A DNA stretch of 64,000 bases, taken from Pseudovirgaria hyperparasitica. Its lineage: Eukaryota. Positions within the stretch are counted from its first letter, which is position 1; each line of letters starts with the position of its first letter. Location of the stretch: NCBI GenBank assembly GCA_010093815.1, contig ML996569.1; one strand, written 5' to 3'. Below are positions 1 to 64,000 of this stretch, one piece after another. The position numbers were made by a program, and so were the translations under genes. The notes below the pieces were generated by a model. It had not been told where the DNA came from, did no database searches, and worked only from the letters and a program-made list of their open reading frames with translations.

Positions 1-1712
1 AGAAGAATTTCACGAGCATTAAGGGAATGGCCCTACTAGTACGCTAGAAAGCGTAGATAGATAATATGGCTGTTCCGTATAAAGTCTACTACAAGCATTA
101 CTAAGATATAGCTAGAAAGAATGATATACTCGTTAGCGTGTCCTACTTAAACCTAGTAGCGAGACTTAAAATAGTATATAAGTTTAGAGATAACGTAGGG
201 GCCCTTAAAGTTTATAAGGACCGCTATACCTAGTTCGCGAAGTACGCGCGGCCACCTCATCTAATAGAGGCATTAGGTATCTATTATTACTAGGCCCTAG
301 AGACCCCGAAGTAAGTTATTAATATTAAAACCATCCTTACTAGTATCGCATTTATGATTTAGAAGGAGGACGGTAGGATAGGTAGATAACTCTTCGACGA
401 GTAGGAACGTACCGGAAGTATTAATATTAAAGGGCTCTTTGAGCTACTTAAAAAGACGACCTCTATACTTAATAAGAGTATTCTAGAACTCGCGAGGGAT
501 GAATTTAATATATATAAGTACTACTAGCGCATGTTTAATAAGAAATTAAACTACGGCTAGCTACGAACTATATACCACTCCTATATCTAATAGTTTATTA
601 GGTAATGCCTACTTTACTAGCTTACCTATATCGCTCTTCGGCCCGATCTTAACTACTATCTAATCTTATACCCGTACTATGCGAAGTCCTAGGATAGGGG
701 CGATAAGACGGGTTTTAAGTATCTCGATAACGCTATTAATCGAATCCTCGATCCTAGCGATAGACACGGGTTTAATATAATCTAGGGGAGTATTAGTCTC
801 GACGACGAACGAAGTAACGACTGCACTATAATTATTCCCCGCTCCTATAAGTTCTTAAATAAATGGTGGTCGAAGGCTAAGCTCCGCGAGGGGGTTAATC
901 GAAACGGTATAATTATAGCTATTAACGATAAGATCTATAATGCGGACGATAAGAAACGATTTAGTCCCTTCGTCCCGGTCCCCTACTAGTCCCTTAAAGT
1001 ACGCATCTCTAGCCTACTAATAATACACGGCGCCTAGGGTCCCGTAAAGGGTGGAAGACGTATAATGCTTCCATGGTATATCGCGATTAGCCCTAATTAT
1101 ATAATAATGGAAGTGCCTAAAATAGGTACATAGGAATAACTCGTAGTAGCTCATAGAAATTTAACTCTAGGACCCACGTCTCTATCGGGATTTTCTAATA
1201 AATACGGCGCGATTCCTTTTACCTTCCTAGCCGTAGTTTAACTCCCGAGTTTTAACGCCGTTAGTAACGCATTAGTCGGCCGTAAAAGATAGGATAGCTA
1301 GGAGGTAAAAGAAGAGGTAGCTGCGTGGCTTAACGCAAGTCCTTAATAACTTAAAGCTAAGGTAGACGCCTGGTTTAAGGAGGGCTCGAGGGTATTCGTG
1401 GAGACCTTTAAGAAAATAGTAAGGTAGAAAAGGCTAGTCTATGGGGATAGGTTATTCTAGAAGGAATTTAACGAGGCGCGCGCCGCTAAGCGGCTAATTA
1501 ATTTTAAGAAATTTAAGTCTAACGCGGGCCTAGATAACGTCGAAGAGAACTTCTATAGATAGGAGAGGCCTAACGAACTATCCGACGAGGAGGAATCTAA
1601 CCTCTCTAAGATAAGCGACACGATTCTTTAGGGGCTGGCTCGCGACCTCGAGTACTAAGATTAGGCGCCTAAAAACCTACCTAATTATTAGTTAAGGGCT
1701 GCCCTTAACTAA
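1..1712 (+). pseudogene. RIP-degraded ORF resembling a 2OG-Fe(II)/PhyH-like dioxygenase (5' end may lie outside the window)
   Basis: One frame, after reverting RIP changes, reads NYGWLRTMYHS..YPYYAKSQDRGDKTGFK[H]LD (HxD at 720-728), IQGS[V]SLDDE and HGAQGP.KGGRR.MLPW (His 1026, Arg 1056-1061). This fits an HxD...H triad plus a 2OG-binding Arg. Confidence 0.55.
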
Positions 1713-1715
1713 TAA
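1685..1715. repeat. 31-bp palindrome, copy 1 (TTATTAGTTAAGGGC-T-GCCCTTAACTAATAA)
   Basis: Perfect 15-bp arms around a 1-nt centre, seen directly in the sequence. Confidence 0.95.
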
Positions 1716-3040
1716 TTCGGGCTAAGGTTTACCCGCGCTAAGAGGTTTACTAGGGGCGTATTTTATCGTATTAAGGTCTTTCTTTTAGGCGTTCTTTATA
1801 CGGTTTCTTACACGGTTACTATACTACTAAGGGTAGTAGTTCTATGGGCCGGGGAGGTATATATAGAAGGCCGCTCCTACAGCCCTATATATATGTATCC
1901 CTAGCTCGATTATATGGCTTTATTATATATTTAAGGAGGGCGTTTTCCTTGGTCATTCTACTTGGCGCGCTTCCCCTATTACTAATATTCGACTATTCGA
2001 CCTTTTCTTACGTTCATGGGCCTCTATAGGTATTGATTATTAGGCTTAGCTATTAAAGAATTGATTAAGAGTATTATATAGACCCGTCCTATTATAAAAG
2101 AGAACTAATAAGAAGTCGTGCGTTCAAAGAGAACTTATAATACCTAGGAGAGATACTTGTGAGTTCGTCGCGACTACTATACTAGGAATACAGCCATTTA
2201 TAAAAGGGACACACGTAGCGATAGCTTACTACAATAGTTAAGATAGTCTAACTAGAACCGAGAAGGTTAACACGATCCACTATAGGGATAAGTAACACTA
2301 TATTAAATAATAGGGATCCTCTATAATTAGTATTAATCCTAGCCGTTTCTAACTAAGAAGTAGAAATATTAGACCGAATCACGGAGCTTTTAGATAAAGA
2401 AATGGTAGATACGCCGAGTAACTTCTAATAATATAAAGCCGGACAACGAGTCGTGGCGGAGCCACGCGAGGTATTATAATAAACTATCGCCGAACTTTAG
2501 GAATACGTTACGAATTAGGCTTAAGAGATTCAAACCCTTAAAGAATAGATAGAACGCGCGAAACTCCTCGTAAAGAGACGAGAACTTAAGGAGTCTCTTA
2601 AAGAACTACGCTAAACGATAGTAGGTGGACGACTTCCTACACCAATTCAGGCGGAATTAGTTTACCTACCATTAGAGTTACGACAATCTACCGTACACCT
2701 AGCCGCTTCATTACCGATTTACCCTACTCCTTCCCTAGGTATACCAAAATCTAAAGACCCGACTATATTTATAGGGAAGAACTAAAAGAAGTAGAAAGAC
2801 TAGAAGAGAGACTACGAAAAGTACTTCCTTAATAACCCTCTACTCTTTTCTACTAAAGTATAACGCATTTCGTTCGGAGAACGATACCTAGGCTTATAAT
2901 CCCGCGATTAATAGGATAGATAGAAGGAAGTGCAGCTACTATCTACGATAACCTAGGAACATTTAGCTATATTTATACTAAACACCCTCGGAACGGATAG
3001 AGAACATGAAAGAAAGGCACTATCTAAGTTAAGAAGCGTG

Positions 3041-3970
3041 GTATAACGACCGAACTAGACACCTACTTAACTACTATAATACCTCTAAAACCTATAGAAT
3101 AATATCCCTACGCTATAGAAAAATATTCGTATATTCTAGTTTCGCGAAGTACTACTTCCGTTAATCTATAAAAGACTAGAAATAGTATTATTAAGTTTTA
3201 ACTATCTATATAAATTAGAGGAGAAAGCTAATAAACACTACCGCATCCTTAAGGAACACGGCTCTCTAGGTAAAACCGACGAACCCTATACGGGTTAGAA
3301 ACGAGGTCGATCGAATACGTTCGATTAAGAGTAACCTTACCGCGATTAGCGCTAGAAGAGTATAAATTAGGGTAGAAACGCGTTAAGAGGATACTAAAAT
3401 AATTAAGGCGGTGCTTCTTAACACGGAAAAGGATAAGGTATAGGCTTAAATATAACGCCTATCGTAAAATAGTAGGATTATAGCGCACTTCGTTACTATA
3501 NNNNNNNNNNGTATAACGACCGAACTAGACACCTACTTAACTACTATAATACCTCTAAAACCTATAGAATAATATCCCTACGCTATAGAAAAATATTCGT
3601 ATATTCTAGTTTCGCGAAGTACTACTTCCGTTAATCTATAAAAGACTAGAAATAGTATTATTAAGTTTTAACTATCTATATAAATTAGAGGAGAAAGCTA
3701 ATAAACACTACCGCATCCTTAAGGAACACGGCTCTCTAGGTAAAACCGACGAACCCTATACGGGTTAGAAACGAGGTCGATCGAATACGTTCGATTAAGA
3801 GTAACCTTACCGCGATTAGCGCTAGAAGAGTATAAATTAGGGTAGAAACGCGTTAAGAGGATACTAAAATAATTAAGGCGGTGCTTCTTAACACGGAAAA
3901 GGATAAGGTATAGGCTTAAATATAACGCCTATCGTAAAATAGTAGGATTATAGCGCACTTCGTTACTATA
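3041..3970. other. Assembly gap (N x10 at 3501-3510) flanked by an apparently identical 460-bp duplication (3041-3500 = 3511-3970)
   Basis: Both copies start gtataacgaccgaac and end cgttactata and abut the N run. This is typical of an unmerged contig overlap. Confidence 0.9.
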
Positions 3971-5452
3971 AGTATAGAGAAATAGAATATATTTCGCCTA
4001 ACTATAAGAATCTAAAAAAAGAATAGGCTAGTACACGAGACCTAACCGCGTTCTTAGCTAAATTATATATACTTAGGAGGAGCCGTAGCGCCTTCCGGCG
4101 AGTAAAGATCTAATATTACTAAAAGTATCGTTATCTATAGTAAATGGTAATAAAACTATATAGGCCCTCGTGGACACTAGTATAGAAGATAACTATATTT
4201 CGTTAATTCTCGTAAAGGAGTATAGATTATCGTACGATCTTAGTAAAGTTGGCCGAACTATCGTAGTTAATAGATATAAAGTTAGAACTTTAGATAAAGC
4301 TATAACGAATTACGAAGTTCATGACTCGAAGATAATAAAATAGTAGATATCTAATAAATTCATCGTGGCTAATATTAGCTAATAGAATATAATTCTAGGA
4401 ATACCTTAGCTTAGACGCCTAAACCCTATCCTCGATTTTTAGAAGGAGATATTAACGTTCTAACGACACCGTGGTAAATTATACTAGTAAGTTGTAACTA
4501 TTAGTAAGGAGGCATAGAACCTCGCTATGCGGACCTAATCGTCGCTAATCTATCTTACGTCCTTATTAATCGTCGATAAAGACGAGGACGATAGTAATAA
4601 TCGGGGCAAAGACACGCTACCTAACGTATATTCGTAGTATACGGATATGTTTTCGGTAGGAGATACGTTACTTCTCTCTAATCACGGGCCGTATAAGCTA
4701 AAGATTAAGCTCGAAGAGGGAGTAGACGTCCCTTATAGCCTACTTTACCTACTTTCGAGACTAGAACTCGAAGTTCTTTATAAATATATTAAAGAATACC
4801 TTAAAAGAGACTAGATACGTTATAGTATATTATCGGCCGGCGTACCTATTCTCTTCGTGAAGAAGAAAGATAGAAGTTTATATCTATACGTCGACTATTA
4901 GATACTAAATGCGGTAACTAAGAAGAATCATTACCTATTACCGCTAGTTAGTAAATCTTTAGACTAATTAACGAAGGTAAAGTACTTTACGAAGCTAGAT
5001 TTACAAGATATATATTACCGGCTTCGAATTCATCACGGAGATGAGTAGAAAACCGCATTTCGGACTAGATATAGTTATTTTAAGTATACTATTATGCCAT
5101 TTAGGCTAACAAATACGCTAGGAGTATTTTAAGGATACATTAATACTACACTCGTAGGATTACTTAACGTGATTTACGTAGTTTATCTCGATAATATACT
5201 AATTTACTCCGATAATAATAATAATAATAATATTGTATAACTAGGTAGAGTAGTACTCTACAGGCCTATGCCTCCTCTAGTCTAAGCCACTATGTAAGAA
5301 GAAACCCCATAGGGAAAAACTTCCTTGTATCTATAACTACATCTCGTTAAACCTCTATTTCGTCTTAAGTATATAGCTATAGGGTACGCCTATTAGCCTA
5401 TAGCCTATATTACTATTATTTTACCCTTAGGTAGCACGTGTAGGTGCGGAGG

Positions 5453-5483
5453 TTATTAGTTAAGGGCTGCCCTTAACTAATAA
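5453..5483. repeat. 31-bp palindrome, copy 2 (at the LINE ORF2 3' end)
   Basis: Identical to copy 1. Confidence 0.95.
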
Positions 5484-8400
5484 TCGGGGTTCTCCCAGGG
5501 TTCTTCCGGTATATATCGGGTTACTACCGGCGTATACCGGGTCTCTTCTAGTATATATTTCCGGGTCTACTAGTACTAGAGGAGTAGTAGATATATAAGT
5601 ATCTATCGGGAGACATTCTTAGAGTACTTATTAAGCTATTATACGATATCTAAAGTCTTCGTAACGTGGATAAGCTATTACCGTTATATATAGAGGTTAG
5701 GGTATATAGCTAGATAGTAGCATATTATACCTCTCCGGCCGCACGTCTTATACTATAGGGAGGTGTCGGGAACGCCTCTCTTATAGATATAGTATAGGAG
5801 TCCTATAGCGCCCGTTCGGGCTTGGATAAGTATAGATGCTTAGGCTTTCGTTAGCCCTTTATATATCTATTTACTCGGTTCCTTCTATAGCCCTCGAATC
5901 CACTCTAGGTATCTATCCTACTAGGAGGTCTAGTAGGTATAGAGTGCCTCTTTCTACTTATCTTAAGTCCACGACCGTATGTTTTTTATAAGTTCTTAAA
6001 GGCTCTACCGGTCTAGAAGAGCGTCCGGGTTGTCTCGGACTTCTTATACTACTTAGCTAGAGTCGGCTTCTATTAAGCACCTATACCGTATTTAATTCCG
6101 GCCTATATATAGGAGTGCGCGGTAATATATACTAATTCGTACACGTAGCGCGGCGAAAGTATATTCTACGTTTCCTATACGTTCCTATGCTTATTATTTA
6201 GTGAAGTATACTACCCTCTATATCTAGTAGAAGTTATATATACTTATAACGTCTATCTCGCGTCGTAGTAGTACCGTGTTAGTAGCTTTATATACGCCTA
6301 ATATAAGACGGAGTATACGGTTCTATATGGATTCGAGCTTCATTCGCCTAGTCTATATAAGGGCCGTATACTAGTACTCGTGTCCGTACGTGAAGGCGGG
6401 TCGTGCTATAGATATATATAGCTAGCGTGCCTTATCCCGGGCGGTTCCCTATATAGAGGCTGTAATCCGTTGTATGGCGGCTTCTATCTAGAGGGCTCTA
6501 GAGACGGTATATACTACTTATAGTCCCTATTTAAGCTTACTATCTAGTATAACTCCGAGCGCGCGTATGCTTTATACTAGTAGTTCGTTAAATGCGTCGA
6601 TTCGGGGGCGTTATTCGCCTTCCCTAGTTACCTATTTCCCTTAACGATTAATGAAGTGTATAAGCTAGTATTTCTCTAGGGCGAACTTTACTCCGTGGCG
6701 TTTTACCTACTAGAGGTACCTCTTATGGTCCTGTTCTAGTCGTCTACACGTTCGGTTAGTATTATTATTAATAGCTAGAAGGTATATATTATTAGCGTAT
6801 CCGACTACCTCTATATACTTTATTCCTTAAAGAAGGTCTACCGTAAAGAAGAGAAATAGGATTAGAGAGATAGTGCTCCCTTATAGGATGCCGTATACCG
6901 TCTCTTTATATTCGCTCTAGTACCTAGGGATATATATCTAAGTTGTTCTTCCTATAAGGAATAACTATATAAAGCGTGTAATCCATTCTAGTATTCGTCT
7001 TATCCGGAGGTTATAAATAAGTCTTATATAGTTTACCTTGTTAAACGCTCCGGCTATATCGAGGGAGAGGAGCGATACTACCCGTCCCTATTTCTATACG
7101 GCCTAGACGACTTCGATAATATATTAGATAGCTATTATTAGAGAGCTATCTATCTTTGCCTTCTAGTTCGGAGGGAGGAGATTATATTTCTATACCATAG
7201 TACTTATCTTCTTCGCTATCGTAGCCTCTAGTATCTTACCTAGGTAGAAGAGAAGGGCGATTAGTCTCTATCCCTTTAGGGAGTTAGGGCTCTTTCCTAG
7301 TTTCGGGAGTATAATAGTATAGGCGACTCGGAAGCTCTAGGGGTGGTACCCCTACGTGACGTATACTTAGAATATACGAGTAATAAGCGGTAGGGTCGCT
7401 TTTATAGTACTTTTTAGGTATTAATTTAGAATTCCATCTGGTCTAGGTGCTTTATCATTTAGGAGTATCTTAATAATATTAAGTATATCCTCCTCCGTAA
7501 CTTCTTTAGGGATATCTACCGCGTGTAGATATTCGGCGCCGTGAATATCTAATAGGTCTACTAGTTCTAGGAGAGGGAACATGGCCTCCCGTAGGGCCTT
7601 AGTTTTCTTAAGGCTTATGGAGTATATTCTTCCCTAATGTATTAGGGGAGGTATAAGTAGCGGGGGTGTCGGAGTGTCTACGCCCTTAGCCTATTTCGCT
7701 ATACGCTATAGCCCTATTACGTATCGTGTCTATTAACTAGTAATTATACGCTACTATTTACGCCTTTCGTTATAGAGGACTTTATTACGTTATCGTATTG
7801 CTTCCTTCTATTCTTTCTACGACTCGGGTATTCTCGTATAGTATACGCGTGTATATAGCCTTTAGGTGTCTTATCTACTTTCCCGTACTTAAGGAATCCC
7901 CTTTGCTTCCGGGGGCCGGTATATTTAGTATAGTATATGTTTATTTCTCGCATTCTAATATATTTATAGGAGTGTCTATACGGCCTGGTCTATGGCTAGG
8001 TCGTTAGATACATCGACTATAGAGGGATCTAGGATCGCCGATTCCAGGTCCTTCAGGTACTTTTCCTAGTCGGTGTCCTTCTATATCTATCGTCCCCGTT
8101 ATTTATTCGGGGTATGCATGTTTATTATAGTTTCCATGCATTCGTGGTTAGAATCCGTCTATACCTAGCCTAGGCGGTAGTATTAGATCCGGTAACTAAT
8201 ATACTCCGTAGCGAAGGTAAGGTTAAGCGTAGACCTATCTTTATTCTATTTATATTTTTTCTATATAACTTATCCCATAGGTGTAAGTAGATATAGGAAG
8301 TCGTGGTAGCGGGTGCGTAGTTCCCTTACTCTAAGTTCTTCCCTAACTACGGCTAGGCCTCTCTACTATTAGTAGTAGAGGTTAAAGTCTCCTAGAAGGA

Positions 8401-10229
8401 TGTGTTACCCTAGTTCCGTAGTACCCTCGAGTATCTTATCTAGTATAAGTACACGTTATTAGTTATATATATTATATATATATAGGGGGCCTATATCTAT
8501 TTATAGGTGTAGTATTATTCTAAGGTTATCGCGCTCGGTATATAACTATAATAAGAGTAGTATTAACCTATGAATGTGGAAGAGGACTCATCTTTCTAGT
8601 CCTAGAGGGTGTATAGTATAGTATCCGGGGTATATAGTTGGTTTGCTCGTCTAGTAGTATTTATAGGGTTCCTAGATAGTAAGTATTATAGCCCCGGTCT
8701 CTTCGAGGAGCGTCACCTAGTTCTCTCTTTTATATTATATGTTTACCTATATAATTCGGAGTATATTCTAGTCCCTTATTAGGTACTAGAGAGTATATAT
8801 ACCTATATACTTATTTCTCGGAGGCGCGACTATCCTCGCGCGGTAGCGGCTTTAACTATACCTTTTAGTTATCCTATCGTCTTCGGGATAGTCTACTATC
8901 CCGCCTAACTATCTTCCGGAGGGGAGGTTAGGGGTGTTATAAAGGAAGGGCTCGTGGTAGGTGTTATATTCTATAACTATCTCGCGCCTCTCGCTTTTAT
9001 CATATAAATGTATTCTATAACCTATTTACGTTTTATACACGTTAACGACTACGATAGGTGTTTCCTATCGTAGTTTAAATACTATACTATGTCCCTATTT
9101 CTTAGTCCGTCTCCTCACGGTTCATGAGAGTACTCCTAGGTAGCGTGGTCCCCACGGTACTATCCGCACTTAGTCTTCTATAAGCACCTTTATATAGTAT
9201 ATCTATACCCTTAATAGTTAAAGTACTATGTTATTACCTATACTCTATCCTATGGCTCGGCTATAAGGAGCTCTCCTTCTATTAGGAATCCCTTCTATAT
9301 AATACGTTATATGAGGGCGGGGTCTCGGAGCTCTATATTTATAGTAGAGTGTTTTTTCGCCGTCGTCTTAATCGCCTATGGGTTCTTCTACCACGCTTTC
9401 ACGATCTTAATCCCTAGGTATTTTCGCGTGTTGGATTATTCTATGCGCGTAATATCCTCCGCTCTAATAGCCTGTCCCCGCACGGGTACTACGTGTACTA
9501 TAATCGGGTATATAGCTACCCTAATGGACGCGCTAGGGAAGATACTACCTATCGCGTTCGGATCTCGCGAGATGTTTTACTACGTAGTATTCGTTATAGT
9601 AGTAAGTACTACCCTATCTAGCGTAACTTTAGTAGCCACGACGCTCGACTATATTCCTTTCTATTTATTAATCTTATTTATAATTTCCTTTGGGGATGCC
9701 TATTAGACCTACGCTAGTATGTCCTTATCCTAGATTACGATACGTATACTACATGCTCTATCTATGGTTCTAGTGGTCCTTAGTACGGTAGCTCCGGGTG
9801 TTACTATAATCTAAGCCCACGTGTTAGGGCGCTTACCTTAGGATAGCTCTTCCTAGATTCTCCGTAGGCTAGCTTCTATTCGGTCGAGCCTACTACTAGG
9901 TTCCTCTCGTAGCGACTTTCTTTCTTTCTCTATAATTCCTCTTAGGTTCTAGATAAGGTCCCGGAATATATAAAGGAGGGTCTTCTTTCCCTCCTCGGCG
10001 TCCCTCTCTATACGTATTACCTAGTATTTAATTTTATCTAGAAGGGTCTCCCCTCTCGGGGTCCCCTTAGTCTAGGTTATCTATGGCGCTTCGTACCCTT
10101 AGTTAGTTCCTATATTTTAGATAGGTGTCTAGCTATCTATATTAATATCGCTATATAGCCGTTTCTACCGTACTAGTGGGGGTATATCCGGCGTATACCG
10201 GGGTATTATAATGCCTAAGGCCGCCATGG

Positions 10230-10260
10230 TTATTAGTTAAGGGTAGCCCTTAACTAATAA
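10230..10260. repeat. 31-bp palindrome, copy 3 (2 nt upstream of the LINE ORF1 ATG)
   Basis: Same arms. The centre GGGTAGCCC is the opposite orientation (GGGCAGCCC) with one RIP-type C>T change. Confidence 0.93.
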
Positions 10261-13200
10261 AAGGGGGTTAGCGTGTCGGCGTTTATTAGATATAGTCTAT
10301 GCTCGTGTTATCGAAGAGTCTTTAAGCGTATATATATAGTATCTCTACACGTTAGTATCGTCGCGTATTATACGCTATACGTACGTACATATGTCGGAGG
10401 TTATTATACTCGGTATACTCTATCGTTTAATGTATGTAAATCGCTATTTTGCCCCGAATTAACTAGTTTAGTCCGTTAGGGTGTGAGAAGTTTTTCTACT
10501 CCGATAGTATATAGAATTATAAAGAACACGTGAAATCGGTGCTAAATCGTCTAAGGTAGTATAAACTCTACGTAAAATTATCTAAATGCGAGTTTCACTA
10601 ATAAGAAGTTAGGTTTCTTGGCTTTATTATAACACATAGCGGCCTAAAAATAGAGCCGGAGCGTGTAAAGACTATTATGGAATAGCTAGAACCTACTACT
10701 ATACGTTAAATTAGAACATTCATAGGTTTCGTAAACTATTATCGTAAATTCATTATAGGCTTCTTACGAATTACGGCGCCGCTTAATAAACTCATAGAGA
10801 ATGGCGGTAAAATCCCTATAGGTAGGCGAGTATAGCGTAAAGCTAAGTCGGTCGAGATATAGTTAACGCCGGAAGCGCGAGATACGTTCCGATCGTTAAA
10901 GAATTACTTTATAACTACGCCGATTCTTAGGCATTTTAATTCTAAGAAGTATATTTAGGTCGAAACTAACGCGTTAGAATTCGTAATTACTAGAATCATT
11001 AGTTAACCGCATAAAGATGCGAAAGACAAGGTATAATAGTACCCGGTCGCCTTCTTTTCCCGTAAAATGGCGGATATAGAGACGCGTTATAATACGCACG
11101 ACTAGGAACTACTTATAATTATCGAGAGTTTTAAGTAATAGCGATATTATTTAGAAGGCTCCGTATATTAGATCGAATTATTATTAGATTACGTAAATCT
11201 ACGTTACTTTATGTTAACCAAGGTCCTTAATCGCCGATAAGTACGTTAGGCTAAGTAGATATTAATATTTAACTTTAAAATCTTATATAAAGCTAGAAGA
11301 GAGAATAAAGCTAATCCTCTATCGCGGCGTAAAGATTATAAGAAATCATCATAGAATAACATAGATAGTCAGTATAAGTTAGACTATACTATACTTTAGA
11401 TACTATAAGACTAGTTATCTAATAGAATACTAGAAGCTAGGATACTTTCGGCGATTCTCCGCGGGAATTAGAGCGGGTATTAAGTAATCTAAATAAACAT
11501 CTAAGAAACTAAGAAAACCCTTAAAGACTTAATTAAATCTACCTAGAATTCCGATATATTAGTAAAGAAAGTCATAAGTATAAAAGGAAGCGCTATAGAT
11601 CTACTATAGTTATTAAGGTAGGAATCATAATTAGACGCGATCTACTTCTAAGGCCGACTCTACGTGCTAGAAGGCGGCTTATAAATTAATATTTTAAGGA
11701 AATAGCACGATTACGCGTTAGTAGGGCACTTTAGCGTTATAAGGACGGTCGATTTAATCCGAAGGACGTACGACTAGCCGGGTCTTTATAAATATATAAA
11801 AGACTACGTAAAAACGTGTAATGTTTACCAGCATACGAAAGTACATAGACACTTACTATATAGCGAATTAAGGCCATTACCTATGCTAAAGGAGGCATAG
11901 AAGGAATTATCGATGGATTTTATCACAGATCTACCCCTAAGTAAGTATTCTAGGCACATTTATAATAGTTTACTTATAGTTCTAGATAGATTTATAAAGA
12001 TATTATACTATATCCCTATAAGGGAGACAATCTAAGTACCGGATCTTATAGATATACTACTCCGTGACGTAGTCCGGCTCTATAGTATACCGAACGGTAT
12101 AGTTTTAGATAGAGGTCCGTAGATAACGTCTAAATTTTAGAAGGATTTCTACTATATACTAGAAATTAAGCGGAAACTTAGTACTACGTTCTATCTATAA
12201 ATAGATAGATAGACGGAGCGGTAGAATTAGATAGTCGAGGCGTATTTACGTGTATATTATAACTATAAGTAGGATAACTAGATAAGGTTAGTCTATATCG
12301 CGGAATTCGCGTATAATAATAGCCGACATGTATTAACCTATATAAGTCCGTTCGAAGTAAACTTCGGTCGGAACTATAATACGTAGTTCTTAGGGACTTA
12401 GTTTAAAGTAGAACGACCTAACGTTAAAGTAATAGAAATTACTATAGAACTATTCTAAATATAAAGAAGCGTTATAAAGTTACTATAAGATACTACGAAT
12501 TATAGTAAATCGCACTATAATAAGGGTAGAAAACCTATAATCTTTAATATTAGGGATAAAGTTTTACTAAATAGTAAGAATATTCGTAGTATTAGGCTAA
12601 AGAAGAAGCTTAACTATACGATAATAGATCTATATAAGATTACTCGTATAATTAATGACCAGGCGTACGAGTTATAACTCCCTTCTACGTTAAAGATATA
12701 TAATATATTCCATATTATACTTCTCGAGCCATTTCATGCCTTATTATTACCGGATCGTTCTAAATAGATACTATATAAAGTAGTTACGTAAGAAGGTATA
12801 GATATCTACGAAGTTAAGTAGATACTTAGCTAGTAACGCGCCGAAGATAGCACGTAGCTATATAAAATTTATTAGAAAGGATATAATTCTAACAAAGATA
12901 CTTAGGAACCTATAATAAATATTAGTAAAGCAGCGATATTAGTATATAAGTAGCGATTAGTAAAGGAAGCCGCAGAATCGTAGAGAATTATACTAAAGTA
13001 CGGCGATTCGACGTTTTTTAGTATAGTTCGGCGCCGAGGACGGCTGTCTAAAAGGAAGAAGGTAAAAGAGATATAGATCTTTAAAACATTCTAAGGAATT
13101 AAGGAACTTCCTTAGAAAGTTCGAACTTAGAACTTTAAAAAATTTAACTAAAAAAGAGACTTAGAAAAATAATTTACTAAGAAAAATGGATATCGAAAAT

Positions 13201-14898
13201 CGGTGCCGATCGGTATAGATCGGTATAGATTACTAAAGAGATTAAAGAAGTTATTATTAAAGAAAGATAAAATTAAGAAAGCTAGAAGAAAATATAAAGA
13301 TCTATATAGATCTATATAAACTCGCACTAATCTATCTAGAAGAAGTAAGATCGCTTTAAAATTAAAATCGAAAAACTAAAAACGCTAGATAAAAGAGATA
13401 TATTAGTACCGATCGGTGTAGATCTAAACCGATTAAGTCGGAGTAGGAGTAGAAGTACTAATTACCGCGATAGTTATATCTAATTCCTTCCGCTAGTTCT
13501 TATTTAGTATAGTATAGAGCTTTATAATATAAGTCTCTAGCCTTTCGTTCCGACGCTATAAATTCTATATAGCGCGCCTTATAGCTATAAACTCCTCTAT
13601 AGAAATCTATAGAGCGGCGGGACCTAGGACGGAGAGGGACGGACCGGCGTGGGCACGCTAAGAATTATATAAATTAGCGAAAAGATTTAACGATTGGTAT
13701 AGAACCATATACCTTTAGTATAGAAACTTCTAGATTAGAGCTATCTTCCCTAAATTTACGGCTCTTTAGCACGCGCGAGGAAGGAACCTTAGCCTTTTTA
13801 CTAGAACCTTTTCTAGGAATTCTAATATTACTAGTATATAGAAAGAAGTCCGAAGTAGTAGAGATTTTAGCACTATTATAGAGATTAATATATATTAGTA
13901 AGAATCTATAACGATTTAAGAAAAACAATATTACCTAGTAATCGCGGTAATAATAGCTATAGTAGATTCTAATAAATCCTTACGGATCTTATTAGAATCG
14001 TACTTCTAGGCGTAACTCTTACCTTAGGTATATAGCTCGTAGAAAGCCTTCTCTAAGGCGTTACGATCGGTAGTACCACGCTCCTTATTAGTAGAGGTTA
14101 CTAGAGGCCTAGTAGTAATCTATACTAATATAAGTAAATCTACGTAAAGTTCTTCGAACTTAATTAAATACCTATAAGTAATAACGCTTCTTAGTTATAT
14201 AAGTACCGTATATTATAGATTTAGCACCGCCGTGAGTAACGTATAACGGAAAGCGATAACCATAATAATATATAGCTAGATTATTAGAGCCCGGCCTAGG
14301 TCGGGGTAGATTAATGGCTTTCGATATATCGGTAATGTATATAAGATAGAGATTATTCGAAGGCGTCTATTTCCGTGCCGATTACTTTAGAGTATCGAGA
14401 TTTCGGGAAACTATATTATAATTATTATTAATTTATGCGGATTATTACGAATTATATTATTACTAGCTAAGAATGGCACGAAAATTAGTAAATTACGTAA
14501 ATCGTACTAAATTATAGTAAATCTATATAAATCTATGTCTATAAGGATCGGGTAATATACCTAATAATCTAAAAAACTCTATAAAGAGTTAAGAAGTTTT
14601 TTAAAGAAAGGAATATTTCTAAGAAAAGATTTTAATATAGGTAGCACCCGGGCTTACCTAATTACATTACGTGATACGCTAGGCCTAATTAGGTAATCTC
14701 ACCTATATAAGAAATTAAGATGGATAAAATCTAGTTTATTAGGAAAACGCTTATGTAAATCTTAGATCGGCGAATATTAGTAAGTATCTAAGACGAAGTG
14801 TAGAGAACGACTAAGGTCTTACGAGACTTAGGATAGGGATATAGAGATAGGTAATAATCTAGGTTACTAAGGGTAGCTTCCTAGAGGGAAGGGATAAT

Positions 14899-15126
14899 TA
14901 TTAGGACTTAGCCTTAGGTAGGACCCGACCTATATATACCTTAGCTAATAGAGTTAGGAGGTAACGTGAAGGGCGGTAAATAGTTACATACTAGATAGAT
15001 TAGCGTCCCTTTATATATATACTCTCGGATTCCTACCGAAAGGGTTCGGTAGTAATTCGTTCTATGATAGAATACACCCCATTGTTCTATCTAACTATAC
15101 TACTATTCAATAACCCTATTCTTACA
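14899..15126 (+). repeat. Putative 3' LTR of the Gypsy element
   Basis: Preceded by the polypurine tract AGAGGGAAGGGA (14883-14894). It starts TAT (RIPed TGT), ends CTTACA and contains a TATA-like run. No matching 5' copy was recognised. Confidence 0.55.
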
Positions 15127-16525
15127 ATACGTATCCTTAGGGTGTTTAATTTAATATACCATCTAACGTTCAGATGGCGTTAGGTCTAGATAGTTCTATG
15201 CGAACCTAATCTTATTACTATCGTTCGTGAATAGGTGGAAGAATCGGCTATACTAGTAAGCCTATTTATAAAAGCTCCTTCTAGTTTTACCGTCGAAGTA
15301 AGGTAGTTTCTTAGGCTAAGGTAACTAGGATAGTAATAGACTTAGTTAGACTATTTCGGCTTAAGTTAGTCTATATTAGTATAGGTTAGTTACTACTAGT
15401 ACTAAAGCGCGTAGTACGGCTTTAAGTCTAGTAGTTCGTTCTTACGCTTTATTAAGTTCGCGAAGTTACTACTCGAGCTAAGCCTAACGCTATCTCTCCG
15501 TATATAGCTTAGTATATATATTATTATAAGGCGTGGTTAACGTTAGTCGGTTCTAATAAATTAATTCGTTAACGTTAATAGGGTCTAGTCTTATAGTAAG
15601 GATAGGTCTAGTATAGTATAAACTAGACCGCGATAGAGTATAATAGACTCCTTCCTTATTATCTAGGTAATCTTCTATGGTTATACGGAATACCGTACTA
15701 GTTATTAGTACGATAGCCTATAGAGTATACTTATTAGTAGAGGTGGTTATAGGGAGACTATTCTCTTCGTTTAGATTTAGAGAGAGTCTCTTATATAAGG
15801 TAGTACCACGGGTATTATAGCGCGTAGTAGAAGCTATCTCTATAAGCTACCATCGTGCTATATAGAGAGGAATTAAAATATAAAGAGTAAAGACGTAGGA
15901 TAGTAGTCTAATAGTTCATAGAGAGATATAGAAATGTATTTATAGAGTAATCTTACTCTTATATAAGGTTAATTCCTAACGAGTAGGAATCGGTTTATAC
16001 GGTCCACTTATATAGTGACCTCGCTTAACTTAGCTAACTTAATCTAGCTCTAGCTACTACGTGGCTACATGGATTAGAATGGTCTATATAGATCTATTAT
16101 AGTTCCTATTCTAACATATATCTCTAAATCCTTCTATAATCTATTAGACTACTATTCTATATCTATAATCTTTATACTAGAGTTCTAGTATAATATACTA
16201 TAGTATACTTTAATAAGCTTTATAAGAGAATACTCTCTTAAAAATATTATTATTATTTCTTATTTTTAAGAACTTCTCTAGATATAGCTAGATCTAGATT
16301 CTAGTCTACTATATAGATATATCTATCTATAGAATTACTTTCTTACTAATATAGCTTATTATAGTAGATCTTATAGAATAGAAGATACTAAGAGTAAGGT
16401 TTAGAAGTAGTATAGATAATATTAGAAGTAGCGGGACCTTAATAGAGGGTCTAGAATACCTAGATACTATAGAATAGAAGAGGTTTCTCTAATATACCTT
16501 TCTAACTAGCTATTTAACCATGCTA

Positions 16526-19500
16526 TTACTTTACACGCACGAGTCTATAGATAGCGAAGGTCGCGATGATATTAAAAGCCAAATACCCCCAAAGTAATCC
16601 GAAGTTACTCCATTGGCTAGCGTAATCCATCTCTAACGCCTGTAGAAATGAATTGGTGTCGGCAAGCTGGTAGTAAGCGTAGCCGCGCGAGTCGTTCGAG
16701 ATGAGATATCCCCCGTATGTCTTGATGAATGGACTTAGATAATCCGAGCATTCTTGGTTTGAGGGATTAGGGATCTGCAGGACTTCAATTTCGGAGCACT
16801 TCACGGGTTTGAAGGCCATCGAAGACGAATAGATCCCTGAAACGAGATAAGTCAGTGGCGATACGCGGTACATAAACTTCCAAAAGCTTGGCAGGTCTCC
16901 GAATGGCACTAACACCCTATTATCAATGCTAGTTAGCAGTGTAACTTCGGAGCTAAGGATTAATGGGGATAATTACCCGCAAAAGATAAGAATGAGGTAA
17001 AAGAAGAGCTGTGCAAGGTTCACTCCCATCTCAGCGTGCTCGACAGCTGCTATGACAAGGATGGCGAATGTACTAGTGAACAAATAGAACACCCAAACAA
17101 ACAGCATTACGATACCCGCTCTCTCGTGTTGTTCTGCGGCGTCCTCAATACCATTTTGAAAGCCGATCGGGAAGTACCATACAACAAATGCGCCCACAGA
17201 CATGAGAGTTTGCCAGGGTATCTCGACAATAATTTGGGACAAAATAAAAGTAGTCCAGGAGTATGTCTTCGATGGTCCCTCTCGCGCCTCGAACAGAGCT
17301 CTCGATTCAACAAAATGCGGCATAATTTGCTGTATAACTTGACTAAAGCTCATGAAGAAGAGAAACGTTGAGAACATAGAGTTTCGGAGACCTTGGATAC
17401 TTGAGGGGCTCTCCCAGAACGAGAAACCGATGAAGAAAGCCTATAACAGTTAGCATCTAGATAACAAGTATGCTTTTTCACCTACAGTGCCGACGCATAG
17501 CACGAACCGAGACCATATGTAAACAGGGCTGCGCCAGTACTCTTGGAAAGTCCTCATGAGAACATAATATAACTGCGTTTTGAAAGGCGAAGCGTATTCT
17601 GACTGATCTTGAAGCCGCTGCTGGGTCTCTGTACGGAATTCGGTATCAGCGCCACCCGGCTGCGCGCTGATCGTGTCCAGGAAGCGCCGTGTATCGCTAT
17701 ATTCTGCTGATTTCTTCCAGATTTGTGCCCAATTAGGGCTGTCCAGATTCTTCACGGTCGATCCTATTATATCAACCACCCATTCGGCAGGATTCTGATC
17801 GCTTCCACAGCTCAGTGCACCGTGCCGCTCAAAATAACTTGTCATTCTCGCAACTTCACCAAAGTACGCTGTCTCGCCTCCAGCAACAAGAAGCAGGATT
17901 TGGTCGAACTGCTGCAGAATCTGAGCTGATGGCTGATGAACCGTACACATGATTGATTGGCCCTCATGAGCGAGCTTTCGCAACAGTTGGCAGATCGACC
18001 ATGCAGATTGACTATCGAGACCAGACGTTGGTTCATCTATGCACTACTAAGCAATTTGATATGCATCTCCAACTGCGTGACCTTACCAAGAAATAAAAGC
18101 AGTTCGGGCTTCGCTACCATCTCAACGCCTATACTCAGACGTTTTCGTTGCTCAATATTCAGGCCTGGTGACATTTTAGTAACCATGAGATTGACATCCG
18201 AGGACTAAGCTTGCGAAGTCTACCTTGCCCTGGAACGCCAATAACTGCGTGTTGGAATGCTTCCATCTCGAGAATATGGACAATATAGTCAACGTATTCC
18301 ATCTTCTCGGCTTGCGGAGTAATAGCAGACTGCCTCAGCATAGCGCTGAATACTAAAGCTTCTCGTACGGTGCTTGTAGGTTGATGAACATCATCCTGCT
18401 GTACGTACCCAATCTTCCGTTGTGTTGATGTGCTTCGAGGGCTACCATTAACCAATATGTCACCACGTACGTCGCTTGGCGACACTCGATTCGCAAGCAC
18501 GTTCAGCAGCGTCGTCTTACCAGCGCCAGTTGCTCCCATCAATGCTGTGAGACAGCCGGACCGAATGAAGCCGTCAACGCCGTTGATGATCTTCTTGGTG
18601 GTGTTTCGATGATGGACTTCGTAGCAAAGATCTTTCCAGACGAAGGTGGGTCCTGTAGTTTCTTCTGAACTTGGATTGACGCGCCCATGTGACGTGGCTA
18701 CTGGGAGTCGAAGCATCGCGGGTCTTTCCTCATCAGCTCCTCGCGACTTGTAGACCTGATTCCTCTTCTTGAATAGAAGCACTTCGCCCTTGGAGCGTTG
18801 CGCCAGAATCTTCTCTGATGTAAATAGATGAGCCACACAAAATACAAACCCCATGGCAATTATGATACCCAGATTCCTATGATACGTAAGCAATTGAGAA
18901 ATGGACAAGGAATTTACTGACCGCCAAAGATGCGAAGCACGAAAGTCGTAGTTTAGAGCCAAAAAGGAATCACCATCGATCCAGTTCTGACCTGGAACGG
19001 CGCCATTCGTTGCGCATACCCTGTCCAATGGGCTTAGACCCTCGTATGAGGGTCCATAAGGCACAAATCTAGCGCAGTCAAATCGACGCTCAGAGAACTA
19101 GGACTCGTATTAGAATAGCAGGCTTCGGTGCTGGTTGGAACTAACCTCATTTATCATCAGAGCCTCATAGGTATATGACAATGGATTGATGTAGGCTATC
19201 CAGCTTAGCCATGGATGCATGAGCCCGACCGGAATTATGAATCCGGCATAGATAATATAATTGAGGATAAAAATAGCTACGGGAGCCATTGTCTGTTCGA
19301 TAGTACGAGATGAAGAGCCGACCATGCGAAAGAACATAGACATGGTGATGAAGCATGTGAATGAAAAGAGAAACCAGATGAAAAAGGCCTCCGGGGTCCT
19401 TCGGAGATTTGTCATGAAGTAGAGGGCAAGGTTGAAACAGACAGAAGTGAAGACTTTGTTAGGGATATCGCAGATCATCGCCGCTGCCGCTTCGACAAAT

Positions 19501-21120
19501 GGGTGATAGAAACGATATCGATTTTGCTTCTCCACGATGGGACGCTGGGCCCAGATAGTGAGGACTTCGAAAGCACTCATAAACGCGTTCAAGAGTACAG
19601 CGAAGAATATTAGGACGCTACGGTTGTCCAGGCTTGCTGTCGTAGAGTCCTGACCCAAGAATACGCTTCCAACAATGACGGCCATCACAACATTCCCGAA
19701 AGTGCCACTTAATGCCGGCGAGATGTTTCTAGATAGTCTTTGAAAGGCGCGACGTATGCAAAGTAGTATTTGAGACAGGAGAGATATTGTATATGGCGAC
19801 GAATTTGATCTGTAATGCCAATTAGGAATAAATTCAAGAACGTCTGATCTAACTACATCTTACTGGCCTTCCCTGCATGTATTTTCCGGGTGAATGTAGC
19901 ACAGCCGGATCCGATCGGATAGTCGTGTTCATAGGTCTGCAGGTCCTGCAGAAGCTTCGTGCGGCTAGAGCTTCTTTCCCAGTGCTCTGCAAATTGCGTC
20001 GGGCTCCGGAGAAGACTCGATGGAGTGTCTGGGGTTGCAAGCAGTCTCGCCTCAGCCGGATGTGTGATTGCCGTCAAGAAATCCGCTGTCGATACATGCT
20101 TAGGACATTTGAACCCCAACTCCTCGAAGTACGTTTTTGCATTGTTAGTCGTCCCAAAGAATATCTGTCGACCCTCATAGAGTAAAATTACCTTGTCGAA
20201 AGTGTCGAAGATCGCCTGAGAGGCTTGATATATGCTCATTATGATACAGCCACCTGACGAGGTCGCATAGTAGCGTAGTACACGCACGAATGAGAGAGCA
20301 GTAGAACTATCAAGACCTCGAGTGCTGTTATCCCAGAGTTGGAATGGAGCCCAGCTCAGGATGGCTTCTGCAATACTAACGCGTTTCCGTTCGCCGCCGG
20401 ACACTCCTCGAATGACATGATTGCCAATCAGAACACTAGATGCTCGTTCCAAGTTGAACAAAGTGATGAGAGCTGCTTTGAGGTGTTCCGACCACTCCAA
20501 AACGGATTTGCCTACCTGTGGCGAAAGAGCCGTCTTCGCGCGTGCAGCGAAAGATAAAGTCTGATCAACGCTCAATTCCGGGAAGTGAACATCTTCTTCG
20601 GCAGTGTATATCATCTCCCCTGGGAAAAGGCGCCTCATCTGATCTGATGTAATACCTAGTCCAGTAAGTTTAGAAGAGCTGGAGAGCTGGAGAGCTGGAG
20701 GGCATTACCATGATAGTTAAGGCTAGCCTGAGCATCGACATTTATCCCATTCCTGTCACCAGCTAGAGATTTGAGCAGCGTTGAGCAGCCGCTTCCTGGT
20801 CTGCCAAGGACCAGTAGCATCTCGCCGCTCCGGACCACCCCTTCAAAGTCATGGAGAATCTGAACCCTTGTCTTCTTCGAAACCAGCTGAAGACAACGAT
20901 GATAAAAAAGGGTCGGATAACTCAAAACCGTATGTTGGCAATTTTGAAGGCCAAGCGAGCCGAACACGCTTAGTCGAGAAAAACTCACGCTCAAGCGTTT
21001 GCTCGACTGACCACTCGTATTTTCTTTCAAGCGTTGCACATTCTCAAACCAAAGTTGAGCATCGAAAGAATCACGGAGAGGGTCGAGCTTCGAGGCAGCA
21101 GGAGGTTGGGATTTGGTCAT
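16526..21120 (-). CDS. PDR-type (full-size ABCG) multidrug transporter, multi-exon
   Basis: NBD1 motifs [22 protein letters not shown] and WDNSTRGLD, then TMD1. NBD2 motifs [24 protein letters not shown] and DEPTSGLDS, then TMD2 ending [15 protein letters not shown]. Confidence 0.95.
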
Positions 21121-22494
21121 GTTGACACGAAATCTGGTCGGGTAGAATAGAGGAGGGTAGAATGCTAAAAGAGTAGCAAAGTATGTTTGGAGAAAATACA
21201 AGAATTTGAGGACCTGAGAATGAAAGCCTAAGAGGGTTTGTTAGTGCATCGAAAGAGTTGTATAGGCAAGGTCCTCTTTACGTAAGGAAGTAGCTGAAAG
21301 GGCATAACTCCTACCTAAGTGGCACTTATCTACCATCACATGCATCGGAAACTTCAAAACCCTGAATGACACCCCTGACACCTGGTGAAACCAAGACGAA
21401 AGGAAATCGTTAGCCAGGGCCCTGCCTCCAGACAGACTCCCAAGGTTGACCGGACTGTTACATCTCCCCTTGATCCCCCCCCTTCCCCCCTCCTCTCTTC
21501 CCTGCGACAGGTCCTCCCATGCAGAATATTCACACTATAACCAATGTAAAATTTTGTACTTGATGTTGAGGCCACGGTAAATGTTACGGTTCACATGTCG
21601 AAAGAGAGCCGCGAATGAGGATATTGCAGCGAATGTTGCAGCTCAATCGAGAGCCAAGATGATGCAATACCACTTCAAGAAGGACAGAAGTGGCAAGAGC
21701 TCAGGTATAGATAGTTGCACGGTAGTATCTAGCATGACGGATTCGGTGAACGAGTATTTGATGATTGAAGTGATACAATACGATAGTAGTGGCCAACAAA
21801 CTTGCTGCCCCTGACAGCACGAATGCATAACGTTGAGGCGAGGTATGATCCTCGCAAAGCTCAGCAAGATAGCGATGCCAGCGATGAGTCCAACTACGAT
21901 CTATGAATTCTCCCCGCATGATCGATCGATCTTCCATTGCTACATTGGGTCGTCAATCGGTACTAATGGAATAGAAGCAAATAGTCTGTTGGGATCCATA
22001 ATCCTTTAGGATTCATCTTGTGAACGTCTGTTCTGAAGATGTCGTCCACTGTCTGCCGTAAGGGTCTGGCGGATTTGTGCTTCTTATACAGCCGCTCCGT
22101 TCTTAACACTGAACGATGGGATAATGCCAAAGCTAAAGAGAATACTTCGATTGCGTCGAAACTATTCTTTAGAATTGATCGGAGAAACGAGCCACCAAGC
22201 CATCAGATGTCACCTAGCCACATTCAGCCAGTTGCGTTTGGAGGGCTGCCCTCGAAAATACTAGTCGAATGTGAAGACATGCAAGACTGTGGTAATAAGG
22301 CACGGTTTGGAAAGGGAGGGCGGGTATGACAGACTGATGTAACGTCGTTCCCGCGCCGCAAAGATGCGTCGTTCACATGGAAATATCGATCCTCCTCTCG
22401 CCTTTGACCTTAATTTCGCACTACTTGACTTTTCATGTCAAGAGGGCAGTTCTACATAATCTCGAAAACCCTTATCTCTATTACAAATATCACA

Positions 22495-24240
22495 ATGGGC
22501 GACCTTGTGAGAGTGCTTTTCTTCATCTTGGTCGCCGGGCTCGCATTCATCGTATCCGGTATCCGAAAGCTTTTGCACTCTAGGCGCCGCATTACCAAGC
22601 TTCAGAAGGCTGGCCTCGTAGGTTCAACCTTCGCTTCTTGACGAAAAGTCCTAATGCGAAGTCAGCCAATGCCTAAACACAACTTCCTTACAGGACACTT
22701 GCTCGAAATGAAGCGATACATGGACACCGTTCCTTCAGACTCCACCATCAATACTACCATTGCTGCTATGGCGCACGAATTTCCAGGAGGAGTATTCTAT
22801 ATCGATCTTTGGCCGTTCACCAAGCCTCTGCTTATATCCACTACACCTTCGAGCGGGTATCAATTACAACAACATGCCCTTGACAAACCCAAAGAAATTT
22901 CCGATGCCTTTTGGCATCTGACGGGCGGCCCAAACCTCTTCACGATGCCAGAGACTCCTTGGAAACCGTGGCGTACCATCCTCAATCCGGCATTTAGCCC
23001 CGCTCACATACTCACCTTGTCGAAGACCATCGCAACCGAAATGCAAGTCTTTTGCGAGATCCTTGAGGAGAAAGCACATCGAGGCAGCATATTTCAACTC
23101 GAAGACTTGACACTAAAACTTACTGTGGATGTCATAGTAGCAGTAGCTCTGTAAGTATTTTCAGATGAACACTAGCCGTATACTCACGAAAATCTTAGCA
23201 ATACGCGGCTTCATTACCAGCAGAAAGAGAATGCCCTGGCGTCATCCTTGCGAACTTTGATTGAATGGACTTCATTCGGGGATGACCTCAATCCCTTCAC
23301 ACGATATAACCCATTGCGGCCGCTCGTTCAATTCTATCTCAGCCGAAAACTTAACAATCTGATTGAAGTTGAGATTGACCGACAATATTCCGAACTTTTG
23401 GAAGATCAGAGTCTCTCAAAAGAGACAACGAACTCAAAGTCCATCATGTATCTGACGTTGCAGAACTACTTGAATGAGACAAAGAAATCCAAGGAAACTC
23501 AAAGATCTACATCGAAAGGATTGGACCGAAACTTCAAAAACGTGGCAGCTGCTCAGATACGGTTGTTCCTCGTAGCTGGCCACGACACAACCAGCAGCAC
23601 CCTGTTGTACTGCTACTACCTTCTTGGCACAAGCCCCGACGCGATGCGCAAGATCCGCGAAGAGCACGAAAATGTTTTTGGCTCAACGGACGTTTACAAC
23701 GCAATTTCACAAGACGCAACATGCTTGAACCGACTACCATACACATCTGCTGTAATCAAAGAAGCTGGGCGCCTGTTTCCAGCCGCTTCCGCGATGCGAG
23801 GCGGTGTTCCCGGTGTCTCAATCACTGACGATGACGGCAGAGAGTTCCCAAGCGACGGTTGCAGTATTTGGGTCATCCACCTCCTGCTTCATCGGAATCC
23901 CAAATATTGGAAGGATCCCCACGCATTCATCCCGGAACGGTGGTTGATCGAGGACCCAAAAGATCCTTTGCACCCAGTGAAGGGTGCTTGGCGACCTTTC
24001 GAATTTGGACCCCGTAATTGCATCGGGCAGTCATTAGCAACACTGGAGATGCGCATCGCGCTCGCCATGACAATTCGCAAGTTTGACATCAAGCCAGCGT
24101 ATGATGAGTGGGACAAGATTCATAAGAACACGCGCAAGAAGATTGTATTTGGTACCCGGGCATACCAAGTTCAAGGAGGTGGTGGAGGCGCTCACCCGTC
24201 CGCTGGTCTACCATGTGAGGTTTTTGTAAGGAACGGATAG
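22495..24240 (+). CDS. Cytochrome P450 (resembles the StcS/AflN-like group)
   Basis: N-terminal TM anchor, AGHDTT I-helix, EAGR (ExxR), PERW and heme motif FEFGPRNCIG. Introns at ~22618-22665 and ~23151-23198. Confidence 0.93.
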
Positions 24241-24624
24241 GTTGGTAAGGGTCATCACTTAGCTTCATAACATACCAATCAATCTTCTTAAAGATCTCTC
24301 CTCTCACCGGTATGTTTTTTTTCCGCCGCATCTTTCATACGAAACAACCTTGAGTAAGCACAGCAAGTAGCGGAGCTTATGGGGTTCCTGAGATCCATCC
24401 ATCCTATTCTAGCGGCTAGCTCGGTTCGTCCTTCCGATCGGATTCAATGGCAGGCTAGGTACTAAGGACCGCTCGACGGACTACACAGTAGTTCATCGGA
24501 CGCGGAAGGTAGAATCCCCCAGCGCGCTAGATCAGCCACAGTGTTCATCACTTACACCCATATCCATGTATCTTCCAACATTTTATCAATTTCTCGGAGA
24601 GTGTTGTCGACGAATAGTGGCCAC

Positions 24625-24840
24625 CTTGCTGACAGCAAATCGATGACCACTGTTCATGAACCCTCAGTCGTCCCCGGCTCGGTCATACAGCCCTATTCAA
24701 GCTAGCTATGCAGTAGACATGTATCATAAGTTTACCTGTGATGTCGTTGCTGATAGCAAACCGACGATCACTGATCGCGAACCCTCAGTTGTTTTCGATT
24801 GGAATTCGATCCCAATGCCCTGTTCAAGTTAGATTTGCGT
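24625..24840. repeat. Diverged tandem duplication (~120-bp period), possibly an ankyrin-repeat relic on the minus strand
   Basis: ttgctgacagcaaatcgatgaccactgttcatgaaccctcagt versus ttgctgatagcaaaccgacgatcactgatcgcgaaccctcagt. The minus frames read TTEGSRSVIVGLLSA and TTEGS*TVVIDLLSA. Confidence 0.5.
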
Positions 24841-26305
24841 GGAGACTGCATCTTCCGTTTGCCTTGAATCTCTTGGACCCTGGACCTGTTGTGTCTTAGC
24901 AGCAACAGCCTCAGAAGATTTAGGAGCAATTTGGGCGTGAGTCTCATTCCGTTCGGTCCTTGGCGAACACTTGTGCCGCTTGTAATGTAGACTGAAAAAT
25001 TGGCATTGGTGTTGCTTTACAGGGCGTTAGCTGACAAACTATACAGTGCAAGTTCTACCGCCATCATCTGCGTCTTCTAGACTTTGTACGAAGTGTAATC
25101 ATCGAAGAAGCTGCACGATGCGGTATTGGCAGAGGCGCATGCGGCTTCATCACAGGAAGATGGAGAACCCAAACAGTCGCAGCTTCTCAGCTCTCTTATC
25201 TTCGATCAGTCTACGATGAGACTCTTCGGCTTTGAATGTCGTTTGGTCACGATCCGCGTAGGAGCACGAAAGGACTTGCAACTGGGACCTTGGAGAATTC
25301 CTCGGAACGGCGTCTTTCCGAAGGATCCGTCAAGCGGACTGTGAGGAACGAGACCTCATAGTACTATCATCCCGACACGCCCTGAGGATCAAGATTCTTC
25401 TCGAGCTGGACCAGCAGATGTTCCCACGTTCAATATGGATGGAATGGATGCATCCTGGATCCCGTATGGTGGTGGACCGCGAATGTGCCCGGGGCGCAGA
25501 CAACACAAGCTCCCTGCCGTTACACTTCACAAGGAGTGTCGGCGTCCATGACAGAGCCACTAATCTCGAGCTGTGCCATGTTGTTGCATAAAATGATCAA
25601 AGCCATCCATGTGCCGAACGACCACGAAACACTGCGTAGATGTATAGTCTGGAATCTCATCATCAGCTTGAGCTAGATGTCAATCGAAATAGCCTAGTTT
25701 CCTTGCTGCAGCTGCAACTGTTCAGGCATCAACAACTCCCATGACCTGTACGATTACCCTCCACCTACTTGTGTCCTGGTAAAGTATAACATCACTCGGT
25801 ACTGCGCCACACGAAATTGTGAGCATTCCAGGTTGAGGGGCTCGGCCAGCGGTGTCTAGCTTAGGACCTATAGATGGATCCTACCTAGGTAGTAGTAAAG
25901 TCGCTTCCTATCCGCGTCCTTGTAAATCACCTAGATACGCGGTACTCGGTAGTACCTCTTAAACCTTGGAAGAAGAGACGCGCGAAGTCCGAATATATCT
26001 TCCATCTAGTGGCTTCGAAGAGGCTGTGGGCATGTTCGTGTCGCTGTACGAATTGGATTGATGAGGGAGTTCCAAGGTTGGGAACAGCCAAGAGCCAAGC
26101 CTGGTCGCGTCCCCCAGCCAGTTCTACCTAGTACGTAACATTCAATTAGTAAAAAGTTACGAACGGTTATTAAGGTACGTTCGACTGATTACCTCGGAAG
26201 CTTGTGATAGTATGTACTTAAGTTTAACGGCTAGGCTCGCAGATAAAAGCTCCTGACCAGCCACGTTACTATACGTTCGTGTCTTGACTATTATGTATTC
26301 AAGCC

Positions 26306-27840
26306 ATGGCCTCGAATAAGAACGGGAAGCCAGAAGGAACTGACCCGTGTCTAAGAATCGTGCCACTAGGATTGAACGACGACACTTTCATTAATCGCTG
26401 CGTTGTTGTCAGTGTACTCCTCAAGTTTGATCACAAGTTAGAAACGACAAAGTTGCGCCTTGCACTTGATCGCTTACTCCAATTTCCAACATGGAACAAG
26501 CTTGGGTCGCGAGTGCGGAAGAAGGTCAGCTTCATTATTACTCTTATGTTTTGCGCTAAGTAATGAATCAGAACTCACGATTGGAATTTCACATTCCTCA
26601 CAGCTTTTGCTCTGAGAGACCTGGATACCTCTGGTCCGCAGAATCGACAGCATGCCCGATTGAGAAGCATGTAGCTGGTTCTCAGATTCCATCTCGCTTC
26701 GACAAAGCTTTCGTGGCAAGCTCACCAGACGCTTTGAGACCTCTGATTTTTGATCACGATGCGCCAAGACGACTGCGTGACTACTTAAATGGGGACACTC
26801 CACTTCTTGCTATTCGTGTTATGACATTCGATGACGCGACTACCGTTGCTGTCTCGTGGCCTCACATCATGTCGGATGTGAATGGCATACGGTCATTCTT
26901 AGACGCGTGGAGTCTGGTCATGGCAAAGAGGGATGCAGAAGTCAAATCCTTGCATGGTTTCGATTTTGACCCTCTTGAACCACTGGAGCACCGGGGTCGT
27001 CCCGAGGATTGGGCCCATTGCGACTACATATTGAGTACGCGTCAAAAGGTCAAATGGATAGGTCGCCTTACAGGGGAACTTGTCCGGTATCGGGATTTCG
27101 AGTGGAGGACCTTCTGCCTTCCTTTAGCCCATATTACCAGCCTGAAGAAACTCGCGCTCGAAGAGATGCAGCGTACCGAACCGTCGCCTACGCGGCCGCA
27201 TTTCCTCAGCGACGGCGACATCATCGTTGGCTTTGTCACTCGTATACTAGCTTCGTCACTTCCAACACGATCGGTCGCCATATTCTGTGCTCTATCAATC
27301 CGTAAGTTGTTTCCAGACATCTTTCCACCTGATAAGATCTTCATTGGGAATGCGCTGAGTGCGACCGTGACATTGATACCAAAAGGCGGATCCCCTAGTA
27401 AATCTGTAGGCTATATTGCTGCACATTTTCGTAAAGAATTGAATCTACAGGCGACACAACCTCAACAAGAATCTCTCATGGCGATGAACAGTGCTGCGTA
27501 TCGAAAAGGGAGACTGCCTGAGGCGGCAGTAGGAGACTCGTCAGCAGTGGTATTGGCCTTCACCAATTGGACTCAGGCGCGCTTCTTTGATATTGATTTT
27601 AGCGGTGCGCTGCGTAATGGTGATCACAATGACCCTGCCAGGGCACACCCAGTACTCACCAAGCCATCGTATGTGGGTCAACTGGAGACTGCAAGCCAAA
27701 GGCCCAATTCAAGATACTTGACTGTCATCAAAGGCCAAGATGCAAAAGGCAACTATTGGATCGATGGGGTGTATAGGAAAGCGACATGGGAGGTGATAGT
27801 TCGCTTACTGCATGACATCAACAACGACAATACGACCTGA
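26306..27840 (+). CDS. CoA-dependent acyltransferase (BAHD/transferase-fold, HxxxD)
   Basis: Catalytic WPHIMSD motif and C-terminal NWT..FFDIDFSGA (DFGWG-like). Intron at ~26525-26571. Confidence 0.8.
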
Positions 27841-27887
27841 TAAATCAATGTTCATCCATGGTTCCTGTACAGATCTCTAACAGTTCT

Positions 27888-29687
27888 TTATACCTCTTTG
27901 AAAGACTCTGCACTCCGCACTTCGAAGTCTCTCAGCGCAGCAGCGTCACTTTCACCCCATGGGAATTCCTTCTCTGCCTGCATAATGAGGGTCTTTTTTG
28001 CGTCACTTCGGGGCATGACCATCGCAATATACTTGATCGGGTGGCTAACAACACCGGGCTCGAATTTCAACTCAGGCTCAACAGTCTTACCACTACTGTC
28101 TACCGGCTTCAAAATATCAAATACAGCTAAGGCTTGGGCAATAGTGACGAACAAAGCGTTATCTGCAACGTGACGGCCTGGGCAGACGCGTCGACCGTAG
28201 CCAAACGTCCAAGTGCGCGGATCCGCTTCAGGAGTATGTGTTGGTGACGCGAGAAAGCGTTCTGGTTTGAATAGACTTGGGTTCTGGTAGACAGTAGGAT
28301 CATGGGTGAACCACCTGGGAACAAGTCAGAACGTCGAGTGCCCAGAGCACAGATGGATAGTATCATGCACGCACCAGTTGTTCGGAAGGAGCAAGGCGCC
28401 TTTGGGGATACGATATCCATTGATGCTGTCATCCTTATCGGCGCAATGTGGCAGCGCCATCGGAGCGACCGGATGCCAGCGATGGACTTCTTTGACAATA
28501 GCATCAATGTACGGTAGTGTTCCTTTATCGGCGCTAACGGGGAGCCTGTCACCGCCAATGACGCGGTCAAGCTCCTCCTGTGCTTTTTTCTGTACGTTTG
28601 GGCACACCATCATAGCAAGGAAGAAGGTCATCAGGGATGATACAGTTGTGTCCGCACCGCCCAGATACATGGACGACGCGGACCACTTGTGTATGCGCTC
28701 CATCTGGGCATCGGCGCCGATGTTCTCCAGAGCCTGAGTGAGAAAGGATGTCTTGGCCTTACCTTTGCGCATTTGTTCTTTCACGAACTCATATGGACGC
28801 TCAGTAGTCTCTTGCAGCTGCTTAGCCATGCTACGCGCCGTGCCTTTGAATCCGGCGCCAGGAGCCCAGTCCGGAAGAAAACGCACTATGACTGTTAGCG
28901 CCTCCGGACCGTTGAAAGAAGCATTTCCATCATGTTGATCAACTTACAGAACGGGAAAACATCCACGAGGTATTTGCCTGGTACGGTCGAATCTGCAAAT
29001 TCATGCATGGTCTTGACCGCCATATCGACCAGGGGATCCTTGCCATCGTGTTTCGGTGTGTAGCCGTACGTGATGCGCAAGATCACAGCCCCAGCCTGTT
29101 TCTCAATATGGTCGAACAGGTCTTCTGGGGCTCGAAGGATGTTCTGAAGGAAATGTGCAGCTTCTTCTTCTTGCACGCGATCAAAGACAGAGACAGCAGT
29201 GCTTAAACCGGCTACCTTTGCGATATTCTTTCGGTGCTGGCGGAATACTTCCGTATACCCGCTCATAGCTAACGTATTGTTCCATCCGATCCTGTGTTTG
29301 GGCGGTCAGTGATTGCATACTGAAGCTAATTTGTATCGTAGTTTACATCTGACTGCTGAAAAACATATTCGGCCGACCAGAGTGGACCGCCGCCCTGTCC
29401 CTCAACAACTCCAATGCGATATTGGCGTCATTAATGATCACGAAAGTATTGCCCAGCACCGTGATCGAGCTAATCGGACCATAAAGTTCCTTATGCTTGA
29501 GCCAGTGGTGGCATTCCAGCTCACCTGGCTTTGGTAAATCATTTACATTACCTAAAACCGGTAAACCCCTCGGACCTGGAGGCAAAGGCAGACTGCTTTT
29601 GTTCGAGTACCTTGATGCGCGGTAGGCGAGGTACAGCCCGGCGACAACGAGAAAAACAAGCAGGTTCGTAACAATGAGGCCAGCCAT
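27888..29687 (-). CDS. Cytochrome P450 (OrdA/CYP64-clan-like)
   Basis: TM anchor plus PPGPRGLP, GGADTT, EVHR, KPERF and heme motif FGYGRRVCPG. About three short introns. Confidence 0.93.
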
Positions 29688-31178
29688 ATTGGAAAAAGCA
29701 ATCGGCGAACGGGCCCCGGGGCAGCAGGGACGAAGGTATAAAGTTCCAGTTACATGGTGGAGCGTAATCATCGAACCACGACGCCTGCTTAGGTGTGAAA
29801 CTTGTTGCATGCAGTCGACCGACGGGCTCCACTGTGTAGATGCTGTTGGCTCTTGGCGAGCAAGGCCCAGAACAATGGTCCGGACTGTGACAAAAACCTA
29901 CGTACGGAATGCCTTCCATTCCCAAGAGCAAAGGCACGAATGGAACTTCAGTGGGTGGAGAGGGCGGATGCAGCATCTCTGATCCGCGACTCGAGACTGG
30001 ATCAGATACTATATGTTCTGCAGAAAAGCCCCTCTTACATGGTGCCGGCGGCTGATACATTGCGTCCGCTGCTAACTACTTTCAGTGTTTGTGAGCGTTG
30101 CGTGCCCCACCATGTGTGCTGGCAAGATAATGAGCTTGAACGAGGCGTCAAGGACCCACGGCAACCACTAACAAATCTTGTGTGGCTCACATAACAGCAC
30201 AATGATCATAGCTATTCCTTACTTAATGTAGCTACAACGGAATTCTATCCATAGCCCAGAGCAACACCATAATCGCCAGCCATACACGTTGCCCACTGTC
30301 AAAGCTGTGCCCGGGACAAAATTTCCCACAGACCCACCATTTACATCAAAACAAAGTCTGGTACAAGGGTTCGTGCCGCCCCATACCCTGCTTGCCGCCC
30401 CGTTCCTCCGCACCCCACACTCGGCAGTGTATTAATTCGCCATCATAATGTCCGGCACTAGGGACTTGTCCGGACCCGTGCGCGGAGCTGGTAGCTAATG
30501 CCGATAGACTGGGCTAGGATAGTGGAGGACAGGGATCCTGCTTGACCTAGAAGTGGTGGCAGCTTATCAAAAGCAGCGCCGTAAAAGAAATATGGCCAAC
30601 CATATTCTAGCGATCCTCATATCAATCCTGGTGGGCGCAGAACTGGTTATAGCAGAGACTATGGCGACTAAAAAGCGTTTTAGACAGCGACGATCAGGGA
30701 ACCCATTCCCTTTTAGTGCCCCTGTGGCGTCTTCTGAATGGGACGCCACGCTGGATCCACTTCGAAACGTCCATCACCATCGATCGTAGCAGCAGACTCT
30801 ACTATAAAGCGAGATTTAGCAATGCTTCCAAAATCACTAGTCACTTCGTACAAGAGTGCTCCTACAGCCAACAGGCCTGGATTCCAGGATCAGGAGAGCG
30901 ACTCTCTTGGCAGTACACACGCTCTTGAACCCAGCAGCGACACTAATACCCAATTCCCTACGTTCGCATGATTCGATAAAGAATCTTGTGGGTTCTACGG
31001 ACGAATTCTGACGACTCGAGCTTCAAGGGTCTCTTTGCCTGTCCAGGGGCAACAAAAAACAGTCTTTCATTATCACAGTATTTAGCATTGGTCTACACCT
31101 CCGCGTTTGTGTCCTTGGATATAGTTTTCAATCTCATGCAATTGGTGCCCTTGGACGTTGGCATTGAATATCACGAAA

Positions 31179-32698
31179 ATGAAGACAGCCGGCCTATTCC
31201 TTACGCTTTGTGCAGCGGTACATATTGTCGTTGCACAGCAAAGTGCATACGACTTTCTCGACACACTTCCAAGTTGTGCGGTAAAGTTTCACTCATCTCG
31301 GTGTCTCATCTATCGCTAATATTCCTTCAGTCACGTTGTGTAGTGGCCAGTCTATCAGCCTCAGCCTGTGCATCAGATGATTTCAGTTGCCTATGCTCTG
31401 ACGCAAATTTCCTAGCCGTCTCCGCTGCCTGTAATAATGCCAACTGCACAATGATCGAAACTTTGGCAGCAACAAATCAAACCTTTGGGATATGTGGTAT
31501 CAAGATACGCGATCAAAGTGCTCTCCTAATAGGGTTGTCAGCTTCGGTAGGAAGCGTGGCTTTATTAATGGTCATCGTTCGATTGCTCGATCGCGGGATA
31601 TCCATGACTGCAGAATTGGGATGGGATGATCTGCTTATCGGCGTCTCTGGGGTATGTCTCGCAAGATTGCATATATACGGTATGCATAGTAACTGACGCT
31701 TCTTTAGGTCTTGTCCATCGGTATGAATGGTCCTGTCATCGCCGCCGGAGTTATGGGATTCGGACGAGACATGTGGGCAATGACACCTGATAACATCACC
31801 GCAAGTTTGAAGGTAAGGCAACCTCCTCTGCCCTTTCAGCTCCAGGTATGATAGCTCACTAAATCGACAGGTTCTCTACGTCGCGTACTTCACTTACATG
31901 CTTTCCGAATGTTTTTGTCAGCTCTCAATCCTCGCATTCTACCTTCGCATTATGGTCAATAAAAAAATCCGCATGGCTGTGTGGGTCCTCATCATAATGG
32001 TGATCGGTTTTGGTATTGGCAACACAGTCGCCATGATATTCCAATCTACGCCAATTCGTTACTTCTGGGATGGTTGGAAAGGAGACATGGTCGGCTACTA
32101 TGGGGTGGACGTTCGCTTGTTCGGTTTCATACGCGGTTCATTTGAGATTTTGCTTGATCTGGTCATTCTGAGTTTACCGCTGCCAATGCTGCTGGCTTTG
32201 CAAATGAGCAGAAAGAAGAAAGCGCAAATCATCAGTATGTTCTGTGTGGGGTTTATCATAACGATCGTAAGTTGCATCCGGCTGTGGAGCTTCGTGAGGT
32301 TTGCTCAGAGCACGAATCCGACTTGTAAGTCTAATCCGTTCTCCTTATTGATATGTCTGCTGATACAGAAAGATGATAACACTGCTGGCCTCATTACCTG
32401 CGCCACTGAGGGTAACCTCTTCATCGTAGTTGCTTGCATGCCTGCAATGCACGCTTTCCTTCGGCGCACCTTCAGAAGCGCTCGCAACAAATACGGATCC
32501 GGGACTCGCGTTCAGTATGACAGTGGACATGCCAGTAAAGGGTCATACGTGCGACATGATTCCAGCAGTCAGAAGAATGATCATCTTCCCTTTGGCGTGA
32601 TCAACAAGACAACCGATGTTACAGTTTATCACACTAATCGCTCCAGCTCCTCAGATGTTGAGCTAGTACCCATTGACGGCCCCATGCGGTCTCTATAG
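31179..32698 (+). CDS. CFEM-domain PTH11-like GPCR (fungal rhodopsin-domain membrane protein)
   Basis: Signal peptide MKTAGLFLTLCAAV and a Cys-rich CFEM (LPSCA|SRCV..C..DFSCLC..C...C). Also LGWDD, SILAFYLRI, DLVILSLPLP, F.VG.....S.IRL and ACMP. Several GT-AG introns, the first at 31281-31330. Confidence 0.88.
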
Positions 32699-34842
32699 GA
32701 TGCTTGGATGTATCATTGTGTATTGTTTAATGTATAACGATCTCGTATGTAGCAACTGTAAATTGCTCCCGTTTCTCTACGAACTTACAATCGACATGGC
32801 TCAGCCTTTCTTTAGTCATAGGCCCAGTAGACTTCATTGAACTCTTACATAAACATGAGATTAGCCGTAATGTCACTCACGACTCTACAGTGAATTCCAT
32901 ATATAGATCAGCTTCGTTTTGCCGCATAGACGGCTAGGGAATTGTGGTAGTGCGGATTCTGAATAATTCTTGACCGCATCTTATTGAATACGACTAAGAG
33001 TCGTCACTCCCGAATATACTCGTTAAGACCTCAATCAGGCCTACAAATGCGAGGTTGATGGCTATAGAGACTAGGGAGGAATAGTTTTGGGCTGATACCG
33101 ACATTAAGCAGAGACAATTTCAAATTCAGGGTACTAGGTGAGTATCGGCCTACTTTAGTGTGGCGTTTGTCAGATAACTTCTAGCATGCATAGATTGTGG
33201 TGACTCTGCGGAAGGTATCACAACTGGAAGCCGTGTCTGGTTGGCACCGTGTGAGTAGCCTATGGTTGTGGTCAGGTATTATAGCCCTAAGGATACTGGA
33301 GATATTTGTAGATGTTTTCCGTGTTATGAACGGAAGATCCAGAAGATGGACAGAATAATCGAGAAACTGTCAGGACGAACCTTGTCGAAACGCAGTATGA
33401 TGCAAGGGGGCTTAGTTATCTAGAAAGTATCGATTTGGTACCCGAAGACGCGTCTTAGCTATACTACGAGGCGTGTCCCCTACTAAAGAAGAGAGAGCGT
33501 TTGCGGCTTGGTTTTATGGTTCCCTGGACAGATGTCACATAGGTTTCCCTGACCCGTAACGCAGCCACATCTCACGCGCCTCTATGATCGACCGGTTCTT
33601 ATTATGACTTCGTATCCACGTTTAGTCGCTGCACTTTATCCATAGCATCAAATAATTTTCCTTCCAGGACCGAATTCCGCAGATACTTTGCCAGGCGACT
33701 CTTCATAATCAATGACACACTCAGCTGAGGCCATATCTTACTAACAGGACCAGATACAGGACTAAGCACTACCTTAAATAGGGCGAGACAAACTGCGGTA
33801 TGAGATCTCATAGTTGCTATACACATGGTCCTCGTCTTGGTTAAGGGAGCGAAGGAGACGATTTGTGAGACCATGCTTGCGGGAGTCTTAAGATGAGCTA
33901 CACGATCCAGTAGATCCAATGGCAGTTCAAGAACATGAGAATGCGTTGTAAGCAAAGGCCAATCGATCTACACGAGGACCGCATAATCGAACCAGCGTAG
34001 GAACCGACCACTGGAGAGAAGATAAGTATAACCGCTGTTTACCCAGACAGACACAGGCATCTGTAGATAATTAGGACGTCTCTGTACTATACAGGGAGAG
34101 TTAATGCGCACCAGGGTTTGTGAACAAGTCAAGCAGGTCCTGAGCGTGCTCGTTCGAAATGCCACACAGCTATGAGCGCATCGGAGCATGGGATCTAAGG
34201 AGATCTCACTGCTAGCGGGATGTCTTGACGACTAGCCACCGGTAATTTCAAGAATATAGATGTCTTCGCGGAGGTGAGCCATTTTTATTTCTAGGGTCAG
34301 AGGACGAAACTAGTACTTATCATCAATCCATAGTGCAGCTACAATGTAGGGATCAGCTTTAAAGTATGAGTTTACTCTATGTCTCGCTCAACTTTTGTAG
34401 AAGGAACAACTCTCTCTATCACACTAGTTATTAGCGTTGTATACTTAAGTCTCATCCTGTAGACTTGATCCTTTAGACAATACAACTTCATCAGACTTCA
34501 ACAACTTTTACACGTCCGACACTATTTAATGCAGCCTTCCAGGTTATGTCGCACTTTGTCACTACAATTTTTTCCTCATCTTCTTCCTGCTCAGTTCGCC
34601 ATTAATCTGTCTAGCATAGCAAGAGCAGCCGGAGTATTCAGATCTCCCGTAACAGGGTTTGTAGCATACAGATCGCCGAGGGCTTGCTCAGTCATATGTC
34701 AATGATAGTCCGTAGCTAGCCGTAAGTCCTGTGATGCAGCACTGTACTATTCATGCTATACCATTAGAGATCGATATGGTATATTCCAATGATGAGAATA
34801 CTAGAGTCATCGATATTATAGTGACAAACCGCATTATAGGGT

Positions 34843-35478
34843 TCAAATCGAGTCGGTAGCTCTTGCGAGATCACGACCAAAGTCTTCCATGTTTTTCTCC
34901 TGTGCTTGCTCGCTAGAAATGCGTAGATCAGGTCTGGTATTACTGACTCGGGCAAGGTCATCGACAGACTCCAGGGATCGGACATCCTCACCAACAATCT
35001 TTTCAATGACTTTCACCTTTGCCTTCGCTCTCTTGTAGCGATTGTCAAAGTCGGCTACAGCGTCTTCGTTGTTGCGCGTGTCGTACGTATCTGGGTCAAC
35101 CAGATCCCTGAGTGTAGTAATATGTTTCCGAAGTCGGGGATTCTCCATTAAGGAAGGTAATTCTGCATTGGCAGCATGCTGTTAAAGCGAAGTGTCAGAC
35201 GTAGAAAGCCCTGACTGTTTCGGGACCTTCTTAGGCCTCACCACATTGTTTTCACCTGAGTGTTCTTCGCCTATAGTATGCAGTCTTTGCATCCAAACTT
35301 TGGACTGACCAGATAGTCGGCCTAGAGCAACGAACTTCTCAAAGCCTTTCTCCAGGCCGAAGACTCTACCTTCGATGCGCCCTGCGCGTGAGCCATCGGC
35401 AGCGCCAGCATCGTAGCCCTCTTGGTAAAAAGAGTCTTCTAGGCTGTGAAGATCTTCGAATAAGTCAGCACTGTCCAT
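34843..35478 (-). CDS. LTO1: LTO1/ORAOV1-like protein (Yae1_N deca-GX3 domain)
   Basis: LEDSFYQEGYDAGAADGSRAGRIEGRVFGLEKGFEKF (GX3 repeats). A 63-nt intron at 35179-35241 (GTGAGG..CTGAC..TAACAG) joins the two ORFs in frame. Confidence 0.75.
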
Positions 35479-35559
35479 GGCCTTATGCAAACTTCCAGAG
35501 CGACAGTGCGGTGATGTGCAAGCGTTAATTATAAAACGACCCCCCCAAGTTCAAGCTTA

Positions 35560-35630
35560 GCTTGGCGTCACGTGCGCATGCGCTTCCTTGGCTGATCCAG
35601 TCGCGTCGTTCTAACCCCACGCGTCGAGTA
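35560..35630. promoter_or_regulatory. Short bidirectional promoter with an E-box (GTCACGTG 35567-35574) and MCB-like sites (TCGCGT 35601, ACGCGT 35619)
   Basis: Motifs seen in the ~240-bp gap between the LTO1-like gene and RAD52. MCB sites fit a G1/S-regulated DNA-repair gene. Confidence 0.45.
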
Positions 35631-35715
35631 CGGAACCGGACACAGGTACAGACTACCTCACAACGTTGAGCGCTGACACTGCAATGAATGTGGGTTAAGC
35701 CGTGCTCTCGGAATC

Positions 35716-37454
35716 ATGCCTTCGTCAGTGTCTCCGATTCATTGCTTCAACCACATGCTGACACACATTCTAGCAATGGCGACCAGAAGGCCCTGGCCGC
35801 ATCTATCGCGAACCCGTTTGATGATGAACCTCTTCGTGTACAGGATTCGACTGCGCACGACATAGCTACACTCCAAGCGAGATTAAACAAGCAGCTTGGT
35901 CCAGAGTTTATATCTACAAGAGCGGGTCCAGGAGGCGGGAAGGTGGCATATATAACGGCAGAGAAGGTCATCAATCTTGCAAACGACGTCTTTGGTTTCA
36001 ATGGTTGGAGTAGCAGCATACAGCAAGTCCAAATTGACTTCGTGGACGAGAACACTAGCAATGGAAAGATCAGCCTGGGCTTGAGTGTCACGGTGCGGGT
36101 AACTCTGAAGGACGGCACATATCACGAAGATATAGGGTACGGCAGCATTGAAAATGCACGAGGCAAGGCAGCAGCATTTGAGAAGGCTAAGAAAGAGGCT
36201 GCCACAGATGCAATGAAAAGGGCTTTGCGTACATTTGGCAATCTGCTTGGTAATTGTCTTTATGACAAAGATTATCTTGCCAAGGTCGGGAAGCTGAAAG
36301 TCGCGCCTGCGAAATGGGACGTCGACAAACTTCACAGGCATCCAGACTATCGGCCAAAGGATGAGGCTGTCCCTACACCCTCGAATTTCAAACAAGAAGC
36401 TCTAGTGAGAACGCGAACGAATCAATCGACAGGCTCCATGGACTTTGAAGATGAGCTTGGGGGCAGTCTTTTCGACGAAGTGGAGGTCAGTGAGGTACAT
36501 GGAGACGAAGTCTCGATGCAGACAGTCTCGGATGGGGAGAACCTCGCGAACATGTCAAGTACGTCCAAGCAGGCTTCTAGATCCATGGCGCCTCCCCAAA
36601 GAAATCATATGTCACGCATGCAATCCATGCCTGCGTTGCAGACTGCCCAACCTGTACAAGGTCAGACTCATGCTCAGGAAGATCCCTTTGCGGAACAGAA
36701 ACATCAAGCTAGGATGGCAGCAATGGCCCGGAGGGCGGCGTTCCAGCTGTCGACAGATCATGGCGTTGTAGTGCGCCCTCCACAGCAAGCGACATATCAT
36801 CAAAACCCAGCCCAGAATACAGCAGCAACCCCAACAATTGTGTCAAAACAAGGTCAGGCTGAGTCCAAGGACAACTCATCATCCGCGGGAAATCACAACG
36901 CAGGTGCTAACCCTGGTCCTGTTCAAAATACTCCAGAACAGCAACCTCCTCCGGCTGCTAACGTAAATGCCGGCTTGCCAGTGTTTGTATCATCACGAGC
37001 TGCAGCAATGCTGCAGCAACCCACGGCAGAGTCCCCGAAAACTTTACCAGTCTTCAATCCCCACGCCGAATCCCCATCTCTCCGTCGCACAAGTGGCATT
37101 GACCACAGGCGCTCTGGTCCTGTCCCAAGAGAAGCAGTAAATATTCAACCGACGGTGGTGAATCGTAATGGACAATTGTCAAACGGAACCTCAGCTCTGC
37201 CTATGCTGCAGCCGGGCCCTCAAAATCCAACAGCACGTGCAAATTTCGTCGACCCCAGAGCAGACACAAATCGAAGAATTGGTATGCCTGGCGGCGCACA
37301 AAGTCCATTGGCGAATCGAGGCTCATACAAGCCGCCCGGGCCTGCGACTGGAATCAAAAGGCCTCCCCTTGTGGACGTCAGCAATGTAACAGATGCTGCA
37401 GGCTCTATCGGTGATCCAATGGAATCGAAGAAGGCCAGGGTTGGAGGAGCGTAA
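35716..37454 (+). CDS. RAD52: DNA repair and recombination protein Rad52/Rad22
   Basis: LGPEFISTRAGPGGGKVAYI, FGFNGWSS, DGTYHEDIGYG and KAKKEAATDAMKRALR. Likely start MPS, then a short intron, then NGDQK. Confidence 0.95.
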
Positions 37455-37675
37455 CGACAGGAGGAGCAACAACCCAACACGTTGCATGGCGCGAAGGTGT
37501 TATTGGCGCTTACGGATCAATAGCGATATCTATAAATCAACACTTCGATCTTTTGACATGACTTAACGTTGCGCAAATGCAATTCAAGCACGCTATAACT
37601 AAATATGAAGCTGACATGTCTGTAAAAACGAATAAACCCGTATTGGCCAGCAAAAGGAAGCTTCTTTTAACACAA

Positions 37676-37783
37676 CGTTCTTCAGATAACCCTTTCGGGA
37701 AGTTCGCATCAAAGGCCACAATGCCGCTTTGGGATCAAGGCAGCCTCAGTGCTTGACTCTATTAGGTTCTTCATCATTGAACG
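37676..37783 (-). ncRNA. snR66: Box C/D snoRNA, snR66-like (guides 25S rRNA Um2417, yeast numbering)
   Basis: C box ATGATGA (37771-37777), D' CTGA (37746-37749), D CTGA (37682-37685) and terminal stem CGTTC/GAACG. An 11-nt guide is complementary to LSU GCUUGACUCUA, and the D'+5 rule points at the second U. Confidence 0.8.
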
Positions 37784-38695
37784 CGTGCACACCTCTCACG
37801 ATCTCATCAGACTTGATAAGCTTCGCCCCAACATACGTCCATCTAGCCATCATTGCATCATCAGAGTCCTACTCGCACGACCGAGCAAAGGCATGCGCAC
37901 AACGCACCCTCCAGACCCAAAAAAAAGTGAGCTCCTCGCCTCATGAATAAGCCCCATCAAGATAACCCCACCACGTTTCCGCAGCGAGGACAATCGCATA
38001 ACTATCAAACTCGACGAAGATTCTCCCACGCTCACCTTATTCCCAAGCACCGACTCCCATGTTTCACAGCCCTCCTCCTAGTGCTCAGCTCAGCCCGCTA
38101 CCAACCCAGCAACACAACGGACTCACAAAAGATCGTTGTCCAGAATGTTGTGCACAAGGAGATGGGGTGAGATGGGTTGAGAACGTGGAGTGCGAACGGG
38201 TGGTGTGAAGGTGGTAGATTTGGGCAGAGAACGGGGACCGCGAAAGTGCGTCTATGGCGGCGCGGCGACGCGTTTGCACGCAATATGAATTGCATGCTGT
38301 CCGGGGACTTTTCCCAAAGCTAAGTTTGTATGCGAAGACAGCAAGCTGTGCTTCTGTGTGTGTGCTTCGATTGCGATTTTTTGAACGAGGAGCTGCTGAA
38401 AGAAAAATTGCCAGGCAGCTAAGAACCTTTATAACTAGAGGCACTGTGCGGCCGGGAACTCGTCGGCCTGTAAGCCGCGCACGGACATCTGCTGGACACC
38501 CTCAGGCAGCATTTTCTCGAGCTGCCTTAGGTAGAGCCTATGTAGTGCGTCTCATGCATTTGTTTGCTTGAAAGACGAATACAAAAGTTGCACTTTCACA
38601 TTGCGTATCGCAACGCCGTCGCCAATATCCTTCGCCCACGTTCAAACGCTCTTCTCCCTACCTCTCCACTCCCGCCCTCCTCGAATCCGCCCGAC

Positions 38696-39888
38696 ATGTC
38701 GCTTTTTGGCCAAACGGCATCCGCTGCTACAGCTGCAAACCCGGCACAAGGTGATATCAAATCCGATGTACCAGTTACGAATCCGCCAGAAGACAGTATA
38801 TCTGCACTTGCATGGTCAAGTGCGGGAGACTATCTGTCCGCTAGCTCGTGGGACAAGAAGACGTATGTTTATCAGGTGCAGGCTGGTGTGAGCTCAGGTT
38901 TGACGACGATTACGCATGAAAAGCCAGCGCTGGATACGTGTTGGTCGAGTGTAAGGAAGACTTATTACCCTGGGCTGAGCTTTGGACTGACAGTTGGGCA
39001 GGATGGTACTAAAGTCTTTTCTGCCGGCGCAGACAAAGCCGTGTTCATGGTGGACATGAATAACATGGGCCAAGGGCAGAAACAGGTCGCAGCCCATGAT
39101 GACACAATAAGCTGTGTGCGTATTCTGGTAGTCAATGGCAAAGATATGCTAGTTACAGGCTCATGGGACAAAACGATCCGGTACTGGGATCTCACATCTT
39201 CGACCCCTCAGGCCCAAGTCACAGTTGCAGAACGGGTCTACACGATGGACACAAAAAATAATCTACTTGTAGTTGGTACTGCAGATCGCTGGATTGAGGT
39301 TTTTGACGTCAGCAGCAACCCATCAGTTCCCGTCAAAAAGCTCCAGAGTCCGCTGAAATGGCAGACACGGGTTGTGTCGTGCTTCAATGATGCCTCGGGT
39401 TATGCAGTCGGAAGTATCGAAGGCCGATGTGCGATACAATATGTTAAGGATAGTGACAGCGGGTATGTCTCTCCACCAAAGAACCCTGCTTACGACGACA
39501 TGTGCTAATCTGTACTACACACAGCTCGAACTTCTCCTTCAAGTGCCACCGGCAGAACGATACAAACAATCGAGACGTTGCCAAGGTGTATTCTGTCAAC
39601 TGCATCTCATTTCACCCTGTACACGGCACATTCAGCACTGCGGGTGCCGATGGGACTTTCCATTTTTGGGACAAAGATGCCAAGCATCGTTTGAAGGGCT
39701 ATCCAGAAGTCGGTGGTACAATCAGCGCGACAGCGTTCAACCGGAATGGAGAGATCTTCGCGTATGCAGTCAGTTATGACTGGAGTCAAGGGTTTCAAGG
39801 AAACAATCCGAACTACCCGAACAAGATCATGCTGCATCCTGTCGGTGCGGATGAGTGCAAACCACGACCCGGGAGCAAGAAGCGATAG
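38696..39888 (+). CDS. GLE2: Poly(A)+ RNA export WD40 protein Rae1/Gle2
   Basis: PPEDSIS, LVTGSWDKTIRYWD, SPLKWQTR, GSIEGRCAI, FSFKCHR, FWDKDAKHRLK and YDWSQG. Introns at ~38951-39001 and ~39463-39524. Confidence 0.95.
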
Positions 39889-41071
39889 TAAAGGATATCT
39901 TGTGGCTGAGACATCAAAAAAATCGAACCAGTTGACTAATATCGATCCAATGAATGGCATGGCGTTATGGGTGTATAGTATATATAGGATGTTTCGCGAG
40001 CATTTCGAAATGTTCTGGCGGATTTGTTGCACGTAGAGCATGGAAAATGGTTCGTACTTAGGACTGCAGGATATCCGACTTATTCGTATATCGCAATGAT
40101 CACATCCTATGAGGCAATATCCGCCTTGGATTTCAGCAAATCAGATTCCTGCTTATTATTCAACATCACATTCTTATACCTAGTATCGATGCAGCCCCAG
40201 TACATCAAGGAGTAATACAAGATAAGACAAGGCTGCTCTGCCCCCAAAAAATTCACTACCCGGTAGAGATGCGCCCAGATTGCCCTTGATAAGCATAGCT
40301 CCGTCGTTGCGGATTCTTCCTCTGACACACCTCTTCACTCCTGCAGAGTCATCAGTTGGTCAAATAGTACTGGGCCAAGCTGATGATTAATCCTTTGCGG
40401 TGACTTGTGGTTTCTTAAACGTCTTATAGTATGCTGAACTCAAACGACTTTAGGAAGGTCAACTGAGTACTATTGCCTCAAGTCCTGCTGGAATAAAAAG
40501 TGCGAGGTATCTAATTCTATTTACACGTAGCAAAATCATATATTGATAAGCAGCGACAAGCAGCGTGATTGCCAAATATAATTCTGTCTTCGGAATCCGC
40601 CTCTGACTTCCATTTCCTTCGTTTGAGCACCCTCTAGTCAAATCTTACTGCTTGGTTAATGAGAAGCCATACTCCTGTCTTTTCACAATGTCGAATCGTT
40701 GAGAGTCACCGATGCCCTATCCCAATAGCATCGGAATGAGGTTTTCTACCTGCTACATGGCGATACTCGAGCAGCGTTTACACAATATACAAACTCCTTT
40801 GTTCGAAGCCTTAACCGTAGTCAGAGTGATTAACTGTGAGACATTGCACGCAGTCCCCAACATCTTCGAAATCATCACCAACAGACTCCGTCTATACAGA
40901 TCTTATTGTCTTAATCCAGTCTCATACTTTGTGAACTTAACATTGAGTTGAATATCTAGAGGCACCTGGTTTGCGTAAGGAAGTGAAGAGGCATATGAAG
41001 ATTCATCACTGTCTCCACGAGATAGTATCTACATCCTCCGGAGTTGAGCCATCCACGCAAAATTTAGACGT

Positions 41072-41983
41072 CTACAATACCTGCATATCTAAAATCTCCC
41101 TTTCCTTCCCAAATACTACCCGGACATGTCTTCCCTCTCCATTCTCTTTTCCCACAAACAAGCCTTTCCTCAGACGCCCCAGATACATTTCGTAACTTGG
41201 CATATACCCCTGAATGAACTCCTCAACCTGCTCATCACCCATCCCAGTCCCTTTCGTCTGGATCAATGTATGTTCCTGCTGCGATCTCCACATATACACA
41301 TTCTCTAGTTTCTCTGTATCCAGATGAATGAAACAATCAAACGAGTCTGGTCCCATAAATGAACGACAATACCTCGTGAGATTCCGGTTCAGCTCCAGCA
41401 GATGCTCGATGTGATGCATTGGCAGTGTATTGGTCAGTGACACAGGGCTCTCTGATGCCTCTTTCAGTTTCATGCTGAGATCATCCTCTGAAATCGGCTG
41501 AAAGCCCACGCACCACCCCTCGAACACCACGACCTGCACTGCAGACTCAACCACAGGCCACTGCTCCTCTGGCACACGATCGCCTTCACCATCAAACCTG
41601 CTTTTATCAAACATGGGGATCCGCACAGGCTCGGTTCCCTTCCTTCCTCCCTTCATCGCATCAAAGAAGCGGCTCGCTAGTTGCTCATCATGGGTTCCTG
41701 GCTGGCCTCTCGTGCGAAACAGTCTGTTCTCTGGATTCTCATCCCGTAATCTGATGAGTTGAGCGTGTGTGAGGTAGAAGTCATCGAGTGAGACGGTGAT
41801 TGCATTGAGATTATGTTCTGTTGATAACAAGGCGACGATCGCGTGAGCCCATGTTGATTTGCCGGAGCCCTGTAAACCGGAAACGCCGATAAAGACTGGT
41901 TGGGAGGGGTCAGATGCTACTTTATGCTGAATCTGTGGAAGAAGAAGGTTGAGAACTTTGCAGGCGCTGACTTGGACGACCAT
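41072..41983 (-). CDS. P-loop kinase of the Tda10/plant-type D-glycerate 3-kinase (GLYK) family
   Basis: GLQGSGKST, SLDDFYL, TRGQPGTHD, FDKS..GEGDR, EGWCVGF, WR.QQE and YMPSYE. Confidence 0.85.
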   Translation of the reverse strand: MVVQVSACKVLNLLLPQIQHKVASDPSQPVFIGVSGLQGSGKSTWAHAIVALLSTEHNLNAITVSLDDFYLTHAQLIRLRDENPENRLFRTRGQPGTHDEQLASRFFDAMKGGRKGTEPVRIPMFDKSRFDGEGDRVPEEQWPVVESAVQVVVFEGWCVGFQPISEDDLSMKLKEASESPVSLTNTLPMHHIEHLLELNRNLTRYCRSFMGPDSFDCFIHLDTEKLENVYMWRSQQEHTLIQTKGTGMGDEQVEEFIQGYMPSYEMYLGRLRKGLFVGKENGEGRHVRVVFGKEREILDMQVL

Positions 41984-42570
41984 TGTGTGGAAATGCTGTT
42001 TGTCGTTGTGGAATGATCATGAGGTTTCAGGTCGAATCACGGATGCAGACATCGTGTTGGTGTGGGGTATCGGATTGAATAGTAGCAAATGGGTACCTAG
42101 ATTTTGAAGTTCAAACATCAACCACTGTGATGCGTAGAGTCATCAGCTTGAAGGTCGTTGGCTCGTCTTAGATATCATCTCCCACAATTCTCATCCGGAT
42201 CGCTCCCGGAGTTGATGGACTTGACGCTTGAGGCGTTGGGTGTTCCTAAGATACCGGCATTGGGAGACTCCACGAGCTCACACAGTTTAGTTCCGACTAT
42301 GAACAGCATCTCTCCGTCTCACCGTATTGTCTGTCATACACCAAACTAGTCTTCTGCAGAAGCCAGCTCACAGTCTCGAAAAACTACCTATGCAGCACAT
42401 ATGCGCGCGCATGTCTCAACCTCTAGTTTATCATGTTCGAGCTTCGTCAGTGGGGCATTAACCAAAACAATACCCCACCAAATATACCATGTGTTATATG
42501 GTCTTCTTGATCCACACCTCATATATAACTCCTCCGAACATCTCGATCATACCATCGTAGAACAGTGGCA

Positions 42571-43776
42571 ATGTCCCCTGCGACTCCCTCCCGCAAGCAT
42601 TCCATCGCTTGTATACCTGCAGACGGCATTGGGCCCGAAGTCATTAGTGCAGGCGTCGCCGTCCTGAAAGAACTTGCTGCCCTGGACGGCACATTTGAGC
42701 TCATATTCACAAACTACGACTGGAGCTCTGCGACATATAAGAAGAGTGGCAAATATATACCCGATGGCGGCCTTGAGAGTCTCAAGAAGCATGATGCGAT
42801 TCTATTCGGCGCCGTGGGCGCCCCAGGTACGTTCCGCCCAATTTTCTTTCCTATTTCACACTGCGCTTTCTTCTCGGGACTACAAAATGAGTAGGACGTG
42901 TGCGAGTATTGGCCAACACACATAGATGTCCCCGATCATATAAGCCTCTGGGGTCTGCGCCTCGCAATCTGCCAACCACTCCAACAGTACGCGAATGTGC
43001 GACCAACGAAGATCTTCCGTGGCACACAGTCTCCACTACGTGCCACGTCCGCCGGTGATCTTGACTGGGTGATTATACGCGAGAACAGCGAGGGTGAATA
43101 CGCGGGCCAAGGAGGGCGGTCACACGTCGGGCAGCCGTGGGAGACTGCAACTGAAGTAAGCATCTTCACTCGACATGCTGTAACGAGATTACTGGAGTTT
43201 GCTTTTGAAATGGCGCGGAAGAGGCCAAAGAAGCATATAATTGTTGTGACGAAGAGTAATGCGCAGCGCAATGGTATGGTCATGTGGGATGAAATCGCGA
43301 GTAGTGTGGCAAAGAGATTTCCGGATGTGACAGTGGAAAAGATGTTAGTAGACGCAATGACGTGTAGGATGGTGCTACAGCCGAGCAGTATCGACACTAT
43401 TGTCGCGACGAATCTGCATGCTGACATCCTGTCCGACCTTGCGGCTGCATTAGCTGGAAGTATCGGTATTGCACCAACGAGTAATTTGGACCCGACAAGG
43501 CAGAACCCGAGTATGTTCGAGCCGATCCATGGGAGTGCGTTTGATATCACTGGTAAAGGGATCGCAAATCCGGTGGGTACATTCTGGACGGCGGCAGAGC
43601 TGTTGAAATGGCTGGGTGAGGAAGAGGCGGCGGCCAACATGATGGAGTGTGTGGAGAACGTGTGTGAGGCTGGAATTCTGACGAGAGATCTGGGTGGCAA
43701 GGCAGAAACGAAAGAAGTTACGGAGGCGGTAATTGCGGAGTTGAGAAGATCATATCTTCTTGCTAAGAAGGATTGA
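42571..43776 (+). CDS. Tartrate dehydrogenase/decarboxylase (TtuC/DmlA-like; isocitrate/isopropylmalate dehydrogenase family)
   Basis: IPADGIGPEV, PDHISLWGL..QYANVRP, RENSEGEY, DILSDL and FEPIHGSAFDI. Intron at 42827-42925. Confidence 0.88.
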
Positions 43777-45672
43777 ATCCCTTTGAAGTTGCCGGTGTTG
43801 TAGACTGTTCATAAGTCCACTGCATTGGATATGCTTTTCACTTGGCCTGATATCTTGACCTCACTGGCGGAAAACCAAGGTAGCTATCAAGTACATTCGC
43901 AGCTATAAGGTTTCTTTTGAACAATCAGGGATATCATCAATGGACTTGACTTGGATCTCGTTTCTGCCAGTTGACTTTCTTTGAAGCGCTAAGCTTGTTG
44001 GGTAACTAGAGCACGGTCAGCGAAATCAATTGACCGTTATAGGACTTATTTGCACCCCCATTAGGCTCAGACCTGCGCCCGTAGAATGGGTCGACGCGCA
44101 TATGATCTTCCCAGAACGACTTCCGGTTATAGTTCCAAGAATATTGCATTGGGATTTCAAGCTTGGCGACTGTCTGGAAACGGTATTTGTCTTGATGCCA
44201 TGGGATTCTGACACATTTCCCAAGCTGTTCGTCCAGATTTCTAAGTAGCTGACTGAAATAGGTATTCGACTTGGTGAACACCATGGCATCCATTTAGCCA
44301 CATGTCCAAGGTGTCCTCTGGGCCATCAGCTGTCACAATCTCCTTTCCAGGGTCTTTTGGGTCGCAGTATTTGGTACAAGCCTATACTTGCAAACATAGT
44401 CACCAGATCGATAGGCGGGTCGGGAGCGTACAGGGGAGTTTCGAGTTGCGTATTATGGAGCTAGTCAAGTCCTGGCTGTAGATCGGTATCCTGGCGCTTT
44501 TCCAGTGCCTTGTAGTACTCCTCCTTGCTATCGTATCTCGAACGAAGTTCGAAAATCTCGTTTGTGGTTTTCGCATCGGCAACCTCATGCACAGGAGCTG
44601 AATTAAACTCGATGTCTTAAGTCGGAATACTTTTACTTGCGTCGAAGAAGTCACCTTTTACGTTGAACACCAATATAGCAAGTTCTCTGGACTTCAGAAT
44701 ACGATCGTGCGGGCCTGGATCGCCCGATTCAGTACTATGACGAAGTGCAGCAGGATACTCTGTTTGCTTGTGGAACAGCTCGGTCTGGCTCAGGTGTGCT
44801 GGCAGGTCGTGCTCAACCTCGAAAACACCCCCGAGGAGTCCTTAGTGCGAGCGTGTGTACCTAGGCTAGATTAAAGGTCTGATGAAGGACTTATATAAAT
44901 TGATGAAGTTACCTCCAAACGCATGACAACATTTATTCTATTGCCCCTATGGCATCTGATTGATCTTTTCGGCAACGGCTTGAACCTGCTCTTCATCTGC
45001 TGGTATCTTGGTAACGCCATTGGCGTTCCAGTGGATGTACCTCCTGCTTCGTAAATTTGGCATACTGAGTATTTAGTTTGGAGAATCCTTGCCCGCCATA
45101 AGATGACTGAGGCAATGGAGCTATCATAGCTCTTAACAATGTGGACGACTCGGGGCCGTTGACTTATTAAGCCCACTGATGTCAGTACTCAGACGAAGAC
45201 CAGCAAGACTAGTCTTGCAGACTACCACTCACCTGCAGATGGCTTTTCACTAATCTACGATTGGCTCTAATGGCAAATGTAAATGTTGATACATTTCATC
45301 TCAGGGAACACGCATCTTTCTGTAGCAGACGGCGACCGGTCTTGCGTGATCTTTAGGCCATCGCTAAAAGTCTCACTAGATAGATGTCTTTCTCGTTGCG
45401 CGAAGGACAGATTGAACTTTGCACACTCCATAAATTTAGCTCAGCACTGCATCCGTGTATAATTCCGATACGATTGACGCGCACCAACGTCTAGACGTTG
45501 TAGAAGTCGCTCGGCGCTAGTGATCCATGGCCTTTACGAAGCCACCTGGTGGAACGTCCGCACCGAACATCTGTTACAACACACCACCAACATGGCCCTG
45601 CACGTTTAGACCATCCCCCGAACCATGCCCTGCCATTCATGCTACATCTAACTACAGCATCTTTCTCCTACA

Positions 45673-47669
45673 ATGGCGACAGCTAACACTTCAGAACCAG
45701 TACAAAACTCTATAGGTCAGAATTCGTTTCGAAACGCAGCTCAAGGCTGACAACGCCATGTCCACCTCAACTAACATGATACCAGCTTCAATCTCGAAGG
45801 TGAAGAAGAATAAGAAAAAGAAAAAGGCTCCTGCAGCCAGAGTAGAACCCGAGTCTCAAAGCTCAGAAGTCAATGGAGCGCCAGACCATGTTGATGTGGA
45901 TGACGTGGAGGATGGAGAAGAAGAGCCTGAGACACCCGTGGTAAGGCTACCTGCGCGGCTTGAAAGAGCTACATGAGCTGACCAGACCGTCGACTCAATC
46001 ACATCGAATAGAGACAGAAGACAAGGAATTGGTCGTCGCGGAACCTGCACTATCCAAAGACACTACGACAAATGGACACACAAGCCGACAAGCCTTCGTC
46101 CGGTCCCGGTCCAGCCCCGAGGATCTATCTGACGATACGTCTGAGCGCTTGGATGCTCTAGCCAAAGAGCGCGACAACCTTCGACTCGAGGTTACAGAAT
46201 TGCGGAAGTCCTTAGAATCGATACAGTCGAAGCATGAGGAGGAAACCTCCGGGTTGAAAGAGGAATTGGAGGAGACACAAAGTGGCAAAGAGCATGCCGA
46301 GACGCAATACCGCAATTTGCTTGGAAAGGTCAACACAATTAGGTCACAGCTTGGTGATCGCCTAAAGCAAGATGCTGTATATATTCAGAGTTCCTATGCA
46401 TAGCTCGATCATACTAATGAAGCAACAGGAGGAGCTCGGTATTAAACAAACGCGGATAGAAGAGCTTGAGGAACAGAATCGCGACATGAAGGAGATTAAC
46501 GAATCCTTAGAGGAGGACGTTCAACAGTTGCGCAAATCCAACGAACAGCAAGCTTCAGAGATCTCAAGCTTGAGGAGTCGTTCGAGCGTGTCACAACAGA
46601 ACTGGGTGCAAGAGCGAGACGAGTTGATACAGAGGGAGGCGTACGCCAGGGAGGAGTTCGAAAACGCACGTCAAGCGATGCAGGATTGGGAAGTGCTAGC
46701 CATGGAAGAGCGGTCCTTGCGAGAAAATCTTAGTGAGAAGATTTCCGACCTTGAGGAGCAGCTTGTCAGCATGCAAGACGCCTACCAAAGCGTAACGGCA
46801 GATCGGGACGCAAAGGTGTCAACCTTGGATACTCTGCAGAGGCGCGTACAGGAGGAGCACGACGGTAAGATTGCACACCTTAGATACTGTAACACCACTC
46901 ATGCCTGGCATAGCACGGAAGAAAGAGCTTAGAGAGCTCGTTGAAAGATCAGAGACTCAACTTGAGGAATTGCGCAAGAAGTTCCAATCTGCCGAGACAA
47001 CGGCAGCGGAAGCCACCAGCAAGTTCGAGACTGCCCAGAAAGAGCTGGAGCGGACATCCGAATTCGAAGCACAAGTGAAGGAGAAGAATCTTTTGATTGG
47101 CAAGCTCCGACACGAAGCAGTGATTCTTAATGATCATCTCAGGAAGGCTCTACGTTTGCTACGGAAAGGCAAACCTGAAGATAATATAGATCGGTCTGCT
47201 GTACAAACATTCGCGATTGAGTCGCGCTAATTTTTTTAGGAACATCGTTACAAATCATTTCCTCCACTTCCTTGCCCTCGACAGATCCGACCCAAAGAAG
47301 TTCCAAATCCTCCAGCTTATCGCTGCTCTTCTCAACTGGAGCGATGATCAACGCGAGCAGGCGGGTTTATCACGACCAGGCGGCTCTAATGTAAACCTTC
47401 GCATTCCCGTATCACCTTTCCGTCGCACACCCAGCACGCCAAGTCTTGGTACTGATACGATGCTCACGACAGAGAGCAGCTCCGCCAAAGAAAGCTTAGC
47501 GGAACTATGGAGCAACTTTTTGGAACAGGAGGCAGCGGCAGGTCAAGCTGAGGTCAAGGGAAGTCCATTGATGAGCCGTCGAGAAAGTGCTGCAAGCCCT
47601 GGGAACGATTCAGACCTTCAGAAGGGAAAGGAGCGAGCAGTCAGTCATTCAGGACTAGGCATATCGTAG
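45673..47669 (+). CDS. RUD3: Golgin with C-terminal GRAB/GRIP-like domain (Rud3/GMAP-210-like)
   Basis: Long coiled coil ending in EDNIDR|NIVTNHFLHFLALDRSDPKKFQILQLIAALLNWSDDQREQAGL. About five introns. Confidence 0.75.
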
Positions 47670-48044
47670 CATGCGTTTCGGTTCTTTGCATGGTAACCCA
47701 TTTAGCACTGTGGAAATTTCGTGTTCGATTCATGATTACCAGCTTGTACTATACTAGACCATACACAGTACATAATTGTACATCTGACACAGATCTGCTC
47801 GCGTTGATTTGCCAAGATCCATCAATTCGTAGGGTTTGAGTTTCCCCTTCCTCGTTGCCGGACCCTGCATCACCAGGGCACGTTCCCCACACTCAACCTT
47901 TGCTGCTGCAGGCAGACGTTCTAACAAGCCCACCCTTCTCAAATGCCATTGTGCTCGCACATCCGACCCCTTTTGTCCCTTATACATCCCAGAGCATTCG
48001 TAAGAGTCCCTCGGTACACATATATCTTACCTCGTCTTTACACA

Positions 48045-48727
48045 ATGGCGCCCAGCCCTAACACCCAAGCCATCGAGAAAAACCGACCCATCGTAATCAG
48101 CGGCCCCAGCGGCGCCGGTAAAAGCACAATCCTCAAGAAACTCTTCACCGAATTTCCCGATAAATTCGGCTTCAGCGTGAGTCGTACGTGTAATTCCTGC
48201 ATACGTCGCCCACCAGCATCCCGCAATCCAGCATATATTGACAAACCTAACCCCAAGACACGACACGTTCCCCACGCCCCGGCGAACTTGACGGCCGTGA
48301 ATACCACTTTACAAGCCCGGAAACATTCTTGCAGATGGTCTCCGACGATGCTTTCATCGAGCATGCGCAATTCGGCGGGAACCGGTATGGCACCAGTATA
48401 GCGGCCGTCGAAAGTATTGCATCTACCGGGCGCATCTGCATACTAGACATTGAGCTCGAGGGCGTGAAGCAAGTTGCGAGCCACAAGACGTTTCCGCGGC
48501 CTTTCTTTTTGTTCTTGGCCCCACCGAGTCTGGATGTTTTAGAGGAGAGGTTGAGGGCGAGAGCGACGGATAATGAAGACGCGATTCAGAAGAGACTGGC
48601 GCAGGCAAAAGTCGAGATGGACTTCGCGGAGAGAGGGGAAATACATGATCAGGTCGTAGTGAATGAGGATTTGGAGAAGGCGTATAATGAGGTCAGGAGG
48701 TTTGTGGAGGAACGGGTAGGAGTGTAG
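48045..48727 (+). CDS. GUK1: Guanylate kinase
   Basis: [41 protein letters not shown] and LDIELEG. One intron at ~48184-48257. There is a possible upstream ATG at 47943. Confidence 0.95.
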
Positions 48728-49133
48728 GCCTGTGCATGATTGAATAATGTATGATACCACAGTCGTTTAGACGTTCAAATAAACATTGCACACAAAACGT
48801 GAGATATCAAAGGCTTAAGGCGGGATATAATGCGCTCTCATATTATCATAGCTCTACTCCAATAAGGGTACTAAGAAATTATAGGTAGTAAAGAGAAGCT
48901 GCCCAGCGCTAATTTTAATCCGACGCATCAGATCTGTAGGTAATAAAATAATCTTCGAAGTGAGTAGGCTTGTCCGTCCTGACTGAAGTACACCCTGGCT
49001 CCCAACTCTCCTGTTCATATTGGAGAAGCTGCATATGTGGACACCAAACCCGTCCTCTTGTTGCTAAAGATCCATAGAGTCACAATCCCACCATATCAGC
49101 CTCTACCGACAACTGCTTCCTCAATCGTCCGTC

Positions 49134-50313
49134 TTAATATCCGTTCATGGTCATCCTCTGGCTATTCCTGCTGAGCTCACGGTCAGCAGCAGGAGAGATA
49201 GGCCTGCTCCCATGTCCAGCAGCAGAGCTCTCCTTAAGCGCGAGAAGCTGTTTAGCACGGAAGGACTCGTAGTGGATCTGCGAGGTTGTTTCGATAAGGT
49301 CTTGAAGGTGGGTGCGCGTAAGGAAGTTTCGTAGATAGACGAATTCGCAGTGGTTTTCATCCTCAACTATGCTATGGTTAGCCCTCGGTAGTAGATATAT
49401 AGTTGGTAGTAGATTACCATTGATAACGCCCCATCGGTTTTGACGGCCGCGCACCTGCTTGCCGTTGACGACAATGGTCTTCTCAGATCCAACAACGGCA
49501 AAAGGGATGATACTCTGAATATCTGTCAGATACTGATAGTCTCTGGACATGTCGACATATAACTGACCTTGATTTGCGCGTTCAGAGCAACCTCTTCTTG
49601 GTCAAGCTCATCGTTGTCGTATGGGTACATCCGAAGGTTGTGGAAAGCAAACTCCTCCTTTATCCTTTCCTTGAAGGCAGCGCGCTCTTCCAATGTTAAA
49701 GTATCGCTCTTGGCGATAACTGGAACCACGTTGACAAACTCTGACAGCTTCTTCAAGACGACAATGTCGATGGGCTTGAGAGCATGTCCTGATGGCTGGA
49801 TGAAGAACAAGCAGCAATGAATGCGGGTATCCTGGAGATATCGCTCACGCTGAGCGGTCAATTCCTTGCGCAGGTATGCGCTGTGTTGATCTTTGATGTA
49901 CTTGACGATCGGGTCCCAGCAGCGGTCGTTATTGATGAGGTCGCCATAACCCGGGGTATCGACAATGTTCAGTCTCAGACGTACACCGTTCTCTTCAATG
50001 ATATGAGAAACAGACTGAATTTCGGTGGTGCTACGAATGGGCTCGTCGGGCACGAGACGGCCCTTGCTGTCCATCAAGTGCGAAGCGAAGATGGTGTTGA
50101 TTAGGGTGGATTTGCCGAGACCAGTTTGACCTTATATGACCATTAATTCCATGTTGATAGAACACAAATATGAGATTCCATACCAACGCAGATGACATTG
50201 AACTGGAAACCGCGCTTCAAGAGCTTCTTCTCAATCTGCTGCGTGATGCTATCGAAACCGACATGGCTCTTTGGGTAGACTGACGGTTGCTGTTGGTTCA
50301 TGAGGGTGGCCAT
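49134..50313 (-). CDS. CDC10: Septin Cdc10/AspD
   Basis: HVGFDSITQQIEKKLLKRGFQFN, GQTGLGKSTLINT, DTPGYGD, AKSD and QTRWG-type motif. No C-terminal coiled coil. Three introns. Confidence 0.92.
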
Positions 50314-50627
50314 ATTGAGATATCTGCCTTTGCAGTCGACGATATAGTGACGATCGGAAAGGTAGACAGAAAAAGAGGCGGTATGGACGGTCGCACAATT
50401 GATGTTGTGGTGAGGAGAACAATTCAGGGTCGCTGGCCAAAAAGTTGGAGTCGTAGATGGGGAAAGGGGCAGCTGCGACGCGATCCCGGAAGGGGAAAGG
50501 TCGCCGCAAAAGCCATAGCTTCACATTTTGGTCTGGCGTGCATGCAAGGACTGCAACTGTTTTCTACTCTACTATCACCAACCTCACTAACCACCCGGCG
50601 AGAGTACCTCTTGAGTCCTCTGTTATC

Positions 50628-51266
50628 ATGGCACTTCGCCAATTGTCATCGCCATCGATGCTGGAGAGCCTAAATGCGGCCATTAACGGACCTATGCGTG
50701 CTTCCTTTGCACAACCTCTATGGCGACCTTTACCACAAATTCTTCCTCCTATCCGGATACCACTCGCACTCACCGGAATTTTCAGTATACCATCTATACT
50801 TGAGGGTATATGGGAGTCTATACTACGTGCGGTTCCCAAAAAGAAGACCTCGTACAGGAAAAAGAGACAGCGACTATTAGCTGGCAAGGCATTGAAGGAT
50901 ATCACTGAGCTGAATCGGTGCTCAGCTTGCGGTAGGGTGAAGCGAGCACATATCCTTTGCGCATTCTGCGTTCAATGTAAGTGGGCCTAGAATAAGACTT
51001 GGTCTAGACTTACCTTAACGCCAGCAATCATATCGAGTCGCGCGAGAAACCTCACAAAAAATATTTGGAGCCTTAAGCCTCTATCTTCAAAGCACAAGTG
51101 GGATCAGAAACCGAAAAAATTGAATATGGATGTAGATGTAGATGTCCAGTCAGTCGTCTCGACAAATGCGAAGGAAGTGAATGTCCGACCAGCTTCCACG
51201 ACAATGAAGGTAGCCCGAGCCCAAGCTCGATCAGCTTCATCTTCTACTAAAGCCAAGGCCAAATGA
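50628..51266 (+). CDS. MRPL32: Mitochondrial ribosomal protein bL32m
   Basis: RAVPKKKTSYRKKRQR...CSACGRVKRAHILCAFC after a presequence-like N terminus. Intron at ~50977-51024. Confidence 0.85.
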
Positions 51267-51605
51267 TTATATGTGACCCATGGATGTAGAATGTAAATAC
51301 AAAGCATTGCGGGAGTTTTACGGATATCGGTACGGAAGGACATTCCCTTCATGGGACGCAAGACACAAGTGCCCTCACCGATGTAGAAATTGTACAATTA
51401 TAACAATATCCTAGCTTGGCCCGTGTTTGAATGATTGCAGCTCGCTTTCGCTCGTGCATCGTGCGTCATGATATCCATGAATCAAGACTTCATCCCGCAA
51501 TACTGACAACCCCTCCACCACACCTAAACTTTCTCCGCTGTACGCGAACCTACCCAACCTTCTACCCAGTGTCACAAACGTGGTGAAGTGCTGCAGTTGC
51601 TCGGC

Positions 51606-52932
51606 ATGGTATGCACTGACTATATGAGACCATGATATTTCACTGATCTCTCTTTCAGTCGAAACAGTACCTCACCCTCCGAACGATTGAAGACGGTGCG
51701 CGACGCCCTGTTTTCACCCTCGCAACAGCACCAACGCGAGACCTCGAACTGACGATTCTCTTGCAGCTCACGCTACAGACATCTTTGCGATTGCACCGAC
51801 TAAAACCCATCTCATCACGGCAAGCGGTGGTTCCAGCTTACGCGTTTATGACACCCAATCGCCCGATATCCCACTCGTACAAGAGCTCAAGGGAGCACAC
51901 AAGCTAGGATGTCACCACCTGGCAACCAGTAAGAATGGCAAGAAAGCGGCGAGTGCTGGATTTGAGGGTAAAGTCAAGGTATGGGTTGCTGGCGAAGGGA
52001 GCGAGTGGGTAGAGGCTGGCGAGATCGTAGGTTTGTCTCTCGAGCTTCGTGCGCTGCTTGCTTGAAGGAGATTCATCGGATATAGCACTATTATCTTATG
52101 CCTTGGTCTCTTATGGAGGCAACAAATACTGATGCACGCGGTAGATTCGAATAAGGCGGGCGAAATATGGGCAGTTGCGCTCAGCGAAGACGGCAGTTAT
52201 CTGGCCAGTACAACGTACGATGGGCGTATCAATGTGTGGGATCTCAAGACAGAAGGTATGCCAAAGATAAGGGAATACGAAACGAAGGGCAGCTTTGGCA
52301 TGTGCGTAGATCTGGTTCGTCACCTCTGCTACTTGGTCGATCTTTGCAGGTGCTAATGAAATCAGTCTATTGATGGTCGATTCACAGCTTCAGGTCATGA
52401 AAATGGAGGTGCATACATTTTCAATAATGACTCTGGGAGAATGCTTCACTCGCTTCCAGGCAAGTAACTCCCTATCAGATCTTGATAACTGTGCTGATGT
52501 CCAGCAGGTCTTGTCAAACCTATTCGCTCTGTAGCATTCTCACCTCTAGGTACGCTTCTCGCTGCTGCTGGAGACGCCCGAATTATCGCCCTCTACGATG
52601 TAGCCTCTGGTGAGCAAGTCGCTAACCTTTCTGGCCATGGCGCGTGGATCTTCAGTCTGAGTTGGAACGAAACAGGCGAGTATCTCTTGAGTGGGTAAGC
52701 ATGATCTCAAAGCACCTTATAGGTCACCTTGATATTTACCGTTCTTAGAGCCTCGGACGGTAGATCAAAGGTATGGTCTACAGATACGAGACAATGCGTC
52801 GCAACACATTCCGAGAGCGACCAAACCATATGGTCTGTCACCTGGTTGCCGAAAACTGCTAGGAGCGAGATGTTCGTAACAGCCGGAGCAAGTAGGGGGA
52901 TTTCTCTATACCGCGAAGCTACCGGAGGCTGA
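51606..52932 (+). CDS. SKI8: WD40 protein Ski8/Rec14
   Basis: ATG, intron, then SKQYLTL..AH.TDIF. Also AHKLGCHH, YETKGSFGMCVD, GLVKPIRSVAFSP and GHGAWIFSL. Multi-exon. Confidence 0.88.
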
Positions 52933-53898
52933 GAGTCTACTCCGGCTCGACACAATACCAACCAGGAGATGATCTTGAAGTGGTCGATGTTGCTGGCCAT
53001 CTAAACAGACAAATCAGGCTTCGTCCGATATGATCTCTGAACACCCGCAGCAACGCCAGCATCAAGAATGCTGAACTTGCGATGTATTACGACCAAGACG
53101 AAAAAGTCGCGTGTCTGAAGGACCTTGCATTAAGAACAGAGAGTATATAAGTAAATCAATCATCACAGCTTCACAGAACACACCACGTCCGAAATCCTAT
53201 CAACATTAACCTAGTACTCCCTACGGGAACATGGGTATGCCATTCTCAGCTTGTAGTACCTAGCTGTCAGACCGCGTTATTCTAGGTTTTCGCGAAAGCG
53301 CAACTCACGCATCCACATACACAGCCGAAGCAGCTAACCGATGTTGTAAGGGCCTAGAATACCAATCTTAATCGCCATGCTGATAGAAAATCTCGAAGTT
53401 GATGCATAACTGTGCACGGTGACAGACATGTGTTGTGTTGAGTCCACCGCTCCCCAACGTATAGCGCCATATGGAAACTCGAGCGTTTAACGGGGGTATC
53501 CAAGTCTATACAGTCATTACCCGACGATAAAGTTACAGACTCAAGTATCGTCAATACCAACCTATCACTCGACGTTCATACTCTGACTCAGCTTGGAGGA
53601 GTGATCATTCTCCTAGCCCCGTGTTGCATTCCCTGCACTGTATCCCATAACTGAACACCGTCAACTTTCTTCCTTCTTCCAAGTCTGCATGTCGAGCCTC
53701 TTCGTATCTCTTCAACACGATCCCAGACATCGAGCGCATAGCACTAACAGATCGAAAGCACTAAATACCTATGCGAGAACGACTTGTAGCCAACACAGCT
53801 AGATGTACAATGGTCAGGCAAAGCTTAGGATTTCTTGGATGCAGAAAAATGCTTGCGAGTCGGAGGAGTGTCGTACGAAGCATCGAGGGGGCGGTGGC

Positions 53899-53952
53899 GA
53901 GGGTTAAGAGGATAATGCTGTTGGTGAGGGTTAAGAGGATAACGCTGTTGGT
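53899..53952. repeat. 27-bp tandem repeat x2
   Basis: gagggttaagaggataatgctgttggt followed by gagggttaagaggataacgctgttggt. Confidence 0.85.
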
Positions 53953-55792
53953 AGGCGCTCCACCCGCATCCGGGAGATCCCCAATAAGGGATCTTTGAAT
54001 CTTAGCAATACAACGAGGCGGCTCTACATGGACGAAACGAAGAGACGGTGATCTATATCGGCGATGATTTCATCAATCTTATGAACAGGAGGAGCACAAG
54101 ACCTGGGGTGCTGCCCTCGTCCAAACACATCGTTAAGATATCAAGTAGTCATGCCTGAGGGATGCTCCGCATATGCCCAAGACGAACTGCACCCACCACC
54201 TCCATCCCCAGAGCTTCAGAACTAGGGTGATAGAACAGCTAGACAGATTGAACCCGTGTAATCTTGTGCCTGAGAACCTCTTTTTGCAAATACATGCGAT
54301 GATGCGTCATTGTTGGCGAACGCGAAAGGTCACAGCCGCACTTCTCGCTAGCCTCTCTGTCTTGTGAGTTCATAGGCACAGATCGCTGTGACATGGAAGA
54401 AAGCTAGCCTCCATGCGGTAAAGTACGCCTTAGTCTGATACTTATCTTCTCTACAGCAATATATTGTACCAGTACACTAGGGCAAATACCAAGTCATGAT
54501 GTTGTCTGAGTATAATGGCGGCGAGTCTGCCTATAAGCCTGATGAGACTGCCGAGCCTAATGAGAGCGAGTCCGGCTGTGTTGATGATCGGCAGTCCTAA
54601 TGATGAGTTTGACGGGCCTGGTGATAAGTAGTATCCCGAGGCTGACGAGGGCGGTCTAGAGCACGCAAGAGGGTGACAGTCATCGCTGGATACATGACCG
54701 GTATACGAACGTGTTGATATGATGTCTCGAAGTGAGAAAAAGGCTGAAAGACACAGATGCTACAGAATGCGTACTATTTTGATTAGTCGATAGCGAATGA
54801 CAGAAAGGAGAGAGAAGGATCATCTATGTTCAGGTTGTCACCTTTGTGTTTCAAGTGTGAGTTTATCATTGTCCGGTCTTGGACGTATTGCGCCTTTCTA
54901 ACAATAGATTCTCCCGGTCATAAAGATATATATCCGTCTTGTCTTGGATGTATCGCGAGAAAGTACGCATCAACGACATCTCCCCAGTGACTCACATCTC
55001 GGATAAAGCTTATACAGGATAGTAACTGTACATTTGAGTCTGCTAGGCCAGCCATAAAAGACATAAGCACCTGAGAACTCAAGAGTTTCCATGTATTTGA
55101 CAAACACTGCTGAGTCTATGATTGGTGGCTATACCAGATTCTGCTGAGTTATCTACGTCTATATATTGAGCATATTATCATGGAAGAACCACGAGAATCT
55201 CAACTTTCTAGAGGTAAATATGGTCCTAGCTCTAGACGGAACTATCTTAGGCGTGGATATCACACGAAAAGAGCACTGCTTGGCTCCGGTCAAATTGGGT
55301 ATCTTTCAGGTCGTACCAAGAAGTTACGCATGTGTAACTTTCTAGATCTTTCTTTCCACTGAATGGGGCATATAGGCCACATTCTCTAAGTCATGAGGAC
55401 CTTCTTCTTTCTAGTACGTACTAGTATTCTTTATTGGCTCAGAACAGCCATATATCCTACAGTCAAGAGTAAATTGAGGGCCATGGATCTCGCAGAACTG
55501 CTTCTCCTTCCTGAGACCTACCACTATTCGACGTCCTTCTGTTCGTAGAACGGCCGTAGCACGTAACTGTGTTCACACAACCACCATCAGTCTTATGCAA
55601 GAAATCGTCGTACACGCAAAGACACAATGCATAAACCACTTTTGTATTTCTACAGCTCTCCATCTGCATCTGCTGCCAGCACTATTCGGGGGGTTCATAA
55701 CCCCGACAAGCCATCAAACAAGCACCCACCCCCTCCCGCAAACACCCCCTTCCTCTACCTCCAAACAGCTTCATCCCCCCCTTCTCCCTCCC

Positions 55793-57288
55793 TCACGCCC
55801 GCACCGGATATCTCCCCTCCACCAGCTCCCTCGCCTCCACCTCCCCTTCCTCCAGCCCACCAAGCATCCACATCCTCTCCCTCAACCCCTTGTTCTCCGC
55901 CCACGTCTTGCGATGCTCCGTGCACACCTCCCGCACCATGCTCACCACTCTCTCGTCTTCCAGGGCCTGAACGGCCGCTATGTCGGCCCTTGACTGGCCG
56001 AGCGCCTCTTCCCGGGTGATGTTGAAGAGGGGACCCTCTCGGAGCGGGACGTCGGGGGCTGGGAAGGGTGGGAAGACGGGGAGGGGGTCCTCGTTGGTGG
56101 TGGTGGTGGTGGTGGTGGTGGAGGCACGTGTGCGGCGGCGTTTGGCGGCCGGCTGGTGGGTGTCAGAATGAAGCTTTTGAAGGGTAATATAGAATAAGTT
56201 GTGTGTGGAGATGAGTCTACAAAGGGGGTTTAGACACGTAGGAAGAGAGGGACGAAGGTGGATGCACGTGAGATGTATATGAAGGTAGGCTTACATTCTC
56301 GCTCTCGGAGCCCTCTTCGGGCTGCTGCTGGTCCAGCTGAACCTCCTCGTCTCCCACTGGGAGCTCAGGATTCAGGGCTTCTGCGACCCTGCGATAGTTC
56401 TATATGCTGTTAGACTTGTTGTAAACGGGATGCAGCCAACAAGAAGGCGACAATATTCCTTGCAAGCCGCGCTGGATTCAGTCTCCTGGCAGGGGAAGAA
56501 CGCCGAAAGAGACGTCTGGGTCCGCGCAATCAAGGCAGTACACGAGGGATCAAACCGACATCAAACGTGTGCTGGACTCCATCTCTGAAGCCAGCGGTAT
56601 GGCCAGATTGCCATTCCAGGGTCCTGCCGGCGTCGAAAGCCGCCCGGCTGTGCTTCTCGATCAGGTCCTTGACCGTCTCGCAGGTGAAGGTGACGGTGAA
56701 CGGATCGTGCAGGTTTGCACCCGCATTGACGGTTCCATGGGTGACAATGTCCGTGCGGATGTTTGTGCCGTGGACCTCCATGAAGTTATCCATAATGTGA
56801 CTGTATTCGTCACGGACGTACGGCTGTAGTGCTTCTTGCACGTCACCTTCGTTCTCCGCGCCGTTACCTTCGCCACGATTGCGTGCTTCGGCCTCGAGAT
56901 CTACAAGTCTGGCCTTGTACGCGATATTGAGCGCTTTCGACACTCTCTCGTAGGTGAGCAGCCACAACAGCGCCTGGCGCAGAAAGTCCTGCGGTTGACT
57001 CTCGATCCAACCAGGCTGGGTCCACGTATCAGTGTATAGGAAGGCGTGCATGGGAACATTCGACATGGGATTGTGTAGTGTAATCCTGGTGGCATTGCGT
57101 GTGAGCGACGCCTGACGACCACCAGCTGAAGAAGGACCAGCGTCCTCCGGGCCTGTCTCCGGTCTACCGGCATTTCGAGATCTTGTTGAACGGGGAGCTG
57201 TGGTGCTAGTTGTACCGTCTTGAGGCGTGGCAGATTGGTCGGAGGCCAACCGCTTGCGCATGGTAGACTTGAGCATAGAAGAAGCCAT
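55793..57288 (-). CDS. Hypothetical (orphan) multi-exon protein
   Basis: A ~250-codon open exon, then an acidic exon (..QQQPEEGSESEN|GTAAGC) and a terminal exon (LHSDTHQPAAKRRR, poly-Thr, ..YPVRA*). No family was recognised and the exon joining is tentative. Confidence 0.5.
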
Positions 57289-57852
57289 AGCGAATATGAT
57301 GAACAAAGAAGGTCTTCTGACGTAAATTTAAAGGTAAAGGAGCTCGGTATTGAAGGTTGAAAGTTGTGTCGAAATTATGTGCGGTGTCGATGTAAGTCCT
57401 GAGTTCGGATGGAGGAAAAGAGGTACGTCGAAGGTTAAATAGGGAAAAACGGAGTGAACCAGTAGCGTGAGACAAGTCTGTTCGGTTGCAAAAGTGAACG
57501 AAAATTCTGTCAGTGCCGTTGAAAAGTGAATGACATCGCTGGACACTTCGTGGAATATCGAGAGGGAGTCAACAGTGGCACACGTGGTAGTCACCCCTGA
57601 AAACTTGAGCGAAGAACCTACGTTGGGGATCATCTGTGGCTCAGGGGCCATCGAGAAGTGAAAACAGATAAGAATTGAATAGGAAAAAAAGTGTTGAACT
57701 TGATATTTCTTTGAAACTCACATCAATGGTGTACCGAGCAAGGAGTCGTAACATAAAAACAGATGTCACAAATATTCCCTGACTGACAAAAGGCCGTCAT
57801 CCTGCATAACGACGAATAAAATGGGTATCTATACTCCCGGCAAGCTCTATAC

Positions 57853-59092
57853 TTATTTGTGTACTGGTTCGCCGTTCTCGTCAATCAGATGCTCGTCAAT
57901 TTTGATTGGGCCCTCGCCCACACCCGTCAAGATGACCCTACTAATACCATTCTGTAGCGCTCCGGCGCTCTTCTCGTCGAAGTTCGCAGCACCAGTCGAG
58001 TTCACTTCGACTGCAGCGCCCCTTTCACCAGCCCAGCCGTCCTTTGACTCAAGCAGAGCCTTGAACGCACCAGCGACCTCCTTCTCATCCTTCTGCAAGT
58101 AGTAAACAACAGCATTCGGACCAGCGTCGAAGGTGTAAGCAGCAATAATCTTGCCTGCAGCCTGGTTGATAGCATTGACAGCCGTGATGGCGGCCCTAGA
58201 GACATCGTTCAGGTAGAAGATTGGTGGCTCTGTGTCCAGGCACGTAGCATGGAAGCTATTGCTGTCCTTCATAGTCAACCTCGCAAATGCCTCAAAGTCT
58301 TTCTTCTGGATCGCCTCTGTCATCTCCTTCATTCGCTTCGGCACAGTGTCGCGTGCACGCTCGGCGAACAATGTGCTCGTGGCAACAGTCGTCTGCATAC
58401 CCGTCGTGCTGCTCACGCCCTTCTTCTCGGCGCTCACAACGAGGATGCAGGCGCGCATCTCCGGCCAGTGCGACGCGGGCGCAACTTCATATGCAACACT
58501 GTCGGAGCCGTCGTCCTTGGTGCCCATCTCCCAGGCTGCATAACCGCCGAAGAGACTGCGACATGCCGAGCCAGATCCTTGTCTTGCGATCCTGGACAGA
58601 TCAGTAGGGTTGGATGGGAGCTCGTAGAGGTTGGCGATGGCACGGACGAGGGCTGCGAAGCCAGCAGCACTGCTCGCAAGACCAGCGGCCGTAGGGAAGT
58701 TGTTCTCGGAGACGATCTTGAGGGGGTAGGACGAGAGAGGAGGGAGAGATGAATCCTTGCTCTCGAGGTCTTTCCTCAGAGCTCGGAGTTCCCTGAAGCA
58801 AGCCTGGGTACGGGCTCCAGTCACGTCTTGAGGAGCGCCGTTGAGGACGAGGACATCTTCGGCGGGGTATTTTGCACTGCAGGAGGCAGTGGTATGGGTC
58901 CGGAGATCGTTCTGAGCGAGGGTGACGGATAGAGAGGAATTTGTAGGTAGGTTGAGCTTCGCGTCACGTTTGCCCCAGTATCTGAAATGATCAGCTCACA
59001 ACGAATAGTCATTGTGGAGGACAGACTCACTTAATCACCGCAATGTTTACAGGGGCAGTGGTGCTGGCCCGATAGATCTTCTGGTCGGTCAT
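57853..59092 (-). CDS. ERG19: Diphosphomevalonate decarboxylase
   Basis: TAPVNIAVIK|YWGKRD..LPTNSS, NNFPTAAGLASSAAG, GSGSACRS and YTFDAGPNA. Intron at ~58982-59030. Confidence 0.96.
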
Positions 59093-59433
59093 GATTGCTC
59101 GATTGAAATTTCTGTGTGTATCACTTTGAATGGAAAAAGGTACACAAGTAAGAAGAAGGATCTGAATTTTAGGACTTTAAACAACAATTGGCGTTTCCAC
59201 AGCCGGGCATATCGAATAGAAGAAGCCCGCTCGGCCACCGTGGGGTTTGTCTCGTTTGGGCCGTCGATCGGGTGGTGCTCGGTGGTGCCACATTTCGGAA
59301 GCACCAGCCACACGCACGGGCCAGTCCATCTTTTTATCAAGCCATCATCCTCATCCTGAGCCTCATTTGGAAACAAACGCCGAGTTGAACCCCCGAGATC
59401 ACCAATTCTCTTCTCGACGTTACATCTGCCACC

Positions 59434-60348
59434 ATGGGCAACGGCCAGTCGACGCCCGAAGCCAAACCATCAGTAGCAACGTCCACATCCGCAGACGTCT
59501 GCCCAGTCGACCACAAGTCTCGAGAAGCATGGCTCGAGAAAGCCCGCATGGCAGAAGCCTCGAAACACCACACCACTCCCACACCCACATCCACACCATC
59601 ACCCCTCGGCGCACCCAGCACGTGCGACTCCTCCAATCTCGCCTCCGACACGCCCAAACCCCAAAGCACAACCTCCAAGATCCTCTCCAGCGTCGGCCTC
59701 TCCACCCACCGCGAAGTCAGCACCATCCCACGCGCACCGCCCGGCGTAGCACCCGCAGCACCCAAGAACTCTGAACAACAACAGCAACAAGAACAACACA
59801 CCACCCCCGACTCAGAACCAGCAGACGCGCACAAGAAAGAGACAAACTGGATCTACCCGTCGCCCAAGATGTTCTACGAGGCCATGAAGCGCAAGAAGCA
59901 CAGCCCAGAGCCCGCGACCATGGACGCCATCGTGCCGATCCACAACGCCGTCAACGAGCGCGTGTGGACCGAGATCAAGACGTGGGAGCACGGCTGGGGC
60001 ACGGATGCGTGCGAGGGCCCGTTTGGCGGGACGTTTCTCGAGTCGTTCCATGGCATGGGCGACCAGCTCTCGCCGAAAGCGCGAGTGAACAGCTGGCTCG
60101 GGTACGCGAAGCCGTTTGATCGGCACGAGTGGGTGATTAATCGGTGTGGGCGGCGAGTGGAGTATCTGATTGATTTCTATGCCGGGCGCGACGAGGGAGT
60201 GCCGGGGAAGAGTCTGAATTTCTATCTTGATGTACGGCCGAAGTTGAATAGCTGGGAGGGTTGGGCGATGAGGGGGGCGCGGGTGCTGGGCTTGAGATTC
60301 GAGAAGGAGAAAGGGGCGACAGGGAATAAATACGCGTCGAATAAGTAG
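59434..60348 (+). CDS. CYT2: Cytochrome c1 heme lyase (holocytochrome c synthase family)
   Basis: CPV heme motif, NWIYPS, HNAVNE (Cyt2-type rather than HNFLNE), PFDRHEW and YLDVRP. Confidence 0.85.
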   Translation: MGNGQSTPEAKPSVATSTSADVCPVDHKSREAWLEKARMAEASKHHTTPTPTSTPSPLGAPSTCDSSNLASDTPKPQSTTSKILSSVGLSTHREVSTIPRAPPGVAPAAPKNSEQQQQQEQHTTPDSEPADAHKKETNWIYPSPKMFYEAMKRKKHSPEPATMDAIVPIHNAVNERVWTEIKTWEHGWGTDACEGPFGGTFLESFHGMGDQLSPKARVNSWLGYAKPFDRHEWVINRCGRRVEYLIDFYAGRDEGVPGKSLNFYLDVRPKLNSWEGWAMRGARVLGLRFEKEKGATGNKYASNK

Positions 60349-61000
60349 ATGAGAGAGAGAGAAAGAAGGAGGTTGTATATATCGACGATGGAAGTGTTGT
60401 ATTAACATGTAACATATCAAATGATCCAGGTTCTACATTCTATCAATATCCGCTACTCTGACCATGTAAACTCTTCCCCTGAGGTAGCGTCATGGAAGCT
60501 GTTTTAGGGAGAGTAATCCGACACGCTAAATCAAAATCACTCACGTATGTTATGCACTACTGAATTGCTCGCAATGATTAATGCCATACCGAAAAGCTCA
60601 TAGACCGGGAATTTTTCATATACCCAAATCTAGGCCTAAGCGCTATCTGTCTGTCGCGAACATGTAACGCACACCACCCCGATTAAGCTTCAGTAACCAA
60701 GCCACAAAGCAGCATTCTACTAGAACTGCTATAATTTACACCCGTCAGCCACCATTAGCCAACAATCCGAGACTGTCATATCCGGACGAGTGTTATCAGC
60801 CGTAGAACAACGCCGAGCTGTAATGCAAATGCCTGCGGGCACGCAGCACCCAGGGGAAGAACCCCCGAGCATTATATTATTGTACAAGATGAGAGTGAAA
60901 GTGAGAGTCGTGAGGAGAAGTTTCGTTTTCGTAAGAGTGTGAGCGCGCGGGGAAAGGGAAAAAGGTATTGTCAAAACTCTTAGTTTTGCAGGACAGACGT

Positions 61001-64000
61001 CTAGATTGGTGACGACGTCCCCGCGATACCGAGCATAGATGGGATGGGCTTGCGTTTGGCTTTGACTTGAGCGACGCGTGGTACGCCTTGGATGACGCGA
61101 GGCTCTTTCATAAAGCGCTTGTCAAGTTGATCGGGGACTTTGAACGGTGTTGATTAGACATGGCTCGACGCGGCGCGAAGATATAGACTTACTACGGCTG
61201 ATGACTTCTCGGTAGTCGCCTGGAACACGGCCGTTGGGTGGAGATGCTGCGGCAGAGCGCCACAGGTGATTTGACTTGTCCGAGAGGAAATCGATATCTG
61301 TGCCAAATATTAGCGACGCATGTTGATAGAGACAGAGGCGTACTGACTTGATCTGCCGAAAAAGGATGCCTTCCCACGGTTACGTTTCGACAGGATGACC
61401 TCGTCAAAAAGACGTACGCTCGGGTTATCGCTCCGCATAGATTCGCGCTCGTGGATGAACTCGTTGAAGGCTGGGGTGAATCAGCATATTGAATGGGACC
61501 TTGTAGACAGAACATACCTTGAGTTTGCTGCAGCATGCTCATATATTGAGAGTTTTCGTGTGGCATGCTGCGTAAGAAGCCATTCATATTGAAAGAATAC
61601 ATGAGACCAGACTTCTTCTGAGCCGAGCTCGCAGGCGACATAAACTTTCGGTATGTGTAGAAAAGACTTGCGAAGCAGCGGACAAAGGCCGCACGCACCT
61701 GATCTTCATGAAAAGCGACCGGACATACGAGGCTCACTTGTGGAGCACAGCGACTATGGGCTACCATGCCACAGGCAGAACACCTGTAGAGTCCGTCGTC
61801 TGACTTCTCATCGCATATGGAGCAATTGGACTTGTCGTCTTTAGGCCGCCATTGTAAGCAATGGCCCTCCACCCATTGGGTCGTGTCAGTGTTCCGTACA
61901 GGTTGCATGAGCATGTTTGGCATGATCGTCGATGCAGCTAGAGTAGAAGCAGCATATATCGATGGAGCATACTGGGAAGGAGCTCGAAATTCCGAACTTA
62001 GTGACGAAGTTGACAGGCTTGGATTGTGGCCGAGATGAGAAGGTTGACTGGGTCGGCGAAGAGTCGGCACGCGGTCCATGTTGAATGATGAGCTTCTGCG
62101 CGACATGGCATCAAAGTGACCTGAGCGTTTCTCGCGAAGATTGGCCTGAAGTGAGTATGCCGAGTCACTTCTCGAGACCGGGGTGGTTGGTATAGGTGGT
62201 GGAAACATCGTTGAAGTTGGAGAGCTCCTCGGAGAAGGCGGGGACGCATTTGTTTTTGTTGTGCAACTTGTCGTCGGCCTATCGGACCCACGACTATTTT
62301 CTCTTCGCGACTGGAGGAAAGCATTGAAGATGATGGTCTTTGGGCCAGCAGCTGGCATATTGGACCCGAAAGCAGACGAGCTAAGGCCGGCATAGGTCGA
62401 TAGTGTCGAATTAGGGGCATTTGCAGTGAATACAGCAGTGTTCTCCGAAGTGAACGAGTCATACGGGAATGCTTCCTGAGCATATGCAGGAGGGCCTGTT
62501 GGTACGCCGTAACGGATATGATGCGAGGCTGCCAGTTGTAGGATGGACATTAGCTTTCGTCTTTGCTGGCGCGGCAAAGGTGTGGGTGGAATGGTGCTTT
62601 CAATCAAGTCGACGTCCAAGTCGACCAGAACAAAGTCATCTTCTGGCAATTCCACGTTTTCATATCGTCGTTCGATGCCTACGATATACGGACATGGCGC
62701 ATCCAGAGCTTGGATTAAGCGGGCTGGGAGGACTGGGATGAGAATGCTTGCCCACTTGAGTGGATAGAGCAGATTGACCAGAGCTGCCGTTGCCAGATGC
62801 AACATTGCTGTGTGCGAGGAGAGAAATATGATACGGGACTCTGATAAGGCATACTCGAATAGAGTGACGATATTGGCGATGGAGAGAGAGCGGAAGAGGG
62901 CGAAGAGGTCGGTGTTCCGTGAGCCGGGTAACTCGTTGTTCGCCTCCTTGCGGGCATACAGTCTAAGCTCTCGTACGCCTAATTCGACCTGTGTCAGGCT
63001 GGATATGGGACTGAGGGCCTCTGCACATAGGTTGACCACGTAACGTTCCAGTGGCTGCCACATGCCTATTTTTGGTGAGCTTGGTGGAACCCTCAGAACT
63101 GCCCCCTGGGTCATTGGCACGACCACGGCCCGAAGCCACTCTTTCCAGAAACTTGTCATGCCTGCCTCTCGGCCTAGGACACCGAATGCGCGAGGTATCC
63201 ACAAGCCTGTTTCACCGTCTGTAAGACCTTCGATCTTGGAAGCTGCGCCATGCCGAACAGGCCGGAGCAGATCTGTCATGAGTGAGATTTTCTCCTCGAC
63301 TGCGCTGATGTCGTCTTCAAGATTCTCTCGCTCGTCAGAGCCTGATGGTACTAATGGCAACTGACAAAGTAATTGGGACAACTTGGCGCGTTCTGCAGCC
63401 AATCTCTCACCCAGGCTACTTGCAAGCTCTCGTTCCTCTCCCGACATGTTTGCACGCCTCCACTGTTCGCACTGTCTTTCAATTCCCTCTGCTGCTTCGC
63501 GTTTGAGTGGAAGCCAGATTGTGAGACAAATGCCATAAAGCTTTGTATTGTCGGCGCTGGTCATAGCAAAGCCATGCCACGTCGAGCGAGGTCGCTCGTC
63601 CGAAGACACAACATTGATGTCATCCGGGAAGGCGAACATAGGAACATAATCGGGAAAAGGATTGCGTCTCTTGCCTTCGTCGATCATATCTGTTGACGGA
63701 TAGCGATCCAGAAGCACGGGCTCGTACCGCCTCTTGAGTGGGTGCATATTCGGTTCGGTTTTGAAGGGTTGAGGGGTTGGAATGACGGAGTTGTAGTTGC
63801 TCATTCGTTTAGCAGTTCTCACAGAAGCTACACGTAGTCAGCCAAGTGCCAGACATGAATTATTTTGGAGACACCCAGGTTACAGTAGTAAACAGACTCA
63901 CATTGCCGATTGACAGAGGAAGCTCTCTTCATGCTGCTCATGCCTGATAGCCGTCGCCGCAGACTGCCTGCGACACTCGACCTCAAGTTATTGACATCTC
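61001..64000 (-). CDS. DENN-domain protein with a C1 zinc finger (5' part outside the window)
   Basis: uDENN YVPMFAFP, DENN LSESRIIFLS..IPVLP..APCPYIVGI, C1 finger H..C..C..C..C..H..C and dDENN VRAAFVRCFASLF. The final exon ends SSPI* at 61001. Confidence 0.88.

Follow-up and report, generated by a model that had tools for sequence, protein, structure and literature searches.

A 31-bp Palindrome at Both Coding-Region Boundaries of a RIP-Mutated Fungal LINE, a Candidate cis-Acting Hairpin

A 64,000-nucleotide stretch of Pseudovirgaria hyperparasitica DNA (GenBank assembly GCA_010093815.1, contig ML996569.1; hereafter the window) carries three copies of a 31-bp palindrome, two at the boundaries of the coding region of a non-LTR retrotransposon (LINE) and one behind a dioxygenase-like open reading frame that belongs to another repeat. 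Of the readings considered, a hairpin signal belonging to the LINE family is the likeliest; a protein ending common to both genes is not supported. In its specific form our proposal is tentative: we infer that, at each of the two UTR/ORF junctions, the palindrome serves the LINE family in cis, as a hairpin or as a site for protein binding.

Results

Three Copies of the Palindrome in a RIP-Mutated Block

A pattern search of the window gave three matches, each recorded without a strand and all inside the RIP-mutated transposon block. Copy 1 (1685–1715, behind the dioxygenase-like ORF) and copy 2 (5453–5483, at the LINE ORF2-end/3′UTR junction) match without mismatch and have the centre CTG on the + strand, which in copy 2 is CAG on the LINE sense strand; copy 3 (10230–10260, at the LINE 5′UTR/ORF1 junction) has one mismatch (GGGTAGCCC). 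The layout is a perfect 15+1+15, and the three 31-mers agree at 30–31 positions. With up to 3 mismatches allowed, no match of any kind occurred in 100 dinucleotide shuffles. For copy 3, the preferred reading of the centre is an inverted copy 2 centre that has undergone a CpA>TpA change: this requires a single RIP-type change, whereas a direct repeat would require two, one of them a transversion. The preliminary description, which had reported three copies, an inverted centre in copy 3, and two copies bracketing the LINE coding region, is borne out on these points by the pattern search and the positions of copies 2 and 3, and the shuffles show the motif to be non-random. No further half-site, defined as 15 nt with 4 or fewer changes of which no more than 1 is a transversion, was found in the 64 kb, and the remaining 47 kb of the window has neither a copy nor a half-site near ordinary genes.

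The RIP changes presumed in the preliminary description are evident in 1–16500 from both dinucleotide indices: TpA/ApT is 1.65 there and 0.71 elsewhere in the window, and the corresponding values of (CpA+TpG)/(ApC+GpT) are 0.24 and 1.24. Of the CpA/TpG sites in the block, 19% survive. The de-RIPed ancestor that had been proposed for the palindrome is doubtful, as it requires mutation at 12 of 12 arm sites and at only 1 of 3 centre sites, a combination that, at this rate of survival, has a rough joint probability of <0.01. The arms may thus have been AT-rich from the start. RIP lowers sequence complexity, which could favor an origin of the three palindromes by chance or by RIP-caused convergence. 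This origin was rejected as vanishingly unlikely, given that none of the 100 shuffles reaches even one match at 3 or fewer mismatches and given the agreement among the three 31-mers.

As a transcript, each copy has the potential to form a hairpin with a 14-bp stem and a 3-nt loop. Folding z scores range from −4.1 to −5.0, and 0 of 200 shuffles fold as well. The copy 1 hairpin is lengthened by its own flanks, which are partly inverted copies of each other (AAACCT...AGGTTT), to give 20-nt arms (1680–1699 and 1701–1720). As it stands, the palindrome has stop codons in all six frames, and so closes frames entering from outside, and AATAA-like words are present on both strands. The edge letters are CCTAA and TTCGG (left and right of copy 1), GGAGG and TCGGG (copy 2), and CATGG and AAGGG (copy 3). 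A flank direct-repeat check found no target-site duplication at any of the three copies. On the + strand, a G-run lies 2–3 nt right of every copy (TTCGGG, TCGGGG, and AAGGGGG), corresponding in the LINE sense to an AACCCC-like box just upstream of the palindrome; its presence beside all copies implies that the unit is directional and that copy 1 is in the LINE orientation.

The LINE and Its Gypsy Host

Copies 2 and 3 lie in a RIP-mutated LINE of 5,282 bp (5215–10496, − strand), bounded by a target-site duplication. It sits in the reverse transcriptase (RT) gene of a Gypsy element, where it interrupts a Gypsy/Ty3 pol frame on the + strand (left part 3963–5214, to the RT motif YLDNILIYSD; right part 10497–12983, with the remaining RT, RNase H, integrase, and an SH3/chromo-like end), and is flanked by the 10-bp duplication TACTCCGATA (+ strand, 5205–5214 and 10497–10506). 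Gypsy copies without the LINE were seen, with a contig loose end at 10497. On the − strand, the LINE comprises a 5′UTR of 236 nt (10261–10496), a presumed ORF1 from the ATG at 10227, ORF2 (homology to a relative at 8434–6239 and 5890–5741, RT at about 7279–6578), and a 3′UTR of 238 nt (5215–5452). The 3′ end is a simple-repeat tail, (AAT)n on the + strand and (ATT/TAT)n in the sense direction, and there are no LTRs. LINE 5′ ends are frequently truncated, and the near-equal UTR lengths are therefore treated as coincidence; the 5′UTR and the 3′UTR show no similarity in either direction (scores 75 and 67, nulls 70 and 67).

The RT is of the non-LTR type, as judged by Pfam and BLASTP: the ORF2 translation (P0002) matches RVT_1 at residues 995–1228 (E = 6.6e-10, 39.5 bits versus a cut-off of 29.6), and alignment with its closest relative, P0004, gives 1e-54 over 773 columns. 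This alignment begins at P0004 residue 143, within the PF03372/PF14529 region of relatives; no apurinic-type endonuclease domain was matched directly by Pfam on the RIPed LINE copy. ORF1 had no Pfam match, with CCHC-like remnants visible by eye only, and none of 1,829 candidate proteins scored as its relative, nor did any of 639 shorter candidates against the ORF2 tail. A search for P0004 in viral contigs returned no locus.

On the minus strand, copy 3 is followed by CC and then by ATG (10227–10225), which places it 2 nt before the start of the presumed ORF1, as had been claimed. Copy 2 was likewise correctly placed in frame with ORF2: in the frame of RVT_1 it reads ...PDYXLRAALNXX at P0002 residues 1592–1603. 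An exact 15-nt repeat, CCGGCGTATACCGGG, occurs only twice in the 64 kb, each time within 45 nt inside a LINE palindrome (+ strand, 5527–5541, 44 nt inside copy 2, encoding RYTP in the ORF2 tail; 10188–10202, 28 nt inside copy 3, encoding RYTP at ORF1 codons 10–13), and 0 of 100 shuffles contain two occurrences. The G-run and this 15-mer together imply that the palindrome unit is not only directional but linked to the LINE.

Contigs from sequencing runs were compared with the window, and the results given here draw on 40 of the 669 variable places, 12 of the 1,025 loose ends, and 16 of the roughly 42,760 pieces. A contig of run X2 contains another LINE copy in the order 3′UTR, palindrome, ORF2 tail (joints 5429>1684 and 1717>5544), with RIP-type differences in the flanks. 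From one LINE copy, half of the palindrome was lost by a 34-nt deletion (joint 5466>5533).

A separate, imperfect palindrome of 45 bp (12985–13029, unstranded; 18 of 22 positions per arm, 1-nt centre) directly follows the in-frame TAG that ends Gypsy pol and precedes a purine tract. Only one other place in the block, copy 1 together with its flanks, has a palindrome of this strength, and none of 20 shuffles produced one.

Copy 1 and the Dioxygenase-Like Repeat

The ORF at copy 1 (3–1712, + strand) represents the C-terminal half, inactivated by RIP, of a multi-copy gene whose product of about 900 residues has a PhyH-like 2OG-Fe(II) dioxygenase fold. The family is predicted, from a structural model, to adopt a double-stranded β-helix fold with an HxD...H iron triad. 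The AlphaFold model of a relative, P0013 (pLDDT 75.5), matches DUF1479/YbiU, EctD, and proline hydroxylases in Foldseek (E values of 5e-6 and weaker, TM to target 0.5–0.64), and across 25 sequences H630 and H730 are invariant and D632 is nearly so. Pfam and PDB sequence searches for the family were negative or below cut-off. The preliminary description's label of a dioxygenase-like, unrelated repeated gene next to the palindrome is thus upheld at the fold level. In the window copy, the first histidine of the triad reads tyrosine (FKYLD), a RIP-type change, indicating that this copy is dead.

As proposed, copy 1 shares its reading frame with the part of this ORF that is homologous to relatives. 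Homology to relatives stops near nt 1475, and the in-frame stops before copy 1 include 1560–1562 and 1656–1658. The further claim, that both unrelated proteins would end in a common PDYQLRAALN-stop, is not supported. The palindrome peptide is terminal in 0 of 150 dioxygenase-like relatives and in 0 of 9 LINE ORF2 relatives, and both ORFs have an earlier in-frame stop at the place where relatives end. Because several earlier stops are present in each frame, the in-frame position of the palindrome is not proof that either ORF ends there; the shared C-terminus is only the same DNA read in the same frame.

We considered whether copy 1 is a fragment of the same LINE with extended flanking homology, the alternative named in the preliminary description. 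The right flanks of copies 1 and 2 share a weak likeness (local score 60) in the same centre orientation. This score is reached by 1–4 of 150 random RIPed segments and by 8–10 of 200 composition-matched segments, and the anchored alignment of the two right flanks is equalled by 144 of 400 random segments. At full length and with stricter scoring nothing stands out. Against realistic nulls none of the 15 flank pairs shows statistically robust homology, the weak hints lying in the copy 1 right flank; BLASTN returns the palindrome only, and the LINE proteins find nothing in the window besides the LINE. Extended homology was accordingly not demonstrated. Alignments by eye of the copy 1 flanks with the LINE junctions seemed convincing in three mutually exclusive ways, and were dropped after the empirical nulls. 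Depth in rough 357-nt bins suggests that 1716–1785 is part of the lower-depth dioxygenase-like repeat, not of the LINE. A search for a Gypsy LTR pair, which would have delimited the right end of the copy 1 flank, found none.

Searches outside the Window

A RIP-tolerant 25-nt pattern matched one locus in a metagenome collection, an unrelated, prokaryote-like intergenic hairpin between ordinary ORFs. The palindrome had no match in a plasmid collection, which argues, within that collection only, against a vector or linker origin. Rfam gave 0 matches in 1–17000 at E values up to 1. Among the papers listed by literature searches, two 12-nt strings from the window palindrome had 0 occurrences, two de-RIPed 11-nt strings matched mammalian studies whose titles and abstracts appear unrelated, and nothing relevant to the topic was found.

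Discussion

Several observations favor a cis-acting element of the LINE: the mirror positions of copies 2 and 3, the latter 2 nt ahead of the ATG and the former where ORF2 ends; a LINE bounded by a target duplication, with Gypsy copies that lack it; the other LINE copy in the X2 contig; the G-run; the 15-mer CCGGCGTATACCGGG; and the folding z scores. The weak likeness of the copy 1 and copy 2 right flanks, in the same centre orientation, may point in the same direction. Hairpin recognition by LINE proteins is established for other LINEs in the available text of two reports (PMC1636434, PMC4176376). Against a LINE element stand the copy 1 flank homology, which is not robust, and the depth that places 1716–1785 with the dioxygenase-like repeat; the placement of the hairpin 238 nt from the 3′ end, whereas UnaL2-type elements have theirs in the terminal tail; the lack of detectable relatives for ORF1; and the expectation that a stable hairpin 2 nt before the AUG should hinder scanning ribosomes.

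If the palindrome is a LINE signal, each copy in the transcript would fold into its own stem-loop; alternatively, the 5′ and 3′ copies, which before RIP would have been exact reverse complements including the centre base, could pair over 31 nt and join both ends of the coding region. The palindrome might be bound by the LINE's own proteins, and the RNA so marked for reverse transcription or packaging, and the six-frame stops would close frames entering from outside, both 2 nt ahead of ORF1 and where ORF2 ends or beyond. On this reading, copy 1 would be what is left of the 3′ junction of another, diverged LINE copy, presumably joined to the dioxygenase-like repeat at the palindrome.

It is also possible, although unlikely, that the palindrome belongs to the LINE only and that copy 1 marks a rearrangement or joining point, with no function behind the dioxygenase-like gene. 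Such a joint could arise by hairpin breakage, by snap-back or template switching in reverse transcription, or by a k-mer assembler mispath via the exact 31-bp repeat. Identity ending exactly at the 31-bp unit fits this origin, as do the Logan contigs, which are built with k = 31 and stop at 10259, and a 10-N gap in the assembly flanked by a 470-bp duplicate, an assembly artefact. The partly inverted copy 1 flanks are as expected after a fold-back event, and the 34-nt deletion that took half of one LINE palindrome indicates instability. However, no k-mer path could arise without reads linking the dioxygenase-like flank with 30 nt or more of the palindrome, so that adjacency is real; moreover, the LINE arrangement at copy 2 is seen in a separate contig. 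The runs are probably the assembly's own data and thus not independent. Less probable, in our view, is a tiny mobile or copy-pasted palindrome (REP/Correia-like or a minimal MITE of two inverted ends) inserted independently, twice in the LINE and once behind the dioxygenase-like gene, and surviving only where reading frames stay unbroken. Sharp identity edges without a robust flank pair, three different contexts in two repeat families, and three identical copies amid heavily mutated surroundings are all consistent with mobility, and the present sequence, with almost no RIP-able site, fits an AT-rich native unit. Yet none of the copies has a target-site duplication, none of the 8 joints listed, an incomplete set for run X1, skips just 31 bp, and we know of no eukaryotic MITE that is not far larger than 31 bp. 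The G-run and 15-mer by both LINE copies point instead to LINE-intrinsic sequence, and the metagenome search yielded only the unrelated hairpin.

Alternatively, the palindrome might not be LINE-specific but a general signal at the ORF ends of several transposon families in the host fungus, acting as a bidirectional hairpin for transcript ends or processing, or else as a DNA-binding site for a dimer. We regard this as improbable. It would account for the location of the palindrome, about 0–125 nt past a probable ORF end or start in three cases spread over two families, for the unrelated 45-bp palindrome directly after Gypsy pol, of a strength seen in 0 of 20 shuffles, and for the AATAA-like words on both strands. 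On the other hand, the other 47 kb has no copy or half-site near ordinary genes, one copy precedes a start codon rather than following a stop, Rfam has no match in 1–17000, and fungal nuclear genes are not known to use hairpin terminators. A further, comparably improbable proposal would make the 31-bp unit a portable module marking boundaries in fungal nuclear transposons, a six-frame-stop hairpin copied between the unrelated LINE and dioxygenase-like repeats, with the Gypsy pol-end palindrome as one functional analogue and with the LINE copies pairing to circularize the RNA for translation and reverse transcription.

Known systems resemble a LINE cis-acting hairpin in part. R2 has 5′ and 3′ protein-binding RNA segments, one near each end of the coding region, each of which could load a protein subunit, but they differ in sequence and have complex folds, and R2 carries just one ORF and another type of endonuclease; here the same palindrome stands at both ends. 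SART1, a bicistronic LINE with stop-start coupling and nearby RNA structure, similarly has an ORF start with stop codons and a hairpin only a few nt away, although its signal lies between ORF1 and ORF2, while the palindrome here precedes ORF1, with no known ORF upstream. The bacterial REP/BIME and Correia elements and the GC-rich PstI palindromes of Neurospora mitochondria are also short palindromes at gene boundaries, sometimes with stops or hairpins; in contrast to the nuclear, transposon-only palindrome described here, they are bacterial or organellar and occur in hundreds of copies beside ordinary genes. The stringent-type LINEs UnaL2 (eel) and ZfL2 (zebrafish) have conserved 3′ stem-loops that, in the available text of the reports, their ORF2 protein recognizes and partner SINEs also carry (PMC1636434, PMC4176376). 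Like them, the present LINE has a short hairpin in its 3′ part, upstream of a simple-repeat tail, and such sharing could explain a copy outside the LINE. Unlike theirs, its hairpin ends 238 nt from the 3′ end rather than directly upstream of the terminal repeats, is a perfect 15+1+15, and is repeated at the 5′UTR/ORF1 junction, and its recognition is a prediction.

If only a LINE motif and a rearranged fragment are involved, the finding amounts to a modest point in annotating a dead, RIP-mutated repeat block. A unit that moves between repeat families would represent a new, very small class of eukaryotic mobile sequence, and a portable module would be a eukaryotic counterpart both to bacterial REP/MITE gene-end palindromes and to a flavivirus-like cyclization signal. 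Recognition of their own RNA by LINE proteins is known for only a few animal elements, and no fungal LINE counterpart turned up in our literature searches. A LINE hairpin at both coding ends, if confirmed, would offer a testable handle on cis-preference and 5′-3′ communication in a LINE.

Three Copies of a Palindrome in a RIP-Mutated Repeat Block

The 31-bp palindrome (15-nt arms around one centre base) matches exactly at 1685–1715 (copy 1) and 5453–5483 (copy 2), and with one mismatch, GGGTAGCCC, at 10230–10260 (copy 3). The palindrome, as three copies, is real: 100 shuffles of the window that preserve dinucleotides yielded no match at all, excluding a chance origin. A half-site scan of the 64 kb (15 nt, RIP-type transitions tolerated) returned the six known arms and no further one. 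All three copies lie within the first 16.5 kb, a RIP-mutated repeat block with a TpA/ApT ratio of 1.65 (versus 0.71 in the remaining window), a (CpA+TpG)/(ApC+GpT) ratio of 0.24 (versus 1.24) and 26 CpA+TpG per kb (versus 141 outside).

The GC-richer, de-RIPed ancestor proposed in the preliminary description would carry, in each copy, four CpA/TpG arm sites plus a central one. Across the block 19% of such sites survive; at that rate, mutation of 12/12 arm sites has a probability of ~0.085 and survival of 2/3 centre sites one of ~0.09 (both rough, with independence assumed). These low values make that ancestor doubtful and suggest arms that may have been AT-rich from the start; the unit would then, by design, hold stop codons in every one of the six frames and could not sit within an ORF.

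Copies 2 and 3 Lie at the UTR/ORF Junctions of a LINE

The block holds a Gypsy/Ty3 element on the + strand whose RT is split in two, with a Pfam RVT_1 match before 5214 and, after 10497, the end of RVT_1 followed by RNase H, integrase zinc and SH3 domains. The insert (5215–10496, 5,282 bp) is a minus-strand LINE with the direct repeat TACTCCGATA on both sides, and contigs from the same organism run straight across 10497 without it (8 reads in each of two sequencing runs, X1 and X2). The LINE RT frame matches RVT_1 (E 6.6e-10) and aligns with P0004, the closest ORF2 relative (1,303 aa, “exonuclease III/ribonuclease HI”; E 1e-54). The sense-strand order is 5′UTR (236 nt), copy 3, CC, the ATG of a presumed ORF1, ORF2, copy 2, 3′UTR (238 nt) and a (TAT)n-like tail; ORF1, named from its position, gave no Pfam match and no relatives.

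A G-run follows each palindrome copy by 2–3 nt on the + strand; in the LINE sense this run reads as an AACCCC-like box lying upstream of each copy. As it stands on one side in 3/3 copies, the unit has a direction, with copy 1 in the LINE orientation. The window holds just two exact copies of the 15-mer CCGGCGTATACCGGG, one lying 44 nt inward of copy 2 and the other 28 nt inward of copy 3. They encode RYTP in the ORF2 tail and near the ORF1 N-terminus, respectively; a degenerate second copy in the ORF2 tail reads RYIP, within a tandem unit of about 21–42 nt (5499–5580; TRYTPVV/TRYIPEEP). Folding of the palindrome hairpin gave z of −4 to −5, and the flanks of copy 1 extend its hairpin.

No LTR pair was found for the Gypsy element in 1716–2400 and 13030–16500, nor any Pfam match in 13.1–16.5 kb; it could be truncated or nested further. 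A separate palindrome of 45 bp, imperfect and with a 1-nt centre (12985–13029; 18/22 per arm), begins 1–2 nt past the in-frame TAG ending the Gypsy pol/chromo-like region, with a purine tract, AAAAGGAAGAAGG (13050), ~20 nt beyond it. Elsewhere in the block a 470-bp exact duplicate flanking a 10-N gap (3501–3510; duplicate at 3041–3980) looks like an unresolved assembly overlap, not biology, and at the block edge an inverted repeat (15870–16185), its 70-nt arms 77% complementary and separated by 176 nt, sits just before a minus-strand ABC-transporter-like gene (from 16526).

Copy 1 Lies at the Frame End of a Dead Dioxygenase-Like Gene

A + strand frame (3–1712), extending left beyond the window, has copy 1 at its end. 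Read through stops, this frame aligns with the C-terminal half of proteins about 900 aa long (best E 2.5e-78; E ≤ 0.001 for 644 cluster representatives). All relatives checked are annotated “hypothetical protein”, one being from a lichen fungus. Pfam searches with six family proteins gave PhyH, below cut-off, as the sole match, and a search of PDB sequences with the family profile was negative. The closest relative, modelled with AlphaFold from a 25-sequence alignment (mean pLDDT 75.5), gave 71 Foldseek matches at E ≤ 0.001, to PhyH/DUF1479-type and other 2OG-Fe(II) oxygenases (E 5e-6 and weaker). These matches, together with an HxD...H pattern kept in the family alignment, bear out the label “dioxygenase-like” at the level of the predicted fold. 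The PhyH-like 2OG dioxygenase domain is C-terminal in the family, and CxC...C..H is conserved in the N-terminal part. The window copy is dead, RIP having left many stops and a Tyr in place of the first His. In this organism the gene is multi-copy, with 21–33 distinct X1 contigs (10–25 in X2) at each of eight listed variable places between 92 and 1157 (contigs at ≥80% likeness).

A Shared Protein End Is Not Supported

Both ORFs agree in frame with the palindrome, as originally described, but each agreement is a one-in-three event. In the dioxygenase-like ORF, homology ends near residue 490 of 570. A ...KSFF-like motif is present in 77/150 relatives, with a median tail of 34 aa beyond it and at least 84 aa in 7/77; the window ORF has an in-frame stop (1560–1562) exactly 34 aa past the motif and further stops at residues 543, 552 and 554, upstream of the palindrome, which supplies stops at 563 and 570, with residue 570 lying 84 aa past the motif. 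The final block of LINE ORF2 aligned with P0004 ends at residue 1507, P0004 continuing for 66 residues; TAG-TAC-TAG-TAG follows at 55–58 residues (5567–5578) and the palindrome stop at 95. RIP can turn Gln or Trp codons into such stops, so the placement of both ORF ends is provisional.

The more striking half of the first reading, a common protein end PDYQLRAALN, fails: among 162 proteins scanned, LRAALN was C-terminal in 0/150 dioxygenase-like and 0/9 LINE relatives. The shared peptide is thus one DNA read in one frame, not a conserved protein feature.

Flanks of the Three Copies

In ungapped comparison, identity between copies stops at the palindrome edge. We compared the six flanks in all 15 pairs by local alignment with transitions down-weighted, using real RIPed block segments as the null. 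The strongest pair, the right flanks of copies 1 and 2, scored 60, a value reached by 1–4/150 random and 8–10/200 composition-matched segments; next came the right flanks of copies 1 and 3, with 8–9/150. The LINE's own copies, 2 and 3, have flanks unlike each other (51–52/150). The best palindrome-anchored alignment was reached by 16/400, with nothing stronger, and the copy 1/copy 3 flanks at their full 236 nt stand out under lenient scoring only (2–5/150). These weak signals are mutually inconsistent. BLASTN of 1–2500 against the LINE matched the palindrome and nothing else, and LINE proteins found nothing in the window beyond the LINE. Extended homology, which would make copy 1 a LINE fragment, is therefore not established.

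Origin and Possible Role of the Palindrome

The best-supported reading, which we hold tentatively, is a LINE cis-element, given the occupation of both UTR/ORF junctions, the LINE-linked accessory motifs, the strong hairpin potential and a second LINE copy. The latter is an X2 contig that keeps the order 3′UTR, palindrome and ORF2 tail, with RIPed flanks and without a 42-nt tandem unit; another contig is a LINE copy with a 34-nt deletion that took away the palindrome's right half. X1 and X2, two runs of one sample that carry the stretch (38,679 and 13,777 contigs at 80% likeness), may be the assembly's own data and attest the presence of copies, not a census; differences from the window are nearly all transitions (605/615 places in X1). 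Copy 1, outside the LINE, could instead have been put in place by a break, template switch or assembly join at the exact 31-bp repeat, which we consider somewhat unlikely. A small mobile palindrome seems unlikely; among the joints listed for X1 and X2 contigs none removes exactly the 31 bp. A general transposon transcript signal is hinted at by the separate 45-bp palindrome directly past Gypsy pol, a strength equalled elsewhere in the block at copy 1 only and in 0/20 shuffles, but we regard it as improbable.

As a LINE cis-element, the palindrome might act through two hairpins, through a 31-bp 5′–3′ duplex, or at the DNA level. For fish LINEs, 3′ hairpins bound by the element's own protein are on record (PMC1636434, PMC4176376). 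Hairpins of that class lie in the terminal tail, whereas the palindrome here lies outside it and, unlike them, has a second copy at the 5′ junction. We file it, by analogy, as a motif that may work like the fish-LINE hairpin signal and not as a member of the class. Searches of open-access text turned up no account of a motif like this in fungal LINEs. Drawn from dead copies within one window, the palindrome is a real and somewhat unusual finding.

Follow-up and report, generated by a model that had tools for sequence, protein, structure and literature searches.

A divergent glycerate kinase and tartrate dehydrogenase gene pair in Pseudovirgaria hyperparasitica as the probable core of a fungal tartrate-use cluster

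The locus

Two genes stand head to head in the window, by which we mean the whole 64,000-nucleotide stretch of contig ML996569.1 of Pseudovirgaria hyperparasitica (assembly GCA_010093815.1) that was analysed: a class III glycerate kinase on the minus strand and a tartrate dehydrogenase/decarboxylase on the plus strand (Table 1). An earlier note on this DNA, made from the letters alone, had put the spacer between them at about 590 bp, which agrees with the measured 587 nt. The genes flanking the pair include RAD52, a WD40 protein, guanylate kinase and septin. Downstream of the dehydrogenase, at 44464-44841 on the minus strand, a stop separates two short protein-like frames; neither matches Pfam, and together they may be what is left of a gene.

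Positions 1-16500 of the window are AT-rich, with a GC content of 31-43%, and carry a strong RIP signature (TpA/ApT 1.6-1.7, (CpA+TpG)/(ApC+GpT) 0.17-0.30); they are probably inactivated repeats at the contig end. Beside this region, at 16973-32700, lie a PDR-type ABC transporter, two cytochrome P450 genes, a weak transferase-family match and a gene with a fungal rhodopsin domain, which may form a small secondary-metabolism or detoxification group.

Table 1. Features of the divergent gene pair, in window coordinates
Feature	Position	Strand	Remarks
Glycerate kinase gene, class III (GLYK/Tda10-type)	41072..41983	-	Intronless ORF, 303 aa; dehydrogenase-linked clade
Divergent promoter/spacer, 587 nt	41984..42570		Without CGG-N11/12-CCG; 5 SYGGRG hexamers against a shuffle mean of 1.5
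Palindrome TCCGG-N7-CCGGA = TCCGGATCGCTCCCGGA	42194..42210		Present; unconserved, probably chance
Tartrate dehydrogenase/decarboxylase, exon 1	42571..42826	+	Gene 42571-43776, one intron
Intron, GT..AG, 99 nt	42827..42925	+	Spliced product is the 368-aa record P0123
Tartrate dehydrogenase/decarboxylase, exon 2	42926..43776	+	Carries the W-G-L-R-L-A-I-C signature (A. vitis TtuC subtype)

The kinase

The earlier note had placed the kinase in the Tda10/GLYK family, an assignment borne out by the reading frame, by sequence matches in the PDB and by the fold. The best PDB match is the D-glycerate 3-kinase 6ckg (E 5.9e-44), and 1odf (yeast YGR205w), which we take to be Tda10, and the GLYK structure 7xpc are also found. 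The predicted model (pLDDT 93) gives TM-scores of 0.85 to 6ckg, 0.77 to 1odf and 0.78 to 7xpc. Pfam alone returned no GLYK-specific match for this protein; the P-loop kinase fold is present together with Walker A, SLDDFY, RGxPGTHD, FEGW, WRxQQE and YMPSY, the full set by which we recognise class III. Judging from its fold and from its family, as tabulated in the part of PMC2063504 available to us, the enzyme would convert D-glycerate and ATP to 3-phosphoglycerate, the product given there for class III glycerate kinases; the fungal role cited in the same part is glycerol metabolism, in Neurospora. Three queries against the window's own genome recovered no second GLYK, linked or unlinked, and the window kinase was the sole match.

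The dehydrogenase

The plus-strand gene, described earlier as a TtuC/DmlA-type dehydrogenase, is real, and its spliced product is identical to the record P0123, labelled Pseudovirgaria hyperparasitica tartrate dehydrogenase. It scores 511.3 bits against the TIGR02089 tartrate dehydrogenase HMM, above the cut-off of 470.4, and falls under the cut-off of each of the IPMDH, HICDH and ICDH models. TIGR02089 likewise covers E. coli DmlA (565 bits); within the family the window enzyme lies on the TtuC side, with about 65-66% identity to TtuC of Agrobacterium vitis and 44% to DmlA.

The substrate helix separates the two sides. It reads WGLRLAIC in the window enzyme and WGSLLKFR in both Pseudomonas putida TDH (3flk) and E. 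coli DmlA, so that the arginine at 3flk position 98 is replaced by cysteine and, by alignment count, an arginine stands four residues earlier instead. The position-98 arginine presumably binds a substrate carboxylate, and the earlier position presumably lines the side-chain pocket in isopropylmalate dehydrogenase. We therefore define, by sequence and for the present analysis, a DmlA/P. putida TDH subtype with the position-98 arginine in WGSLLKFR, from which the window enzyme departs, and an A. vitis TtuC subtype with W-x-L-R-L-x-I-C and greater similarity to TtuC than to DmlA, to which it belongs and with which it groups on the tree. The TtuC signature is found in 118 of the top 120 fungal matches (the other two are pattern mismatches), in all 17 kinase-linked loci described below and in A. 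vitis TtuC. Most of the top 120 fungal matches are labelled 'D-malate dehydrogenase (decarboxylating)' in UniRef, and PDB searches returned no solved structure of the TtuC subtype. The window protein is 78-87% identical to most of its orthologs and keeps the remaining active-site motifs, and both frames of the pair are intact. From family and subtype, we infer that it would act on tartrate to give D-glycerate.

A second gene of the tartrate dehydrogenase family lies elsewhere in the same genome (G000:C4:1307800-1308970; loci L003 and L009). It is 62% identical, unlinked and without a kinase nearby, forms a long branch on the tree, and keeps the canonical arginine in WNLILPIR.

In a quick tree of the dehydrogenases (165 columns, 104 rows), with redundant and distant bacterial rows left out and modest support overall, the fungal sequences fall into a single clade (support 96) that sits among bacterial representatives of the subtype. 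Acquisition of the gene from bacteria by transfer is a possibility and no more.

Linkage across fungi

A metagenome scan with a 27-sequence kinase alignment gave 194 confirmed loci, of which the best 80 were taken. A dehydrogenase gene stands next to the kinase gene in 17 of these best 80, divergently in 13 and in tandem downstream in four. In the remaining 63, the locus is too short for a verdict in 28 cases, and linkage is absent on both flanks in 18 and on the upstream flank only in 17. Clustering at 85% identity reduces the best 80 of 194 to 51 groups, 13 of them linked. The remaining window genes have no match in any of these 80 loci.

On a quick ML tree of 97 kinase rows there are two clades, one of 58 rows (SH-aLRT 100) that holds the window kinase and all 17 linked loci, and a paralogous one of 39 rows in which none of the 26 informative loci is linked. 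Within the 58-row clade, the nine informative loci of a Pleosporineae subclade (27 rows, support 99) are all unlinked, and every one of the 17 informative loci outside that subclade is linked. An old linkage with a single loss would explain this most simply. The earlier note had suggested that tartrate breakdown would give the Tda10-like kinase a physiological role; since the linked kinases occupy their own paralogous clade, apart from the unlinked fungal GLYK clade, that role does not extend to Tda10-like kinases overall.

Among nine named species, with adjacency inferred from accession order, the two accessions are consecutive in six (Lentithecium fluviatile, Zopfia rhizophila, Venturia nashicola, V. 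inaequalis, Coniosporium apollinis and C. tulheliwenetii) and distant, hence unlinked, in three (Plenodomus lindquistii, Pyrenochaeta sp. and Ascochyta lentis). The reach beyond these species comes from metagenome contigs: the kinases of L038 and L045 are 72-73% identical to named Penicillium proteins, that of L039 is 62% identical to a Colletotrichum protein, and the dehydrogenases of L042-44 and L052-58 group with Phlyctema (support 85). A kinase of the linked type also occurs in Aspergillus niger and Penicillium. Synteny of the pair is thus conserved in many filamentous fungi and lost in Pleosporineae, and the pair shows what marks a fungal metabolic gene cluster, adjacency of functionally linked genes kept across lineages.

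Fuller versions in relatives

Several relatives carry additional genes. An orthologous MFS permease (72-86% identical) follows the kinase in L034, L037, L039 and L042-44, and the MFS of L038 differs (24% identity). A Fungal_trans protein, 40-58% identical among loci, is found in L037, L038, L039, L042-44 and L045, and a further, short regulator, whose Cys-rich motif is split by an intron, in L037, L038, L039 and L042-44. The Penicillium-like loci L038 and L045 add GAPDH and a sugar porter. Within the flanks covered, the Pleosporales-like linked loci and the window have the two enzymes only, and the neighbours common to linked loci include no reductase. The regulators adjoin one another at L037:9016-12600, L038:14631-18092, L039:13286-16479 and L042:3954-7151; the Fungal_trans protein, in which no Zn-cluster was seen, and its short Zn2Cys6-like companion are possibly the halves of a split transcription factor.

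An MFS gene near the unlinked kinase of L022 is unrelated to the cluster permease (26-30% identity). The 1003-aa protein P0395 combines a fungal dehydrogenase with a Fungal_trans protein (29% to the cluster regulator) and had seemed a true fusion of dehydrogenase and regulator; its dehydrogenase part is the canonical-arginine paralog, and the model probably merges two adjacent genes. The Monascus neighbour P0585, also 1003 aa, has no dehydrogenase match.

In the window's own genome the cluster regulators were not found, the best candidates reaching E 3.6e-11 and 1.2e-13 against <1e-74 for orthologs; the searches score best candidates only, exon by exon, and the absence of the regulators is thus unproven. 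The best MFS there is only 58-62% identical and unlinked; this gene, on contig C22, was considered as the cluster permease and is probably a paralog, given the 72-86% seen among orthologs. The window genome probably retains the two-enzyme core only, with its lone kinase also serving general glycerate salvage.

The spacer and promoter sites

The earlier note had likened TCCGG-N7-CCGGA in the spacer to a Zn2Cys6 site. The palindrome is there, and the regulatory reading is not supported: it recurs in none of ten spacers of relatives, and when the window is cut into 80 tiles of equal size, 26 of them hold a comparable inverted repeat (5-bp arms with CGG/CCG, 0-18 nt apart). We therefore reject it as the regulatory site. 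The same class of repeat appears in 388 of 1000 shuffles of the spacer, and the palindrome is probably due to chance.

The relatives share a different element. CGG-N11/12-CCG is present in 9 of their 10 distinct divergent spacers (shuffle mean 1.7), and none of 500 shuffles attains nine spacers, whichever adjacent pair of spacings is taken. The strict form, CGGA-N9/10-TCCG, is present in eight of the ten (shuffle mean 0.15) and was not found in the tandem loci. Of the 14 strict sites in five cluster loci, 13 precede cluster genes (MFS, GAPDH and regulators among them), judging from ORF coordinates, and one falls inside the short regulator. Among unlinked Pleosporineae kinases, 8 of 15 also have the site upstream, and among kinases of the other clade none of 28, in rows that include near-identical loci. 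CGG-N11/12-CCG is missing from the spacers of the window and of L025/L026, and when the whole genome was searched for the pattern, 72 matches came up, with the control at 71. A supposed decayed copy at 42300-42316, spotted by eye, falls outside the top 12 weight-matrix matches of the window, and we do not claim it. With the palindrome in none of ten relatives and their common site lacking here, co-regulation of the pair in the window genome is only putative.

SYGGRG hexamers, which we take to be the CreA-type consensus, are more numerous than in shuffles, on average, in 10 of the 11 spacers (window and relatives), as would fit carbon catabolite repression.

Bacterial neighbourhoods

Around 80 bacterial loci of each subtype, in counts inflated by related genomes, a TtuA-like LysR regulator accompanies 31 of the TtuC subtype and none of the DmlA subtype, TtuB 17 and none, and pyruvate kinase 8 and none. 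A DmlR-like regulator is not enriched beside the DmlA subtype (2/80 vs 5/80). That the TtuC subtype always stands beside a glycerate kinase in bacteria had been suggested by Thalassospira, A. vitis and Klebsiella, and this failed: a glycerate kinase lies within 5 kb in 10 of 80 TtuC-subtype and 5 of 80 DmlA-subtype loci (p 0.28), so that a kinase neighbour is not predicted by subtype. In Thalassospira (L106, L114, L119, L121-L125 and others) dehydrogenases of both subtypes flank a MOFRL glycerate kinase in one operon, suggesting that they differ in substrate or isomer.

Expression and literature

Botrytis and similar fungi consume tartaric acid in grapes (review PMC7970118). In the part of PMC7824268 available to us, Botrytis was grown on moss with 5 mM ammonium tartrate in the medium and on PDA as control, and four very highly expressed moss-only genes are annotated as D-malate dehydrogenase, GAPDH, D-glycerate 3-kinase and MFS transporter; the discussion centres on oxalate and virulence, not tartrate. 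These annotations coincide with the cluster's four, a match made by annotation alone and with moss tissue as a confounder. A Colletotrichum-moss study on tartrate medium (PMC8401727) names neither enzyme in its text or the one supplement covered.

In the literature searched, with few subscription papers and little older biochemistry, there is no description of the fungal cluster and none of its genes is named. Main-text term searches of PMC8022950, PMC3087541, PMC7895386, PMC5153877 and PMC11772331 gave nothing on the pair; in the main text of PMC5153877, on galactaric acid in A. niger, tartrate and glycerate go unmentioned, and PMC8022950, as far as that text goes, places a putative tartrate dehydrogenase of Cryptococcus in a different cluster without a kinase.

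Discussion

We consider it probable that the two enzymes form the core of an old cluster with which filamentous ascomycetes use tartrate, and the likeliest route through it, one that we would on balance back with some confidence, would lead from tartrate through D-glycerate to 3-phosphoglycerate. The TtuC-type enzyme, dependent on NAD+ and a metal, would oxidise tartrate at C2, release CO2 and re-reduce the product to D-glycerate; its substrate would most likely be the isomer found in plants, L-(+)-tartrate. The class III kinase would then form 3-phosphoglycerate, from which carbon would flow into lower glycolysis or gluconeogenesis. In the fuller versions the acid would be imported by the MFS permease, a Zn2Cys6 regulator would act through CGG-N11/12-CCG, and some lineages would add a dedicated GAPDH. 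The linked two-step tartrate route proposed in the earlier note is upheld in its adjacency and its TtuC subtype, and gains the site in relatives and the indirect co-induction in Botrytis; it loses the Zn2Cys6 site. The pointers to co-regulation, namely the shared site and the Botrytis annotations, come from relatives and would apply to the window, whose spacer lacks the site, only by extension.

The adjacency in this genome might be a relic of the ancestral cluster, with a housekeeping kinase and a pair neither co-regulated nor used on tartrate; the regulators were not found (E 3.6e-11 and 1.2e-13), the conserved site is lacking, and the kinase is the only GLYK found. Against this, neither frame is broken, the dehydrogenase keeps its other active-site motifs and shares 78-87% identity with most orthologs, and the best-candidate searches leave the absence of the regulators unproven. 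We regard the relic as unlikely, while taking it seriously, and it concerns regulation in the window genome, not the biochemistry of the family. That the dehydrogenase is mainly a D-malate dehydrogenase giving pyruvate, with the kinase serving a minor meso-tartrate branch only, would fit the UniRef names and the span of TIGR02089, which takes in DmlA, and the tartrate dehydrogenase/DmlA family is promiscuous. This seems quite improbable, however: identity to DmlA is 44% and the substrate helix differs, the conserved partners glycerate kinase and GAPDH are needless for pyruvate formation, and the unlinked canonical-arginine paralog in the same genome is the better D-malate candidate.

The cluster could also be real and serve another hydroxy-acid that gives glycerate or hydroxypyruvate, for example a product of ascorbate or of a sugar acid, with tartrate as a side substrate; in one variant tartrate would yield oxaloglycolate or hydroxypyruvate, which an unlinked reductase would turn into glycerate. 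In favour of such a reading, the missing position-98 arginine bars copying specificity from known enzymes, the top 120 fungal matches show the subtype to be common in fungi of many lifestyles, and the Penicillium-like loci carry a sugar-porter transporter and a different MFS. It is nevertheless rather improbable, since the tartrate-utilisation regions of A. vitis use the same subtype (in the part of PMC9219206 available), no reductase is among the neighbours common to linked loci, and the Botrytis induction coincides with tartrate medium in the available part of its source. Chance adjacency of unrelated metabolic genes might be argued from the lack of linkage in Pleosporineae and throughout the paralogous kinase clade, but 13 distinct groups are linked, in two orientations and with all flanking genes changed, and share extra genes and a promoter site; conserved linkage refutes this reading, which we find scarcely credible.

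If the pair is indeed a tartrate core, a broader scenario may be sketched, as a conjecture rather likelier to fail than to hold. A bacterial TtuC gene would have entered an early Pezizomycotina ancestor and recruited a duplicated class III kinase, a permease and a two-gene regulator (the short Zn2Cys6 protein and the Fungal_trans-only protein) acting on CGG-N11/12-CCG, to become the genetic basis of L-tartrate use in filamentous ascomycetes, convergent with the bacterial operon through unrelated parts; the one-turn shift of the arginine would make the subtype a true L-tartrate decarboxylase, unlike TDH/DmlA.

The genes of this route have been described in grapevine bacteria and apparently not yet in fungi, where the candidate pathway is now complete with enzymes, transporter, regulators and site; the linked-type kinase occurs also in Aspergillus niger and Penicillium, which are easy to work with. 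Two enzyme subtypes lumped by databases as 'D-malate dehydrogenase' are separated, and a difference in their substrates is predicted. The comparison further suggests that a cluster for carbon catabolism can be switched on by ammonium tartrate, which media for fungi and mosses routinely contain as nitrogen source; the medium may thus account for one published 'host-specific' expression signal.

Comparison with known systems

The window kinase resembles the class III kinases (plant GLYK, yeast YGR205w and Cryptococcus 6ckg) in sequence, fold and motifs, and differs from them in belonging to a separate Pezizomycotina clade tied to the dehydrogenase. P. putida TDH (3flk) and E. coli DmlA share their family (TIGR02089, PF00180) and the other active-site motifs with the window enzyme, which differs in the arginine moved four residues away from position 98; because of that loss, specificity is not transferable from these characterised enzymes. 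The L-tartrate decarboxylase of Pseudomonas sp. Ve-2, presumably EC 4.1.1.73, performs the reaction that we propose and is likened to the window enzyme by reaction, not sequence. The cited accounts describe it as NAD+-dependent, converting L-tartrate to D-glycerate with a yield of nearly 100% (cited in the available parts of PMC11009771 and PMC8788829).

The closest counterpart is the tartrate-utilisation operon ttuABCDE of Agrobacterium (Allorhizobium) vitis, bacterial tartrate regions being covered in the parts of PMC9219206 and PMC3333776 available to us. Its dehydrogenase is of the same subtype (W-G-L-R-L-x-I-C), and ttuC, like the fungal genes, stands beside a glycerate kinase, an MFS permease, a regulator and a glycolytic enzyme. 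The parts themselves differ. TtuD is a class II/MOFRL kinase that yields 2-phosphoglycerate (per the available part of PMC2063504), whereas the fungal kinase is a class III GLYK; the regulators are Zn2Cys6-type in fungi and LysR in A. vitis, the glycolytic enzyme is GAPDH in the one and pyruvate kinase in the other, the fungal MFS is only 25-37% identical to TtuB, and the fungal genes are separate eukaryotic genes instead of an operon. TtuD (MOFRL), the LysR protein TtuA and the pyruvate kinase TtuE have no match at E 1e-5 in the 80 fungal kinase loci (best 80 of 194). The fungal module works like the bacterial ttu operon, yet with its other kinase class and other regulators it is no member of it.
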